Source: Bacteroidales bacterium (GTDB lineage Bacteria > Bacteroidota > Bacteroidia > Bacteroidales > UBA7960). Taken from it: a DNA stretch of 62,832 nucleotides. Location: assembly GCA_007118135.1 (NCBI GenBank), contig SKSE01000083.1:1-62832 (forward strand), written 5' to 3'. Numbering within the stretch: position 1 is the first letter of the stretch; the number at the start of each line of letters is the position of its first letter. This document shows, in pieces, positions 1 through 62,832 of the stretch. Under the pieces are notes generated by a model that saw nothing but the letters and a program-made list of their open reading frames with translations, was not told the DNA's origin and did no database searches. The position numbers were made by a program, and so were the translations under genes.

Positions 1-1
1 A

Positions 2-433
2 TACATTGAAGGCAGCGAAGTTGAACTATCAGCTGAACCCATCGAAGGCTGGGTTTTTGAAGAATGGCTTTTGAGCACCGACGAATCTTATGATAATGAC
101 AATATTACAGTAACCATCGACCAGAATATAACTGCTATTGCTGTTTTCCGGCAAATTGAAACATCCGTTGCCAGATGGGAAGGCAGATTTCTTTTTGATG
201 TTTTCCCCAACCCGGCAGAGGGAAGATTTAATGTTGTGATGTCACCCTCCAATGGCCCGGTTCATATCAGGATATTCAATATCCAGGGAAGGTTGGTTTA
301 CCAGGACCAGGTTGTGAGCACACAATGGGATGAACAGTTTCAGGTTGATCTCAGCAATGAAAGCAAGGGAGTATATCTGGTGCAGGTAAGTGGAGACCAT
401 GGAGTCAAAACCAAAAGGGTAATTCTTAAGTAG
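2..433 (+). CDS. 3' part of a secreted protein ending in a T9SS (Por) C-terminal sorting domain; the 5' end lies outside the window
   Basis: The frame is open from base 2 (YIEGSEVELSAEPIEGWVFEEW...), so the TTG at 71 used by the ORF track is probably internal. The last ~80 aa (FDVFPNPAEGRFNVVMS...IRIFNIQGRLVYQ...GVYLVQV...KTKRVILK) fit the Bacteroidota T9SS CTD pattern. Confidence 0.8.
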   Translation, partial: YIEGSEVELSAEPIEGWVFEEWLLSTDESYDNDNITVTIDQNITAIAVFRQIETSVARWEGRFLFDVFPNPAEGRFNVVMSPSNGPVHIRIFNIQGRLVYQDQVVSTQWDEQFQVDLSNESKGVYLVQVSGDHGVKTKRVILK

Positions 434-454
434 CAAAAACATTAATACAGAACA

Positions 455-501
455 CCCGGAGATTATGCGTTTGAAAAGAAGGGATCTCCGGGTATTTTTT
501 T
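455..501 (+). terminator. Intrinsic terminator hairpin between convergent genes
   Basis: cccggagat (455-463) pairs with atctccggg (484-492) and is followed by a T-run (494-501). Confidence 0.7.
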
Positions 502-517
502 GAAAGTTTCCGGAATT

Positions 518-1567
518 TTACAATCCGTCAATAAGTCCTTCCTTGTGCAGTTCTTTTAGAACAATTTCGGTCATTTCGCTCTGGAAAGGAAACTCATAAC
601 GTACATCCAGAACATAAGCTTTCAGTCGCATTTTCAAAAATGATCCCTTGGGTACAAGCACATTTGAATACTCAACATAAATGGGTTTATTGAGATAAAC
701 ATACCTTGATACCTGGGCTGCTTCAACGGCGATCTGCCTTACCCTCCTGGTGTCGATGGTTACCGGCAGAAAAAACTCCGCTACTACCTGACAATTATTA
801 TCACTGCTGTTGGCATTGGATATGGCCTGATTCATCATTTCAGAATTGGGGATGGTAACAATACTGTCGTCGGGGGTAACCACGCGGGTTGAACGAAGTC
901 CGATCTCTATCACCTCACCGTAGTGTTTGCCCGATTCTATCTTGTCGCCAATCTGAAAGGGCTTGTCAAACAGGATCATAAGTCCTCCGAAAATATTTTT
1001 AAGCAGGTCCTGCGATGCAAATCCAATGGCCACACCTACTGATGCAAAGAAAGCAAAAATGGTTTCGGAAGGCGGTTGAAATATACCACTGATGATGATA
1101 TATACCACAAACGACCATCCCACAATTTTTATAATGGGCAAAAGTCTTCGTATGCCGGTTTTATAGGCAGGTTTACGTTCAGAAATGATTTTAAGAATTC
1201 CTGAAATGGCTTTGATGATAAAATAGCCTGCAAAAATGAAGATCAATGCCCAGAAAATTTTCCCAACAGAAATGATATTGCCAACATCGGGAGCATGCAT
1301 AATTTCGTCTCTTACACGGCTTGTGCTTTCCGATGCTTCAGATTTTTCTCCTGCAGATTCTGCAGCATCAGGCTGGTCAGCAGATGGGCTATCATTTGCA
1401 ATGATGGGCTGGTCAGTAAGGGTTTCCGTTCGATCTTCAGTTTCAGGAGCTGCCTGCCCGGGGTTTTGGGCCAGCAATTGATGATTGAAAAATACTAACA
1501 GAAAAATCAAGCAGGATATAAATGCCCATAACCGGAAAGTTTTTCTGAAATAAACAGCTGAGTTCAT
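518..1567 (-). CDS. Small-conductance mechanosensitive channel (MscS family) with a signal/TM segment and an acidic N-terminal extension
   Basis: TM helices are followed by ASQDLLKNIFGGLMILFDKPFQIGDKIE...GEVIEIGLRSTRVVTPDDSIVTIPNS, the MscS pore-helix/beta-domain signature. The N-terminal region is Asp/Glu/Ser/Pro-rich. Confidence 0.85.
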   Translation of the reverse strand: MNSAVYFRKTFRLWAFISCLIFLLVFFNHQLLAQNPGQAAPETEDRTETLTDQPIIANDSPSADQPDAAESAGEKSEASESTSRVRDEIMHAPDVGNIISVGKIFWALIFIFAGYFIIKAISGILKIISERKPAYKTGIRRLLPIIKIVGWSFVVYIIISGIFQPPSETIFAFFASVGVAIGFASQDLLKNIFGGLMILFDKPFQIGDKIESGKHYGEVIEIGLRSTRVVTPDDSIVTIPNSEMMNQAISNANSSDNNCQVVAEFFLPVTIDTRRVRQIAVEAAQVSRYVYLNKPIYVEYSNVLVPKGSFLKMRLKAYVLDVRYEFPFQSEMTEIVLKELHKEGLIDGL

Positions 1568-1617
1568 AAATATGTGTATTTTAATTTTTCAATACAATGG
1601 TAAAAATAATCCAAACA

Positions 1618-4600
1618 TCAGTGAATCATATTCTTATCCTTCAGAAGCTTTATGGTTTGGCGGTAAAGCAAAGGATGAACGGAGTAAAAGCCCTTATCTT
1701 CAATCACAATACCGCGGTCGGTAAGCCGCATCAGAAGCAGATAGGCTTGCCGGCGACTGATGCCCAGCACCTGCGATAGCTGAAATACATCAAGATTTTC
1801 ATGCAGAATAAGTGCATGAAGTCCAAAAATAACTTCTGCAGGCAGGTTATAAACAAAATGAAAATCAATTCCATCAAGTGAAAGGATATTAATGCGGTTT
1901 CCTTCGGTTTTGCCGGCGCATTTTATCCAAAGCTGCAAAGCAAAGGCAATATTCGATTGGGTATGGTTCTGAAGGTGTGTAAAGTACATTTGCTGCAGGT
2001 ATTCCTGTTGCTGGTTATCATCCTTTTTGGCAAAAGAACGATCCGTCAGATCTGATTTTGAAGGCTTGAAGAACAGATCGTAGCCACTGGCTTTGTGCCT
2101 GAGCATTATCACTTTTTTGATATCTTCCGACGCCAGGTTTCTCATGGAAATGAGAACAGGAAAATACCCGTAAAGCCCGATAGCCTTGTCGAGGTAAGAG
2201 GAAGCATACAAGCCGCATGTGCATATCCAGAAAACTTTCCTGCTGGTAGCACTGATGATCTCAAAAAATCTTTTCAGGATATTAAATCCCCCGGGTTGCC
2301 GCAGATACATCAGGTGTAGTTTATCTACAAATGCTACAAAAGGCTCGCTTTTCTCAATAAAATCAAACAATTCTGCTGATTTCACAAAGGCTTCTCCGTG
2401 AAAGCTTTGCCCAAGTAATCCCATCAAGTCTTCTTCGGTGAGGATACGACGTGCCGGCATAACAGAAAAAACAGCAGGCTTTCGCTGAACGTTATCCTTC
2501 ACAAACATGTGCACAAATGTGGTAATTCCACTACCTTTCTCGCCATAGATGAGAACAGGAGCAAATGCACCCTTCTGCCATTTCTGCCAGGCTTCAACAA
2601 GTTTTGCCTTTTCGGCATTTCGTTGAAAATAAAATGTTGATTCCTTTAAAGGTTCAATGATAAAAAGCCGCTTATATACAAAAGGAAGATTTTCATCGGT
2701 TTTAACCAGGAAATCACTGATCTCTGTTGAAATATCACCGGCAATTTTTCGGATACCCAACTGCCCTCTAAGATTTTGCACACCTGCATCAACCCTTTTT
2801 CGGGCCAGGCGATAAATACTCTTTACCTTTTGAGATGATGATGCAAGTGCTTTTCGGGAATCCACCACCAATTGTCTGCTCTTTTTTATGGCCCTGGCTT
2901 TGGCGAGCCGGTAACGGATCTCCTCTACATTGCGATTATCGGTAAGTCCTTTCATCGATGATGCAAACCTGCTTACTGCTTTGTTAATATCCTCATCCAG
3001 TTTTGTGGAAAAACTATCAAAGCTTTGAAGCATATCCCGGTATTTCCCGGTTGCTCTTTGAATTCCATCCACTGCCTCACGGAGACTTTCATCCAGTTTG
3101 GCGTCCCCCTGCTCATCGAGCATGGCAATGGCCGATTCAAAATTGAAAATGATCATCCGTCCGAGGTCTTCCAGTCTCGAATTGAGAATTTCAATTTCCT
3201 GCAATGTGTCGGCTTTGGATTTCAGAAAAACTTTTTTCAGTTCGCCACCCATTTCAAACTCAATTAATATAACCGGCGAGGTGGTCTGCAATTGTTTATA
3301 TGAATATGCCTTTGATGGATCAAAATCGGTTATGAGAACTCTTTCAGCATTCAGATTATTTAACTCCTTGAGTACACTTTGTTCCGTCTCATCAAGAAGT
3401 AGTGGAAAATCCTGTTCGAGAACCACCTTGCTGAGCTCAGGAATGACTTGAGACTGCAATGTTTTAGATGCATTGTACTTTAATTGCAGAAGTTTTTTCC
3501 TGGCTTCCCGGATGTCGTCGCTCCTGATATCTGCCTCCATCGATTGAATAAAATCGGGGATCTTTATCAGATGTTCTTTTATAGCTCCTGACCTTGACAA
3601 CAAGCGCATTCTGAACTGCAGTTTTGCCTTGAGTGAATTGCCCGTAAGAAGATAGATCTCCTGGTTAAACTTCCAGTCATCAGCCAAAGCAAAAAAGGTA
3701 TTCATGCGTTTTTGCATGACATTTGAAAGCGATTTTTTCAACTTCTTCTCAACCTTTCTCCCTTTATATTTTCTTTTCCTGAGAAACCAGAATTCTGCTG
3801 TACCGGCAATCTTAAGGCTCTCTTCAAAAAGCAGATCTGCTTCTCCAGCAGTATTTTCCAGCATTTGGGGAAGTTCTTCTATTCTGAGATGTGTTTGCCT
3901 GCGAAGTTCTGCAACACCATCCTTAATGGTTTTCTCCCACAGATCAAAAAGCTTTTGGGCATCCTCCGGTTCTTCTGCAACGTATTTTCCGAATGCATCA
4001 TAAATCTGATCATCTGATTTCCACAAATCATATACTAACAGATTTGCCACTTTAAGCACATTATCATTCAAAACATTGAAACGCGACAGAAACTCCAGCT
4101 CATAATACCACCGGGTTAATTTACGGGCAGGGATGTCCTGCTTCCAGGGTTTTGAAGACTTTCTTTCTTTTTTGAGAAGTGCACGGAAAACATTGCTGAA
4201 AGCAACAGGCAGGTTGTAAAAGAACCGTCCCAAACGTTTTATGGACTTCATAAACCGGATCATCCTCCCATCCCCTTCTGTTGCATGAAACCGTTCGGAT
4301 TCCTGCCTTGAATGCCAGTACCGGGGAGTTTCTTCAACGATCTGCGCCATTGCACTGAAAAATCCGGGAAGAATGGCATCCGGTACTATTTTGGGTCTTT
4401 CGGATATCCAGGTGTTAAGCATCCTGAGCATATTGCGCCTATACTGGATATGCTCATGTAAAATTCTGACCTTATCCTGTTTTGGCTGCAGTTGCTTCAT
4501 TCCACCCAAAAACCTTTCGGTTTCATTAACGTAATCATCGCTAAACTGCAAAACCCGGTGAAAAGGTTTTTCAAGCTCAGGGATCAATGTGTCCTGGTAA

Positions 4601-4647
4601 ATCTCAAGTATTTTTTCCTGATGTTTTTTCAGAATTTCCTTTTCCAT
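1618..4647 (-). CDS. Large (1009 aa) uncharacterised protein: ~650-aa helical N-terminal region, degenerate ORC/Arch-ATPase-like P-loop module and C-terminal winged-helix domain
   Basis: Long uninterrupted ORF. A P-loop-like LIYGEKGSGITTF lies at 2518-2544, with Ile where the Walker A Lys is expected. A Walker B-like VAFVDKL follows. The C-terminus LSQVLGISRRQAYLLLMRLTDRGIVIEDKG looks like a MarR/wHTH. Confidence 0.6.
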   Translation of the reverse strand: MEKEILKKHQEKILEIYQDTLIPELEKPFHRVLQFSDDYVNETERFLGGMKQLQPKQDKVRILHEHIQYRRNMLRMLNTWISERPKIVPDAILPGFFSAMAQIVEETPRYWHSRQESERFHATEGDGRMIRFMKSIKRLGRFFYNLPVAFSNVFRALLKKERKSSKPWKQDIPARKLTRWYYELEFLSRFNVLNDNVLKVANLLVYDLWKSDDQIYDAFGKYVAEEPEDAQKLFDLWEKTIKDGVAELRRQTHLRIEELPQMLENTAGEADLLFEESLKIAGTAEFWFLRKRKYKGRKVEKKLKKSLSNVMQKRMNTFFALADDWKFNQEIYLLTGNSLKAKLQFRMRLLSRSGAIKEHLIKIPDFIQSMEADIRSDDIREARKKLLQLKYNASKTLQSQVIPELSKVVLEQDFPLLLDETEQSVLKELNNLNAERVLITDFDPSKAYSYKQLQTTSPVILIEFEMGGELKKVFLKSKADTLQEIEILNSRLEDLGRMIIFNFESAIAMLDEQGDAKLDESLREAVDGIQRATGKYRDMLQSFDSFSTKLDEDINKAVSRFASSMKGLTDNRNVEEIRYRLAKARAIKKSRQLVVDSRKALASSSQKVKSIYRLARKRVDAGVQNLRGQLGIRKIAGDISTEISDFLVKTDENLPFVYKRLFIIEPLKESTFYFQRNAEKAKLVEAWQKWQKGAFAPVLIYGEKGSGITTFVHMFVKDNVQRKPAVFSVMPARRILTEEDLMGLLGQSFHGEAFVKSAELFDFIEKSEPFVAFVDKLHLMYLRQPGGFNILKRFFEIISATSRKVFWICTCGLYASSYLDKAIGLYGYFPVLISMRNLASEDIKKVIMLRHKASGYDLFFKPSKSDLTDRSFAKKDDNQQQEYLQQMYFTHLQNHTQSNIAFALQLWIKCAGKTEGNRINILSLDGIDFHFVYNLPAEVIFGLHALILHENLDVFQLSQVLGISRRQAYLLLMRLTDRGIVIEDKGFYSVHPLLYRQTIKLLKDKNMIH

Positions 4648-4867
4648 GGTAATAGTTTTCCTTAGAAATAATTTTGAAGAAATGCTGCATGCTTACTATT
4701 AAGGTTTTTCACATAACAAATCTCATCAAATCCTTTCATTCTGCCCCGAAGGATGTTTAAAGTTAAAATATTTTTTGTCTAAATAAGGAAAACAACAGCA
4801 TTTATTAGTAAAATTGCAACTTTTATATCCCAATGTATTTGTATCATATTTTCTAAAACCAAAAAAG

Positions 4868-6982
4868 ATGAAACGCATAACATACTACGTTTACAGCGCG
4901 ATAGTTGCCGGTTTGATCATCTTTGCCTGCAGCGGGCCACAACAAAAACCACAACCCCCTGTAGCCGAGAAAATTGAAAAACAACTGTTCATGCACGGCG
5001 ATACCCGTATTGATTTTTATTACTGGATGCGTGACCGTGAAAACCCGGCTGTTATCGATTACCTGAATGCCGAGAATGAATATCTGAGAGTGGTAATGTC
5101 GCACACCGAAGCACTTCAGCAAAAACTTTATGATGAGATGCTGGGAAGAATCAAGCAGGATGAAAGCTCTGCCCCGTGGTTTCACAACGGATATTACTAT
5201 TATGTCCGTTACGAAGAAGGTGGCGAATATCCGATTTATTGTCGAAGAAAAGGAAACATGGATGCTCCTGAAGAAATTCTTTTGAATGTGCCTGTAATGG
5301 CTGAAGGGTTTAACTACTATAGGGTTGGAAATTACGATATTAGTCCGGACAACCGGCAGATTGCTTTTACTGTTGATACTATTGGTCGCAGGCAACATAC
5401 TATTTTTATCAAAAATCTTGAAACATCAGAAACACGACCTACCCATGCAGAATTTGCCGCAGGTGATGTGGTTTGGGCTGCCGACAACCAAACCATTTTC
5501 TATACTGTGCTTGACCCAATTACTCTGCGTTATGAGCGTGTTTTAAGATATAATACACAGGGTTCAAAAGCCGCTGAAGAAGTATATTACGAAAAGGATG
5601 ATACTTATTACTATATGGGCGTTTCCAAAACCAAAGACGGAGAATATATGACCATTAGCATGAGCAGTTCGGCCAGCAATGAAACGCTGATCCTTGAATC
5701 AGATAATCCTTACGGCAGTTTCAGGGTGTTTGAACCACGGCAGAAGGACAGGCTTTTTGTTGTTGAACATTACAAGGGAAAGTTTTATGTAATCACCAAC
5801 AAAGATGCCCAGAACTTCAGGCTTATGGAAACCCCGGCCAACAGAACCGGCTCGCGCAACTGGCGCGAGGTGATCCCCCACCGTGAGGATGTTCTGCTTG
5901 AGGGAATGTCGGTTTTCAGCAACCACCTGGTTTTGCAGGAACGAAAAAATGGTTTGAGAGAAATGCGGATAATTCGTCAAAATGACGGTAATGAACATTA
6001 CATCAGCTTTGACGAAGAAGCATATACTGCAGGTATCCACATCAATGAAGAAATGGATACTGAAATTTTCCGCTTCAGCTATACTTCACTCACAACACCC
6101 GCTACAATTTACGATTACAATATGAACACCCGCGAGCAAACGCAAATATGGCAACAAACTGTGCTGGGCGATTTTAATCCTGACAACTATGAAACACGCC
6201 GCCTGTATGCTCCTGCGCGCGATGGAAAGCAGATTCCGGTTACCATAGTTTACCACCGTGACATTGATCCCACAGGCAATAATCCGTTGCTCCAGTATGG
6301 TTACGGATCCTATGGTTTCAGTGTTGATCCGAGGTTTAACTCCAACGCCATCAGCCTTATCGACAGAGGTTTCATTTATGCCATGGCACATATAAGAGGG
6401 GGTCAGGACCTGGGCAGGCAATGGTATGATGATGGAAAACTTCTCAATAAGAGAAATACTTTTTATGACTTTATAGATGTATCAGAATTTCTGATTGCCA
6501 ATAATTACACATCGCCCGAAAAACTTTTTGCATCGGGAGGAAGTGCCGGCGGATTGCTAATGGGTGCTGTAATAAACATGCGACCGGAGCTTTATAAGGG
6601 AATCATTGCCGGTGTGCCTTTTGTGGATGTGGTTACAACCATGCTCGATGAAACCATTCCACTTACCACTGCTGAGTATGATGAATGGGGAAATCCCAAT
6701 ATCAAAGAGTACTATGACTACATGCTCTCATATTCACCCTACGACCAGATAACACGGCAGGATTATCCCAATTTGCTTATCACATCAGGTTTGCACGACT
6801 CGCAGGTGCAATTCTGGGAACCTACCAAATGGACAGCCAAGCTAAGAGAATACAATACAGCCGATACCAAAATTCTTCTCACCACCAACATGAAGGCCGG
6901 TCATGGCGGTGCATCGGGCCGGTTGAGAAGATTGCAGGAAATTTCATTACAATATGCCTTCCTTCTTGATCTGGTTGAATAG
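4868..6982 (+). CDS. ptrB: Oligopeptidase B (protease II, S9A prolyl oligopeptidase family), lipoprotein-type N-terminus
   Basis: The C-terminal catalytic domain is nearly collinear with E. coli PtrB as I remember it: YGYGSYG, DRGF..IRGG..LG..WY.DGKLLNKRNTF.DFI, GGSAGGLLMGAV (catalytic Ser), VPFVDVVTTMLDE.IPLTT.EY.EWGNP, GLHDSQVQ.WEP.KW.AKLRE, GHGG.SGR. The start is moved to MKRITYY at 4868, which carries the signal peptide. Confidence 0.9.
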   Translation: MKRITYYVYSAIVAGLIIFACSGPQQKPQPPVAEKIEKQLFMHGDTRIDFYYWMRDRENPAVIDYLNAENEYLRVVMSHTEALQQKLYDEMLGRIKQDESSAPWFHNGYYYYVRYEEGGEYPIYCRRKGNMDAPEEILLNVPVMAEGFNYYRVGNYDISPDNRQIAFTVDTIGRRQHTIFIKNLETSETRPTHAEFAAGDVVWAADNQTIFYTVLDPITLRYERVLRYNTQGSKAAEEVYYEKDDTYYYMGVSKTKDGEYMTISMSSSASNETLILESDNPYGSFRVFEPRQKDRLFVVEHYKGKFYVITNKDAQNFRLMETPANRTGSRNWREVIPHREDVLLEGMSVFSNHLVLQERKNGLREMRIIRQNDGNEHYISFDEEAYTAGIHINEEMDTEIFRFSYTSLTTPATIYDYNMNTREQTQIWQQTVLGDFNPDNYETRRLYAPARDGKQIPVTIVYHRDIDPTGNNPLLQYGYGSYGFSVDPRFNSNAISLIDRGFIYAMAHIRGGQDLGRQWYDDGKLLNKRNTFYDFIDVSEFLIANNYTSPEKLFASGGSAGGLLMGAVINMRPELYKGIIAGVPFVDVVTTMLDETIPLTTAEYDEWGNPNIKEYYDYMLSYSPYDQITRQDYPNLLITSGLHDSQVQFWEPTKWTAKLREYNTADTKILLTTNMKAGHGGASGRLRRLQEISLQYAFLLDLVE

Positions 6983-7017
6983 ACTAACCTATATTTTTTC
7001 AACAAAATACTTTTCCG

Positions 7018-7049
7018 GGAGCAGGGCAAAAACCCTGCTCCTGTCTTTT
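7018..7049 (+). terminator. Intrinsic terminator after ptrB
   Basis: ggagcaggg (7018-7026) pairs with ccctgctcc (7033-7041) and is followed by tgtctttt. Confidence 0.65.
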
Positions 7050-7150
7050 CCCGGCCATCTCCTTAAAAAACCTTAAAAAATGGATTCCGCTTGCGGCTTT
7101 TGGTTATTTTTAAGGCTTCAAAAAATCAACCTTTTAATCTCATTCTCTCT

Positions 7151-8374
7151 ATGTTACCAAAAAGAATCTTACTCCTGGGCCTACTGTTTGTGGCCCTGAT
7201 TATTTCAGCCTTTAAAAATTCTGACGAACAACTTTTAAAACAGGCCCGACAAATACACAGTGAAATCCTTACGCTTGACAGCCATACTGATACTCCTCTA
7301 ATGCTTGGAAACCGTGGGCTCGACCTTGGAGCTCGTAATGATCCCCGCCGCGGAGGTGGCAAACTCGACTTTCCGCGAATGAAAGAAGGCGGTCTCAATT
7401 CTGCTTTCTTTGCCGTTTTTCTGGGACAGGGCGAAAGCACTCCCGAAGCATGGGACATTGCACATCAAAGAGCTCTTGGCTTGTTTGAAACCATCCACAA
7501 TGCTCTTGAGCAGAACAGCGATCTTGCAAAACTTGCGCTCACCCCCGACGATGCTTACCGGCTGAAGCAAAAGGGAAAAAAGGCCATTTATATAGGGTTG
7601 GAGAATGCTTATCCCATTGGTGAAGTCTTCTCAAGGCTTGAAAAGTACTATGATCTGGGAGCCAGATATGTAACCCTTTCGCACACCCGCAACAATCATT
7701 TCAGTGATTCGTCCGACGACCCCGGAGGTTCGGAACATGATGGCCTTTCAGAAATGGGGCGCGAACTTATCAGAAAAATTAACCGTATGGGTATGATGGT
7801 TGATGTGAGCCATATTTCAGACGATGCATTTTTCGATGTGCTTGAAACCAGCACAGCACCGGTTATTGCATCACATTCCAATGCGCGCACGGTTTATGAT
7901 CATCCACGCAACATGAATGACGATATGTTGAAAGCCCTTGCCGAAAATGGTGGTGTGGTTCAACTGTGCTTCCTTTATGTTACCCAACTACCGCCTAATC
8001 CACCCAGGGATTCTGCCCGCGCAGAGTTAAGAGAGCGTTATAACAACTTCCAGAATCTTACCGATGAACAAATGGAAGAAGCCCGTGCAGAATGGTATGC
8101 CATTGACCGCGATTTTCCGTCACAGTTGCCCACTGTATCTGATATCATTGACCATCTCGATTATATTGTTGATCTTATTGGCATTGACCATGTGGGTATT
8201 GGAAGTGACTTTGATGGTGGCGGACAACTGGAAGATTGCTATGATGTATCGGAAATGCATAACCTTACGGTTGAAATGCTCAGACGTGGCTATAGCAAAG
8301 AAGAAATTGAGAAAATATGGTCGGGCAATTTCATGCGTGTATTTCGGGCAGCATATGATTTACGGGAAATTTAG
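7151..8374 (+). CDS. Membrane dipeptidase (peptidase family M19, renal-dipeptidase-like), secreted
   Basis: M19 motifs are present: DSHTDTP, HISDDAFFDVL, ASHSNAR, GIGSDFDGG. The start is placed at MLPKRILLLGLLFVAL (signal peptide). Confidence 0.85.
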   Translation: MLPKRILLLGLLFVALIISAFKNSDEQLLKQARQIHSEILTLDSHTDTPLMLGNRGLDLGARNDPRRGGGKLDFPRMKEGGLNSAFFAVFLGQGESTPEAWDIAHQRALGLFETIHNALEQNSDLAKLALTPDDAYRLKQKGKKAIYIGLENAYPIGEVFSRLEKYYDLGARYVTLSHTRNNHFSDSSDDPGGSEHDGLSEMGRELIRKINRMGMMVDVSHISDDAFFDVLETSTAPVIASHSNARTVYDHPRNMNDDMLKALAENGGVVQLCFLYVTQLPPNPPRDSARAELRERYNNFQNLTDEQMEEARAEWYAIDRDFPSQLPTVSDIIDHLDYIVDLIGIDHVGIGSDFDGGGQLEDCYDVSEMHNLTVEMLRRGYSKEEIEKIWSGNFMRVFRAAYDLREI

Positions 8375-8418
8375 TATTATTGCAAACGATAATTATTTCA
8401 AACCACAAATCAACAAAC

Positions 8419-9009
8419 ATGAAGAAACAAACTTTTATTTTAATGGCATTGGCATTCCTGCTGAGTTTTTGCGGCACGGGTCCCCGCCAGGAGCAACAAA
8501 CAGAAACCATTGATGAAACTGAGTTTTTGCTCTCCGATAATGAACAGGCATTTCTCAATAACCTGGCGAGTCTTTGCGGGCAATCCTTCCGCGGGCAGGA
8601 AACCTATATGCAGGAAGGCAGAGAAAGCTGGGCCGATAAAGACATGGTAATGCATGTAACGGTTTGCGAACCCGGACAGGTACAAATTCCTTTCCACATT
8701 GATAATGATAAATCACGCACCTGGATGTTCCTTGCAGAAAATGGCAGACTACGATTCAGGCATGACCATCGACATGAAGACGGTACTCCGGAAGATCAAA
8801 CCCTTTACGGCGGCTATTCCGATGGAACAGGTGATGCATTCAGACAACATTTTCCGGCTGATGACTATACAATTGAACTGTTGGTAGATACACTAAACCG
8901 CGAATGGAACGTAGTTCTGAATGAAGAAATGAGTAATTTCAGCTACCGCCTGCTTTATCATGGGGAGATTGTTTTCCAGGCCGATTTTGACCTTACCAGA
9001 CCTTTGTAA
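8419..9009 (+). CDS. Hypothetical lipoprotein
   Basis: MKKQTFILMALAFLLSFCG is a lipobox-like signal peptide. No family was recognised. The gene is probably co-transcribed with the M19 dipeptidase. Confidence 0.55.
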   Translation: MKKQTFILMALAFLLSFCGTGPRQEQQTETIDETEFLLSDNEQAFLNNLASLCGQSFRGQETYMQEGRESWADKDMVMHVTVCEPGQVQIPFHIDNDKSRTWMFLAENGRLRFRHDHRHEDGTPEDQTLYGGYSDGTGDAFRQHFPADDYTIELLVDTLNREWNVVLNEEMSNFSYRLLYHGEIVFQADFDLTRPL

Positions 9010-9032
9010 GACCAAAATATCTTATATGAAAG

Positions 9033-9060
9033 AAAAGGCCTCCTGAGCGGGAGGCCTTTT
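9033..9060. terminator. Bidirectional intrinsic terminator
   Basis: aaaaggcctcc / ggaggcctttt form a hairpin with an A-run upstream and a T-run downstream. It sits between convergent genes. Confidence 0.7.
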
Positions 9061-9102
9061 CTTATTATGTCAATGATCTCTTTTAAGAGATTTTTCCATG
9101 TC

Positions 9103-10329
9103 TTAACGCAACATCCCCTCTACCCTTTCAAGCTTACCATCAACTTCTGCAGGTTTTAAGCCCATGATCCTTGTGATCAAAGGATAAAGATCAACTACTT
9201 CTATGGGTGGATGCCTGTGATTAATTTTAAACGCCGGCCCCATGGCATAGAAGATGGCATGCATATCTTTTTTGGCGTTATCCCAACCATGTGCTCCACC
9301 CGTATAAAAGCTGCTCCGGGGCTTTCCCCACCCCAGGCTCCAGGTGCTATCGGCAAGTATTACCAGGTCACCAATTCGTGGGTTAGTACCATAATTGAGT
9401 CTTTCGGGTACATCTGCTTTTTTCCAGACTGATATATTCTCGACTTTACTTAAAATGGTATAGGCAGAATCCAGCATACCTGGTTTGGGATTTACATGTA
9501 ACATGGGATTTCCGCCATGACTTCTTTCGTACCAGTCGCGGGGTGTGTATGCTGAAATATCCACATATCGATCGGGGCTTACTTTGGTCATTCCATGGTC
9601 GGATGTTACGATCAGGTTAATATATCTGTAATAGTCAAGAGCTTTGAGTCCATTGATCAGAACACCCACCAGCGAATCGAGGTGTAGCACAAGTTCATCA
9701 ATTTCCGGACTGTCCGGACCGGTTCGATGCCCCTGGCTGTCGGGTTCCTGAAAGTAAAAGGTTATAAGGCGGGGTCTTGTCTCAAGCGGCAGTTGCAACC
9801 AGTGAAGCACTGTATCGATACGTTCGGTAAAAGGAACTCTGCCATCGTAACGCTTCCAGTAAGTGGGTTGTATACCCTGCACAGGTGCTTCTGATCCCAC
9901 CCAGAAAAATGAAGCTGAGGTTACACCCTGCTTCTCAGCAGTTACCCATATGGGCTCGCCCCCGTAAAAATCGCCGTTCTCAACCGCTTCACGGTCGCCC
10001 AACCGATAGGTCAGGCCCAGATCAGGACAGGTAAAGTTATTATCCACTATACCATGATTATCGGGGTACAAACCGGTTGCCATAGTATAATGGTTCGGGA
10101 AAGTTTTGGAAGGAAAAGCAGGTTTAATGTATTCGGCCTGAACACCACGGCTGGCAATATAGTCCAGATAGGGAGTTTCAACCCGGTCAGCATAATCCCA
10201 ACGAAATCCATCCATTGAAAGCATAACCACATATTGCTCAGAGGCAGGAATTATGCTGCCACGCTGCAGACTGCAGGAGACAAAATAAAAAAGCACTAAA
10301 ACCGGAAGAACCAGAAAAATTCTTTTCAT
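9103..10329 (-). CDS. Ectonucleotide pyrophosphatase/phosphodiesterase (alkaline-phosphatase superfamily, NPP type)
   Basis: MLSMDGFRWDY, TFPNHYTMATGLYPDNHGIVDN and VTSDHGM are the NPP metal-site and nucleophile motifs. An N-terminal signal peptide is present. Confidence 0.85.
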   Translation of the reverse strand: MKRIFLVLPVLVLFYFVSCSLQRGSIIPASEQYVVMLSMDGFRWDYADRVETPYLDYIASRGVQAEYIKPAFPSKTFPNHYTMATGLYPDNHGIVDNNFTCPDLGLTYRLGDREAVENGDFYGGEPIWVTAEKQGVTSASFFWVGSEAPVQGIQPTYWKRYDGRVPFTERIDTVLHWLQLPLETRPRLITFYFQEPDSQGHRTGPDSPEIDELVLHLDSLVGVLINGLKALDYYRYINLIVTSDHGMTKVSPDRYVDISAYTPRDWYERSHGGNPMLHVNPKPGMLDSAYTILSKVENISVWKKADVPERLNYGTNPRIGDLVILADSTWSLGWGKPRSSFYTGGAHGWDNAKKDMHAIFYAMGPAFKINHRHPPIEVVDLYPLITRIMGLKPAEVDGKLERVEGMLR

Positions 10330-10520
10330 AAATTTATTTTTTAAAAATCAATTATTTAGAAACTAAAGATAGTATTTGATATCGCAAGATACTAAGATAA
10401 TTTTATATTAATCTTTCATTTCCTGCCACATTATTTTCGATCTAAAAATATAAACACCCTTCAAGGGAAAAAGATTTTTCAACAAAAAAACTTATGTTTC
10501 ATACTTTTAAAATATTTAGA

Positions 10521-10528
10521 TATTTTTG
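10521..10528 (+). promoter_or_regulatory. Bacteroidota sigma-A -7 box (TAnnTTTG) upstream of the TPR protein gene
   Basis: tatttttg lies 25 nt upstream of the ATG at 10553. Confidence 0.4.
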
Positions 10529-10552
10529 TTAAGTGGAATAAACTTAAGGCTG

Positions 10553-12925
10553 ATGAATCTAAAAACAAATATTTTTTCTATAAGGATTTTACTTTTAACC
10601 CTTTTTCAGCCATTTTTACTCTCGGCCAATGAAACCATAGGTAATCTCGAATCTCGCTTAGAAAGAGCTGAAAACGATTCTCTAAAGATTGAACTATTTT
10701 TACTTATGGGAGATCATTTTGAGCATACAGATTATGATGCCACACTCCATTTTTATAATCAAGCTCTTGATTTGGTAAACAACAGGCTTAGTAAATCTAT
10801 GGATCAAAATGAGGAAGAGACGTTTAAAAATTTAAAAGTTAAGGTACTCAGATATATTGCCATACATAATAAATCCTGGGGAAAATATGATGAAGCTTTT
10901 CAGGCATACAAAATACTTGGACAGGCATACCTTGAAATCGACGATTTAGAAGGGCATATAAGTTCGGTTATTTCCCAGGGAAATGTTTTCTATTACCAGG
11001 GTATCTATCCCAGGGCAATGGAGTTTTATCAAGAGGCACTGATTCTGTCGAAACAAAACAATTTTTACGGTTTAGTTGCCAATCTGAAACTCAATTATGG
11101 CATGAGCTATTACCTGCTTGGGAATTATATTCAAAGTTTATCTTACTTGCAGCGATCGCTTGAATTATATGATAGCCTGGGCATTGAAAATCATATGGGT
11201 AGTATATATATGGGCATGGGCAATATTTACAGTGAACTATCCGATTTTGACAATTCAATGAAAAATTACAACATGGCGCTGGAACATTACAGAAAATATC
11301 CTGATAATAATGCACTCGCCAATTTACAAATAAGCATTGGAGCACTTTATTATGATTTTCAATTGAATCATAAAGCAGAAGAACACTATCTAAAAGCACT
11401 TGATTACGCTATTCTTATGAAAAGTGCCAGGATGAAAGCTCATACCATGCTGAATCTTGGCCAGGTAAATATTCGTAAACTGGAGTTTGATAAGGCTTTA
11501 AGTTATTTTAATCAGGCTATGATACTCGCCGATGAAACCAATAATATGCACATTAAGGCTAATATACTCCGAAACATTGCCATACTTTACATAGCTAAAT
11601 CAGATTACAATATGGCATACCAAAATGCAAGGGAAAGTCTTCAAATTGGGGAATATATCGAATCTGTTGTTGTACAATCTCAGGCCTGGAGGGTACTTTC
11701 GGAGATCAGGGAAAAGCAAGGGATATTCCAGGATGCATTGCTATACTTTCAGAATTTTAAAACTTTAAATGACTCACTTCTTGATCTAGAGAAGCAGCGA
11801 AAACTCACTGAAATGGATGCTCTTTTCCAATCTGAAAAGCAAATACAGGCAATGGAGTTTAAGCAACTTCAACTGAATACCAGTCAAGCAGAACTAAAGC
11901 AGAAAAGACTATTGGCTAATACATTCATTGCAGCCTTTGTGCTCGTGGTTATTTTCGGGATTGCATCTTTAATTTTTTACAACCGAAGAATACGAACCGA
12001 CAGGCTTGTTATAAAACAGAATAAAATAATCCAGGAAACCGGGGGAAAAAATGATCAACTAACAAAGCAACTGGAGATTCAGAATAAAAGAATAATGCAA
12101 ATTGAAAAAGAAATTGCAGTTCATGAAAAAAATCTTTATAACAACCTAACCTTTGCAGAAGAGCTAAATAATTTTATGCTTCCGGGCTTTCATGTTTTGC
12201 CTGCAACCTTCAATGGCCATGCATTTATGTTTACAAATACAAGGTTGCAGCAGGAGAAAACCAGTTTTTTATGGGTAAAACAACATGAAGATAACTTTGT
12301 CATCTCCTTGGCAATGTGCAATTTACCTGGCATCAAGGGCAGCCTTGTAAATCTCTATCTTAACCTTTTGCTTGAAAAATTCTCTCACAGTATTTACCTG
12401 AAGGAGCCTGCAATAATGACCGAAAACCTTAATGAACAGATTCAGCTTCTCTCAAATCGGATGGAAATAGATTCATCACAGATAAATATTTCTCTCCTTT
12501 GGATAAACAGATCTAATCAAAAAATTGTGTATGCCGGTAAACAAATCAGGCTTTACCTGGCCATTGCCCGTATGCGCAAAGACCTTTCGCATAAGCCAAG
12601 ATTTGAATACCAGGAACTCCAGAAACTTAGCACTGACAAATCAAATAATAACGGGGATAAACAAACGAGAAACAGTAAAACTACCAGGGTTCAATTAAAA
12701 AGATCAGACAGATTGTATCTCATTGGTCATTGTAAAAATAATCACACCGGCGAAGTAGAAACAGATGATCACTTATTTATAGAAAATGAAATTATTCCAC
12801 TGCTCAACCAAAACCGGGATCATGAGATTTCTTATCATAAAACCCTTTTAAAAGACTATATGGTTTCAAGAGAAGAAACTGATGAATTACCCGATAATAT
12901 GAATATTATCGGGATCGAACTTTGA
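10553..12925 (+). CDS. TPR-repeat membrane protein with a coiled coil and a C-terminal degenerate SpoIIE/PP2C-like domain
   Basis: Architecture: signal peptide, ~400 aa of TPR-like repeats (YNQALDL, YQEALILSKQ, LQRSLELYD...), a TM helix (FIAAFVLVVIFGIASLIFY) and a coiled coil. The C-terminal ~250 aa have SpoIIE-like spacing but lack the metal-binding Asp residues. Confidence 0.6.
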   Translation: MNLKTNIFSIRILLLTLFQPFLLSANETIGNLESRLERAENDSLKIELFLLMGDHFEHTDYDATLHFYNQALDLVNNRLSKSMDQNEEETFKNLKVKVLRYIAIHNKSWGKYDEAFQAYKILGQAYLEIDDLEGHISSVISQGNVFYYQGIYPRAMEFYQEALILSKQNNFYGLVANLKLNYGMSYYLLGNYIQSLSYLQRSLELYDSLGIENHMGSIYMGMGNIYSELSDFDNSMKNYNMALEHYRKYPDNNALANLQISIGALYYDFQLNHKAEEHYLKALDYAILMKSARMKAHTMLNLGQVNIRKLEFDKALSYFNQAMILADETNNMHIKANILRNIAILYIAKSDYNMAYQNARESLQIGEYIESVVVQSQAWRVLSEIREKQGIFQDALLYFQNFKTLNDSLLDLEKQRKLTEMDALFQSEKQIQAMEFKQLQLNTSQAELKQKRLLANTFIAAFVLVVIFGIASLIFYNRRIRTDRLVIKQNKIIQETGGKNDQLTKQLEIQNKRIMQIEKEIAVHEKNLYNNLTFAEELNNFMLPGFHVLPATFNGHAFMFTNTRLQQEKTSFLWVKQHEDNFVISLAMCNLPGIKGSLVNLYLNLLLEKFSHSIYLKEPAIMTENLNEQIQLLSNRMEIDSSQINISLLWINRSNQKIVYAGKQIRLYLAIARMRKDLSHKPRFEYQELQKLSTDKSNNNGDKQTRNSKTTRVQLKRSDRLYLIGHCKNNHTGEVETDDHLFIENEIIPLLNQNRDHEISYHKTLLKDYMVSREETDELPDNMNIIGIEL

Positions 12926-12927
12926 TA

Positions 12928-14070
12928 CTACCAACGTATATAACCCAGCCTTTTAAGACCTTCGCTTTTTCTCGGATTATCAGAATATCCGAATGAAACG
13001 GTAAGTGACCATGCATTACCTGCAAATGAACTACCTCCCGGATTGTTATGCTCAAGTACAGAAAAGGTAGGTCTTATGCTCAGCCAGGTGCGATTGGAAA
13101 AAATATATCTGTAAGCAGGTCCGAATGAAAAGCTAAATGAACCAAAGGTAATGCGATCAGGGTCCTGACCATCTTCTACCAGCTCAATCAAATCATAACC
13201 TACACCGGCAAATAGTTCAATATTATAATCTGAACCCTGCACCAAAACCCTGCTCCATTCAGCTCCAAGATAGCCTCCCTGAAAATTGGATGTTTTAACA
13301 AGGGTATCCTGCAAAACAATGGAAACCGGATTACCGGTTTTTCCGAACCTGAAATCAAATACTGCATCAAAATAGTTCCAGCCCTTTTTTAAACCCACAT
13401 TTACACCCAAAGAAGGGTGTGAGCCCAGAATATCGAGGTCGGCCATAGGGAACCACATTCCTGCCCTGATACCGATATTGAATTCGGGTAACCTGAGCAG
13501 CTCATCCCGCCTGTTGCGGTATTCTGCTGCCAGGGTGGATTCCTGAAACTCTCCGTCACGCAATGCAGCAAAAAATCTTTCAGGCTCTCCGGCATACATT
13601 TCAAGCATAAAATATTCAATAGTACCCGGTGTGACCCTGTTGATCAACCGGGCTGCCTGGCGCATGGTTTGCCTGTCGAAATCTTCATTAATGGGAACAT
13701 ACCCAAAGAAGTCCTTATGAAAGGCATAATAATCGGCCCTTTCTGCAGGACTTTTTTCAGCAATAAGTCTGTATCTGATCTCAAAGACAATGGCCTGCTC
13801 AAGAATCGAAGTGCCTTCAAGTGCTCCCTGAAACTGCCCTGCTGCAATGAGCTGCAAGGCACGGGCACGAAACACCGGTTCGGTGAGTCCGCACTCTTGC
13901 TCCCATGCAAACAGCAACAGGCCAAGAGCTTCATCATCGCCATCCAACATGGCTCTGGCCACCTGTATTGAGTAGTTTTCAGCTTTCTCAGCGCAGTTCT
14001 CAGTAGAATCCTGGGCATATAAAGGACCAAAAAACAACATAAAAAAAAGGAGCCAATGCAAATTTTTCAT
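12928..14070 (-). CDS. Hypothetical secreted protein, possible outer-membrane beta-barrel C-terminal half
   Basis: The start is placed at MKNLHWLLFFMLFFGPLYAQ (signal peptide). The C-terminal half has alternating beta-strand-like segments and ends in an aromatic residue (...LGYIRW). Confidence 0.5.
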   Translation of the reverse strand: MKNLHWLLFFMLFFGPLYAQDSTENCAEKAENYSIQVARAMLDGDDEALGLLLFAWEQECGLTEPVFRARALQLIAAGQFQGALEGTSILEQAIVFEIRYRLIAEKSPAERADYYAFHKDFFGYVPINEDFDRQTMRQAARLINRVTPGTIEYFMLEMYAGEPERFFAALRDGEFQESTLAAEYRNRRDELLRLPEFNIGIRAGMWFPMADLDILGSHPSLGVNVGLKKGWNYFDAVFDFRFGKTGNPVSIVLQDTLVKTSNFQGGYLGAEWSRVLVQGSDYNIELFAGVGYDLIELVEDGQDPDRITFGSFSFSFGPAYRYIFSNRTWLSIRPTFSVLEHNNPGGSSFAGNAWSLTVSFGYSDNPRKSEGLKRLGYIRW

Positions 14071-14195
14071 TTGGAAGAGATTAAAGCGGAATTCAAATAT
14101 AAGGATAATCGAATAATATGAGGCAGGATGTATTAAAAAATCAAGCTTTACAAAAAATGACTTCAAAAAAACAACCCGACAATAAGAAAGTATCA

Positions 14196-14203
14196 TAAAT
14201 TTG
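14196..14203 (+). promoter_or_regulatory. TAnnTTTG -7 box upstream of the GT1 gene
   Basis: taaatttg lies 65 nt upstream of the ATG at 14268. Confidence 0.35.
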
Positions 14204-14267
14204 TTAGCACAAACCCCTTGAAAGACAATTCAAAAGAACCTCAACTTGCAACTGATAATTTCTTTAA

Positions 14268-15479
14268 ATGAAAATCGCACTAACAACCATTGGTTCGCGT
14301 GGAGATATTCAACCCTGTATAGCGCTGGGGATTGAACTTCAAAAACGTGGCCATCATACCGCCATATTAACCCACCCCTGGGCAAAACAGATTGTGAATT
14401 TTTACGGGCTTTCGCATATCCCGGTTGGAGATGATATTGATATCAATGACACTGCAAGGCAGTTTGTGGAAAACTCATCCAACAACCTGAAAGGATTCAG
14501 ATTCGCCCTGAACTTTATTTTCAGCAGGTTGAGAAATTGCCATAAAGATTTCCTGGCAGGTCTAAAGGATTTTGACCTGGTTATCGGGCATGGTATTGTT
14601 GGAAAAGGCGAAGCAGATATGCTTGAAAAGCCCTTTGTTACAGTTTCCATTGAAACCATGGGACTTGAAAAGGAATACTGGAAAACGAGGAATTTCATCA
14701 GGGAAGCAGCCTTGTTCCTGTCTGATAAACTTATGGGAGCTCTCTTTGGAAAACCTTACCTGCAATTTCGCAAAGATATCGGGGCACCCCCGCCGGGCAA
14801 AAAAGATAAGTACCCCTATCTGGCTATAGTTCCCATTCCGGTGTTATTACAGAAACCCCATCGCGCCTGGAAAGAAACCACCGAATTAACCGGGTTTCTT
14901 TTCGCCGAAACACCGGATGAATATAATCCGCCTGAAGATTTACAGGGTTTTTTAAAAAACAGTGAAAAGCCCATCCTGGTTACCTTTGGTTCCATGTTTC
15001 ATAACCATGAACAGACTCTTCAATTATTTAATGTGATTTGTGATGCACTGGCAAAATCAAGATCCAGAGCCATCCTCATTATGCCCGACCTGAAACAGTT
15101 GGAAATTGCAATTCCTGAAACCATCTTTTTGGCTGATCAGATTCCTTACAGCTGGTTGCTTAATCATGTTACACTTGTGGTCCATCACTTTGGATTTGGC
15201 ACCACTGCCGAAGTATTGAAAGCCGGACTTCCTTCCATACCCATACCCCATATCTTTGACCAGAAAATCAGGGCTTCAAAGATCTTTAAAAAAGGCTATG
15301 CTCATAAACCCCTACAAATTCATAAAATCAACGCCGACATCCTGGCAAATTCAATTATCCAAACTCAAAATGATGCGGAATTGATAAAAAAATGCCGGAA
15401 TGCAGGAAAGGAGATCTCAAGGGAGAATGGAGTAAGTAAAGCAGCCGATTTGATTGATAATTACCTGAAAGATTACTGA
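14268..15479 (+). CDS. Glycosyltransferase family 1 (MGT / sterol-type UDP-glycosyltransferase)
   Basis: MKIALTTIGSRGDIQPCIALGIELQKRGH (GT28-N / UDPGT N-terminal motif) and HHFGFGTTAEVLKAGLPSIPIPHIFDQ (donor-binding motif). Confidence 0.8.
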   Translation: MKIALTTIGSRGDIQPCIALGIELQKRGHHTAILTHPWAKQIVNFYGLSHIPVGDDIDINDTARQFVENSSNNLKGFRFALNFIFSRLRNCHKDFLAGLKDFDLVIGHGIVGKGEADMLEKPFVTVSIETMGLEKEYWKTRNFIREAALFLSDKLMGALFGKPYLQFRKDIGAPPPGKKDKYPYLAIVPIPVLLQKPHRAWKETTELTGFLFAETPDEYNPPEDLQGFLKNSEKPILVTFGSMFHNHEQTLQLFNVICDALAKSRSRAILIMPDLKQLEIAIPETIFLADQIPYSWLLNHVTLVVHHFGFGTTAEVLKAGLPSIPIPHIFDQKIRASKIFKKGYAHKPLQIHKINADILANSIIQTQNDAELIKKCRNAGKEISRENGVSKAADLIDNYLKDY

Positions 15480-15545
15480 TACAGTATACTCTACCAAAAT
15501 TCACTACAGATTCACATGTCAGATTTTCATTCATTTGACTAAATA

Positions 15546-16004
15546 TCAACGAAGTATTTTTTTGTAGTTGAGCAGGGTGTTAAAGTCTTGCAATTGTTCT
15601 TTATCTTTTATGTCAAAAGTAAGTGGAATGAGTTTTCCTATTGGGTTTGCGTTGGCAAATGAAGATTTAACTTCCTCACTAATACTTAAATCCAATACAC
15701 CCGAACGAGTTTTTTCAGTGAAATAAAAACTTGCTTTAATGAAACCCTCCCAGGCAGAAATCCAGACCATTGTTTTTTTCTTGAAAGTAGCTTTTCCCAA
15801 CCAGGCTTTTCCATCTTTATAGTATCTCCATTCAAGGTCAATTCCTGCGTTTAAAAAACTTTGGTCAATTTTCTTCAATATGTTATAAATGGATTCGTCA
15901 AGAACAGACTTGAATAATTCTTCCGTAGGCTCTTGTTCAGGATTTCTGAGAAGTTGTTTGGTAGTTTCTTCTTTCATTGTGCTATTTTTGGGGGAGCTTA
16001 CCAT
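15546..16004 (-). CDS. DUF3788-like small cytoplasmic protein
   Basis: DLEWRYYKDGKAWLGKATFKKKTMVWISAWEGFIKASFYFTEKTR resembles the DUF3788 family as I remember it. The start could be the internal MKEETTK at 15977. Confidence 0.5.
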   Translation of the reverse strand: MVSSPKNSTMKEETTKQLLRNPEQEPTEELFKSVLDESIYNILKKIDQSFLNAGIDLEWRYYKDGKAWLGKATFKKKTMVWISAWEGFIKASFYFTEKTRSGVLDLSISEEVKSSFANANPIGKLIPLTFDIKDKEQLQDFNTLLNYKKILR

Positions 16005-16080
16005 ACCGCATGTTGCGTTTAGTGATTATTTTTCATCTTTCGTCAAATAGCCGTTTGCTGCAAACGGGCATTCCTATCCC

Positions 16081-17136
16081 CTATTCAATATTTCCTGAGC
16101 CCGGTCTTCTTTTATAGGTGTAGGTAATCGTGCCTCCATTTCGCTTTTCTTTAGCAAGAAATCCGTCTTCGTTATAGGTGTATTCGTAGTTTACATAATC
16201 TGAATTTACAGATACCAGATTATTCAAACTGCAATCACTAACGGTAACATAATAATACCAAAGCCAAAACCATCTTGGGGTTGCGCAGTGATAAAATGGT
16301 GATTTCTTATCATCATATGTGTAGATGTTTGTACCACTTTTTTCAAATTCTTCATCGTGGGATGTTACTCCGATAGCGGTATAATCTGCCTGGGAAAGGT
16401 TTCTGTTTACCCATTTATAATTATAAGTAGTATTCGACCAACCATGGGCCATTTTAGGACGCCAATAATAGGTGAGTTTCTCAGGAAGCTCTTCAGTATT
16501 CAACTCTATTTCGTAACGACTCATGCCATAGTCCCAAAAAGAGATTTTGTTGCCTTCTTTTGTAAACCCGGGACGATAAAAAAATAAATATTGTACATTA
16601 ACCCAAAGCACGGATTCCAGGTCACCGTCGTCGTCATAGGTAAGCGTCATCACAGAGCGAAGCGAATCATTGCTATCGTAATGGTTACGTTTGGTAAGGC
16701 GGTGCTGTTCATCGTATTCGAATATATACCAGCTTTCGTCGATATGCTGCTGCATTTTTTCCAGAAGTATTACGTCTTTTGTTTTGTCGCCTTGCTGTAT
16801 TACTGCAATGGTTTTGTCTTTTACGTCTTCACCTGCAACGGTTATGGTAGCGTAACGCTCTGCAAAATCATCGTTGACCTGCGCTGTTAGGGTAAGTGTG
16901 CCATCGTTCCTACCGCTTGCGGGTGTAACGGATAACCATCCACCCGCCTGTTTTATCTCTATACTCCAATCCGTATCAGAATAAATATTTACAGTTTTTA
17001 CTTCTGTCGGATTTATCGCAAATTCAACGACTTCCATTTCAACTGCAAGTTCTTTGTTATCTTTTTGGCAAGATGCCAATCCAACCAAAACAGCAATGAA
17101 TGCTACTGCTATGTTTTTAAAAGCTTGTCTTTTCAT
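16081..17136 (-). CDS. Lipoprotein with an N-terminal BACON domain and YD/RHS-like repeats
   Basis: Lipobox LASC. The BACON-like stretch is TVNIYSDTDWSIEIKQAGGWLSVTPASGRNDGTLTLTAQVNDDFAERYATITV. Later come YD-type repeats (LTYDDDGDL, YTYNEDGFLAKE). Confidence 0.6.
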   Translation of the reverse strand: MKRQAFKNIAVAFIAVLVGLASCQKDNKELAVEMEVVEFAINPTEVKTVNIYSDTDWSIEIKQAGGWLSVTPASGRNDGTLTLTAQVNDDFAERYATITVAGEDVKDKTIAVIQQGDKTKDVILLEKMQQHIDESWYIFEYDEQHRLTKRNHYDSNDSLRSVMTLTYDDDGDLESVLWVNVQYLFFYRPGFTKEGNKISFWDYGMSRYEIELNTEELPEKLTYYWRPKMAHGWSNTTYNYKWVNRNLSQADYTAIGVTSHDEEFEKSGTNIYTYDDKKSPFYHCATPRWFWLWYYYVTVSDCSLNNLVSVNSDYVNYEYTYNEDGFLAKEKRNGGTITYTYKRRPGSGNIE

Positions 17137-17395
17137 CTGTATACAAATTAGTTTAGTGGTTAGATTGACAAATTATACATACATCCCTTTCATTTACTTT
17201 TTTGAGCGAATTGTGCTCATGTATGCTTCATCCCAATGTGATTTTTCTTTCCCCGAACTATAGCCAGAAGCAAATCGTATGTCGCTTTATCAACAGGAAG
17301 TTCGGTATTCTATACCATTTCTTATAAAATCAATCTCTTCGCGGTAAATAATCAAATAGTCAAATGAATTAACCATATTTTTTTCTGATGAATTC

Positions 17396-18331
17396 TTAAT
17401 CCCTCAGGCAACGTACAGAGAGACCCTCATTCTTAAAGCCAAGGAGCCTGTAAACATCGCTGGGATAGTAGGACATGCGCCGGTACCAAGCGTTATAGTC
17501 ACCATACTCGGTAGCACTCCACCAGAAACCGTCGAGCCCCATGGTGTAGAACGTACCACTGCCGCGGGTGCCGCCCGGAAAGGCTGTAAAGCCTGTCACG
17601 TTGGTTGCACCGCCATTGGGGGCATGCCATAAACCTGTGCCGTCCTCGATAGTACCGGTTGCTTTTAGTTTACCTCCCGCATTTTTTTCGCATCCTAAAT
17701 AGTCAATTAATTCTGTCCATTCATCATCGCCTGGCAAATGCCAACCGGCAGGGCAAGCATCCATAGCAGTTTCCCAGTCGTATAGGTAGCCATAAGTTTC
17801 TATATTACTGTTGTTATTAGCGTAAGCCCAGAAATTTCCGCTTGATGGCGCATAAACCAGGTTCTCTGCCATCCATTCCTGGTTGCCAATGATTACAGTT
17901 TGGTAAGCCTTACCATCTCGTGGGTCAATAAAACTTCCAAAATTAACTTCTTCTTTTGTTGTAAAAGTTATTACACCACCATAAGATATTCCTACACTAT
18001 TAGTAGCATAGGCTCTTATATAGTAGGTTGTATTTGGTTCTAAACCCATAATGCTGCTTGTAAAACTGCCTGCACCATTACCATCTTCGGTTTTGTTGTC
18101 ATCAATAGTCGGGTTTTCGTTTGTGCTCCAACAAACACCACGGGCTGTTACTATTGCTCCTCCATCATGGGTTATATTACCTCCCGACATGGCTGTAGTT
18201 TGGGAAATACCTGTTACCTCTGTTGTAGATAGGACAGGAACGTCAGCATCTTTATCGCAACTAATTGCAAATACTAAAAATAATCCCATAAGTAAAAATA
18301 GTAATCTGTTAAATATTTTTTTGTTTTTCAT
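17396..18331 (-). CDS. Lipoprotein with a Fibrobacter succinogenes major paralogous (FISUMP) domain
   Basis: Lipobox FAISC and an Fn3-like N-terminal domain, then DPRDGKAYQTVIIGNQEWMAENL...YGYLYDW...CPAGWHLP...WWSATE...VRCLRD, the FISUMP signature. Confidence 0.8.
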   Translation of the reverse strand: MKNKKIFNRLLFLLMGLFLVFAISCDKDADVPVLSTTEVTGISQTTAMSGGNITHDGGAIVTARGVCWSTNENPTIDDNKTEDGNGAGSFTSSIMGLEPNTTYYIRAYATNSVGISYGGVITFTTKEEVNFGSFIDPRDGKAYQTVIIGNQEWMAENLVYAPSSGNFWAYANNNSNIETYGYLYDWETAMDACPAGWHLPGDDEWTELIDYLGCEKNAGGKLKATGTIEDGTGLWHAPNGGATNVTGFTAFPGGTRGSGTFYTMGLDGFWWSATEYGDYNAWYRRMSYYPSDVYRLLGFKNEGLSVRCLRD

Positions 18332-18603
18332 TATTGCCTCTATATTTAACTGTTAGGAATTATTTCAATTAATTGTTTTTGTTCAATGCAGTGACTTGGT
18401 AGTGATTTCGGGAATGAACGCCAACTCATTTACACCAACAAATATATACGACTTTTTTAAATGAGATCTGTTTTTTCGGGTTTATCAAACAGTGTTGCCG
18501 GGGGAAGGCTTTTGGTCTTTATTTCCTTTTGGATAGCTCAAACCCAATATTTCATTGGGGATTAAAATCCTCCAGTCACCATGCCGGGTTAAGTAAACGG
18601 CCC

Positions 18604-18635
18604 AAAAAAAGCCCCGCAGAAAACATCTGCGAGGC
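18604..18635 (-). terminator. Intrinsic terminator downstream of the tRNA-Leu pair
   Basis: On the minus strand, gcctcgcaga / tctgcggggc form a hairpin followed by ttttttt. Confidence 0.7.
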
Positions 18636-18649
18636 TGTTATATCTTTTG

Positions 18650-18733
18650 TGCCCAGAACAGGACTCGAACCTGCACGTACTTGCGTACACTAGTCCCTGA
18701 AACTAGCGCGTCTACCAATTTCGCCATCTGGGC
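18650..18733 (-). tRNA. tRNA-Leu (anticodon CAG), 84 nt, long variable arm, no encoded CCA
   Basis: The reverse complement reads GCCCAGATGGCGAAATTGGTAGACGCGCTAGTTTCAGGGACTAGTGTACGCAAGTACGTGCAGGTTCGAGTCCTGTTCTGGGCA. It has a 7-bp acceptor stem, anticodon loop TTCAGGG and T-arm GGTTCGAGTCC. Confidence 0.93.
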
Positions 18734-18767
18734 CAATACGTTGAAGATCTATATTTTAATGGAATTG

Positions 18768-18851
18768 TGCCCAGGACAAGACTCGAACTTGCACGAGCTT
18801 ACGCTCACTACCCCCTCAAAGTAGCGTGTCTACCAATTTCACCACCTGGGC
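18768..18851 (-). tRNA. tRNA-Leu (anticodon GAG), 84 nt, long variable arm
   Basis: The reverse complement reads GCCCAGGTGGTGAAATTGGTAGACACGCTACTTTGAGGGGGTAGTGAGCGTAAGCTCGTGCAAGTTCGAGTCTTGTCCTGGGCA. The anticodon loop is TTGAGGG. Confidence 0.9.
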
Positions 18852-18982
18852 TTTTTGTTACATTTTCTATTGTTCAGTAAGGAAAGACCGTTAAAAATCC
18901 CTTTTTGAAAATGTGTGGCAAAGGTAAGAAAAGTTTTATTTCACACAATAGCTTTTATTGCATTTTTTACATTGTTTTTTGT

Positions 18983-18990
18983 TAGGTTTG
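18983..18990 (+). promoter_or_regulatory. TAnnTTTG -7 box upstream of the gene at 19008
   Basis: taggtttg lies 18 nt upstream of the ATG at 19008, which implies a very short leader. Confidence 0.4.
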
Positions 18991-19007
18991 CACAAACATT
19001 TTTTGCT

Positions 19008-19553
19008 ATGACCAACCCAGAGGAAAATCCCGTTATATCGCGCCAGGTGCTCGAAATGATAACCGTAGCGCATGAATATTGTTTGTTTTTTGAGGAGGCC
19101 GAAAAATATCCGGCACAGGAAATTTTCGCTTACTTCCAGAAAATCGGTCCGCTGCTCTATCTGAAAGGAGCCATTTTACCAACCGGAATCAAGGCAGAGC
19201 CTGAATATATGGAGCGGTTTGTTACTGAAGAGCAATGGGAAGGTATTTTTAAATCCCTTAGAGAGAAATTTGGCGAAGAGGATGTGTATTATGTGCATAA
19301 TCACAACTACGATACTGAAGAAGTAAGCCTGGCCGATAACCTGGCCGATATTTACCAGGATATGAAGGATTTTGTTATGCTTTACCAAAAGGCTCCCATT
19401 ACCAGTAAGGAGTGTGCAGTGGCAGAACTGCAAAAACTTTTTGAAAACCATTGGGGCTTAAGAGTTCTACAAGCTTTAGGTTATGTACACGGTAAAATAT
19501 ATCGCGATAGTATTGACCCCGAACTTTTCTCTGACGAAGACCTTTCGGATTAA
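19008..19553 (+). CDS. Conserved hypothetical cytoplasmic protein (DUF5063-like)
   Basis: The start is placed at MTNPEENPV. The upstream part of the tracked ORF is hydrophobic junk that overlaps the promoter. An acidic helical protein; the family assignment is from memory only. Confidence 0.45.
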   Translation: MTNPEENPVISRQVLEMITVAHEYCLFFEEAEKYPAQEIFAYFQKIGPLLYLKGAILPTGIKAEPEYMERFVTEEQWEGIFKSLREKFGEEDVYYVHNHNYDTEEVSLADNLADIYQDMKDFVMLYQKAPITSKECAVAELQKLFENHWGLRVLQALGYVHGKIYRDSIDPELFSDEDLSD

Positions 19554-19554
19554 T

Positions 19555-19595
19555 AAAAAATCTCCCCGGATTATCTCAACGATAAAACCGGGGAG
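19555..19595 (-). terminator. Intrinsic terminator of the GLUG/T9SS gene (hairpin shared by the convergent pair)
   Basis: ctccccgg (19562-19569) pairs with ccggggag (19588-19595). On the minus strand it is followed by attttttatt. Confidence 0.6.
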
Positions 19596-19623
19596 CTGAA
19601 GTCTTCAATCCCAAAAAATAACA

Positions 19624-22134
19624 TTACCTTATCATCATTTTTTGAGCAACTACTTCATCAGAGTAAAAAACCACATTGTATAGTCCGGGGGGAAGGTGCG
19701 GAATATTTACAGTTGTAATATTTCCTGAACCTACTATTTTAGAATGGATCACCCTGCCCTGCATATCGAAAATTCTCATTTCCACATCCTGATTTCCCTG
19801 ATAATCGATTTGAAAGTTTCCATTGTTGGGATTGGGATAAAGTGTGAACCGCTCTTCCGTATTCCTTTCAATATGGATGCTAACGGGCGAAAAATACTCA
19901 AAAGTGCCGTCAAAATCGGACTGTTTAAGGCGATAATAGGAAATACCCGAATAAGGATCAGTATCTGTTGCAGAATAATATTCCGACTGGCTGGTAGTTC
20001 CTGAACCATTTACGTAAGTAAGGACTTCCCATATTTTTCCATTAACACTTCTTTCAATCGTAAAAAAATCATTGTTAATTTCGGAAGCTGTAGCCCATTC
20101 AATCAGAACTTCGCCATTGGTCATTTGTTTTGCATGAAACGATAGTAAGGAAACAGGTAGTGGATTATCAGAATTTCCTGCCGTCCAGCGACTAAAGCTT
20201 TCAACCTGATGAGCAACAATTTTTCTTTCAGCAGCATTCACTTCAGATGGCACCCAAACCCATTCCATCCCAGAATAATAATCATGGCTAACACTTTTGA
20301 ACAGAGCAAAATTGGTTGACTCATCATACAGGTTCAGCTCTCCGATAAAATAGTGAAATATAATCGTTGCATCGAGATTTTCATTATTTTCCGGGATGAT
20401 GTCGAACCATCTGAGAATACTGCGCGAATCATCAGAAAAGTTTAGTTCGCCATGACCTCTTCTTATTATGGTTGTACCCAGGTCTTGTGATGTTTCAATT
20501 TCAAGGCCTATTCCACTGATTTCTCCGGAAGGGTTGTTTAGATCCCTCAGCATTTCAATATAACCGCTGCTTCCAAATATCCTTGATGATCTGTTTACCG
20601 ATTCAAGCTCTTTAAGTTGCGAATTATCTCCCATGAAAATATGGAATCCGTTGAGATCAAGCAAACCATTTTCCATGTGCAAAAGTCCGTTCACATGAAT
20701 ATCACCTTCAAGCCTTAAATTATTGAGATTATCTACTGTAAGATTGTAAAATTTTAAATTAGACAAATTCTGAGTTGTGCTACCGCCCATTCTAAGCGAG
20801 CCTTCTCCAGATATACTTGCAGCAATCTGATCACTTTTCAGCTGCCCTGTTATAGTTAAAGTTGAATTATTATCCAGCATTAGTTCAGTATTGCCTTCCA
20901 TAATAAGTAAGTGCAGACTTTCGTTGCGAGAAAGCAAAGGATATGAACCAGCTGAGAATGGAATCATTACTACTGAGCCGGAGGGTGGCACTGATTGTAA
21001 ATTCCAGTTTCTGGGATTATTCCATTGATTGCTATTATCCACAGGTGACCATACCCAGACTTTCCCGGGATTAAACAAATTAATCAGGACAGGATACATT
21101 TCGTTTTCGCCTTCAATAATTTGCCAGGTAGAGTTAAAGTCCCATGAAACGTATGATGAAGGTTCATTCATTAGCTCTGTTGTAAGTCCTGTACCCCCTG
21201 CACTGGTAGCCTGGCCCGAAGTGGTAATATTCCAGTAGGAATTGGTAACAGTTCCGGCATTTGCACTAATACCTTTCATACCTACCAATCCTCCAACAAG
21301 AGATATGGAATCAGGAACATTTACTGCTCCAGTGGAATAGGAGTTGATAATAATCCCACGCAATTCAACGCATCCTGCCAATCCTCCTATACGGGTTCCT
21401 CCCGGAACAAAAACTGAACCCCTTGAATAAGAATTCGAAATCAAACCTTTTTGATTACATCCCACAAGACCACCAAATTTGTCTTTACCCGTTGCAGTGG
21501 TTGTTCTAAGCAATACTTGTACTCTTGCCCATGATTTATTTATAACCGGTCTGAAGCTTTCAGAAGCTCCTGAATTAATGATATAACTGTTATTAGAACC
21601 GACCAATCCGCCTGTAGCCCCATCACCACTTACAATTCCCAGGTAAACATAGCAATTCTCAATGCGGGTATTCTGATTTCCCGTAACTCTTCCCACAAGA
21701 GCACCGGTTCCTCTGCCTCCTGCGACATAAACATTGTTTAATCCCAGATTTTTTATGGTTGTAGCTCCATTATTTTCCAAACCAATATGACCAAACAAAC
21801 CAACATTTGGCATACCTGCCCGCAAAATATTCAGATTTTTTATCTCATGACCGTTACCATCATAATGTCCGGTAAACCTTAATGAGCTTCCATTGCCACC
21901 AATCGGGTTCCAATTGGTGATAGTATTATTAGGTGGTATGCTGAAATCAATATCAGCATCCTGACGGAAATATTTATCGGGAAAGTCTCTGACGTTGTTA
22001 AGGTGTATGGCATTAAGAATGATAAAGGGATCGTCCTCCGTGCCGCTTCCACCGGCAAACTGACTGTAAGCATGAATGTTACATACAAAAACCGAAACAA
22101 TAAGTACTACAAGTAACGCGAAAATCTTTTTCAT
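19624..22134 (-). CDS. Secreted GLUG-motif repeat protein with a T9SS C-terminal sorting domain
   Basis: Signal peptide, then FAGGSGTEDDPFII and repeated G(G)LVG / GGLAG GLUG-type repeats. The C-terminus FTLYPNPNNGNFQIDY...MRIFDMQGRVIH...GLYNVVFYSD...KMMIR is a T9SS CTD. Confidence 0.8.
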   Translation of the reverse strand: MKKIFALLVVLIVSVFVCNIHAYSQFAGGSGTEDDPFIILNAIHLNNVRDFPDKYFRQDADIDFSIPPNNTITNWNPIGGNGSSLRFTGHYDGNGHEIKNLNILRAGMPNVGLFGHIGLENNGATTIKNLGLNNVYVAGGRGTGALVGRVTGNQNTRIENCYVYLGIVSGDGATGGLVGSNNSYIINSGASESFRPVINKSWARVQVLLRTTTATGKDKFGGLVGCNQKGLISNSYSRGSVFVPGGTRIGGLAGCVELRGIIINSYSTGAVNVPDSISLVGGLVGMKGISANAGTVTNSYWNITTSGQATSAGGTGLTTELMNEPSSYVSWDFNSTWQIIEGENEMYPVLINLFNPGKVWVWSPVDNSNQWNNPRNWNLQSVPPSGSVVMIPFSAGSYPLLSRNESLHLLIMEGNTELMLDNNSTLTITGQLKSDQIAASISGEGSLRMGGSTTQNLSNLKFYNLTVDNLNNLRLEGDIHVNGLLHMENGLLDLNGFHIFMGDNSQLKELESVNRSSRIFGSSGYIEMLRDLNNPSGEISGIGLEIETSQDLGTTIIRRGHGELNFSDDSRSILRWFDIIPENNENLDATIIFHYFIGELNLYDESTNFALFKSVSHDYYSGMEWVWVPSEVNAAERKIVAHQVESFSRWTAGNSDNPLPVSLLSFHAKQMTNGEVLIEWATASEINNDFFTIERSVNGKIWEVLTYVNGSGTTSQSEYYSATDTDPYSGISYYRLKQSDFDGTFEYFSPVSIHIERNTEERFTLYPNPNNGNFQIDYQGNQDVEMRIFDMQGRVIHSKIVGSGNITTVNIPHLPPGLYNVVFYSDEVVAQKMMIR

Positions 22135-22533
22135 AACTTCCTAATTATATTGCATTTATGTATACTTATTTTAAAGTCAAAGGGTTACATACAAAGAAAA
22201 GTTAGCAGCAATTTATTTCCAACAGTGTAAATACGTGAAATTCAAAGTTGTTAATAGGTAAAAACACTTGGTAGCATACTAAACGTTTTACTGGGTTTAT
22301 TTGGGGATTTTACTATAAAATATACAGGTAGTTATTATAAGGCAACAGTAAAATTATTTTTTATTAGGGTAAAGACTTTCAAAATTATCATCTTCTACTT
22401 TTGAATTGATTAATAATAACTTGAGTGTAATCAAAGCATGAAAAACCAAAAAAAGTAAAAAACATTCGGGATTTATGAATTGTTATTAAATTCGCAGTTC
22501 TAATAAAGCATAACCTAAAACATCCAGCCGAAT

Positions 22534-23937
22534 ATGAATCTTAAACGACTTTTCTATACCCTGATAATCACAGGAAGTATTTTAAGCTGTGCTATTGCTG
22601 AGAAAGGACACCATATTGAAGTAACTGTTGCAGGATTACAAGATACCACTTCCATGCTGGCATATCATTTTGGAAACCGGCAGTATATTCATGATACAGT
22701 AAAAGTTGATCATGAAGGAAGGTTTCGTTTCAAAGGCGATGAAAGGCTGGACCCTGGCATGTATATGGTTGTACTACCAGGGCAGCAGTACTTTGAGATT
22801 ATTGTGGATAAAAATCAGCATTTCAAAGTTGAAACTGAGATGGACAATTTCATCAATACAATGAAATTCGAGAATTCACCTGACAATGAAACTTTTTATA
22901 ATTACATGCGCCGGCTTAGTAGAGAAAATCAAGTGATAGGGCCTGCCCGTGAAGAACTTCAGGACCCATCAACTTCTCCCGAGCGGCAAGCTGAATTGCG
23001 CAACCTGCTTGCAGAGGCAAATGCCAACGTTAAATTGCTTCAGGATGAAATCATTAAACAATCGCCTGATGGCTTGTTTGCCCAAATACTTATGGCACAA
23101 AAAGAGCCGGAAATGCCCGAAGTCCCTTTAAAGGAAGATGGCACCCCCGACAATGATTACATGTACCAGGTATACAAACGAAATTTCTGGCAGAATATCG
23201 ATTTTTCGGATGACCGTATTTTACGCACACCGGTATTTCATGCAAAACTCAATCAGTTTTTTACCCGGGTTCTTATTCAAATTCCCGACAGCATAATTGC
23301 CGAAGCAGACAAACTGGTTGAAAAATCCCGCGCGCACCCCGAAATGTTTAAATATGTGGTATTCTTCATAACCAATACATTTGAAAGATCACAGATTATG
23401 GGCATGGATGCCGTTTTTGTGCACATGGTAGAAAACTATTACATGACCGGTGAAGTCGATTGGGTAACCCCAGAGCAACTTAAAAGAATTTCGGAACGCG
23501 CCATGAGTCTCAAGCCTTTACTTATAGGAAAAATTGCTCCTGAAATTACCATGTTTACCCCTGAGCGCAAGCCACTGAGCCTGCATGATGTGGATGCCAG
23601 ATTTACGGTTCTTTATTTCTGGGATTCTGAATGCAGCCATTGTAAACGCCAAACGCCGCTTCTGAAAGGATTTTACGAAAGACTACAACCCAAAGGTGTG
23701 GAAATATTTGCTGCCAATACTGAAGCAGACCGCAATAAATGGCTGGATTATGTTGAATCAAATGGCCTTGAATGGATACACGTTAACGATCCTGCAAATA
23801 CTTCAGGTTTTCGCGATAAATACGATATCTGGGCTACACCACTGATTTTCCTGTTAGATGAGGACAAACGCATCATAGCCAAAAGAATAACTGTTGAACA
23901 AACTGAAGAGATTATCAACAGGGAACTGGCAAATTGA
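22534..23937 (+). CDS. Thioredoxin-fold (TlpA/AhpC-like) lipoprotein with an N-terminal DUF5106-like domain
   Basis: Signal peptide/lipobox ILSC. The C-terminal FTVLYFWDSECSHCKRQTP carries a CxxC redox motif in a TlpA-like context. Confidence 0.75.
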   Translation: MNLKRLFYTLIITGSILSCAIAEKGHHIEVTVAGLQDTTSMLAYHFGNRQYIHDTVKVDHEGRFRFKGDERLDPGMYMVVLPGQQYFEIIVDKNQHFKVETEMDNFINTMKFENSPDNETFYNYMRRLSRENQVIGPAREELQDPSTSPERQAELRNLLAEANANVKLLQDEIIKQSPDGLFAQILMAQKEPEMPEVPLKEDGTPDNDYMYQVYKRNFWQNIDFSDDRILRTPVFHAKLNQFFTRVLIQIPDSIIAEADKLVEKSRAHPEMFKYVVFFITNTFERSQIMGMDAVFVHMVENYYMTGEVDWVTPEQLKRISERAMSLKPLLIGKIAPEITMFTPERKPLSLHDVDARFTVLYFWDSECSHCKRQTPLLKGFYERLQPKGVEIFAANTEADRNKWLDYVESNGLEWIHVNDPANTSGFRDKYDIWATPLIFLLDEDKRIIAKRITVEQTEEIINRELAN

Positions 23938-23950
23938 AATCTTCTATTCT

Positions 23951-25486
23951 TTACCTGTGTTCTTCCCGTAAAAGATCCATTATAGTTTTTACAGGATTGA
24001 AAGTAATTAAGGGCACTTCCACAAACATTGTGTTCCAATTTGCCATTGCTCCATTCCATAGGCCTGGCAACTCCTGTGCTTTAAGATCTTTACCATCCTT
24101 GCTTTTGTAACTGATAAAGCCGGTTTCAGGGTCAACAAATTCAGTGAGATTGTAGCCCTTTCCGGTATGATCTTTTAAAGAACAAACCAGGTCAACAGGG
24201 TTAAAATGAGTTGACTGCTCAAAAATCTTTTTTTGTTCCTCATCCTTATGGTCAACCTGTGAAGATTCAACAATCTGCAATGAGCGAGTTCCTGATTTGT
24301 GATTCATCACCCAGAAGGGTCCACCGCCGGGCTCACCCACATTTTTTACCATACCACAAATACGTATAGGACGATCAAGAAGTTTTCTCAGCAAAGGGAC
24401 CCCGGTATTATAATCCTGTGGCAGGATTTTCTCATCAATAAATAGGTGCTCGATAGCAAAAGTGCGTGTAACAGCATAGTCATCATCAGCAAAGTTTCCA
24501 CTATCAATTTCACGGAGTATTCTGAATACCTTTTTCTGAAGAAAGAGTAAAAGCCCACCCAGTAATTTTTTGTAGGTATAAGTTTCTTCCTTCAGATGAT
24601 CAGGCACCACATTATCGATATTTTTAATAAACACCAGATCTTCAGTAAGTTCATTAAGATTCTGAATCAGTGCACCATGTCCGCCCGGGCGAAACAGAAG
24701 TGAACCATCGCTATCGCGAAAGGGATTATTTTCCATATCAACAGCCATAGTGTCGGTTGAAGGTTTCTGAACCGAGAATCTTACTTCAAAACTTACTCCG
24801 AATTTTTCTTCATAGTTTTTGATAACGCTTCCTACATGATTGATAAACCGTCCCCTGTGTTCAGGTGAAACAGTAAAATGAAGCTTTACAACACTATTGG
24901 ATTTACGAACATAATTAGCCCCTTCTACAAGATGCTCTTCCAGTGGAGTTCGACTGAAACTTTCATAGTTGTGAAAACGAAGTAAACCTTTGGGAAGCAT
25001 GGCATATCCCAAACCTTCATCATCCAGTAAATAATTGATTAAAGGCAGAAAGTCCTTATTATCATAAAGAGCTTCGGCATTCAAACCTTTCTCCTTTAGT
25101 ATTTGCACCAGATCATCCCAAAAAGCAAAAGATTTCATTTCCCCAAAAAAACGGGCCGCTTGTTGGTCAGAAGCTGCAATATCTTCAGCAGCAGAACCTT
25201 TTCGAAGCATATCGCGCCAGCTAAAAAGATCCTTAAACATACGTGTTGCGGCACCACTTGCAGGAACAAACTTCACAATATCCAGTGCCGGAGAATTTTT
25301 TTCATAAAATTCCACATACTCTTTGAGTTGGTCATTGTCAATCTGAATGATTCCATCACCCAAAGTTGCAGGTGCAGCAAGTTTTACAAAAGGGAACCCC
25401 TTTTCAAAATTCCGGATTTGGTCTTTTGCCATATAAACGGAAATACCTTTCCCCTTTAATTGCTCCAGGTCATTTTCTGTAAACAT
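23951..25486 (-). CDS. DUF4301-like protein (possible nucleotidyltransferase fold)
   Basis: The N-terminus MFTENDLEQLKGKGIS...QIRNFEKGFPFVKLAAPAT and the length (~510 aa) fit the Bacteroidota DUF4301 family as I remember it. No catalytic motif was verified. Confidence 0.5.
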   Translation of the reverse strand: MFTENDLEQLKGKGISVYMAKDQIRNFEKGFPFVKLAAPATLGDGIIQIDNDQLKEYVEFYEKNSPALDIVKFVPASGAATRMFKDLFSWRDMLRKGSAAEDIAASDQQAARFFGEMKSFAFWDDLVQILKEKGLNAEALYDNKDFLPLINYLLDDEGLGYAMLPKGLLRFHNYESFSRTPLEEHLVEGANYVRKSNSVVKLHFTVSPEHRGRFINHVGSVIKNYEEKFGVSFEVRFSVQKPSTDTMAVDMENNPFRDSDGSLLFRPGGHGALIQNLNELTEDLVFIKNIDNVVPDHLKEETYTYKKLLGGLLLFLQKKVFRILREIDSGNFADDDYAVTRTFAIEHLFIDEKILPQDYNTGVPLLRKLLDRPIRICGMVKNVGEPGGGPFWVMNHKSGTRSLQIVESSQVDHKDEEQKKIFEQSTHFNPVDLVCSLKDHTGKGYNLTEFVDPETGFISYKSKDGKDLKAQELPGLWNGAMANWNTMFVEVPLITFNPVKTIMDLLREEHR

Positions 25487-25549
25487 AAGCCTTGTGTTTT
25501 AAGATGGGTTACAATACAATTGTATTTCATTGAATTCCTTGCAAATAAA

Positions 25550-25939
25550 TCATGTATTTGCAAGCAGATCTTCATCTCTTACCAACATAAGAATGGATGA
25601 ATGAGGAACGATAAAATATTTTTCGTTATTAAACTCTATTTCGAACGAGCTGTCTTGAAGAAATACAGCCAGGTCTCCCTCCGTAGCCTGTAAAGGGAAG
25701 TATTTCAGGTTATCGCGGGTTTCCTTCCATGGTTCATCGGTTTCCACAGGTGCCGGTATTGGATATCCCGGTCCTGACTTTATAACGTAGCCGCTTTGTA
25801 TTTTTCGTTTTTCCTCAACCCCCGGGGGCAGATACAGCCCTGCCTTGGTTCGCTGTGTTGCGGTTTTGGGCTTTATCAGTACCCTGTCGCCTATGAGAAT
25901 AAATTTCTCAAGATTTTCACCTTCTATCTTCAATAACAT
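25550..25939 (-). CDS. GroES-like (Cpn10 fold) small protein, stand-alone
   Basis: IGDRVLIKPKTATQRTKAGLYLPPGVEEKRKIQSGYVIKSGPG resembles the GroES mobile-loop/beta-barrel start. The start is placed at MLLKIEG (25939). No groEL is nearby. Confidence 0.55.
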   Translation of the reverse strand: MLLKIEGENLEKFILIGDRVLIKPKTATQRTKAGLYLPPGVEEKRKIQSGYVIKSGPGYPIPAPVETDEPWKETRDNLKYFPLQATEGDLAVFLQDSSFEIEFNNEKYFIVPHSSILMLVRDEDLLANT

Positions 25940-26211
25940 AATAAAAATTTTATACCCCAATCAAATCTTCACAAACCTAAGTTTTTTTTATGTAAAAATA
26001 AAATTTTGATTTACGATATATGAAGATTTTAATTGTTATTTCCCAGATGGTATATTATGGGTTTTCTTACAAGGTAATAAGTCGGTTTATTGCCATATTT
26101 TAACGATGAAAATAAAAACAATTGAAAGGGTTTGTACGTTAGGATAGATATAAAATTTATTTTATCTACTTTGTTAAAAATGAATATTTTAAACTTCCAA
26201 AAATATAAGAT

Positions 26212-26925
26212 ATGCAAAAAAGACTTTTATTAATCAGCAACTCAACAAATTACGGGGAAAAGTACCTGGCTTATACCCGGAATTACATTTCTGAGTTTCT
26301 GGGTAAGGATGTCCGCAATATTGCTTTTATACCCTATGCAGCGGTGGATATTTCATACGTAGAATATACCAATCAGGTTAATGATGTTTTTTCTGAACTG
26401 GGATATACAGTAAAATCAACTGAAGACATTCAGGGACCACAAAAAATAATTGAGGATTCAGATGCAATTGTAATTGGCGGTGGTAATACATTTCATCTCA
26501 TTCATTATATGCATGAAAAGGATTTGATTGACATTATTATTAAAAAGGTTGAGAACGGTACCCCTTTCATAGGTTGGAGTGCGGGAAGCAATGTTGCCTG
26601 CCCTACCATAAAAACCACCAACGACATGCCTGTTATTCAACCCAAAAGCTTCGATGCGTTATCGCTGGTTCCTTTCCAGATCAACCCTCATTATACAGAT
26701 AGTCGCATTCCCAATCATAATGGTGAAAGCCGGGAGGAAAGAATACGGGAATTTCTTGAGCTTAACCCCGAAATGACAGTGGTTGGACTTAAAGAGGGTT
26801 CCATACTAAAGATTGAAGGTGAAACAGTTAAACTACTCGGTAATAAAACGATGAAAGTGTTCAGAAAAGAACAACCCACACTCGAATATGACCCCAGCAC
26901 ATCACTGGATTTTATTCTGAAATAA
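26212..26925 (+). CDS. pepE: Dipeptidase E (alpha-aspartyl dipeptidase, peptidase family S51)
   Basis: Collinear with E. coli PepE from memory: LLLISNST, VIGGGNTFHL, IGWSAGSNVACPTIKTTNDMPV, FDALSLVPFQINPHYT, GESREERIREFL. Confidence 0.88.
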   Translation: MQKRLLLISNSTNYGEKYLAYTRNYISEFLGKDVRNIAFIPYAAVDISYVEYTNQVNDVFSELGYTVKSTEDIQGPQKIIEDSDAIVIGGGNTFHLIHYMHEKDLIDIIIKKVENGTPFIGWSAGSNVACPTIKTTNDMPVIQPKSFDALSLVPFQINPHYTDSRIPNHNGESREERIREFLELNPEMTVVGLKEGSILKIEGETVKLLGNKTMKVFRKEQPTLEYDPSTSLDFILK

Positions 26926-26947
26926 TAACAGATAAAATGCTACATTC

Positions 26948-26990
26948 AACCCCATACTTGCTATATTTGCATAGTATGGGGTTTTAATTT
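26948..26990 (+). terminator. Intrinsic terminator after pepE; its loop carries a TAnnTTTG box (tatatttg, 26962-26969)
   Basis: aaccccatact (26948-26958) pairs with agtatggggtt (26973-26983) and is followed by ttaattttaaaattttt. Confidence 0.7.
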
Positions 26991-27033
26991 TAAAATTTTT
27001 CATCTCAGTTTTTTTCATACCAAATCAAATTTT

Positions 27034-29778
27034 ATGAATTTTCGTCCGGAAAATTTGCCGGGTCCCGAACCGGTGCCAGGCCCTTTGAAAATCCTGAAAT
27101 TGCAGGCATTACATGGTGCCGGATATTACAGTGCCGGACCTGTAATCATTATGCAACTGGATCTCGGAGAATTTGACGAAGTATTCACGAATACCATCAA
27201 AGGATTTTTTGAAAAACTTAAAGACATACTACCCGGACTTGAAGAACATCACTGCAGCGAAGGTGAAACAGGTGGTTTTTTTTCCAGGTTAAAAGATGGT
27301 ACACTTCTAGGGCATGTTGCCGAACATATCGCCATCGAATTACAAACTATTGCCGGTATAGATGTGAGCTTTGGGAAAACCCGAAGTACAGGTAAAAAGG
27401 GGGTTTACAATGTGGTTTTTCGTTTCCATTCCGAAGAAGCTGGGTTTTATGCAGCCAAAGCCAGTATAGATATTTTGAATAAAATTCTTACAGATCAGGA
27501 TATAAATGTAGAACTCTATATAGGCGATTTGACTCATATCAGGGATAAAACCGCACTCAATCCCGGTACTCTGGCCATAGTAAATGAAGCACACGAAAGA
27601 AATATACCTGTAATCCATCTCGAAAAGTACAATCTTATTCAATTGGGCACAGGAAAATTTCAGAAACGAATCCGGAATACCATTTCCTCCGACACACCTT
27701 TGCTGGCTGTTGAAAATTCAAGAGATGTATTTTTAAACAATCTCATGCTTGCCAATGCAGGAATACCTGTTGCCAGAACCATGAAAACCAGGATTAAAGA
27801 GGAAGCTATTGAATTTTGGAAAAACCTTAATAAACCCGTTACGCTAAAAACATCGGGCAAAAATGGTATTTCCAATTATTTTCCTGCTCTAAACAACCCT
27901 GAAGTTATCAATTCGGCTTTTGTGCTCTGCAAAAATCACAGTGATGAAATCCTGGTGCAGGAGCAAGTCCCTGGCTTAATTTACCGTATCCTGGTAATAG
28001 ATGGGCGGTTTGTGGCTGCAAGCCAGTTGCAACAACCTCAGATTATTGGTAATGGGAAGGACAATATTGCCCGTCTTATAGAAAAACTCAATGAAGAAAA
28101 AAACCGGCAGCCCGATAAAAAAGGAAGTCTTGACGTACTTCAACCAGGAGATGAAATGCTTGAAACACTTTCTTTTTACGGTTTTACACTGGATGATGTG
28201 CCCGAAGATGGAGTTAAGATAGTACTTAGCAACAAGCCAACCATGAAAAGTGGCGTACTTCCTTCGGATGTTACCGGTATTGTACATCCTCTTAATCGCA
28301 CCATTGCTGAACGTGTGGCAGAAATTAGTGGTTTAAAGGTCGCAGGAATAAATATGGTTTGTGCTGATATCAGTAAACCCATTGAAGATACGCAGGGTGC
28401 TGTAATTGGTGTGGATATGGCACCTGACCTACGGATGCATCTTAACCCCTGGAAGGGAAGCAGCAGGGATGTTGCCTTACCTTTTGTAGATATGCTTTTC
28501 CCGGAAAATACTCCATCCAGAATTCCTGTTATTTCTGTAACAGGCTCAGCAGGTAAATCGGTTTGTGCCTATCTGCTGAACTTCATGCTTGAAAGGGAAG
28601 GATATAAAGTCGGACTCTCTCACTCAGATGGAATCTTTATAGACAGCCGACGGATAATAAGAGAGGATATGGCCAATTATCATGCAGCACTATTGATACT
28701 CAAAGACCCTGGCGTGGATTGTGCCGTACTTGAAACATCTGTGGAGAGCATCATCAACAATGGCCTTGGTTATGATTTTGCTGATGTGGGCATAGTACTT
28801 AACATTCATGCCCGGAATTTGAATTATGATTATATCCGAAATACTGATGATTTGGCTTATGCCAAATCTGTTGTGGCCGAAGAAGTATACCGCGATGGTT
28901 ACTCTGTTCTTAATGCCGATGACCCGCTGGTATTGAAAATGTCAGAACGATTACACAGCAAACCGGTTCTTTTTACCCTCAATACTGATAATCCTGATTT
29001 CAGAAAACATTACCTTCTTGGTGGAATGGGAGCTGGCAAGGAAAACAACGAACTTTATCTTTGGACGAGAGGAGGAAAAAACCGTATTGCCCATCTTGAT
29101 GAAGTTCCTCTTTGGGCAAATGGGAAAAATGATATTTTACTCGAATCAATTCTGGCAGCAATATGTACAATGGCAGCATTTGATATACGCCCTGACCGGA
29201 TAAGTCATTTTCTCAAATCATTTAAACCTGCTTCGGCAAGCCTGCATGGAAGACTTATGACTATTTTCCCCGGAGAAAACACAGTTATTATTGATAAACC
29301 TTCCGGACCGGTTGCGCTGGAAAACTTCAGAAAAAAAATACTGGAACAACAAAACATACCTGAGATATATATTGATTTAAGTGGAAACATGCCTGATGAT
29401 TTCTGGAAAAACTTTTCAGACGTTTTTAAAGATGAAAAAGTCATGGTGAATCTTTTCTTTTCTCAAACCGAGATCAATATAAATAAGTATTCAGAAACAA
29501 AAATTAATAATGGCAACAATATCATTACTCCCTTAAAAGAACGTTATAAAAAATCAAATCCCTTGCATCAGGGTATGAGTGAAAAAGAGATATTACAAAA
29601 CCTGGAAAAACAGATTGGGAAAAAGTTTATGAAATGTTTTAAGTTTTTATACTGGCATAATCCTTCTGAATGCATCAAGCAACTTGAGAAGCATGAAAAA
29701 CCGGCAACATTTTTCTTATTTAGCTGGAATTTCAGAAACCTGAATCAACTGATCAACCAAAACCTTATTTTTTTATAA
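27034..29778 (+). CDS. Cyanophycin synthetase (CphA) homologue with a conserved N-domain but divergent ATP-grasp and Mur-ligase motifs and a non-homologous C-terminal tail
   Basis: The N-domain LKILKLQALHGAGYYS...GGFFSRLKDGTLLGHVAEHIAIELQ...GKTRST..GVYNVVF is clearly CphA-like. The ATP-grasp and Mur-like regions are alignable, but their key motifs are substituted (see finding). Confidence 0.7.
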   Translation: MNFRPENLPGPEPVPGPLKILKLQALHGAGYYSAGPVIIMQLDLGEFDEVFTNTIKGFFEKLKDILPGLEEHHCSEGETGGFFSRLKDGTLLGHVAEHIAIELQTIAGIDVSFGKTRSTGKKGVYNVVFRFHSEEAGFYAAKASIDILNKILTDQDINVELYIGDLTHIRDKTALNPGTLAIVNEAHERNIPVIHLEKYNLIQLGTGKFQKRIRNTISSDTPLLAVENSRDVFLNNLMLANAGIPVARTMKTRIKEEAIEFWKNLNKPVTLKTSGKNGISNYFPALNNPEVINSAFVLCKNHSDEILVQEQVPGLIYRILVIDGRFVAASQLQQPQIIGNGKDNIARLIEKLNEEKNRQPDKKGSLDVLQPGDEMLETLSFYGFTLDDVPEDGVKIVLSNKPTMKSGVLPSDVTGIVHPLNRTIAERVAEISGLKVAGINMVCADISKPIEDTQGAVIGVDMAPDLRMHLNPWKGSSRDVALPFVDMLFPENTPSRIPVISVTGSAGKSVCAYLLNFMLEREGYKVGLSHSDGIFIDSRRIIREDMANYHAALLILKDPGVDCAVLETSVESIINNGLGYDFADVGIVLNIHARNLNYDYIRNTDDLAYAKSVVAEEVYRDGYSVLNADDPLVLKMSERLHSKPVLFTLNTDNPDFRKHYLLGGMGAGKENNELYLWTRGGKNRIAHLDEVPLWANGKNDILLESILAAICTMAAFDIRPDRISHFLKSFKPASASLHGRLMTIFPGENTVIIDKPSGPVALENFRKKILEQQNIPEIYIDLSGNMPDDFWKNFSDVFKDEKVMVNLFFSQTEININKYSETKINNGNNIITPLKERYKKSNPLHQGMSEKEILQNLEKQIGKKFMKCFKFLYWHNPSECIKQLEKHEKPATFFLFSWNFRNLNQLINQNLIFL

Positions 29779-29806
29779 CCCTAAATCTCAACTTACCTGA
29801 TTTCTG

Positions 29807-29814
29807 TAAATTTG
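29807..29814 (+). promoter_or_regulatory. TAnnTTTG -7 box upstream of the lipoprotein gene at 29898
   Basis: taaatttg lies 84 nt upstream of the ATG. Confidence 0.3.
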
Positions 29815-29897
29815 CAAATCATTGCCGGGAATGCTTTGAAAAGAAATCCAGTTTAGAAAATAAAATAATCTTAAACTACATTCAACAAATCAAAAAA

Positions 29898-31073
29898 ATG
29901 AACAAACTGAAAATAATACTGGTAGCCATTGTACTCATTATAATTGGAGTAAGCTGTAAAACCCAACAACCCATAAGGGTGCAGCACATCAGAAATCTTG
30001 AAACAGGACATAACCTTCAGGGTTTTTATTATGCTCTTCCCCGAACAGTTTTAATGATTGATGTAACTGTTGTAAGAACATCTGAAACACCGGGACCTTT
30101 TGCACCCTATGCTTCGAGATTTCTGGGAATTGAAGATGTGATTACCGAACCTTCAACCACTTACGAAATCAGAGAAGTAAATATTAACTCCTACGCAGAG
30201 CCCGACCCATCCGAATTTTACTTTGTAGAACTTGATTTAACCAAAAACCAAAAAAAACCTCTATCATTACACATGAGTGAAGGCGGACTCATTTCGGCAG
30301 TTAATGCTCCTTTCAATCAGGATGAATTTCTGCATAGCACTTCCCTGGACAGAAAATTCGGAGTTTTTGGAAGTGAAGCAACATTTAACCATTTTGTTGA
30401 ATCAAACCTGCACGAAAAGGTAGATACCATTATTCAATACATCCAGGTTGATACTATGACCGTTGAACGGAGAACCTTAAGACGGCGACTGGTGGAAAAA
30501 TCATCGGAAATCAGGGCTAAGGAAGTAGCTGATTACATTCTGAAAATCCGGGATAAAAAGTTTGACCTTATTAGCGGATTTGCTGAAATAACTTACTCAA
30601 AAGAAACTTTACAATACATGAATGACCAGCTTTCCAGGCAAGAGAATGATTATCTGGAATTATTTACCGGTATTACTTCTCAAAGCAAAATTCAATACAG
30701 ATACTTCTTTATTCCTGATAAGAATACAGCCAGCGTACCTCATACACTTTTCTATTTTTCTAAATCGAACGGTATCATGCCGGAAGAAGAACCCGGCAGC
30801 CATGATGTTAATATAGTGGCAACAAGAAGTAATACCACCCGGCAACTGGGTGTCTTTGTTATGGCACCTGACCGAAGAAAAACAGAAACCGGTTTTTATT
30901 ACCGCATACCTGAACATGGTAATATTACCGTTTCAAAAGGTGGAAGCCCCATCGCCGATGCAAGGATGCTTATCACTCAGTATGGAATAATTACCAGTTT
31001 GCCTCCTGCAGATTTGCAAATCGAATTCTATCCCAATACCGGTTTTCTAAAATCGGTTGAAAAAATAAAATAA
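29898..31073 (+). CDS. Hypothetical lipoprotein (possibly DUF4831 family)
   Basis: Lipobox IGVSC. FYYALPRTVLMIDVTVV...PGPFAPYASRFLGI resembles DUF4831 as I recall it; this is weak. Confidence 0.45.
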   Translation: MNKLKIILVAIVLIIIGVSCKTQQPIRVQHIRNLETGHNLQGFYYALPRTVLMIDVTVVRTSETPGPFAPYASRFLGIEDVITEPSTTYEIREVNINSYAEPDPSEFYFVELDLTKNQKKPLSLHMSEGGLISAVNAPFNQDEFLHSTSLDRKFGVFGSEATFNHFVESNLHEKVDTIIQYIQVDTMTVERRTLRRRLVEKSSEIRAKEVADYILKIRDKKFDLISGFAEITYSKETLQYMNDQLSRQENDYLELFTGITSQSKIQYRYFFIPDKNTASVPHTLFYFSKSNGIMPEEEPGSHDVNIVATRSNTTRQLGVFVMAPDRRKTETGFYYRIPEHGNITVSKGGSPIADARMLITQYGIITSLPPADLQIEFYPNTGFLKSVEKIK

Positions 31074-31093
31074 ATTTAAGATATAACAATATA

Positions 31094-31849
31094 ATGAAAC
31101 ATATCATCATTACTGGACACAGCAAAGGATTGGGTACAGGCATAACTACTGCACTTATTGATGAGAACCATCATATTCACGGAATTTCAAGAACAGACAA
31201 CACTGACCTGCAAAAACTGGCAACTGCAAAGGGTTGCAAGATGAACTTCTATTCCTGTGATCTTTCACATACTGATACTATTGAGCCCATAATGAAACTG
31301 GTTTTTAATAATATCGGGCAGGAAGACTGCGAAGGAGTTTATCTTATAAATAATGCAGGTGTCATAAATCCCATTGGCCCCATTGAAACCCTTGAACCTG
31401 CGCAGATTGATATGCATATGCAAATCAATCTGATGGCACCTATGTATATTATCAGAGAATTTGTGAAGTATTTTACAAACTGGAAAACCGAAAAACGTAT
31501 TTTAAATATTTCATCAGGTGCAGCCATAAATCCTTACCATGGCTGGAGTAACTATTGCACGGGGAAAGCTGGGCTCGATATGTTTACACGCTGCATCGCC
31601 ACTGAACAGGAAGGCAAGAATTATCCTGTTAAACTTGTTGCAGTTGCACCGGGAATTATCGACACTGAAATGCAAACTACCATCAGGGGTACAACAGACG
31701 AACAGTTTATTCACAAGAAAAAGTTTGTAGAACTTAAAGAATCCGGACAATTGGTTGCACCCAACCTTGCAGGAAAAAAAATAAAAGAACTCCTTTTCTC
31801 TGCAAATTTCAAAAATGGCGATATCACTGATATACGCGACCAATATTAA
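31094..31849 (+). CDS. Short-chain dehydrogenase/reductase (SDR; sepiapterin/benzil-reductase-like)
   Basis: IIITGHSKGLGTG (cofactor-binding motif), NNAG and the active-site YCTGKAG (YxxxK). Confidence 0.8.
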   Translation: MKHIIITGHSKGLGTGITTALIDENHHIHGISRTDNTDLQKLATAKGCKMNFYSCDLSHTDTIEPIMKLVFNNIGQEDCEGVYLINNAGVINPIGPIETLEPAQIDMHMQINLMAPMYIIREFVKYFTNWKTEKRILNISSGAAINPYHGWSNYCTGKAGLDMFTRCIATEQEGKNYPVKLVAVAPGIIDTEMQTTIRGTTDEQFIHKKKFVELKESGQLVAPNLAGKKIKELLFSANFKNGDITDIRDQY

Positions 31850-31872
31850 ACAAACCAGTAATACCATTCTTC

Positions 31873-33444
31873 ATGGATAAAATTGACCTTCAGGAATTTG
31901 AAAGTAAGCTTAAAGTAAGAAACCTTCAGATTGAAGATTTTGATGCACTAATACGTATGCAAAAAATATGTTTTCCATCCATGCAAACATGGAGCAGAGA
32001 AAACATTGAAAACCAGTTACGTATTTTTCCCGACGGGCAGATTGTTATAGAAATTGACGGCATGCTGGTAGCATCATCATCCAGCCTTATTATTGACTCT
32101 GAAGATCTTGATCTGGATAAAAGCTGGGATGAAATTTGTGATTTCGGCAATATCGGAACCCATGATCCTGAAGGTGATACCCTTTACGGAATGGAAATTA
32201 TGGTTCATCCTGACTACAGGGGTATGAAACTGGCCACAAGACTTTATGAATCGCGCAAGGAGCTGACAAGGGAGCGTAATCTCATGCGTATTGTAATCGG
32301 TGGCCGGCTTCCGGGGTACAGAAATTATAAAGACAAACTCAGCATTAACCAATATGTAGACCGGGTAACAAGTAAAGCCATTTTTGATCCGGTGCTTACA
32401 CCCCAGTTAAGCAATGGTTTTTCATTGAAAAAGGTAATCAGGGAGTATTTGGATGAAGATAAGGAATCTGGTGGGTTTGCCACCTATCTGGAGTGGGCTA
32501 ACTTCGACTACCACCAGGAAAAAGACAGGAAATATCTTGCTTCACTGCCAACGCGTATTTGTGTTGTGCAATACCAAATGCGACCCATACGAAGTTTTGA
32601 TGATTTTGCAGTACATTGCGAATATTTTGTTGATGTGGCTTCCGGTTATAAAAGTGATTTTGTTATTTTTCCTGAAATCTTCACCTTACAATTGCTATCA
32701 CTCTTTCCCAAAGAAAATCCGGGTACTGCTGCACGAAAAATCGGAGAATTTACAGAGCAATACCTGGAGTTATTCAGTGACCTCTCCATAAAATATAATA
32801 TAAATATAATTGCGGGGTCACACTTTACACCTGAAAACGACAAGCTTTATAATATTGCTTACCTCTTCAAGCGTAATGGCGAAATAGGCAAACAATACAA
32901 ACTGCACATTACACCCAATGAAAAAAAATGGTGGGGAGTTGAACCGGGCCGGAATATCGAAGTTTTCGACACCGATAAAGGTAAAATTGCCATTCAGATT
33001 TGCTACGATATAGAATTTCCGGAGGTTGCACGTATAGCAGTTGAGAGAGGTGCCAGAATCATCTTTGTACCTTTCTGCACCGATGATCGCCAGGGTTACC
33101 TAAGAGTAAGATACTGTGCTCAGGCACGCTGTATTGAAAACCAAATATTTGTGGCTATCGCCGGTACGGTGGGAAACCTGCCACATGTTGACAATATGGA
33201 TATCCAGTACGCTCAGTCAGGAGTTTTCACCCCATCTGATTTCTCCTTTGCCCGCGATGCCATTGCTGCAGAATGTACACCCAATGTTGAGACTGTAATC
33301 ATCAATGATATAGACCTTGAACTGTTAAAACGACATCGCAACCGAGGAACCGTTACCAATTGGAACGACCGTCGTACAGACATATATCGAATTCAGGCCC
33401 TCGACCACGATATTGATCGACACGAACCACAGAATCCATACTAA
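31873..33444 (+). CDS. Bifunctional GNAT N-acetyltransferase / carbon-nitrogen hydrolase (nitrilase superfamily) protein
   Basis: The N-terminal GNAT core is MEIMVHPDYRGMKLATRLYE. The C-terminal CN-hydrolase has FPE..., YKLHITP and the catalytic-Cys motif IAIQICYDIEFPE. Confidence 0.8.
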   Translation: MDKIDLQEFESKLKVRNLQIEDFDALIRMQKICFPSMQTWSRENIENQLRIFPDGQIVIEIDGMLVASSSSLIIDSEDLDLDKSWDEICDFGNIGTHDPEGDTLYGMEIMVHPDYRGMKLATRLYESRKELTRERNLMRIVIGGRLPGYRNYKDKLSINQYVDRVTSKAIFDPVLTPQLSNGFSLKKVIREYLDEDKESGGFATYLEWANFDYHQEKDRKYLASLPTRICVVQYQMRPIRSFDDFAVHCEYFVDVASGYKSDFVIFPEIFTLQLLSLFPKENPGTAARKIGEFTEQYLELFSDLSIKYNINIIAGSHFTPENDKLYNIAYLFKRNGEIGKQYKLHITPNEKKWWGVEPGRNIEVFDTDKGKIAIQICYDIEFPEVARIAVERGARIIFVPFCTDDRQGYLRVRYCAQARCIENQIFVAIAGTVGNLPHVDNMDIQYAQSGVFTPSDFSFARDAIAAECTPNVETVIINDIDLELLKRHRNRGTVTNWNDRRTDIYRIQALDHDIDRHEPQNPY

Positions 33445-33665
33445 AAATCCAAAACAGTTTTTCTATTACAACTAAAAAAATCGGATTCATTTCTTTAATA
33501 AATCCAACAATAACTTTCAAACATAAAACTAATTTGTTTGTTTAACAGTGAGTTTGAAAACTATTGATCAGGTTTTGTTATTGATAGTTACAATAAAATC
33601 CAACGAATATTTACAGAATTTTTTCTTAATTTAATTGATGAATCAAACTATTAGGTAATCAAAAT

Positions 33666-34151
33666 ATGGATAAATTTGAGCGCTTTGAGAACAGGATCGT
33701 TGACTGGATGGCAGTTAATGGAATATATTTGCTAAGAATCAGCATTGGAATTATTTTCTTCTGGTTTGGGTTTCAGAAGTTTTTCCCGGGTATCAGTTCA
33801 GCCGAAGACCTTGCCACACGTACCATAGATGTGCTTTCCTTTGGAATAGTGCAGGCCCCCTACTCTATGCCCATTCTTGCTACCTGGGAAACGCTGATAG
33901 GACTGGGGTTTCTAACCGGAAAGTTTTTCAGAACAACTATAGTCTTACTATATCTGCAAATGGCAGGTACAATTTTCCCTTTATTTGTTTTTCCCGATGA
34001 AACATTCTATATGGTGCCTTTGGTGCCAACCATCGAAGGACAGTATATCATTAAAAACATTATTATTTTATCAGCAGCCCTGGTAATACTGGCATGGGAC
34101 AGGGGAAAAATTATCAGTAAAGACAGGCCGCAAAAAGCTGTTGGTAAATAA
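33666..34151 (+). CDS. DoxX/DUF417-like small integral membrane protein
   Basis: Four predicted TM helices. LLRISIGIIFFWFGFQKF is typical of DoxX/YkgB-type proteins. Confidence 0.55.
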   Translation: MDKFERFENRIVDWMAVNGIYLLRISIGIIFFWFGFQKFFPGISSAEDLATRTIDVLSFGIVQAPYSMPILATWETLIGLGFLTGKFFRTTIVLLYLQMAGTIFPLFVFPDETFYMVPLVPTIEGQYIIKNIIILSAALVILAWDRGKIISKDRPQKAVGK

Positions 34152-34153
34152 TT

Positions 34154-36622
34154 CTACCAGTTGGCCATAAAACTTCTAACATAGAATCTGTACCATGAAT
34201 CGTTGCCAGTAATTTCTCTGACATAACCTGCCGGTTGAATATTAGGTTTTTGTGCTGAAAGGTATATGGCAGCTTTCTTACCTGAAAGCTCTTGCAATGC
34301 TCTGACTTCTCTTGCATCCAAACGGTTATCTTTTAATTCTGTAAGGGTAAGTAAAGCATTATCATGTTCATTTCTATTGGCAAAAAAGCCTACAGCTGCC
34401 TTCATGAGTGAAATATTGGATGAGCCTGACACAAACTCAACCAATGGTTCGTGATATGCCCCGTAGTTTTCCAAATTATTCTTGCTAAAAAAATACGCCG
34501 CTAATGAATATGATGAGAGAAACTCATCAAATCCCTGTCGGGCACCTCTGAAATAAGCTCCCTGAGCTTCCTGTAAAAGCTCCTGATACCGGGCAAGTGT
34601 TGCAACATGTTCTAATTCAACTATTGCATCCCTAAAGGACCATCCGCAATTGTCGTGTTTTGCGGTCAGATTATTAAGCTGCTGATAATCCTGGTTCGCA
34701 CTTACATAATGACCATCCTTTATGCGCTGGGGAATTAATACCAAAAGCCTTTCAATTTCTCTTTGTGCCAGTTCACATTCTTTCTGATGAATCATTTCGG
34801 AAAGACTGATGATTCTCATATTTATGATTGTGTCCTTTCTTAAATCATAACGGATGGCATATTCGATTACATGATTGAGAATAGTTCTTGCTTCATCTGT
34901 TTCGCCGGCCCATGCCCTCAGGTGGCCAAGAGACAGGTCTTCTTTTACAATCTCAATTGCCTGTTTTCCATCGGAGCCGGGCACTATTACCATTGGCTCT
35001 GTAAGAACATATTCAACTTTGAAAATTGCAGCCTCAGTTTTTCTACTTTCAGCTTCGGCAAGTCGGTTATCCATATCAGGTCTGCATACCAGTTCCTGAT
35101 AATTACTGCACAACTCTCTGGCTTCCTGAAGCATATTAACAGCCGTTGCATAATCATAATATAGCAAGGCACGATCTGCCCCGAAGAAATAAGCATCTGC
35201 CACATTTTGCAATAACCTGATGCTTTCGCGATCCGAAGAAATATATCTGCTATTATCCTGCTGATATTGCCTGGCGCTTTCAACATAAGTAACAGCAAAC
35301 GAAAAATTACCCGACTCGTAAGCTCTTCCCGCAACCCTAAGGTATGAATTGTACATACCATAATGAACATTTATAAGGCTTTGCTCTAATTCTGCAGGAC
35401 ATTGCCATACACTAATACTGTTGCAAAAATCATCAAGTTCATCAAGTATACGCAAAGCATCCAGGTAGCGTTCGTCAGCAGCAAGATCGTTTGCTCTCGA
35501 AATTTCCTTTTCCAAAAGTTTTTCAGAAAAATCAGTGATTTCATTTAACCAGATTGAAGGTGGGTATGCCTGCCCCATAAATGCACCTATCCTGTTCAGG
35601 GCACTTGTTGCCTGACCGGCTTCAAGATCCATTTCTGCAAGGGCAAGCTGGGCGGGAATATAAAGACTATTGTAGGAGACTGCTCTTTCAAAGGTATTTC
35701 GAGCTTTTTCTCTATCACCAGTTTTAAGAAATGATTTGCCCTGATCATACAATAAACTGTCAATGTGCGATATTACGAAATTAATTTCCCGACGCAATTT
35801 TACAATTTCCGCACGCAGAAAATTAATATTTTCAATATGACCTAAAGGATCTTTTTCAGTAATCATAGGATAATCCTGAAAAGCTGCAAACTTTAATCGT
35901 CCTGTTATGGCTTCAGCCTCACATAAACGAAATTCATCCAGAATTACTGTTTCAGGATTAATCGTGTCCAGATCATGAATAACCGAAATTACGGTTTTGA
36001 TCTGATCTCCTGAATCATAATAAGATACCAGTCCTTGCTGAAGTGCAACCACATCATGAATAAATTCATCGGGATACCGGAAGTTAACTGAGCTAATCTG
36101 AAAGGATAATTCAGAGACAGAAGGAAAGCTATTTATTGTAAAGGTTAGAATACTGTCAAGATGTTTTTCATCCTGCCAATTTAAGCCGGCAAATTTCAGT
36201 TCACGTAAAATAATATTATCCCCCTCCTTTATTTGGATATTCAAATCAAGTAAAGAAGGTAACAGCCACTGATTGAGATCAAAGTGCCTGTAATTTGTTT
36301 CACCTTCAATAAGTGGGTTGAAAACCTGCAATTGTAGTTTTATCGTGTTATTGCCTGTAGAAACTGTATTGACAGCAACAATGCAACTGAAATTATAACT
36401 TGTAAATACCCTTAGTTTCTGATTACCATCTGCCACAATCTGCAGCAATGTATTCGTAACATGATCACTACCGCTCTGCACACCCGGTCTGAAACGAAAC
36501 TCCTGAGTATGAATATACCTGTTTTCCTGTTTTAAAGGAATGCTCCCAAAAACAGATAATGAATGGAATAAAAAAATAAGTATAAAAAGAAGACTGGTCT
36601 TCTTAAAGAAGTATAAAGGCAT
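34154..36622 (-). CDS. Hypothetical secreted protein with a beta-rich N-terminal domain and long TPR-like helical repeats
   Basis: Signal peptide. TPR-like segments follow (EKARNTFERAVSYNSLYIPAQLALAEMDLEAGQ...). It lies 22 nt downstream of fabG on the same strand. Confidence 0.5.
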   Translation of the reverse strand: MPLYFFKKTSLLFILIFLFHSLSVFGSIPLKQENRYIHTQEFRFRPGVQSGSDHVTNTLLQIVADGNQKLRVFTSYNFSCIVAVNTVSTGNNTIKLQLQVFNPLIEGETNYRHFDLNQWLLPSLLDLNIQIKEGDNIILRELKFAGLNWQDEKHLDSILTFTINSFPSVSELSFQISSVNFRYPDEFIHDVVALQQGLVSYYDSGDQIKTVISVIHDLDTINPETVILDEFRLCEAEAITGRLKFAAFQDYPMITEKDPLGHIENINFLRAEIVKLRREINFVISHIDSLLYDQGKSFLKTGDREKARNTFERAVSYNSLYIPAQLALAEMDLEAGQATSALNRIGAFMGQAYPPSIWLNEITDFSEKLLEKEISRANDLAADERYLDALRILDELDDFCNSISVWQCPAELEQSLINVHYGMYNSYLRVAGRAYESGNFSFAVTYVESARQYQQDNSRYISSDRESIRLLQNVADAYFFGADRALLYYDYATAVNMLQEARELCSNYQELVCRPDMDNRLAEAESRKTEAAIFKVEYVLTEPMVIVPGSDGKQAIEIVKEDLSLGHLRAWAGETDEARTILNHVIEYAIRYDLRKDTIINMRIISLSEMIHQKECELAQREIERLLVLIPQRIKDGHYVSANQDYQQLNNLTAKHDNCGWSFRDAIVELEHVATLARYQELLQEAQGAYFRGARQGFDEFLSSYSLAAYFFSKNNLENYGAYHEPLVEFVSGSSNISLMKAAVGFFANRNEHDNALLTLTELKDNRLDAREVRALQELSGKKAAIYLSAQKPNIQPAGYVREITGNDSWYRFYVRSFMANW

Positions 36623-36644
36623 AAATACGATTAAAACCTCATCA

Positions 36645-37394
36645 TTATTTGGTCATTCCACCACAAACGGCAATAACCTGTCCGGTAATATAAGATGACA
36701 TATCAGATGCAAGGAATAAAGCTACATTGGCAACATCATCAACATTTCCTGCCCTTTTCAATGGAATTTTTTCTGCCCAACCTTTCTTTACATCTTCAGG
36801 CAGACCGGCAGTCATATCTGTTTCAATAAAGCCGGGTGCAATGGCATTACAACGAACATTGCGGGCACCCAGTTCCTGGGCAACTGATTTGGTAAACCCT
36901 ATCATACCTGCTTTTGAAGCGGCATAGTTGGCTTGTCCGGCGTTGCCGCCCAATCCTACAACAGAACTCATATTAATAATGGAACCATAGCGCTGCTTGA
37001 GCATATATTTTTGTACAGCTTTGGTGAGATTGAATGCAGATTTAAGGTTTATCCTGATAACATCATCCCAGTTTTCTTCGGTCATACGCATCAGAAGTGT
37101 ATCGCGGGTGATTCCGGCATTGTTGATTAAAATATCTATCCGGCCAAAATCGGCAGCAACCTGATCAACCAGTTTTTCACTGTCACCAAAGCTACTGGCA
37201 TCAGATGCATATCCTTTTCCTTTTACACCCATGTCAGAGATTTCTTTTTCCAACTCTTTAGCTTTCTCATCATAAAAAAGATCGGAGAAAGCAACCTGGG
37301 CACCCTGTGCTGCAAAAGCAAGCACCAATGCTTTACCTATTCCTCTTGATCCGCCTGTTATTAATGCAACTTTTCCTTCTAATATCTTCATCAC
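36645..37394 (-). CDS. fabG: 3-oxoacyl-[acyl-carrier-protein] reductase
   Basis: GKVALITGGSRGIGKA, NNAGITRD, SSVVGLGGNAGQANYAASKAG, PGFIETDMT, GQVIAVCGGM are classic FabG motifs. Confidence 0.9.
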   Translation of the reverse strand: MMKILEGKVALITGGSRGIGKALVLAFAAQGAQVAFSDLFYDEKAKELEKEISDMGVKGKGYASDASSFGDSEKLVDQVAADFGRIDILINNAGITRDTLLMRMTEENWDDVIRINLKSAFNLTKAVQKYMLKQRYGSIINMSSVVGLGGNAGQANYAASKAGMIGFTKSVAQELGARNVRCNAIAPGFIETDMTAGLPEDVKKGWAEKIPLKRAGNVDDVANVALFLASDMSSYITGQVIAVCGGMTK

Positions 37395-37443
37395 AATTTG
37401 TTTTAATTTATACTTGATGTTTATTTCAAAGTTTTGAATCTAT

Positions 37444-37451
37444 CAAATTTA
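37444..37451 (-). promoter_or_regulatory. TAnnTTTG -7 box (minus strand taaatttg) upstream of fabG
   Basis: The plus strand reads caaattta at 37444-37451, ~50 nt upstream of the fabG ATG and downstream of the long inverted repeat. Confidence 0.4.
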
Positions 37452-37494
37452 TTACAATTTTACTCAACAAACAATTCTCTTTTAGGGCAACAGA

Positions 37495-37621
37495 AAAGAG
37501 GCTGTCTCAAAAGTCAGTTTTGATTTGGACATTGAGCTTGTCGAAGTAGGTATCTGGCTGATAATCAAATGTCATTTCGACAGACTCAACGACCAACCGG
37601 CAGTTATGAGACAGCCTCTTT
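37495..37621. repeat. 127-bp nested inverted-repeat element (likely terminator / structured RNA / REP-like element)
   Basis: Perfect 15-bp arms aaagaggctgtctca (37495-37509) and tgagacagcctcttt (37607-37621). An inner 12-bp arm pair, gagcttgtcgaa (37534-37545) and ttcgacagactc (37576-37587), has 2 mismatches. Confidence 0.75.
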
Positions 37622-37649
37622 ATAGCTTTTCAAATACGAATTACAGGCA

Positions 37650-40600
37650 TCAGAACCATCTTACAAGTTTAAGATCCTGACGATGCGCAAGCAATTCATT
37701 CTTAGGAAACATGCGGAAGGCATAATTATAAATACCAACTCGTTTGGTAGTAACTTCACATTTGTAAGTAACCTTTCCGTTTTCACGTTTCATTTGATCC
37801 ATCTCATATACAGAGATAATAGATTCTTCACCTTCAAAATCTTTCTGAATAAAAACAACTTCAACACCAAAATCTGATTCGTTTAGCTCATTTAAATCCA
37901 GTACAATTTCTGCAACGAACTTATCGCCAAGCAAAAGAGACTTATCTGCAGTATTCATAAGGTTGAGAGATACCAGTTCAATGCTTTCCCATCCACGGTT
38001 GATGTTTGATTTCCAATGCGCCAGTTCTCTTGAACGATCGCATGCATCTGAAAGCATAACATCAGACCGTTTAAATAACTTATTATAGAAAAATTTGAAA
38101 TAGTCATCCATCATGCGTTTATTGGTAAAATGGGGTGCAATTCTGGCAATATTATTTTTCACCCATCTAATCCATTCAACAGGTACGCCATTTTTATTTC
38201 TGTCATAAAACATGGGGATAATCTCATTTTCGAAGGTATTATACACAACCTCAGCATCCAATTCATCCTGGTAGCCTTGATTATCGTAAGTTTTCTCCTC
38301 TTTAATGGCCCAACCGGCCTCAGGTGTATAACCTTCTGCCCACCATCCGTCGAGAACACTGAAATTCATAACACCATTAAGTACGGCTTTCTGACCTGAT
38401 GTTCCGGATGCTTCAAGGGGACGTGTGGGTGTATTCAACCAAATATCAACACCCTTAACCAATGCTTCACCCAGCTCCATATCATAATCTTCAAGGAAAA
38501 TGATTTTTCCTCTAAACTCTTTCATTTTTGAAACTTCAATGATATGCTTAATCAAATCCTGACCGGCTTTATCGGCAGGGTGAGCTTTGCCTGCATAAAG
38601 AAATTGCACAGGCATATCGGGATTATTAACGATTCGCGATAGTTTTTCGAGATCATTAAATAGCAGGCGGGCACGCTTGTAAGTTGCAAAACGACGGGCA
38701 AAACCTATAGTAAGAGTTTTATCATCAAGAGCATCAAGTACCTGGTAAACTTTTTTGGGTGTTTCCTGACGTCGTGAAAGGTTTGACAAAAGACGTTTTT
38801 TGATATACTCCATCAATTTGCGTCTTTGTACCTGCCTCATTTCCCAGATTTTTTCATCGGGAATATCATAGATCTTTTCCCAATGATTGGGATCAGAAAC
38901 ATCATTAAAAAATTCATTTCCAAAAGTATCTGCATAAAGTTTCTGCCACTCCGGAGCACACCATGTACCATAATGAACTCCGTTTGTTACATGGCCAATA
39001 TGAATTTCATCAGCGAAGTATCCCGGATAGAGATCTTTAAACATTTCGCGTGATACACCACCATGAATCTTACTTACACCATTAACTTCAGATGCAAGTT
39101 TGGTGGCAAGTACGCTCATAGAGTATCTTTCATCAGGGTTATCAGGACGTATTTTACCCAGCGACATGAATGTTTCCCATGCAATACCAAGTCGGTCAGC
39201 ATAATGTGGCATATAAGTTCTGAGCATATCTTCACTGAAAAAATCATGACCTGCTGGAACTGGTGTGTGAGTAGTAAATAAACTGCTTGATCTCACGGCT
39301 TCTAAAGCTTCAGGAAAACTGAGTTTTTCGTCCTGTACAAACTTTCTGAGCCTTTCAAGGCCTGCAAATGCTGCATGTCCTTCATTAAGATGATAAACTT
39401 TAGGTTTTATGTTCAAAGCATCAAGCAAACGGATACCACCTATACCCAGCAAAAACTCCTGTTTAAAACGGTTTTCCCAGTCACCGCCATAAAGCTGGTG
39501 AGTTACTACCTTATCAATAGAAGCATTTTCAGGAATATCTGTATCGAGCAAATAAAGAGGAATACGACCAATGTCAATTTTCCATACCTTGGCATAAATA
39601 TTACGCCCCGGAAAAGCGATGCTGATTTTTACCCATTCGCCCATTTCATTCCGAACAGGCTGTGCTGACATATAGGTAAAGTTATGCGACGTATAATTTG
39701 CCATTTGCTCTCCACTTATGGAAAGATTCTGGCTGAAGTAACCGTATCGGTACAATAAGCCAATGCCAATCATATCGATATTATCATCACTTGCCTGTTT
39801 TAAAAAGTCACCTGCCAGAACTCCCAATCCACCGGAGTAAATTTTTACAGAAGTATGTAAACCATACTCCATACTAAAGTAAGCAATAGTATCAGAAGTT
39901 TTTTTCTCAGCTTTCTGCATGTATTCATCAAATTTCTTCACTACACGCTCATACTCCTGCATAAATTCCTTGTCGGCAATCAATTTCTGATAATGCTCGA
40001 CTGTTAGGTTATCCAGCAAGCGAGGTGGGCTTTTTTCAACCCTCTCCCACAAGTCGGGGTCAATGCGTTCAAATAGTAAAGCAGCATCGTAATTCCATGT
40101 CCACCAAAGATTTTTGGCAAGCTTCTGAAGATCTTCCAGTTCTTTGGGAATGTTGATTTCAATAAGAATCTTCTTCCATTTAGGCTTGGATACTTTTGCT
40201 TTATATAAATCCTGGGGTTTTACTGGCTGTTTTTTTGCTTTAAAGAGGTCAGCCCTTTGTTCCACTTTTTTCATAGCATGATCATATGCTATAAAATAAT
40301 TTTCAGCCAATGTATCCCAGAGTGCTGATTTGTAAATCTGGTGTGCCCGTTCACGCAAAGAAATCATGTTTTTATGCACAAGTGCATTGAAACCATTATC
40401 TTCAGCTGTAAGCTGACCAAACTCATCATCATTTATAAGTGAAAGAATGATATCCGAGATATTTTCCGACACCTGTTGTGAATTATTGTCGTTTCTTTCT
40501 AATACTGCCACACTGCGATAATCATCAGGGAAATTATCTCTTGCCCAAATTCCGAATCCTGCAAGTGACGTGGTAACAGTGGGCACATAAAATGCAAGGC

Positions 40601-41939
40601 TTTCATGTGGTGTATAACCCCATGGCTCGTAATATGATGGAAACACACTCAAATCCATTCCAATGAGTGCATCATAATAATTGAGATTAAGCGCGCCATC
40701 ATCACCATTCAGATAAGACGGCAGAAATATCAACTTCACTTTATCGTCAGGACTGTTATTTAATCCTGAATTGCTCAGATGCTTCAGGACCGGATCGGAA
40801 TCGGGATCAACCAATTTGTGGGTTGTATATTCTCCTGTTAAGGGTTTTTTAAAATCCGGGTTTTTAATTCGGTCAACTACTTCGGGCTTTACACCGGTTT
40901 GATTTCCCGGAACCATAATAAAAGCAACAACAGTAGCTTTAAGGTCTTTTTTATTAATCCTGGAAAGTGCATCAAGAAATACATCAACACCCTTATTCTT
41001 AAACTCATACCTTCCGCTGTTTATAAGCAGAAGGCTGTTCTCAGGTATCTCCTGGTTAAGCATTCCTGATGCAAGCTTAAGAAGTTGTTCTCTTGATTTT
41101 TTTCGTCTTACAACAAATTCCTTTTCATCAGGAACAAAAGAATCGCTAAAGCCATTTGGAGCAATAACATCAACTTCTTTATTCAATAGCTTATGACATT
41201 CTTTTGCTGCTGTCTTACTTACAGTAATAAAAGCATCAGCAGTAGCTGAAGCTGTTTTTTCCATGCTATGCTTTGAAACTACACCTAACTCGCTGGCGCG
41301 TGAATCTGTATCCAGTTGTCCCATTTCAGTATAAAGCTGGAAACCGTTAGCAGCGATAGACCGGCCCAGGGATGTTGCATGAGTTGTAAAGATTGTACCT
41401 GCCTGAGGCACCCTGTCTTTCAGATATAATACACCTGAACCTGTCATCCACTCATGGAAATTTGCAAGAATAGAATCTTTGGATGAAAGATGGTAATTGT
41501 AAAAACTTTCGATTACCTGGCCAGCCGCATAACCGAACATGGTGGGCTCGGTATAATCCCATTGGCCACTAAGTGAGTTTAATCCGAACTTATTCCAGAA
41601 ATCGGTGAATATATTATCTTTTTCGGAAAAAAGCGGTGTAAAATCAACCAGAATTGCTATGGGGGAGCCGGGAATATTCCAGCGACCTAATCTAAAATGT
41701 AAACCATCTTTGGTAGCCTGTTTGCGCCATGATCTGTAAAGATACCTGTCCTCTATAAATTCAGGGTTCCCATGAGTTTCTTTCCATACATCAGGACCAA
41801 TACACATGTAATTGTCATTCATTTCATTAACCATCGACAATGCCTTGGTACCTATTACAGTATGAATTCCACCAATTTTATTACAAACTTCCCAGCTTAC
41901 TTCAAATAAAAAATCAGGTTTTTTAATATTTTCAGTCAT
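37650..41939 (-). CDS. Fusion protein: GT3 eukaryote-type glycogen synthase (N-terminal ~570 aa) + GT35 alpha-glucan phosphorylase (C-terminal ~850 aa)
   Basis: The N-terminus FEVSWEVCNKIGGIHTVIGTKA is the GT3 signature. After a Lys-rich linker come LAKNLWWTWNYDAALLFERIDPDLWE (alpha-glucan phosphorylase N-terminal), YFSMEYG, GGLGVLAGD and EASGTSGQKAVLNG (PLP-Lys motif). Confidence 0.85.
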   Translation of the reverse strand: MTENIKKPDFLFEVSWEVCNKIGGIHTVIGTKALSMVNEMNDNYMCIGPDVWKETHGNPEFIEDRYLYRSWRKQATKDGLHFRLGRWNIPGSPIAILVDFTPLFSEKDNIFTDFWNKFGLNSLSGQWDYTEPTMFGYAAGQVIESFYNYHLSSKDSILANFHEWMTGSGVLYLKDRVPQAGTIFTTHATSLGRSIAANGFQLYTEMGQLDTDSRASELGVVSKHSMEKTASATADAFITVSKTAAKECHKLLNKEVDVIAPNGFSDSFVPDEKEFVVRRKKSREQLLKLASGMLNQEIPENSLLLINSGRYEFKNKGVDVFLDALSRINKKDLKATVVAFIMVPGNQTGVKPEVVDRIKNPDFKKPLTGEYTTHKLVDPDSDPVLKHLSNSGLNNSPDDKVKLIFLPSYLNGDDGALNLNYYDALIGMDLSVFPSYYEPWGYTPHESLAFYVPTVTTSLAGFGIWARDNFPDDYRSVAVLERNDNNSQQVSENISDIILSLINDDEFGQLTAEDNGFNALVHKNMISLRERAHQIYKSALWDTLAENYFIAYDHAMKKVEQRADLFKAKKQPVKPQDLYKAKVSKPKWKKILIEINIPKELEDLQKLAKNLWWTWNYDAALLFERIDPDLWERVEKSPPRLLDNLTVEHYQKLIADKEFMQEYERVVKKFDEYMQKAEKKTSDTIAYFSMEYGLHTSVKIYSGGLGVLAGDFLKQASDDNIDMIGIGLLYRYGYFSQNLSISGEQMANYTSHNFTYMSAQPVRNEMGEWVKISIAFPGRNIYAKVWKIDIGRIPLYLLDTDIPENASIDKVVTHQLYGGDWENRFKQEFLLGIGGIRLLDALNIKPKVYHLNEGHAAFAGLERLRKFVQDEKLSFPEALEAVRSSSLFTTHTPVPAGHDFFSEDMLRTYMPHYADRLGIAWETFMSLGKIRPDNPDERYSMSVLATKLASEVNGVSKIHGGVSREMFKDLYPGYFADEIHIGHVTNGVHYGTWCAPEWQKLYADTFGNEFFNDVSDPNHWEKIYDIPDEKIWEMRQVQRRKLMEYIKKRLLSNLSRRQETPKKVYQVLDALDDKTLTIGFARRFATYKRARLLFNDLEKLSRIVNNPDMPVQFLYAGKAHPADKAGQDLIKHIIEVSKMKEFRGKIIFLEDYDMELGEALVKGVDIWLNTPTRPLEASGTSGQKAVLNGVMNFSVLDGWWAEGYTPEAGWAIKEEKTYDNQGYQDELDAEVVYNTFENEIIPMFYDRNKNGVPVEWIRWVKNNIARIAPHFTNKRMMDDYFKFFYNKLFKRSDVMLSDACDRSRELAHWKSNINRGWESIELVSLNLMNTADKSLLLGDKFVAEIVLDLNELNESDFGVEVVFIQKDFEGEESIISVYEMDQMKRENGKVTYKCEVTTKRVGIYNYAFRMFPKNELLAHRQDLKLVRWF

Positions 41940-42025
41940 ATTTCAATTTTTAAATATTTATCCTTTTATTTCCAAAAAACGAACGAAATTACGAAAAATT
42001 CCACAATTGAATTCATCAAAAACCA

Positions 42026-42041
42026 ACGCTAACGTTTGCGT
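42026..42041. promoter_or_regulatory. Imperfect 16-bp palindrome acgcTAACGTTTgcgt, candidate operator upstream of the GT3-GT35 gene
   Basis: It is symmetric around aacgtt with one mismatched pair and lies ~90-100 nt upstream of the ATG at 41939. Confidence 0.25.
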
Positions 42042-42084
42042 AGTTATTAATTAACAATAAATTTTTGCAAATTTCTTTTTCTGC

Positions 42085-42122
42085 AAAAAAAATCCTGTGT
42101 GATAAATTTACACAGGATTTTT
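42085..42122 (-). terminator. Intrinsic terminator after the GH57 gene
   Basis: aatcctgtgt (42091-42100) pairs with acacaggatt (42110-42119). It is flanked by an A-run and a T-run, so there is a T-run on the minus strand. Confidence 0.75.
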
Positions 42123-42161
42123 CGCTCAATAATTTACCGGTTAAACAAAAAGATCAAAGTT

Positions 42162-43481
42162 TTATTTTTTTGAAGTTCCGCCGGTTTTTTTTCTGGTAAC
42201 AGGCTTTTTAGTAGTCTTAACTGGTTTTTCATCAACTTTCTTGGTTGCCCTTTTTCGGGCCGGTGCTTTTGAAGCTTCTTCTTTCACTTTACCTGCGCAG
42301 GCTTTCTTAACCCTTATCTCAAAATCGGCCAGCACATTCATATAGTTTATAAAGGCATCATATGGCGAATTGTAAGGATTGTAATTTCTGCGAACAGTGC
42401 CATCAGAAAACCATTTGGTTGACATGTAATAAAAATGATCACTCACCTGCAATTTTTGCCAGTGATCAAGTATACCTTCATCTTCGCAAGAGTTCACAGA
42501 TTCTTCCAGTTCATAAAGTTTATTGAAAGCTTCATTCTGCATTTCGTTGCCTAGCCAGGCTGTTATATCTCTCTCCTCATCCGCCCATGAAATAGGATAC
42601 GGAATGTGCAATGGAGATGCAGGTTGCAATGCTGCAGCCACTTCAGATGGGGTATTAAACTGAAATCTTGATTTATCAAATACGATTTGTGGAAATGTTT
42701 TCAGGAAGTCAAAAATACCTGTTTCCTTTTTCTGATTTTCACCAAAGGTTTCATAATCCATAAAAAGATTCACAACTTCTGTTTTTGGGCCCAGGGCATT
42801 GAGCCATCCTGTAAACTTTTCAGATGTAAGTGGCCATTCACTCCAGTTTCTTACTGAAAAACGGAAGGCAATATCATCAGACAACTGGAAGTTTTTCATC
42901 AGTAGTTTCACCTTAGGATTGGTAGCACTGCAGTAAAGTAAGTTGGGGCTTTTCCAACCCAGAACGTGCTTAGGACCTTCTGTTATTACTGTACTATAAC
43001 CAAGTTCAAAAATAAGATTACCAATGTCATCATTGTAGATGAGCTCAGTATTGCGGAAGGTTTTGGGTTTAACTCCAAACAGGGATTTGATTTTAGCCTC
43101 ATGAAGCTTCACCTGCCTGAAAAATTCAGTTTTACTTTTCAGTGAAGCCAGGCTATGATTATTTGTTTCGGTAAGAAACTCCACATTGCCCGTTGCAGCA
43201 AGTTTTTTAAAACTATCAATGACTTCAGGTGTAAACCTTTCCATTTGCTCAAGAGCAATTCCCGAGATGCTAAAGCTCACCTTGAATTTCTTGCCAAATT
43301 TCTTAATCTGACTGAGAAGAATTTCATTGGCAGGCAGATAGCTGTTTTCTGCAAGTTGCTGCATGATAAACCTGTTGGCATATTCATCAAAATAGTCATG
43401 CTTATAACCGATATCGAAAAAACGATAATTTCTTAACCTGAAAGGCTGATGAATCTGAAAGTAAAAACAAATTGACTTCAT
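42162..43481 (-). CDS. Glycoside hydrolase family 57 protein (alpha-amylase/branching-type) with a Lys-rich C-terminal tail
   Basis: MKSICFYFQIHQPFRLRNYRFFDIG and SFSISG...LE are GH57 N-terminal motifs. The last ~45 aa are Lys/Thr/Pro-rich. Confidence 0.8.
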   Translation of the reverse strand: MKSICFYFQIHQPFRLRNYRFFDIGYKHDYFDEYANRFIMQQLAENSYLPANEILLSQIKKFGKKFKVSFSISGIALEQMERFTPEVIDSFKKLAATGNVEFLTETNNHSLASLKSKTEFFRQVKLHEAKIKSLFGVKPKTFRNTELIYNDDIGNLIFELGYSTVITEGPKHVLGWKSPNLLYCSATNPKVKLLMKNFQLSDDIAFRFSVRNWSEWPLTSEKFTGWLNALGPKTEVVNLFMDYETFGENQKKETGIFDFLKTFPQIVFDKSRFQFNTPSEVAAALQPASPLHIPYPISWADEERDITAWLGNEMQNEAFNKLYELEESVNSCEDEGILDHWQKLQVSDHFYYMSTKWFSDGTVRRNYNPYNSPYDAFINYMNVLADFEIRVKKACAGKVKEEASKAPARKRATKKVDEKPVKTTKKPVTRKKTGGTSKK

Positions 43482-43567
43482 ATTTCTTTCTTGTTAGGCC
43501 CACAGAATCAGCAGGCAGATTTTTTATATTTTCTTTTTTATTGTAACCGGTTTAAATAAAATAAGTT

Positions 43568-44851
43568 TCAGGTGAGAAACTCCTGATAAATTTCTTTTAC
43601 TTTCTCACCAGCCTGATCCCATTTAATATTATCAACTTCTTCCTTTCCGTGTTTCTTGAAAGTTTCGGGGAGCGCATTGTAATGCAGCAGACCATAAATA
43701 GCATCTGCCATGGCGTCAATATCCCAGAAATCAACTTTGATGGCATGTTTGAGCACTTCAGCCACACCTGATTGTTTGGAAATAATAACCGGAACATTTG
43801 ACCGCATGGCTTCCAGAGGCGAAATACCAAAGGGCTCCGAAACAGATGGCATAACATAAACATCACTCATGCCAAACATCTTATCCACATCGTCTCCTTT
43901 AAGGAATCCTGTAAAATGAAACTTGTTGGAAATTCCGAGCTTGGCCACGCGCCTTATCATTTTATTGAGCATATCGCCACTGCCTGCCATAACAAAACGA
44001 ACATTATCGTCGCGTTGCAGAACCTTATGTGCGGCCTCAATAAAATATTCGGGGCCTTTTTGGAAAGTAATTCGACCCAGGAAGGTTACGATTTTTTCAT
44101 CAAGATGCCTTTTTACCTCCAGATCTTTTTCTGTTTCCGGGGGTTCTACGCCATTATGCACGGTTACCACTTTATCGGGATGAATCCCATACCGGTTGAT
44201 AACAACACTCCTCGTCATATGACTTACGGCGATAACTTTATCGGCAGCTTCCATACCGGCACGTTCAATATCATACACCTGCTGGTTTACACTTTCTCCG
44301 GAGCGGTCAAATTCAGTGGCATGCATATGCACTACCAATGGTTTACCGGTAATTCTTTTGGCTTCTTTACCAGCCATGTAAGTAAGCCAGTCGTGAGAGT
44401 GAATAAGGTCAAAGTCATACTGACGAGCAATGGTAAGAGCTACCATTGCATACCGGTTTACTTCTTCCAGCAGATTTTTACCATAGCCTCCGGCAAACTC
44501 ATACTTTCTGGAGTGGATGCTACCTTTTTCGGCAGTTACACCTTGTTGTGTTTTTTCTATGATCTTAAAATATTCTTCTTCAGTAGCATAAGGTACCAAT
44601 TGCGAATCAACTTCCACATACGACATTTTATCAAGGTACTCCCTGAATACTTCGTCCTGGATATCTATGGCCACTTCACTGGCATTCACCAGGCGAATGC
44701 TGCCGGGTTTTTCATCGCCATAAGCTTTGGGTACAACAAATATCAAATCGACTCCGCATTTCAGCAACGCCTTGGTTAAACCATAACTGGCCGTTCCAAG
44801 TCCCCCTGAGATATGCGGAGGAAATTCCCATCCAAACATTAAAACTTTCAT
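43568..44851 (-). CDS. Glycosyltransferase family 4 (glycogen-synthase-like, GT-B)
   Basis: MKVLMFGWEFPPHISGGLGTASYGL, HSHDWLT, and a C-terminal E..G...LEAM motif (PSVSEPFGISPLEAM). Confidence 0.8.
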   Translation of the reverse strand: MKVLMFGWEFPPHISGGLGTASYGLTKALLKCGVDLIFVVPKAYGDEKPGSIRLVNASEVAIDIQDEVFREYLDKMSYVEVDSQLVPYATEEEYFKIIEKTQQGVTAEKGSIHSRKYEFAGGYGKNLLEEVNRYAMVALTIARQYDFDLIHSHDWLTYMAGKEAKRITGKPLVVHMHATEFDRSGESVNQQVYDIERAGMEAADKVIAVSHMTRSVVINRYGIHPDKVVTVHNGVEPPETEKDLEVKRHLDEKIVTFLGRITFQKGPEYFIEAAHKVLQRDDNVRFVMAGSGDMLNKMIRRVAKLGISNKFHFTGFLKGDDVDKMFGMSDVYVMPSVSEPFGISPLEAMRSNVPVIISKQSGVAEVLKHAIKVDFWDIDAMADAIYGLLHYNALPETFKKHGKEEVDNIKWDQAGEKVKEIYQEFLT

Positions 44852-44896
44852 TTCCTCTAATACTTATAAATTATTCGCTTAAATTAATTCCTTTAT

Positions 44897-46840
44897 TTAC
44901 TTCTTGTTTTTATCTATCATATCATTTATCCTGATTAACTCAGCTACGTTTGCGGCAAATGAAATAGCTCCCCTGCTCTGATGCGGAGGGTCTCCTTCAT
45001 ACAATTCGGAAATAGTTCCGATGCCATCTTCAGTCATATCTTCCTGAAAATTATCGTAGATCTGTTGCAGGAATTCAATGGCACTTTCTTTATAGATCTT
45101 AAGATAAGCATCAGCAAAATGTCCCAGCAACCATGGATAAACCGTTCCCTGGTGAAGAGCAAGATCGCGTTTCATCTCATTACCTTTATAACGACCTTTG
45201 TAATAAGGATCGTCAGGAGAAAGTGTACGTAGCCCTTTGGGTGTAAGCAGCTTCTTAAGAACAGTATCAACTACTTGTCTTGAAACAGATACTGGTACCG
45301 GGCTGTAGGGCAAGGATGCAGCTATGACCTGATTTGGACGAACGCTCCACTCTGCATGATCCACAGCCACGAAATCTGCCAGATAACCTTTTTCAGCATT
45401 CCAGAAAACCTTTCCAAATGACTCTGGTATTTTATCAGCGATAGGTTTCCATTTTTCAGCAAAGGATTTATCTTTTGACAGTTTAGCCACTTCAAGTGCA
45501 AACATAATGGCATTATACCACAAAGCATTTACTTCAACCACGTAGCCGTAACGCGGGGTAACAGGTTTTTCATTTATCATGGCATTCATCCATGTAACCG
45601 AAGGGTTATCATCATTGATATACAGCAACCCATTCTCATCCATCTTCAACAGATTATTACCATGCTGGTAACTTTCGAGAATGGTTTTTATAACCTTGCC
45701 ATACAGTTTCCATGTTTTACTTTGGTCTGTTCCATGGCAGCAGCATTTCTGAATTGCCCATATAAACCATAGCGAAGTATCAGCAGAATTAAACCTGGTG
45801 CTTTCCCCTCTTCCGGTTTCGGGGAAGAACGGGCCCACCATCTGGCTAACCATCGTATCTATAACATTCTTGCAGGCTTCGTCATTTCCTTTGGCCAGTA
45901 CTAACCCGGGAAGTGAGATAAATGTATATCTGCCCACCCTGTCGTACCAGGGATAACCTGCTATAATATCGGTTTGCCCGTCGTGATTATAGAAAAACTG
46001 TTCTGCTGAATTCAGCAAACAATTGTAATATGAATTACGTGGCGTACGTAGTTTTAACTCTTTATTGAAATTCCTTGAAATGAGAGTAGGTTTGATTTCC
46101 TGTGTGCTTGCACAAAATATAACGCTCTCTCCTTTTTTGATAGGAAATTCAAAGAAACCGGGGACATAAAGATCTTCGAGGTATTCGTAGCCACGATCTT
46201 TTTCATGAAAATATTCCAGATCATTATACCAGTCAGGTGAGTGAACATACTCAACTTTTGCTTTTGAGAATTGCATAAAAAGCGGAGAATACCCTTCATA
46301 CATGCGTGCTTTAATACCATTGGGTACACTTTCATATTTGGTATCCAGGTAAATATTCTTTTTACTCAGGCTATGAATATTTCTGAATGCCAGGAAAGGC
46401 TTTATGCGCAACGTTGTAGGTGAATGAGCCTCTACTAAGGTGTAACGTATCATTACCTTTTCTTCTTCGGTAACGAACATGGTTTCTTTGGTCAAAACCA
46501 CACCACCTACCCGGTAAGTTACTTTTGGTATGATATCAGCTGAAAAATCTCTAACATACTTATGCCCTTTGGGCTCATAGGTGTTGGGGAATCGATTTAT
46601 TCCGAAATTAAATTCAGCATCACGTTGAATGATGGTTTCATCCAGTTTGGAAAGTAAAACGTGAACAGTGTTTCCCAGTAAAGGTTGATGGCAGATAAGC
46701 AACCCATGGTATTTTCTTGTATTACATCCAATTATGGTATTGCATGAAAAAGCACCTGCCCGGTTGCTGCGAAGCATTTCCTTTGGCAATGAATATTCCA
46801 GATTAATAAGTTGAGTTTTGTCAAATTTTATGAAGCCCAT
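44897..46840 (-). CDS. Glycogen debranching enzyme family protein (GDE N-terminal domain + GH133 amylo-alpha-1,6-glucosidase)
   Basis: SNRAGAFSCNTIIGCNTRKYHGLL (GDE_N) and a C-terminal (alpha/alpha)6 region with GYPWYDRVGR..., SADTSLWFIWA, VEVNALWYNA, HQGTVYPWLLGHF. Confidence 0.8.
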   Translation of the reverse strand: MGFIKFDKTQLINLEYSLPKEMLRSNRAGAFSCNTIIGCNTRKYHGLLICHQPLLGNTVHVLLSKLDETIIQRDAEFNFGINRFPNTYEPKGHKYVRDFSADIIPKVTYRVGGVVLTKETMFVTEEEKVMIRYTLVEAHSPTTLRIKPFLAFRNIHSLSKKNIYLDTKYESVPNGIKARMYEGYSPLFMQFSKAKVEYVHSPDWYNDLEYFHEKDRGYEYLEDLYVPGFFEFPIKKGESVIFCASTQEIKPTLISRNFNKELKLRTPRNSYYNCLLNSAEQFFYNHDGQTDIIAGYPWYDRVGRYTFISLPGLVLAKGNDEACKNVIDTMVSQMVGPFFPETGRGESTRFNSADTSLWFIWAIQKCCCHGTDQSKTWKLYGKVIKTILESYQHGNNLLKMDENGLLYINDDNPSVTWMNAMINEKPVTPRYGYVVEVNALWYNAIMFALEVAKLSKDKSFAEKWKPIADKIPESFGKVFWNAEKGYLADFVAVDHAEWSVRPNQVIAASLPYSPVPVSVSRQVVDTVLKKLLTPKGLRTLSPDDPYYKGRYKGNEMKRDLALHQGTVYPWLLGHFADAYLKIYKESAIEFLQQIYDNFQEDMTEDGIGTISELYEGDPPHQSRGAISFAANVAELIRINDMIDKNKK

Positions 46841-46901
46841 AACCAGTAAAAGTTAATGAAGAAGTTTAATGCGATAAATGGAACCGGGGATAAAACTATT
46901 A

Positions 46902-46909
46902 CAAAATTA
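46902..46909 (-). promoter_or_regulatory. TAnnTTTG -7 box (minus strand taattttg) upstream of the GDE-GT4-GH57 genes
   Basis: The plus strand reads caaaatta at 46902-46909, ~65 nt upstream of the ATG at 46840. Confidence 0.35.
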
Positions 46910-47101
46910 AGAATTTTTTTATGTTAAATTCCTATATAATTGATTTTAAGATAAATTTAATTCTACAAATCGACAAACCTATGCAAAAAAAAATCTATCA
47001 ATAATTCAATAGATGAAAAAAAGCTACGACAACTATTCAATCAAAGATTTTTCAATGATTTTCTCTGTAATGAAATTATTTCCTGATGTCCGTTGATTAA
47101 A

Positions 47102-48259
47102 TTATAAACTTTCAAAAATAACAAGGAAACTATCGGGAAAGTCAGCCTTTCTTAATTCGTCGCGGTACCTTTCTGCTTCTGTTCTTTCAGAAAACATCCC
47201 CAGAATCAACCTGAAAAGTTTTCTGCCGTTCACCTTCGATATATGAATAAATACCGGGGTTTGATATTTTTCACTGTATGCATTGGCCAGATTTTCAAGA
47301 TTTTCGTAATTGAAATAGCTGGCTACCTGTACACCAAATCCGGCGGGTTTTGCGCCTTTTAGTGAAAAGTCATATATTCCAGTTTGCAAGATTTCAATCC
47401 CTAACGTTTGATCAGAAGGTTCGATTTCTTTGGCAATGTCATTATCGGCCATAAAATGTAAAGGCTCTGATTCATTATGCTGGCTCATATCAGCAGATGC
47501 CTGTGATTCAGTTTTCTGTTGAGAATTCGCAACATCATCCTGCCTGTTAAAATAATCTGCAATATTAATTTCGCGCCTGGGAGACCGATGTTCTGAATGT
47601 ATTCTTTCGGCTACAGCTTCAGTTTGTGAAATCAATTCCTGATAGAGATTAACCAGATTATGATCCGGTAAAAAACTACGGCCGGCTTCTATACTCATAT
47701 CAGCCATTTCCTTTTCACCCAGATAATGTAACGTTACCCCCCTGTAAAGATAAGCTTCGTAGAAGTCCGGATTCAACTGAATAGAGGTTTCAAAATCCAG
47801 TAAGGCTCTCTGAAAGTTGTTCAGGCTCATATATACTTTACCCCTTTGAAAAAAGGCAACGTAATCGGGGTTCATATGAATGGCTACTGACAGATCGTCA
47901 AGGGCCTGATGATATTCCTTCCGCCAATAACGTGCTACTCCGCGGAAATAATGTGCCTGATCAGAAAAAGCGGGGTCAAGCTCAATGGCTATGGTAAGGT
48001 CGCGAATGGCATTAGAGTGGTCGCCCATTTCAATAGAAGAAAGACCTCTGTAAAGAAATGCTTCAGCATAAATGGGATTGATTTCAATGGCTTTGCTGAA
48101 GAATTCTTTCGCTTTTATAAAATCTTCTTCAATACCGGCTCTGATACCTTCATTAAACTCAGCTCTTGCTTGTTCCATCTGCTGAATTGAAGGTGGTTGA
48201 GCATTAAGCAGATTGATGTAAAGGAAGATTACAGGTAAAACTAAACGTTTGAAAAACAT
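47102..48259 (-). CDS. TPR-repeat protein with a C-terminal SPOR (peptidoglycan-binding) domain
   Basis: Signal peptide and four or more TPR repeats (AEAFLYRGLS..., AHYFRGVARY..., YEAYLYRGVT...). The C-terminus GFGVQVASYFNYENLENLANAYSE...LFRLILGMFSERTEAERYRDELRK is SPOR-like. Confidence 0.75.
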   Translation of the reverse strand: MFFKRLVLPVIFLYINLLNAQPPSIQQMEQARAEFNEGIRAGIEEDFIKAKEFFSKAIEINPIYAEAFLYRGLSSIEMGDHSNAIRDLTIAIELDPAFSDQAHYFRGVARYWRKEYHQALDDLSVAIHMNPDYVAFFQRGKVYMSLNNFQRALLDFETSIQLNPDFYEAYLYRGVTLHYLGEKEMADMSIEAGRSFLPDHNLVNLYQELISQTEAVAERIHSEHRSPRREINIADYFNRQDDVANSQQKTESQASADMSQHNESEPLHFMADNDIAKEIEPSDQTLGIEILQTGIYDFSLKGAKPAGFGVQVASYFNYENLENLANAYSEKYQTPVFIHISKVNGRKLFRLILGMFSERTEAERYRDELRKADFPDSFLVIFESL

Positions 48260-48324
48260 AGCAGGAAAAGTTCATGGGTTATATCAGAAAAACCCTGCAA
48301 AAATAAGGATTTCTTCGGCCCATA

Positions 48325-50703
48325 TTAATTTTGTCTCTGCATTTCCCTGATTTTTTTCCTGAGATTATCTATCTCATCTTTATATTGTTCAGCCTGATTT
48401 TTACTTTCAGTAATATTATAGGCAATTTTAAATATCTTATAAACATTTCCATTCTCATTAAGGATAGGAGCATAGGTTTCATCGAGCCAGAATATGGTAC
48501 CTTTTATATCTAATTTTACCCTTTGACTTTTTATTTTACCATTCAGTAAATCATCCCAGAAGCGGTCGTAGTTTTCTTTTTGTTCAGGAGTAAAAATGAG
48601 TTTATCAGAATGATGGGTACCAATTACATCTTTGCGTGTTAATTGCAGCAATCTGAGATAAGAATCGGAAATATTTATAATTTTTTTCTGAAGGTCATAC
48701 TCTATGGTATAGCTTGATGAATCAAGTGCATTTAAAATGCCTTGCATTTCGGCTGCCTTTCGTGCAATTTCTTCCTGTGTGGCATTGAGTTCTTCCATGT
48801 TTTGACGCATTTCTTCTTCCTGGGCTTTCATTTCCTCAGCCTGTTGCTGGGATATCTCAAGCAAGGCAGCAGTTTTTAAATTAATTTTCATGGAGGCAAC
48901 AGTAGCAGCAAGACTTTCACCAATCTTTTCAATGAATTCAATCTGATAAGGTTTAAACTCATTGAACGTAGCCACCTCAATGATTCCATAAACCTTTTCA
49001 TTATACCGCAAGGGTACAATTATCAAAGCATTTGGGTTTTCATCCCCTAAACCGGATGTAATTCTGATATAGGACTTCGGAATATCAGTCATGTAAATAC
49101 TTTTACCTTCAAGGTAACAGGTTCCCACCAGACCTTCACCGGGTTCAACTACTTTCTCATGGTATTTTTTCCTGTCGTAGGCATAACAACCCTTCAACTC
49201 AAGGTATTTATGATGTTCATCCTCATCATTAAGAATAAAAAGTCCACCCTGGTTGGCATCAAGATATTTCACCAGATTACGTATAACTTCAAATGACAAT
49301 TCTTCAAGATTATCATCATAAATACGCAATATCTCTGCAAACTTTGCGTATCCTTCAGTTGCCCAATTACGGATTTTTGTTTCTTCCTGGCGATTTTTTT
49401 CTTCTTCTCTGGCTGTTTTAAGGTCATTCTGCATTTCCTGCATGGATTGTCCCAACACATCATCATCACTTAAAAGTTGTAATTTAGTATCAAGTTTACC
49501 TTTACCTATTTCTGATGCAAATTCGGTTTTTTCAAGTAGGCCTGTAATAGAAGTATTGAATGCCTCTGCCATTTCCTGCAATTCATCGTTGGTAGAAATA
49601 TCAAGACTCATAGATTTATCAATTTGCCCTTTGGCAAGCTTTTTCATTAAACCGGTAATTTTCCTTATGGGTTTTGATATTTTCTGAGCCAGTATAGAAA
49701 TCACAAACCCAATAATCAGCAACCCGGTAAGACCAATCAGGATAGAAATAATAAAATGGATTCGGGCTTCTTCACGAATATGCTTAATGGGCACTGCCAT
49801 ACCCATTGACCAGGGAGTTTCTGTTTCACCAACCAATATGGGTGCAAAAGAGTAATAATAGTATTCTTTTTTTTCTCTGTTACTGGTAAAACTGAATGCT
49901 TCACCCCGGCTTATCCTTTCCATAATCCGGTGCTCTTCATTATCATTCTGAAGATTTGTAGTTAAGGGCTGTTCAAGATAGTTTGTTAAAGGATGAGCTG
50001 CATACAATCCCTTATTTGATACCAGAAAAGCATATGAATCATCAAAGGGGTTGATATCAGATATCATATCCTGCAGGCGGGCCAGGGTAATGTCAAGTCC
50101 AACCAGTCCAATAAATTTATTGTTATGAAACATAGGAACGGTAAAGGTTGTCATCAGGGTTGTACCCGTAGCACCTTGTTCAAGTTGGTCAGGGTATGGT
50201 TCCCAAATCATTTCCCTGCCTGAATTTTTGGCCATGGCATATAAAGGAGGGTCGCCTTCCACGCTGCGCTCCAGCTCCTGATAACCAATTTCACCATTTT
50301 TACGGAAATGATAATTAAGGAAACGACCATGGGGCAATTTCCAATCTGGGTCAATGTGTGAATATTCCCAGCTATCCCATAATGCATAAAAGTGTGGGTT
50401 GTTTTCAAAAACCTTTCTGTACATTTTTACAAACAACGGATTCCAGCTGTTTTGCGGCATTTCCTTATGCACATCAAAAATCTGTGACAGGGTGCGAACC
50501 ACCGCCATATCTTCATTAAATGAATTACTGATGTTTTCAGCATAATGGGCAGCATAGCCGTTTACTATTTCTGAAGTATCGCGAAGTGCCCGTTCACGAT
50601 TCTTTAAACTGATATAGCCGATTGCTGCTGCAAAAACTGCTACAGAAAGAAATAATACATAAAACTGTAGCTTTTGACCGATTTTCAGGTTTTTCATTTT
50701 CAC
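48325..50703 (-). CDS. Membrane sensor protein: Cache - TM - HAMP - GAF - coiled coil - PAS, with no recognisable output domain
   Basis: N-terminal TM, a periplasmic Cache-like region and a second TM. Then HAMP (PIRKITGLMKKLAKGQID...ELQEMAEAFN), GAF (GGLFILNDED...GEGLVGTCYLEGKSIYMTDIP...IIVPL), the coiled coil EEMRQNMEELNATQEEI and a PAS-like end. Confidence 0.7.
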   Translation of the reverse strand: MKMKNLKIGQKLQFYVLFLSVAVFAAAIGYISLKNRERALRDTSEIVNGYAAHYAENISNSFNEDMAVVRTLSQIFDVHKEMPQNSWNPLFVKMYRKVFENNPHFYALWDSWEYSHIDPDWKLPHGRFLNYHFRKNGEIGYQELERSVEGDPPLYAMAKNSGREMIWEPYPDQLEQGATGTTLMTTFTVPMFHNNKFIGLVGLDITLARLQDMISDINPFDDSYAFLVSNKGLYAAHPLTNYLEQPLTTNLQNDNEEHRIMERISRGEAFSFTSNREKKEYYYYSFAPILVGETETPWSMGMAVPIKHIREEARIHFIISILIGLTGLLIIGFVISILAQKISKPIRKITGLMKKLAKGQIDKSMSLDISTNDELQEMAEAFNTSITGLLEKTEFASEIGKGKLDTKLQLLSDDDVLGQSMQEMQNDLKTAREEEKNRQEETKIRNWATEGYAKFAEILRIYDDNLEELSFEVIRNLVKYLDANQGGLFILNDEDEHHKYLELKGCYAYDRKKYHEKVVEPGEGLVGTCYLEGKSIYMTDIPKSYIRITSGLGDENPNALIIVPLRYNEKVYGIIEVATFNEFKPYQIEFIEKIGESLAATVASMKINLKTAALLEISQQQAEEMKAQEEEMRQNMEELNATQEEIARKAAEMQGILNALDSSSYTIEYDLQKKIINISDSYLRLLQLTRKDVIGTHHSDKLIFTPEQKENYDRFWDDLLNGKIKSQRVKLDIKGTIFWLDETYAPILNENGNVYKIFKIAYNITESKNQAEQYKDEIDNLRKKIREMQRQN

Positions 50704-50948
50704 AGTTACAGATTTTTAGTAGGGAAAAAGATTTATGTGGAAAACTCTTATTGTCATATACGTAGTTTTGATAAACAGGTTTTTCTTCATACAAAAACCA
50801 GGTAAATATACATCACTTTCGCATTTGAGATATACCTTTGACAGAAAGCAAATTAGGGATAGAAAGAAAAGATAAACCAATACAAATGATTATACTTCAA
50901 CGGCCATAAAAATTCACATTAAACCGTAAAAAAGTTATAAACATCATT

Positions 50949-51791
50949 TCAGGCTTTATTTGAATTAAGAAGGTCAATAAGAAGAGATGAGATTTTATGA
51001 TAATACCGTTTGTATTCAAACCCTTTTAACCATTGTACACCGCTAATTGTATTTGACAAAAACACTTCATCAACATCCAGAAGGTCTTCAGGTAAAAGAG
51101 AACACTCATAAACACTGTATCCTGCGGTGGAGAGCAGTTCAAGGATTACTCCCCTCATTACACCTTCTACACAACCCTGATTTAAGTCGGGGGTATAGAT
51201 GCTGTTTTCCTTTACTGCAAAAACATTTGAACTGGTAGCTTCGGCAATAAAGCCTTCAGAATTGAGTATGAGGGCATCATTCCAGCCCTGCTCACGGGCA
51301 TATACGGAAGCCAGAATGTAAATCAGGGCATTGGAACTTTTAATGTTACTTAAAAGATTGGAAGGTTTTCTGATTTCATTAAAAACACCTGCCATCAAAC
51401 CATCTTTGTTCAATTGATATTTTTCGTTCTCCAACGGAAGGGATTCAATCAGAAAGCCCGACTTGTCATCATCGGGCCTGTAAAACCCAGTGGCATCTCG
51501 ATATATGCTCAATCGCACACGGGCTCCGGCTATATAACCATTTGCTTCCAGCAATTCGGATATTTTCTCAGAAAAAAACTCCACATCTGCGTATTCTGGT
51601 AATCTGAACTTCAGGATACGGGCAGATTTTGATATGCGTTCATAGTGTTGCAGCATCCATAAAGGTTTGCCCTGAGCACAACGGATGGTTTCGAAAAAAC
51701 CATCACCATACCGAAACGCCCGGTTATGATATGGGATAGAAAAACCTGCATCCGGAATCAGATCTCCGTTGTAATTCAGATAGTTGTTCAT
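50949..51791 (-). CDS. Class IV aminotransferase family protein (aminodeoxychorismate lyase / branched-chain-type)
   Basis: RAFRYGDGFFETIR, a conserved Lys region (IKSSNALIYILA), EATSSNVF and EGVMR are fold-type IV PLP motifs. Confidence 0.7.
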   Translation of the reverse strand: MNNYLNYNGDLIPDAGFSIPYHNRAFRYGDGFFETIRCAQGKPLWMLQHYERISKSARILKFRLPEYADVEFFSEKISELLEANGYIAGARVRLSIYRDATGFYRPDDDKSGFLIESLPLENEKYQLNKDGLMAGVFNEIRKPSNLLSNIKSSNALIYILASVYAREQGWNDALILNSEGFIAEATSSNVFAVKENSIYTPDLNQGCVEGVMRGVILELLSTAGYSVYECSLLPEDLLDVDEVFLSNTISGVQWLKGFEYKRYYHKISSLLIDLLNSNKA

Positions 51792-51798
51792 CTTACAG

Positions 51799-52410
51799 TT
51801 AGCCTAAAATATTTCTGAAAAAATCGGGCAAAAAGGAAGGATTAAGTGCTATGGTAAATACCACGCCAAAAACTGCTCCCCAGAAGTGGGCATCGTGGCC
51901 TATGTTATCTCTGCCCTGTTTTGCCATGTACGCCGAATAAACCAGATAGAGAATGCCGAAGATCCACGCGGGAATGGGAAACGGGAGAAAAAGAAATATA
52001 ATGGTTCCCTGCGGAAACATCAAAATACTAGAGAATAGTACAGCCGCTACTGCTCCACTGGCACCAACAGCATTGTAAAAGTCATTGTTTTTGTGTTTGC
52101 CATAGGATGGCAAAGTGGAAAACAAGATTCCTCCCACATAAAGTAATAAAAAGTACAATGTTGCCAATGGTCCGAAATGGATAATGAAAAGCCGCTCTAC
52201 CATAGTACCGAAAGACCATAATACAAACATATTAATGAGTAGGTGCATCCAGTCGGCATGTATTAATCCATAGGTAAAAAAACGGTGCCACTGCCGGTTG
52301 TGATGTATCAGATAAGCATTGAACTTCATTTGATAAAATGCAGGGGCATTGTTAAATGCAATAAAAGATGTAATGGCTGTAATGATTATAATAATGATTG
52401 TCAGACTCAT
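51799..52410 (-). CDS. Rhomboid family intramembrane serine protease
   Basis: LIHADWMHLLINMFVLWSFG, GASGAV (catalytic Ser) and HDAHFWGAVFG (catalytic His). Confidence 0.85.
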   Translation of the reverse strand: MSLTIIIIIITAITSFIAFNNAPAFYQMKFNAYLIHHNRQWHRFFTYGLIHADWMHLLINMFVLWSFGTMVERLFIIHFGPLATLYFLLLYVGGILFSTLPSYGKHKNNDFYNAVGASGAVAAVLFSSILMFPQGTIIFLFLPFPIPAWIFGILYLVYSAYMAKQGRDNIGHDAHFWGAVFGVVFTIALNPSFLPDFFRNILG

Positions 52411-52526
52411 AATTTGAATAATTTAATTTGCAAACCTAAGTTTTTTTCGTCAAATGAAAGAGATGAATCACTTCAAAACATTAATTTTGCCCTTTCGGGA
52501 ACTGGTTTTAGAAAAGAAAAACACTA

Positions 52527-53177
52527 ATGCGATTATCGGAAATTGACACCATACTCTGGGACTGGAACGGAACCCTGCTAAACGACATGAATCTTTGCAT
52601 CAGAAGCATGAATAAGCTTTTGAAAAAGCGTCGGTTGCCCCTGCTCTGCCCCGACAGGTATCTGCAGGTTTTTACTTTTCCCGTTAAGGAATACTATAGT
52701 CAACTGGGATTCGATTTTAACAAAGAACCCTTCGAGATACCCGCAGAGGAATTCATTGTGCATTATAATGAAGGTATCAGTCAGGTTCCGCTTTTTAATG
52801 ATGCAGTTGACATCCTAACCTGGTTCAGAAACCTGGGTAAGCAACAGTATATTATTTCTGCAATGGAGCATGATGCACTTATGCAGTCTGTAAAAGAACG
52901 TAATATTCTGGATTATTTCCACAAAGTAACGGGCATCAGCGATAATCTGGCCTTCGGAAAAATCACTATTGCAAAGCAATTGATAATGGAACAGAATATT
53001 AATGTTTCCCGCAGTTTATTTATAGGTGATACCACTCATGATGCCGAAGTAGCGCAGGATATAAAAGTAAAAAACCTGCTCATATCAAGAGGGCATCAGC
53101 ATTATGAAAGACTTAAAAAAACAGGGAATCCGGTAATGTACTCCCTGTCTGATATTATTAATTTCCTTGAAAAATAA
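52527..53177 (+). CDS. HAD-superfamily hydrolase (phosphoglycolate-phosphatase-like subfamily IA)
   Basis: Motif I ILWDWNGTLLND (DxN variant), motif II ISAM and motif IV FIGDTTHD. Confidence 0.7.
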   Translation: MRLSEIDTILWDWNGTLLNDMNLCIRSMNKLLKKRRLPLLCPDRYLQVFTFPVKEYYSQLGFDFNKEPFEIPAEEFIVHYNEGISQVPLFNDAVDILTWFRNLGKQQYIISAMEHDALMQSVKERNILDYFHKVTGISDNLAFGKITIAKQLIMEQNINVSRSLFIGDTTHDAEVAQDIKVKNLLISRGHQHYERLKKTGNPVMYSLSDIINFLEK

Positions 53178-53190
53178 GTCTTGCACTAAC

Positions 53191-54804
53191 TTATTTGAAT
53201 TTAACCTTTAACTTGTCAAAAGTGTCATCCTGAATGATTTCAAGTGCTCGCAGGTATGCTTCATCACTTTGCATTCTCACTTGCACAAAAGCACTAAAAT
53301 CCCATAGGCTTCGGGCAATTAAAGCTTTTAGCTGATTTTCCATAAACTCGTCTCTAACACCTATTTCATCATCATCTCTTTCAATTCCCTGGCTGGACGC
53401 ATGATAATATAGTCTTTCAAGTAAATTATCATTAACACTGAAATTAGCAAGATAATTTTCCACGTTAGAATAGGTTCTCAGTAAATGTTCACGGTTTTCA
53501 TTGGCATACTCTATACTGAAAGTATTTATTGCACCGGAACGAAGCAATTTACTGTAATAAGAAGAAACCCTGTTGGTATCGATGGGAATAAAAAAGTCGG
53601 GCATTATACCACCACCTCCATATACTTCCCTGTTATTCAGCTTAGTGAAATACCTCAGAGAGTCAGGAAACTTAATGTTTTCGGCACTAACCAATTCGCC
53701 TGATCTGAGTCTTTCGCTCAAATCCAGGTAGTAAGATTCAGTTCCCTCTTCGTAAGGTTTCTGTATACTTCTGCCCGTAGGGGTATGATAACGCGCGGTA
53801 GTCAGCCTGATTGCACTTCCGTCTGGAAGTTCAAAAGGTCTCTGCACTAAACCTTTGCCAAAGGAGCGACGACCCACCAGAAGGCCTCTGTCCCAATCCT
53901 GCACTGCACCGGCTACAATTTCGCTGGCCGATGCACTTCCTTCATTAATAAGCACTACCAGTTTCCCGGTTTTAAAGTTACCGGCATTGGTAGATTTGAA
54001 TTCTTGCTTGGGACTTGCATTTCCTTCAGTGTAAACGATTATCCTGTTTCTTTCAAGAAATTGATCAGCAAGATCAATTGCAACATCCAGGAATCCACCT
54101 GAGTTGTAATTCAGATCCAGTATAAGATGTATAGCACCCTGCGCCATCAGATCTCTGAGTGCATCGCGAAACTCGCGCATGGTAGTGCGGGAGAAACGGT
54201 TAAGCTTAATGTAACCAATCTGCGGAGTAGCCATAAAAGCTGCATCAAGGGAGTTGATAGGTATCTGATCGCGGGTAATGGTAAAATCCAGAATCTGAGA
54301 AACACCTCGCCGGTGTATACCTACATCCACCCTGGTACCGCGTTCTCCACGCAGGCGTTGCATTACAAAATTATTGGTGACATTACTTCCCGTTGATCTC
54401 TCACCATCAATGGTAACAATTTTGTCGCCAGGTAATATACCCACCTTTTCGCTAGGTCCGCCAGGCACAGGAGATACCACCACAATGGTATCGTTAATAA
54501 TATTGAACTGTACTCCAATACCATCAAAACTGCCCAGAAGAGGTTCATTAGCTTCGCGCAGTTCATCAGCAGAAAGATAAACCGAATGAGGATCCAGTTC
54601 GCGAAGCATACCACGTATGGCATCTTCAACCAATTTACCGTCATCAACAGGATCAACATAGGCAAAATTTACTATTCTTAATGCTCTGAGAAACTTTTCT
54701 GTGGCATCAGGCGAGCTTTGTGCATATAAACCTGTAAATGTTACAGATATAAGAACAATGAAAGAAAGGCTTTTAAAAAATATTTGCAGTTTTTTCAAAT
54801 ACAT
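53191..54804 (-). CDS. S41 family C-terminal processing (tail-specific) peptidase
   Basis: PDZ region (GIGV...GGPSEKVGILPGDKIVTIDG), catalytic-region GSASASEI and the GRRSFGKGLVQ motif. A signal peptide is present. Confidence 0.88.
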   Translation of the reverse strand: MYLKKLQIFFKSLSFIVLISVTFTGLYAQSSPDATEKFLRALRIVNFAYVDPVDDGKLVEDAIRGMLRELDPHSVYLSADELREANEPLLGSFDGIGVQFNIINDTIVVVSPVPGGPSEKVGILPGDKIVTIDGERSTGSNVTNNFVMQRLRGERGTRVDVGIHRRGVSQILDFTITRDQIPINSLDAAFMATPQIGYIKLNRFSRTTMREFRDALRDLMAQGAIHLILDLNYNSGGFLDVAIDLADQFLERNRIIVYTEGNASPKQEFKSTNAGNFKTGKLVVLINEGSASASEIVAGAVQDWDRGLLVGRRSFGKGLVQRPFELPDGSAIRLTTARYHTPTGRSIQKPYEEGTESYYLDLSERLRSGELVSAENIKFPDSLRYFTKLNNREVYGGGGIMPDFFIPIDTNRVSSYYSKLLRSGAINTFSIEYANENREHLLRTYSNVENYLANFSVNDNLLERLYYHASSQGIERDDDEIGVRDEFMENQLKALIARSLWDFSAFVQVRMQSDEAYLRALEIIQDDTFDKLKVKFK

Positions 54805-55153
54805 CGGATATGTTTGTTTATTAGAATTCAGTATATAATAGTTTCAAAAAAATGTTGTTATAACAGATGAAATCAGAATAGAAGTATTTTTCCGATTATA
54901 AAGTCTATGAATAAACCCCTGTCATCAGATTTTGTTTATCAGGCATTTATAGCTAAACGAACAAAAGTAGCCAAAAGACATAAACTCAACCTGATTTATT
55001 GTGTAAAAAAAACATAAAAGACCGGAAAGAACATGATTAATGGAATAATAAACAGGTATTTCCAAATTTTCTTTTCATGAAAAGATTGTACTTTTATACC
55101 CTGCTCAAAAAGTATAACTAACAGCAAATTAAATTATATCCACATCAATATTA

Positions 55154-55936
55154 ATGAGTACCGAAGTAAAGAAATCAATCAGTGCATTTCTGTATCCAGC
55201 CATTTATGTGTCGGTGCTTTGGCTTATTCAAATTTTTCAGACTTTCCTTGATTTGGACTTTCGCAACATGGGGGTATATCCGCTTACATTTTCAGGTTTG
55301 CAGGGTATCATCTTTTCTCCACTTATACATTCGGGCTATGATCATTTGATTTCAAATACTTTTCCTTTGTTGGTACTAGGTACTGCATTGTTTTATTTTT
55401 ACCGGGAACTGGGCCTTCGTATTACATTATTTTCGTGGCTTATAAGTGGTATATGGGTTTGGGTATTTGCACGTCCGGCTTACCATATTGGTGCCAGTGG
55501 TATCATTTATGCCTGGGCTGCATTCCTTTTTGTTAGCGGTGTAATTCGCAGACATCCCAGACTTATGGCCCTATCATTACTGGTAGCATTTTTATACGGC
55601 AGCATGGTTTGGGGAATATTTCCTTTACGTGAAAGAGTTTCATGGGAAGGGCACCTGATGGGTATGCTTTCGGGAATTATTCTGGCTTTGTTTTACCGCG
55701 AAACCGGCCCGCAACGCAAAGTATATTCATGGGAACTGGAAAATGAAGAAGATGATGAAGAGTACGATCCTGATAATCCCCCCTACTGGATGAAACCTAC
55801 TGCATCAGGTCAAGGGCATCTGACCGGAAAATACCCGGATACGTCAAAAAGTAAATCTTCAAAAACGGAGGATAATCAATTGCGTGTGCGTTATCATATT
55901 ACGCCGGGAAAAGGCAAAAGAGATAAGGAAGTGTAA
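55154..55936 (+). CDS. Rhomboid family intramembrane protease with a charged C-terminal tail
   Basis: HSGYDHLISNTFPLLVLG, GASGIIYA (Ser) and EGHLMGMLSG (His). The C-terminal ~70 aa are acidic, then basic. Confidence 0.8.
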   Translation: MSTEVKKSISAFLYPAIYVSVLWLIQIFQTFLDLDFRNMGVYPLTFSGLQGIIFSPLIHSGYDHLISNTFPLLVLGTALFYFYRELGLRITLFSWLISGIWVWVFARPAYHIGASGIIYAWAAFLFVSGVIRRHPRLMALSLLVAFLYGSMVWGIFPLRERVSWEGHLMGMLSGIILALFYRETGPQRKVYSWELENEEDDEEYDPDNPPYWMKPTASGQGHLTGKYPDTSKSKSSKTEDNQLRVRYHITPGKGKRDKEV

Positions 55937-55967
55937 ATTCGAAGCACGAATATCGAAGCTCTAAACA

Positions 55968-56034
55968 TTTCAACTTTTCAACCCCTCAACTTTTTAACTC
56001 TTCAACTTTTCAACTTATTAACCCAGCAACCAAC
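55968..56034. repeat. Degenerate octanucleotide array (TTCAACTT-like), YAAC phased every 8 nt, about 8 copies
   Basis: caac/taac starts at 55971, 55979, 55987, 55995, 56003, 56011, 56019 and 56027. The array fills the gap between the convergent rhomboid and smpB stops. Confidence 0.8.
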
Positions 56035-56481
56035 TTAAAACCCACTTCTCTCCAAATCCCTCTTAGTATCTTTCTGCTTGAGTGTTTCGCGCTTGTCGTA
56101 AAGTTTTTTCCCTTTTCCAAGGGCAATTTCCAGCTTGGCAAGGCCTTTTTCGTTGATAAAAAGAAAAGTGGGAATGAGAGTCAGGCCTTTTTCCTCCAAT
56201 TTAGATTTGAGCTTGCTAAGTTCCCGTTTGGTAAGAAGAAGCTTTCTTTCACGTTTGGGGTCGTGATTGTTATATGTGCCATAATCATACTCGGCAATGT
56301 GCATATTTCGCACAAACAATTCTTCACCTGAAAAAGCGCAATAAGCTTCGTTGATGCTGGCTTTGCCCCCACGGATCGATTTTATCTCAGTACCGGTCAG
56401 CACAATACCGGCAACAAATTTTTCAATGAGAAAATATTCAAATGAAGCCTTTTTGTTTTTTATTCTAACCGGATTTGCCAT
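56035..56481 (-). CDS. smpB: SsrA-binding protein
   Basis: [38 protein letters not shown], and the C-terminal basic tail [16 protein letters not shown], are the typical SmpB sequence. Confidence 0.92.
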
Positions 56482-56634
56482 AACGCTAATTTGGGGGCAC
56501 GAAAGTACGAATTTTTCAGCAGAAACTGTAAAGCGATGCCCTGGAATTACAATCTCTATTGTCCCGAAAACTTTAAGATGTTAAGACACTGTTATAAAAT
56601 TTATATGTTTCGCTGCGCTGCAGCATTGGATTTG

Positions 56635-56656
56635 TGTAGCCAATTAATTGGCTACA
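56635..56656. repeat. Perfect 22-bp palindrome tgtagccaattaattggctaca
   Basis: Read directly: 11-bp arms with no spacer. It lies between the metallophosphoesterase stop and the smpB start. Confidence 0.85.
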
Positions 56657-56754
56657 AAGGTTTTGGCTGCTCTGCAGCTTTTTCTGGAGCTACAGGCATA
56701 CATTTCATTATTAAACGGACAACAATGAATTACAATAAGAAAAGCAGCATGGAA

Positions 56755-58008
56755 TTAATTCCCTTTCAGAGTAATAAGCGTAATTTCAGGTCTCATCCCC
56801 ATGCGACCGGGAAAACCAATAAATCCAAACCCACGGTTAATATAGAGAAACTGATCAGCTTCACGGTACAATCCATACCATTCATCATATTTTGCTGAAA
56901 CCGGACTCCACTTAAAAAATGGCAATCTAAACCCTGCCTGCATGGCATGTGTATGCCCCGACAATGTAAGCATAATCTGAGTTTCGGGTAAAACCTGTTC
57001 GCGCCAATGCGATGGATCATGCGAAAGTAAAATGGCATGGCGAAACCATGGATAATCCCCCAAAGCTTGCTCCAAATCTCCTAACTGGTGAAACGGTGGC
57101 AGGCCCCAGTTATCAACTCCTACAATCATTATGGAATCGTTACCACGATGTATAAAATTATGGTCATTGCGCAGGAGAGAAAACCCCATTTCCTCTTGTA
57201 TTTCCATTAAGCGTTCCAGGTTTGCATCACGTTCCTCAATGGTATACCATCGCCGGTAATCGCCCATATCATGATTGCCCAGTACCGAATACATCCCATA
57301 AGGTGGATTCAACCGTTGAAAGGCTTCAATAAACCTTTCTGCTTCCACTGCTTCGTTGTTTACCATATCGCCGGTAAACATAAGTGCATCCATGGGAAGC
57401 TTTTCAATTTTGCGCAGGGCACGCTCAACCGGCCTCTTACGGGCAAAGCTGCCAAAGTGCGTATCGGTAATATGCACAAAACGGAAACCATCAAATGATT
57501 CGGGCAAATCATCAATCTGAATTGTAACCTCCTTGACCTGAAAATTGAACCGACCGTATGTAATTCCATAAACCACCCATCCAAACATGAAAAGCGACAA
57601 GAAAAAACCAATGGTAAGCATTAAGGGGTAAGTGCGGATTGCTCTTTCCCTTCCTTTATCAAACCCTGACAAAATTTTACGCAAGACAAAAAGAAAAAGC
57701 AGCTTCAAATCATCCAGAATATTAAAAATCAGGAAAACCAACTTTGGAGCAAAAATTAATATGAATGCTCCGGTAATGTAAAAATAATTACGATACATCA
57801 CATAATCGGGCCACGAGCTGGTGCGGATAATTATGGTCCAAATGATAGCAAAGACAATAAAGCTGATGTCCATGATCCAGTAAGCCCGGAGAATTTTTTT
57901 TCGGTACTTTGAAAAAGGACCATGACGCAACAACTTCCGCAGACCATACCATCCATAAAAATCTGCAGCAAGAATAACAAGCAGGACAATTGAAAAGGCT
58001 AGAATCAT
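56755..58008 (-). CDS. Membrane-anchored metallophosphoesterase (calcineurin-like, YkuE-type)
   Basis: Four or five N-terminal TM helices, then VHITDTHFG, GDMVNN, GNHD and GHTH, the metallophosphoesterase motifs. Confidence 0.85.
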   Translation of the reverse strand: MILAFSIVLLVILAADFYGWYGLRKLLRHGPFSKYRKKILRAYWIMDISFIVFAIIWTIIIRTSSWPDYVMYRNYFYITGAFILIFAPKLVFLIFNILDDLKLLFLFVLRKILSGFDKGRERAIRTYPLMLTIGFFLSLFMFGWVVYGITYGRFNFQVKEVTIQIDDLPESFDGFRFVHITDTHFGSFARKRPVERALRKIEKLPMDALMFTGDMVNNEAVEAERFIEAFQRLNPPYGMYSVLGNHDMGDYRRWYTIEERDANLERLMEIQEEMGFSLLRNDHNFIHRGNDSIMIVGVDNWGLPPFHQLGDLEQALGDYPWFRHAILLSHDPSHWREQVLPETQIMLTLSGHTHAMQAGFRLPFFKWSPVSAKYDEWYGLYREADQFLYINRGFGFIGFPGRMGMRPEITLITLKGN

Positions 58009-58144
58009 TGCTTAATGTGAATAAGGATTGAGATGTACTTTATTCTGGTGATGAAACAGCAAGTTCAGGGCAATGTTCAAATAATGGGAAAGTTCTGATG
58101 GATTTAAGACTGCGGAGACGGAGAGACAGGGAGTTGCGCAGAGT

Positions 58145-58321
58145 ATTCTCAGGGTAGGACTTTACTTCGTTTCACCGCGGAGCCGCTGAGAACGTAGAGT
58201 ATTCTCCGGGTACGACTTTGGTTCGTGCCCGGAGTTTGCAGTTTAAGGGATTACATCCCTATTCTCCGGGTACGACTTTAAGTTCGTGCCCGGAGTTTAG
58301 AATTCAAGGGATTACATCCCT
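58145..58321. repeat. Tandem ~60-bp hairpin-containing repeat: two near-identical units plus one degenerate unit
   Basis: Units 58201-58260 and 58261-58321 both read attctccgggtacgacttt..gttcgtgcccggagttt...aagggattacatccct. Unit 58145-58200 starts attctcagggtaggactttacttcg. Each unit has two stem-loops. Confidence 0.85.
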
Positions 58322-58449
58322 CCAATCAATCCTGATATCCTCTACCGGGCTGCAATAAGCTGTTTATTATCAGGAAAAATGGCGGGATTGTCAGGGATGT
58401 CATCCCAGTCAGCCGTTTTTCCTTTTTTCTCACTTTCATATTTTCCTAT

Positions 58450-58481
58450 TAACCCTTTAACCCAATAACCTATTAACCCAA
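58450..58481. repeat. Second 8-nt-phased TAACC array, immediately 3' of the histidine kinase stop
   Basis: taac starts at 58450, 58458, 58466 and 58474. It shares the 10-mer tattaaccca (58471-58480) with the array at 56016-56025. Confidence 0.75.
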
Positions 58482-58484
58482 ATC

Positions 58485-59996
58485 CTACCTGTCCGCAGGC
58501 AAAGTAACTACAAATTCAGCACCACCGCATTGGCGATCATGAACTTCAATGGTTCCGTGATGTTTTTCTACGATGCTTTGAGTGATGGCAAGACCGATAC
58601 CAAGTCCAAAATCCTGACTTGCAGTTTTGGTGGTAAAGCTGGAATCGAAGATTCGTTTTTTAATTTTATCGGGTACACCAGGGCCATTGTCGGCTACCTT
58701 AAACCAAACATGTTCATTGTCATCAGCAAGACCGCAGGAAATATATAATGTACCTACATCGTTCATGGCATCGCAGGCATTGATAATCAGGTTGGTCCAT
58801 ACCTGGTTTAGCTCACCTACAAAGCAACGCACCAGTGGAATTTCAGAGAAATCTATCTTAACTTTAATATCCTTAAGCCTGTTACCCAAAATCTGGAGGG
58901 TTTCTCTAATACCCTCGCGTAAATCGGCCACTTCGGGTTCTTTACCCGGCTGCCGGCTGTAACTTTTCAGGCTTTTTACCAGATACTCTATTCTTGCTGT
59001 TGACAAACGGATACCATTCATAAATACACCAGATTGATATGCATCGAGCAAAAGTTGAAGCATTTCTTCTTTTTCTTCCTTTTGGGCAAACGGTCTCAAG
59101 CGGTCAAGAACGTCATTTCCCATTTCTGCCATGGTTCGCAGTTTGCTTCTTTGCAGATGGGGATATCTTTTAGCCAGTTCTTTCATTTTTAATCTTTGCT
59201 CTGCAGTACCGGCAAATTCACGCTTAAGACCTGTCTCGAAAAAGAATCTCACTAATCCTGTTTCAGGCAGTGCTGATGCCTTCTGTGCAAGGTCGGGAAG
59301 ATTAGTGGACAAATAATCAACCGACCGCAACAGTGCTGATGCGGGATTGTTAATCTCATGGGCCAGGCCTGCAGTAAGCTCACCCAACGTGGCCATCTTT
59401 TCCTGCGAGATCAGGGCATTACGGGTGCGCTCAAGCTCCCTGATGGTTTTTTTCAGATGGTTTTTTTCGGCTTCAAGTTGTTTGGTCAGTTCTGCTACCT
59501 CCACATGCAGTGTAACCACTTTGCGGTAGCGCTCGGCAAGGTTAGAGAAAATAAGGCCTTGCAGCGTTTTGCTGATATCAGGGTATCTTGTGAGAAAAAC
59601 TTCAAAACTATCATGATCCAGGGCCAGGGTGGTTACCTTGGTACTGGCTTTGGCACTGGTAAAAACCGGCTCGCCCGTCTGGAACGACAGCAATCCGATA
59701 AAATCCCCCGGACCTTGCATACCAATATTTGTATTCACATCCTCACCCTCCTTAACCTGCGATACGTAACCGTCAAGGATAATAAAAAGCTTGTTGTTTT
59801 CTTCGAACTCCCTCAGCATAAACTTGCCCTCAGGGAAAGTCTGTTTAAGACGCGACATGAGCTCCGAAGCGGGCATCATCTCCTTTATCTTTTCCACGAA
59901 AGTGGCCTTATCGTAAATAGGTCTTGCCGATGCTCCAATTACATTGGGATTGCGTTCTGATTTTGGTTTTTCGGGTCTGCGGGATTCCATCTGCAA
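58485..59996 (-). CDS. Cytoplasmic sensor histidine kinase with an N-terminal CAP/cNMP-binding-like domain
   Basis: The cNMP-like beta-roll is LFIILDGYVSQV...GPGDFIGLLSF. A coiled coil follows, then the H-box LGELTAGLAHEINNPASAL and the HATPase N/G boxes (NLIINACDAM, ADNGPGVP, GLGIGLA). Confidence 0.8.
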   Translation of the reverse strand: MQMESRRPEKPKSERNPNVIGASARPIYDKATFVEKIKEMMPASELMSRLKQTFPEGKFMLREFEENNKLFIILDGYVSQVKEGEDVNTNIGMQGPGDFIGLLSFQTGEPVFTSAKASTKVTTLALDHDSFEVFLTRYPDISKTLQGLIFSNLAERYRKVVTLHVEVAELTKQLEAEKNHLKKTIRELERTRNALISQEKMATLGELTAGLAHEINNPASALLRSVDYLSTNLPDLAQKASALPETGLVRFFFETGLKREFAGTAEQRLKMKELAKRYPHLQRSKLRTMAEMGNDVLDRLRPFAQKEEKEEMLQLLLDAYQSGVFMNGIRLSTARIEYLVKSLKSYSRQPGKEPEVADLREGIRETLQILGNRLKDIKVKIDFSEIPLVRCFVGELNQVWTNLIINACDAMNDVGTLYISCGLADDNEHVWFKVADNGPGVPDKIKKRIFDSSFTTKTASQDFGLGIGLAITQSIVEKHHGTIEVHDRQCGGAEFVVTLPADR

Positions 59997-60013
59997 CCTG
60001 TTGAATTAGAAAA

Positions 60014-60502
60014 TTACACGTATCCTTTGTTGCGTATAGCTTGCTGCAGTCTTTCCTGGTCAAGAACTGACATATATGGCAACAACTCTTTTTCATGATC
60101 TATAACATAGGTAGTGAGTTCTTCAATGGCCACTTCAAGTATATGTTGCGGTTTCCAGGGTTTGGCAATGTATCGGTTGAGCTTGGCCTTATTTACGGCT
60201 TCGATAGTTTCTTCAAGACCGGCCTGCCCTGTAAGTAAAACCTTACGGGTATGTTCAGTAAAAGGATCTTTCTGCATTTCAATCATCAGGTCAACCCCTT
60301 TATCGCCGGGCATAATATGATCGCAAATGGCCAAGCCAATTTTATTTCCTTCTTCTTTAATTTCGTTTATTAGCTGGCGGGCCTCATCAGCCGAATGGGC
60401 AATTTCAATGGGAAAAACCTCCTCCAGTTTTTCGAGGTCGCGAATTACTACATCCAGGACCTGAGGCTCATCTTCAACGCATATAATATAGATATCAGAC
60501 AT
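60014..60502 (-). CDS. Stand-alone response regulator receiver protein (no output domain, ~40-aa C-terminal extension)
   Basis: CVEDEP (acidic pocket), LAICDHIMPG (phospho-Asp), VLLTGQA (Thr) and YIAKPW (Lys). Confidence 0.8.
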   Translation of the reverse strand: MSDIYIICVEDEPQVLDVVIRDLEKLEEVFPIEIAHSADEARQLINEIKEEGNKIGLAICDHIMPGDKGVDLMIEMQKDPFTEHTRKVLLTGQAGLEETIEAVNKAKLNRYIAKPWKPQHILEVAIEELTTYVIDHEKELLPYMSVLDQERLQQAIRNKGYV

Positions 60503-60514
60503 GACTTTCCTTTT

Positions 60515-62146
60515 TTAGTTCATAATTAGGGGCCAGTATAATTGTGATAAAACCAGTACGGCAACTATGCCCACCAGTCCGATGATAATTCCAATCTTAA
60601 CCATATCGGGGGTTTTGATAAAACCTGTGCTCATGGCGATGGCGTTGGGTGGTGTTGAGATGGGCAGCAGCATGGCCATATTGCATGCTGCTCCGATAAC
60701 AAGGCTGGTAATCACCAGGCTGAACCCTTCACCGGCAATGCCCGAGGTTCCCATGCTGACGGCCAGGGGTATAAGCAATGTAGCAGTAACTGTATTGGAA
60801 AGAAAGTTGGAAAGCATCAATGCCACAAATCCAAAAACCAACAAAAGCAGCAATTGCGGGAAGGCATCCCAACTGATACTGGATACCAGCCACATGGCCA
60901 GTCCTGTGTTTTCCATACTGATACCCAGAGCAATGCCCCCTGCCACCAGCCATAGTACTTCCCAGGGCAACGAGCGGATATCATCCTGCTTCATAACACT
61001 TGTAACCGTTAAGCCCACAATAGGCAAAAAAGCTACCATAGAACTGGGAATTCCGTGTTGTGCTTCTGTAAACCATAGCAACACTGTTATTCCAAATAAA
61101 GCATATAAAACCTTGGCTTTCAATGATTTATCAAAATTACCCTTCAAACTAAGTATGAAGCTATCTATGGTAGGGGGATATAGGATTCTCATTGCTGACA
61201 ATGCTATAAAAAGCAAAAAAAGCGTTAGTGGCAACATGAGCGCCACCCATGAACCAAAGGCTATGTTAATGCCTTGCTGGGTAAGATTGGCAATAACAAT
61301 GGCGTTGGGTGGTGTCCCGATAGGTGTGGCTATACCGCCTATATTGGCAGCTATGGGGATACTCAAAGCCAGGATGATCCGGAATTTATCTTCCTTGCTA
61401 ACCTGCATAGCAATGGGAATAGCTACTGTCATCATCATGGCAGTGGTAGCCGTGTTGCTCATAAAAGCCGAAAGAGTGGCCGTAACAAGCATAAGGCCCA
61501 GAATAATAAGCATGGGCTTTTGACCAAAAGGTTTTAACAATACATTGGTAAGATTTTTATCAAGATTGTACTTTACCGAGGCACCTGCCAACATAAAACC
61601 ACCCAGAAACAGTATGATGATGGGATTGGCCAGAGTTCCAAAAAACACAGAAAAGCCCGGTGGTGTATAACCTACAAGTTTATGGCGGGTATCGGCAACC
61701 AACCTGGTTTCAGTTGAGATATCAGCACTTTCAACCAGTGTCATTTCTCCCATCTTCAGTATGTTTACTTTCATGGGCTTATATTTTTGGGAGTCCTGCA
61801 TAATGAGCACTTTTCCATCCTGGATGGCCCCGGGCGGAACAAGCCACTCATTCCCCGATTGATGCTCAGGCACTGCTTCCGGTAACTGTGTTTCGGAATA
61901 CAACAATCCCTGCTGGCTCAGCAGCGTAATCTGTAAAAAGATCACCAGCATGGATGTGGAGTAAATGGGAATGGTTTCAAACATCCAGAAAACGGCTGCC
62001 ATAAGAAAGATACCCAGTGCAATATGCCCTGCGTATGATAATCCATCGAACTGAAAAAACAAGGGAAGTAAAAAACCAAGTAGACCAAGAGACAGACCTG
62101 TAATGGTCTTAAGACTGAAAGATTTCTGCTTTTTTTTGATGGGCAT
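60515..62146 (-). CDS. SLC13/DASS family (divalent anion:Na+ symporter-like) permease with an N-proximal soluble insertion
   Basis: SNTATTAMMMTVAIPIA, and two IGTPPNAIV / ISTPPNAIA hairpin motifs, are typical of DASS transporters. Confidence 0.85.
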   Translation of the reverse strand: MPIKKKQKSFSLKTITGLSLGLLGFLLPLFFQFDGLSYAGHIALGIFLMAAVFWMFETIPIYSTSMLVIFLQITLLSQQGLLYSETQLPEAVPEHQSGNEWLVPPGAIQDGKVLIMQDSQKYKPMKVNILKMGEMTLVESADISTETRLVADTRHKLVGYTPPGFSVFFGTLANPIIILFLGGFMLAGASVKYNLDKNLTNVLLKPFGQKPMLIILGLMLVTATLSAFMSNTATTAMMMTVAIPIAMQVSKEDKFRIILALSIPIAANIGGIATPIGTPPNAIVIANLTQQGINIAFGSWVALMLPLTLFLLFIALSAMRILYPPTIDSFILSLKGNFDKSLKAKVLYALFGITVLLWFTEAQHGIPSSMVAFLPIVGLTVTSVMKQDDIRSLPWEVLWLVAGGIALGISMENTGLAMWLVSSISWDAFPQLLLLLVFGFVALMLSNFLSNTVTATLLIPLAVSMGTSGIAGEGFSLVITSLVIGAACNMAMLLPISTPPNAIAMSTGFIKTPDMVKIGIIIGLVGIVAVLVLSQLYWPLIMN

Positions 62147-62153
62147 AAAAAGA

Positions 62154-62699
62154 TTAATGTTTTAGCTTAAATCTGACTGGCAAGGTAATAGCAATCCTTA
62201 CCGGATAGGTTGCAATGGTTCCAGGTTGCAATACTGGGAGATTTTCTAATACCTTTATTACCTCTTCATCGCAACCGTCACCAATACCCCGCAATATAGA
62301 AATATTGGAAATACTACCGTCCTTTTCCACAATAAAATTTACAAGTACAACGCCCTCAGTGTTATTAGTAATAGCTCTTTCGGGATATTCAAGGCGCTTG
62401 TCAATAAAACTGTGGATTCCGCCGGGATAAGATAATCGTGGGTATGTATCGGCAATCATATGTACACGATTATCGTCAACACCTTCAGAGGGCTTCATAA
62501 TAAGTTCATTGCGATAAAAGCTGGTAACACTATTACCGCTTACAAAAATGATTTCTTTGTTTCCACCTGAATTATCATTAAGCCCGGAAGCAAAAACAGG
62601 ATAAAAATCAGGCAATACCAGCAAAACATAAACTATAGCAGAAAAGTAATATAGCCCGGGAAAAAATTGTATCGGCTTATATTTAAAGCTGCGCGCCAT
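62154..62699 (-). CDS. TonB C-terminal domain protein (membrane anchored)
   Basis: N-terminal TM helix. The C-terminus YPERAITNNTEGVVLVNFIVEKDGSISNISILRGIGDGCDEEVIKVLENLP is the TonB_C fold signature. Confidence 0.75.
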   Translation of the reverse strand: MARSFKYKPIQFFPGLYYFSAIVYVLLVLPDFYPVFASGLNDNSGGNKEIIFVSGNSVTSFYRNELIMKPSEGVDDNRVHMIADTYPRLSYPGGIHSFIDKRLEYPERAITNNTEGVVLVNFIVEKDGSISNISILRGIGDGCDEEVIKVLENLPVLQPGTIATYPVRIAITLPVRFKLKH

Positions 62700-62832
62700 T
62701 GATGGAATCAGTTTTCAGGATATAGTAAATATGGATGGCGCTAAATTACAAAAATTAGTGCATAAACCCGGAAAGATTAAGAAAGAAAAAGCCCCATAAA
62801 AAAGGAGCTCCTTTCATAAATAAAAACAAATC

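Follow-up and report, generated by a model that had tools for sequence, protein, structure and literature searches.

In this study, we describe a CphA1-derived pseudo-synthetase gene (27034..29778, forward strand, as are all features below), whose uninterrupted ORF encodes a 914-aa protein that, together with its closest relatives, represents a new variant within the already known CphA family. A first-pass annotation of this DNA had put it forward as a pseudo-synthetase or repurposed enzyme, an idea that holds up: the N-domain HxxEH is kept, catalytic residues of the synthetase are lost, and the gene is under purifying selection. Defining a pseudoenzyme operationally as an enzyme homologue that lacks residues essential for catalysis yet is kept by purifying selection, we found both properties in this protein. 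On the sequence evidence, we attach about an even chance to the reading that the clade gene is a selectively maintained pseudo-synthetase, lineage-specific to uncultured Bacteroidales, that would bind cyanophycin-type chains and, in most members, cleave them.

Overall homology and the N-domain site

Residues 18-761 of the 914-aa protein align with residues 1-752 of SuCphA1 (7LG5; phmmer, E=2e-136), and similarity to CphA2 is weaker (E=2e-40 over 175-587). Pfam recognised only the Cyanophycin_syn N-domain (4e-44) and Mur_ligase_M (2e-11), with no match to ATP-grasp or Mur_ligase_C, and the score against NCBIfam TIGR02068 (716 bits) lies under the 850-bit equivalog cutoff, which the control P0024 from a neighbouring clade exceeds (946 bits). 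Structurally, the AlphaFold model (pLDDT 87.8) superposes on CphA1 (7WAE_A; TM 0.83/0.87 over ~910 columns, Mlid included) and predicts that the three-domain N-G-M fold is retained. In HMMER and MAFFT alignments to CphA1, the motif coordinates of the first-pass annotation proved correct within ~3 nt and most of its catalytic-signature substitutions were present in both; the claim that these signatures are lost stands for the G and M losses, but not for R309, K261 and the M-domain ATP/Mg core, which are kept.

The N domain (residues 18-175, 27085..27558; Pfam PF18921, 4e-44) is the domain best conserved relative to canonical CphA1, at 55% identity. It carries GHVAEHIAIELQ, and the placement of HVAEH at 27313-27327 in the first-pass annotation was exact. 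The Zn-peptidase-like motif Cx19HxxEH (C74...H94-V-A-E97-H98, 27253..27327) is conserved in 20-21 of the 21 clade members over which all retention counts were taken. The cryptic metallopeptidase site mentioned at first reading is indeed published: in CphA1 it consists of C59, H79, E82 and H83, whose catalytic roles have been shown, with E82 as the general base (PMC9262961), and these residues correspond to C74, H94, E97 and H98 here. This primer-generating site is found in 83% of CphA1s. The 914-aa protein also retains the supporting residues H72, F82, R85, E102 and Y125. Across the clade (CphA1 numbering), C59, H79, H83, H57, F67, E87, Y110 and S60 are each present in 21/21 members, E82 and R70 each in 20/21, and the polymer-groove residues S603 and E607 in 18/21 and 20/21; motif and groove together are intact in 20/21. 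Two lineages that occupy this syntenic slot, P0021 and P0022 (the latter truncated), have Gly in place of E82. The N-site residues are conserved in all canonical CphAs too and may be partly structural. The N-domain Zn site and the groove, built from N plus M-core residues, are still under ancestral constraint.

Loss of the G site and remodelling of the M domain

The G domain (residues 176-490, 27559..28503) has a confidently modelled fold that superposes on CphA1, with a degenerate catalytic site. What is left of the ATP-grasp Mg2+ site (28351..28416) carries D431N (N440), E450G (G459) and N452D (D461) in a register on which HMMER and MAFFT agree, so that the described change of VEVNAAPG to IGVDMAPD is real. 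K220 is replaced by Val (27727-27729) and the P-loopG carries G265K and G268I (27859-27870); K261, R309 and E215 are kept. The roles of the ATP and Mg2+ ligands of this domain have been established experimentally (PMC9427784). Among clade members, E450 and N452 are retained in 0/21, K220 in 2/21 and D431 in 5/21, both P-loopG glycines are gone, and the residues replacing lost ligands differ from member to member, at positions >90% conserved among 99 neighbouring CphAs. Taken as a set, K220, K261, P-loopG, R309, D431, E450 and N452 no longer match CphA1. This pattern indicates a G domain that is catalytically dead throughout the clade and that, with its Mg2+ and phosphate ligands lost, would be unable to extend a poly-Asp backbone.

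The change of IKPLDGNHGRG to LKTSGKNGISN is informative for the losses of G265 and G268 but undiagnostic for that of H267, since this position is Leu in 33/48 near-canonical CphA1s. The supposed erosion of GRDHRVLVV to GLIYRILVI could not be upheld, because the essential R309 is present in 21/21 clade members and GKSYRLLII stands at this position in the closest Bacteroidales CphA1s of normal appearance, and ANLSTGG had been paired one residue off register with KPTMKSG, its actual partner being PTMKSGV. That annotation also overlooked K220V and D431N, both of them key losses at the G site.

The M-domain core (residues 491-745, 28504..29268) is the most constrained region in the clade (dN/dS 0.05-0.065), with a within-clade identity of 0.63 versus 0.54 among canonical CphA1s. 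Its P-loop (GSAGKSV, 28543..28563; K508 = K499, S509 = T500) is invariant for G-S-A-G-K in 21/21 members and, with S531 (T522), E567 (E558) and R740 (R731), makes up an intact ATP/Mg-binding set that matches CphA1, where the roles of these residues have been described (PMC9427784). E558 and R731 are present in 21/21 members, T522 is Ser in 20/21, and N581 is invariant. Lost, by contrast, are the catalytic residues between 28741 and 28824 (R561V, G563S, D585R, H586N, G588N), with V570 in place of R561 and R594/N595 in place of D585/H586; D585 persists in 1/21 members and H586 in 12/21, the 914-aa protein not among them. The published M-inactivating mutation is D585A/H586A (PMC9262961). The substitutions of GTNGKTT by GSAGKSV, ARGG by SVES (R561V, G563S) and NVAADHLG by NIHARNLN (D585R, H586N) were recovered in both alignments, and the M domain is rightly called eroded as regards its catalytic and lid residues, though not its ATP/Mg core (GSAGKS, E558, R731), which is strictly conserved. 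Such conservation of the P-loop is not accounted for by a pure hydrolase model; from the residues retained, the protein may be modulated by nucleotide bound at its M core, and an invariant ATP-binding P-loop in a domain without catalytic residues would make nucleotide-regulated binding or cleavage possible.

The remodelled C-lobe (Mlid; residues 746-914, 29269..29775) is a predicted folded beta-alpha-beta domain. Its motifs have changed from DYAHN to DKPSG and from DAAGDR to DLSGNMP, with H748S (S757), N749G (G758) and GNM where CphA1 has GDR; the first of these motif changes, described as DYAHNP to DKPSGP, is again supported by HMMER and MAFFT. H748, N749 and the GDR Arg are each retained in 0/21 members. 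H748 is known to contact the ATP gamma-phosphate, and lid deletion substantially cuts activity. Together with R561, D585/H586 and DxRGR, the lid residues no longer form the CphA1 set. The invariants of the Mur superfamily, in part those of MurD and MurE, are the P-loop Lys, the Mg-binding Glu, the DH His, DxAHN and the GDR Arg; the first two are present here, whereas the DH His, AHN and GDR Arg are absent, which leaves the set of a competent Mur ligase incomplete. Clade-specific invariant residues of the C-lobe are H738, P756, N785, P787, F808, S810, W898 and N899. An Asn/Lys-rich insertion or variable loop (residues ~809-849, 29458..29580) replaces the canonical YEGxDxRGR segment; residues 814-829 have pLDDT <50, and the variable-loop columns differ within the clade. 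It had been proposed that the C-lobe was replaced by an Asn/Lys-rich tail without similarity to CphA. The composition (24.5% Asn/Lys vs 12.5% in the rest of the protein) and the dissimilarity are borne out: hhalign against CphA C-lobes gave a probability of 1.2%, with no detectable sequence similarity, and phmmer against 1.84 billion representatives matched clade members alone. Replacement is the part that fails, as AlphaFold yields a folded, superposable lobe, a beta-alpha-beta domain with either a mixed or a clade-only alignment. By its modelled fold, the tail is a remodelled Mur C-lobe in C-lobe position whose sequence has become unrecognisable.

Clade, selection and genomic neighbourhood

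Whether the protein belongs to a distinct Bacteroidota clade, a question raised at first reading, is answered by phylogeny: it falls in a monophyletic group of ~22 proteins, encoded by MAGs of uncultured Bacteroidales, which has a long stem and evolves ~30% faster. The gene is carried by ~13 species-level MAGs, and the isolate names of several suggest sediment samples. We found no description of such a CphA-derived clade in the literature covered. All four regions are under purifying selection (dN/dS ~0.05-0.17; ~0.1 against orthologues of 77-82% identity), full-length members keep intact ~905-916-codon ORFs down to 46% identity, and the G domain and M core are at least as well conserved among clade members as among bona fide CphA1s. 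The 25 sites at which ancestral constraint was lost are distributed as 12 in G, 10 in the C-lobe, 2 in N and 1 in the M core.

Upstream lies a gene for a 237-aa PepE-type S51 Asp-X dipeptidase (26212..26925; NCBIfam PepE equivalog), which scores 312 bits against the PepE model (cutoff 156). We rejected this gene as a cyanophycinase, as it reaches 22 bits against a cutoff of 126.6. A PepE-type gene adjoins the clade gene at every clade locus; the canonical CphA1 locus L005 also adjoins one (58% identity), and 40/42 other PepE-like loci are without CphA. Downstream, a DUF4831 protein (29898..31073; Pfam match) with the lipoprotein-like N-terminus MNKLKIILVAIVLIIIGVSC is encoded syntenically at all clade loci and is absent from L005; it is a syntenic neighbour without sign of a functional link to the clade gene. 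No cyanophycinase, isoaspartyl dipeptidase, transporter or second cphA was found in the 62.8-kb window (the whole stretch of DNA analysed) or within 10 kb of any clade locus, so that the locus does not account for a source of substrate. Most canonical CphA1 loci, unlike those of the clade, have a cyanophycinase nearby, and the association typical of CphA1 is thus missing over these distances. In a survey, a recognisable cyanophycinase was present in 86/86 Bacteroidota genomes with CphA1, usually clustered with cphA1 (PMC10206079). The 914-aa sequence has no signal peptide, and the protein is therefore presumably cytoplasmic.

Proposed function, alternatives and meaning

We propose that the 914-aa protein would no longer polymerise anything, that its N/M-core groove would bind cyanophycin-type (beta-Asp-Arg)n chains, and that C74/H94/E97/H98, known in CphA1 as the 'cryptic third active site', would cut these chains endolytically here and in most clade members, with the remodelled lid and the inactive G domain acting as scaffold. 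Because P0021 and the syntenic, truncated P0022 both have Gly at the E82 position, hydrolysis is not the universally selected function; polymer binding may be the clade-wide common denominator, with cleavage optional. The earlier suggestion that polymer binding or cleaving alone was retained therefore cannot hold clade-wide for cleavage, and survives for binding. A further step, which we consider unlikely, is that a biosynthetic polymerase has turned into a stand-alone, possibly ATP-gated cytoplasmic endo-cyanophycinase, which together with the PepE-type S51 dipeptidase would provide for utilisation of beta-Asp-Arg oligomers or cyanophycin without a classical cyanophycinase. According to the literature an isoaspartyl dipeptidase is still undiscovered in Bacteroidota, and such a pathway, if true, could explain why it is missing.

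A fully non-catalytic pseudoenzyme, kept as a scaffold or sensor that binds a polymer or a protein and whose N-site metal is structural, is an alternative that we consider unlikely. The two lineages with Gly at E82 still keep the ORF, the published E82Q mutant retains tight polymer binding (PMC9262961), the invariant M P-loop without the catalytic His/Asp suggests binding over turnover here, and Mur-derived structural subunits exist, the plastid RNA-polymerase MurE-like chains being among our fold matches. Binding-only selection would, however, be expected to let E82 drift more frequently, and the full catalytic tetrad with H57, F67 and E87 is present in 20/21 members despite fast evolution. 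Examples of ligands under this alternative are cyanophycin-like or poly-anionic/cationic peptides, or ATP.

That the protein instead works in trans with a separate active CphA paralogue from another part of the genome, supplying N-domain priming or forming hetero-oligomers, seems rather improbable. In vitro, the N domain of CphA1 is active when supplied in trans (PMC9262961), related bacteria often have loci with several CphA paralogues (L007/8, L021, L023-25, L030, L056 and others), and a ~730-aa Bacteroidales class exists in which G is active and M dead. Yet a second cphA is absent from the window and from within 10 kb at ~13 clade loci, and no clade MAG occurs twice among 78 CphA loci, a weak argument given search patterns tuned to the clade.

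More doubtful still is a neofunctionalised ATP-dependent ligase whose M domain joins an amine and a carboxylate substrate that both differ from those of CphA1. The tight constraint on the M core, the invariance of GSAGKS, E558, N581 and R731, the lid's own clade-invariant residues and the sister P0023, which shows M-domain remodelling to be older than G-site loss, would all fit it; residues conserved among Mur enzymes are nevertheless missing (H586 in 12/21 and not here; H748, N749 and GDR Arg in 0/21), K602 is Gln in 7/21, and the syntenic orthologue P0022 has its whole lid deleted. Synthesis of a different polymer, the alternative offered at first reading, is likewise unlikely, given that the ATP-grasp domain has no Mg site left and that the residues in its place differ between members.

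It is very improbable that we are looking at a working synthetase with lineage-specific residues: H267 to Leu and DH to SY do occur in near-canonical Bacteroidales CphA1s, and clade members are listed by JGI under cyanophycin synthetase, but the losses take in both Mg2+-ligating acids, the ExN Asn, K220 and the glycines of the P-loop, with differing replacements at positions >90% conserved in 99 neighbouring CphAs, the score is below the TIGR02068 cutoff, and the adjacent cyanophycinase expected from the Bacteroidota survey (PMC10206079) is absent. Just as improbable, and effectively refuted, is a decaying remnant, since the long stem and accelerated rate, the status of fastest-evolving gene of its neighbourhood and the stepwise losses in P0021 and P0022 are outweighed by intact ORFs, dN/dS of ~0.1 in every domain and within-clade conservation on a par with active CphA1s.

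Compared with CphA1 of Synechocystis UTEX2470 (7LG5/7TXV) and Trichodesmium (7WAE), the clade is alike in N-G-M fold, N-site Cx19HxxEH with groove, and M-core ligands; it differs in lacking the G Mg2+/ATP ligands, R561, D585, H748, N749 and the GDR Arg (in the 914-aa protein also H586), in a C-lobe of unrecognisable sequence with an inserted loop, in falling below the TIGR02068 cutoff and in having no cyanophycinase gene nearby. Plastid RNA-polymerase MurE-like chains (8R6S_Q, 9EPC_Q), found among the M-region fold matches, represent the Mur fold as a non-ligase structural module, and PAP11, the plastid RNA-polymerase-associated MurE-like protein, is non-catalytic; this protein is eukaryotic and without N or G domains, and the likeness is one of evolutionary fate, not specific homology. 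CphA2 (7TA5, 8FXH) is an in-family precedent for domains retained as inactive scaffolds, its M domain being truncated and inactive and its N domain non-catalytic (PMC10273328). Its pattern is the inverse, with G as sole active site and no N motif (PMC10273328, PMC9262961), whereas here G is degenerate, the N motif intact and M full-length, features that set the protein apart from CphA2. The primer-dependent Tatumella morbirosei CphA1 (7LGN) has lost the N site and kept G and M (PMC9262961); in the clade it is N that persists, with G gone and M mostly gone as well. A further comparison is with the Ralstonia eutropha H16 CphA homologues (2013 work cited in PMC11362209), which are beta-proteobacterial paralogues.

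Presence of the clade gene is thus no evidence of cyanophycin production by these bacteria. The JGI label 'cyanophycin synthetase' would lead to a false inference of cyanophycin nitrogen storage in Bacteroidales MAGs, and NCBI's TIGR02068 cutoff rightly withholds the name. With G active alone in CphA2, N lost in Tatumella CphA1, and G dead, M half-dead and N intact in the clade, the three sites prove independently losable, and the sister P0023 preserves an intermediate step in this loss. As a CphA whose sole complete catalytic site would be the N-domain endo-cyanophycinase site, the clade offers a natural test for a physiological role of that site beyond primer generation.

Active sites of the CphA-like protein

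The CphA-like gene at 27034..29778 (+) is an unbroken reading frame of 914 codons. Its product matches two Pfam models, the N-terminal domain of cyanophycin synthase (PF18921, 4e-44) and Mur_ligase_M (2e-11), with no hit to ATP-grasp, to Mur_ligase_C or to any other model. Among PDB sequences searched with phmmer, its residues 18-761 align to residues 1-752 of the Synechocystis enzyme (SuCphA1, 7LG5; E=2e-136), with far weaker matches to CphA2 and GshF ATP-grasp modules. The first-pass annotation had described substituted catalytic motifs behind a conserved N domain, and its motifs and coordinates hold to within ~3 nt. We scored each active site, in SuCphA1 numbering, across an alignment of SuCphA1 and the 120 best homologues, comprising the query and its uncultured Bacteroidales relatives (the clade, P0001-P0021), 48 "long" CphA1-like sequences and 51 shorter ones of about 730 aa; HMMER and MAFFT gave the same register at all key sites.

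In CphA1, a Zn-dependent endo-cyanophycinase site in the N domain has the motif Cx19HxxEH (C59, H79, E82 and H83); it is supported by H57, F67, R70 and E87 and contacts the polymer through S60 and Y110 together with S603 and E607 of the Mur-ligase (M) core (PMC9262961). All 21 clade members have C59, H79, H83, H57, F67, E87, Y110 and S60, and E82 and R70 are each present in 20; of the groove residues in the M core, S603 is found in 18/21 and E607 in 20/21.

The ATP-grasp (G) site has fared differently. In this domain, K220 and K261 touch the phosphates, residues 263-269 form P-loopG, D431 and E450 serve as Mg2+ ligands, and R309 stabilises the intermediate (PMC9427784). The clade retains K261, R309 and E215, and has lost K220 (kept in 2/21; Val in the query), D431 (5/21; Asn), E450 (0/21; Gly), N452 (0/21; Asp), G265 and G268, with G399 changed to Ala or Val. 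The lost positions are >90% conserved in the long group, and their substitutes vary from one clade member to another, a sign of lost constraint rather than of a new catalytic set. Mutants that inactivate single sites are E82Q for N, H267A for G and D585A/H586A for M (PMC9262961). Two of the proposed signs of erosion, the altered GRDHR motif and the loss of H267, are not diagnostic, because near-canonical relatives vary there too: R309 within GRDHR is retained in the clade, those relatives also differ at the motif, and H267 is Leu in 33/48 near-canonical proteins.

In the M domain, ATP and Mg2+ are bound by K499, T500, T522 and E558, and from the lid R731 contacts the alpha-phosphate and H748 the gamma-phosphate; deleting the lid substantially lowers CphA activity, yet ATP binding does not need it (PMC9427784). 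In the clade, the loop G-S-A-G-K is invariant, T500 and T522 are replaced by Ser, and E558, N581 and R731 are present in 21/21. Lost are R561 (Val or similar), G563 (Ser), D585 (retained in 1/21; Arg in the query), G588, H748 and N749 (each 0/21), and in part H586 (12/21; Asn in the query). Within the C-terminal lobe (C-lobe), DLSGN(I/L/M)P stands where canonical proteins have DAAGDR, and a variable loop takes the place of the YEGxDxRGR segment. Residue scoring thus shows a query that would be unable to run the ATP-grasp step, and so would not be a cyanophycin synthetase, and that also lacks M-domain residues needed according to published mutagenesis. In NCBI records, clade orthologues are named "hypothetical protein" or "Mur ligase family protein", and the JGI/IMG name "cyanophycin synthetase" given to P0002, P0006, P0012, P0020 and P0021 is probably an over-annotation, judging by these residues.

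Constraint and history of the lineage

Clade proteins are 905-916 aa long, with 46-100% identity from end to end, also through the tail. The gene occurs in about 13 species-representative genomes, every one an uncultured Bacteroidales or Bacteroidota MAG. Neighbour-joining places the clade and the truncated P0022 together as a monophyletic group (22/22) on a stem of 0.19, longer than the 95th percentile of internal branches; root-to-tip distance is 1.42 for the clade versus 1.07 for long CphA1s. Against orthologues of 82% and 77% identity, dN/dS (Nei-Gojobori) is about 0.09 for N, 0.11-0.12 for G, 0.05-0.065 for the M core and 0.09-0.16 for the tail, figures that are approximate since dS is near saturation (0.7-2.4). 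Mean identity inside the clade is 0.64 for N, 0.59 for G, 0.63 for the M core and 0.39 for the tail (among long CphA1s 0.66, 0.54, 0.54 and 0.41, respectively). Positions fixed in canonical proteins and variable in the clade number 12 in G and 10 in the C-lobe, with only 2 in N and 1 in the M core, so that ancestral constraint persists in the latter two, which by homology together build the N-site polymer groove. At the level of sequence, this shows that the query keeps a complete N site and a predicted ATP/Mg-binding M core under strong constraint.

The order of these losses can be read from P0023 (910 aa), the sister of the clade. This protein shares the M changes S496, A497, R561V and P747 and is without H748/N749 and GDR, while K220, E450 and N452 are still present in its G domain, next to K261T and D431T. 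Remodelling of the M lid hence preceded loss of the Mg ligands of the G site. P0023 also has an aberrant tail and appears to be an evolutionary intermediate. A very long branch inside the clade leads to P0022 (736 aa), whose gene occupies the same syntenic slot as those of the other members (L009 4663-6873; L010 2760-4970). The ORF is unbroken on the 5 contigs that carry it, with the C-lobe deleted and the substitutions E82G, E215G and D431T; the S51 gene beside it in L010 is called at 182 aa only.

It had been proposed that the C-terminal lobe of the query was replaced by a tail with no similarity to CphA. By sequence the tail indeed cannot be recognised as a Mur C-lobe: comparing its clade alignment with the canonical C-lobe in hhalign gave a probability of 1.2% (E=0.04), and phmmer across 1.84 billion representatives returned clade members, one spurious repeat protein and nothing else. 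The tail nonetheless stands at the C-lobe position, where MAFFT pairs IDLSGNMPDDF with LDAAGDRxDEE and LFSWNF with ILSxxP. AlphaFold with a mixed alignment (pLDDT 87.8, pTM 0.86) predicts beta-alpha-beta repeats and one disordered loop (814-829), and about 910 columns of this model can be superposed on the full-length chains of TeCphA1 and SuCphA1. A clade-only model, poor overall (pLDDT 61) and used for its tail region alone, has the same tail elements at pLDDT about 75-91, and lid-containing CphA1 chains again ranked top among its fold matches. The C-lobe carries clade-invariant residues of its own. As sequence cannot tie the tail to the lid, we rely on the tail's position and predicted fold to conclude that the C-lobe has been remodelled, not replaced.

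Genomic context and other CphA classes

Every clade locus has the gene order DUF4301, Cpn10-like, S51, CphA-like, DUF4831, SDR, (GNAT/CN_hydrolase), DoxX. The first two genes (window 23951-25486 (-), Pfam DUF4301 E=1.5e-214; 25550-25960 (-)) are divergent from the S51 and CphA-like genes and syntenic in all clade loci, with no evident functional link. The CphA-like gene is the fastest evolving of the neighbourhood, at 46-51% identity in the deepest comparisons versus 54-90% in its neighbours. A GNAT-CN_hydrolase fusion (523 aa, 31873-33444) is by far the most conserved, with 85-96% identity in genomes whose CphA-like genes share only 46-82%. Scans for promoters and terminators as operon signals relied on a sigma-70 consensus, which is unsuited to Bacteroidota, and returned no more hits than expected by chance.

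The S51 gene (26212-26925) is a PepE equivalog (312 bits versus a cutoff of 156), and a cyanophycinase assignment is ruled out (22 bits versus 126.6). Neither a cyanophycinase nor an IadA/IaaA-type gene lies in the window or, in clade loci, within 10 kb. PepE-type S51 dipeptidases stand directly upstream of three distinct Bacteroidales CphA classes: a 58%-identical gene (9216-9929) precedes the canonical CphA1 P0024 in locus L005, which also holds a 310-aa cyanophycinase-type S51, and others precede ~730-aa CphAs in L037 (9122-9835) and L041 (8605-9330). According to the literature, the isoaspartyl dipeptidase with which Bacteroidota process cyanophycin has yet to be discovered (PMC10206079). 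Among 42 metagenomic PepE-like loci with sufficient flank, only 2, both from the clade, contain a CphA; with 40/42 lacking one, the link is weak, and we set a functional tie aside. The adjacency may reflect one ancestral arrangement.

About 8 kb downstream lies a glycogen-metabolism cluster (37650-46840), in which a 1429-aa ORF, whose syntenic orthologues join glycogen-synthase and phosphorylase Pfam domains, is followed by genes for GH57, a GT4/GT5 starch-synthase-like protein and a debranching enzyme. That a storage-polymer locus lies near a dead storage-polymer synthetase is probably no more than coincidental synteny.

The ~730-aa CphA class (P0048-P0120, about 50 proteins of ~720-745 aa; loci L007/L008 and L022-L041) is spread over Bacteroidales, Cloacimonadota and further phyla. 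Its N and ATP-grasp sites are intact, and its M domain is degenerate (Val is usual at R561 and Tyr or Gly at H586, and 8/51 have lost K499) and without a C-lobe. This architecture resembles that of CphA2, outside cyanobacteria, but differs by the CphA1-type HxxEH motif; in CphA2, G alone is active (PMC10273328). Near the CphA gene, several of these loci also encode a cyanophycinase and, as a separate protein of ~650 aa, an ATP-grasp_5 member that resembles CphA residues ~178-600. In many non-clade loci (L021, L056, L062, L068, L069, L075 and L080), two or three CphA-like genes or gene fragments lie in tandem or back to back, which suggests that outside cyanobacteria sets of paralogues, or split CphAs, are common.

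A putative polymer-binding function

We infer that the N/M-core groove of clade proteins would bind chains of the (beta-Asp-Arg)n type, and that most members may cut them. A pure scaffold would suit P0021 and P0022, in both of which E82 is Gly, and is unlikely for a clade in which E82 is otherwise kept. Rather less likely is a trans partner for another CphA: no second cphA lies in the window or within 10 kb in clade loci, and no clade MAG appeared twice in one genome scan, whose clade-tuned patterns would miss most canonical CphAs. Slightly less likely again is a neofunctionalised M-domain ligase, which would draw on the retained M core and would have to do without H748, N749 and the GDR arginine. 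A working synthetase is very unlikely given the G site, as is a decaying gene, the clade gene being maintained.

CphA1s without the N site have already been described (PMC9262961); our literature searches found no described G-dead CphA lineage, no pseudo-CphA and no PepE-cyanophycin link. The E82G lineages indicate that binding would be the common function of this clade, and cleavage not a universal one.
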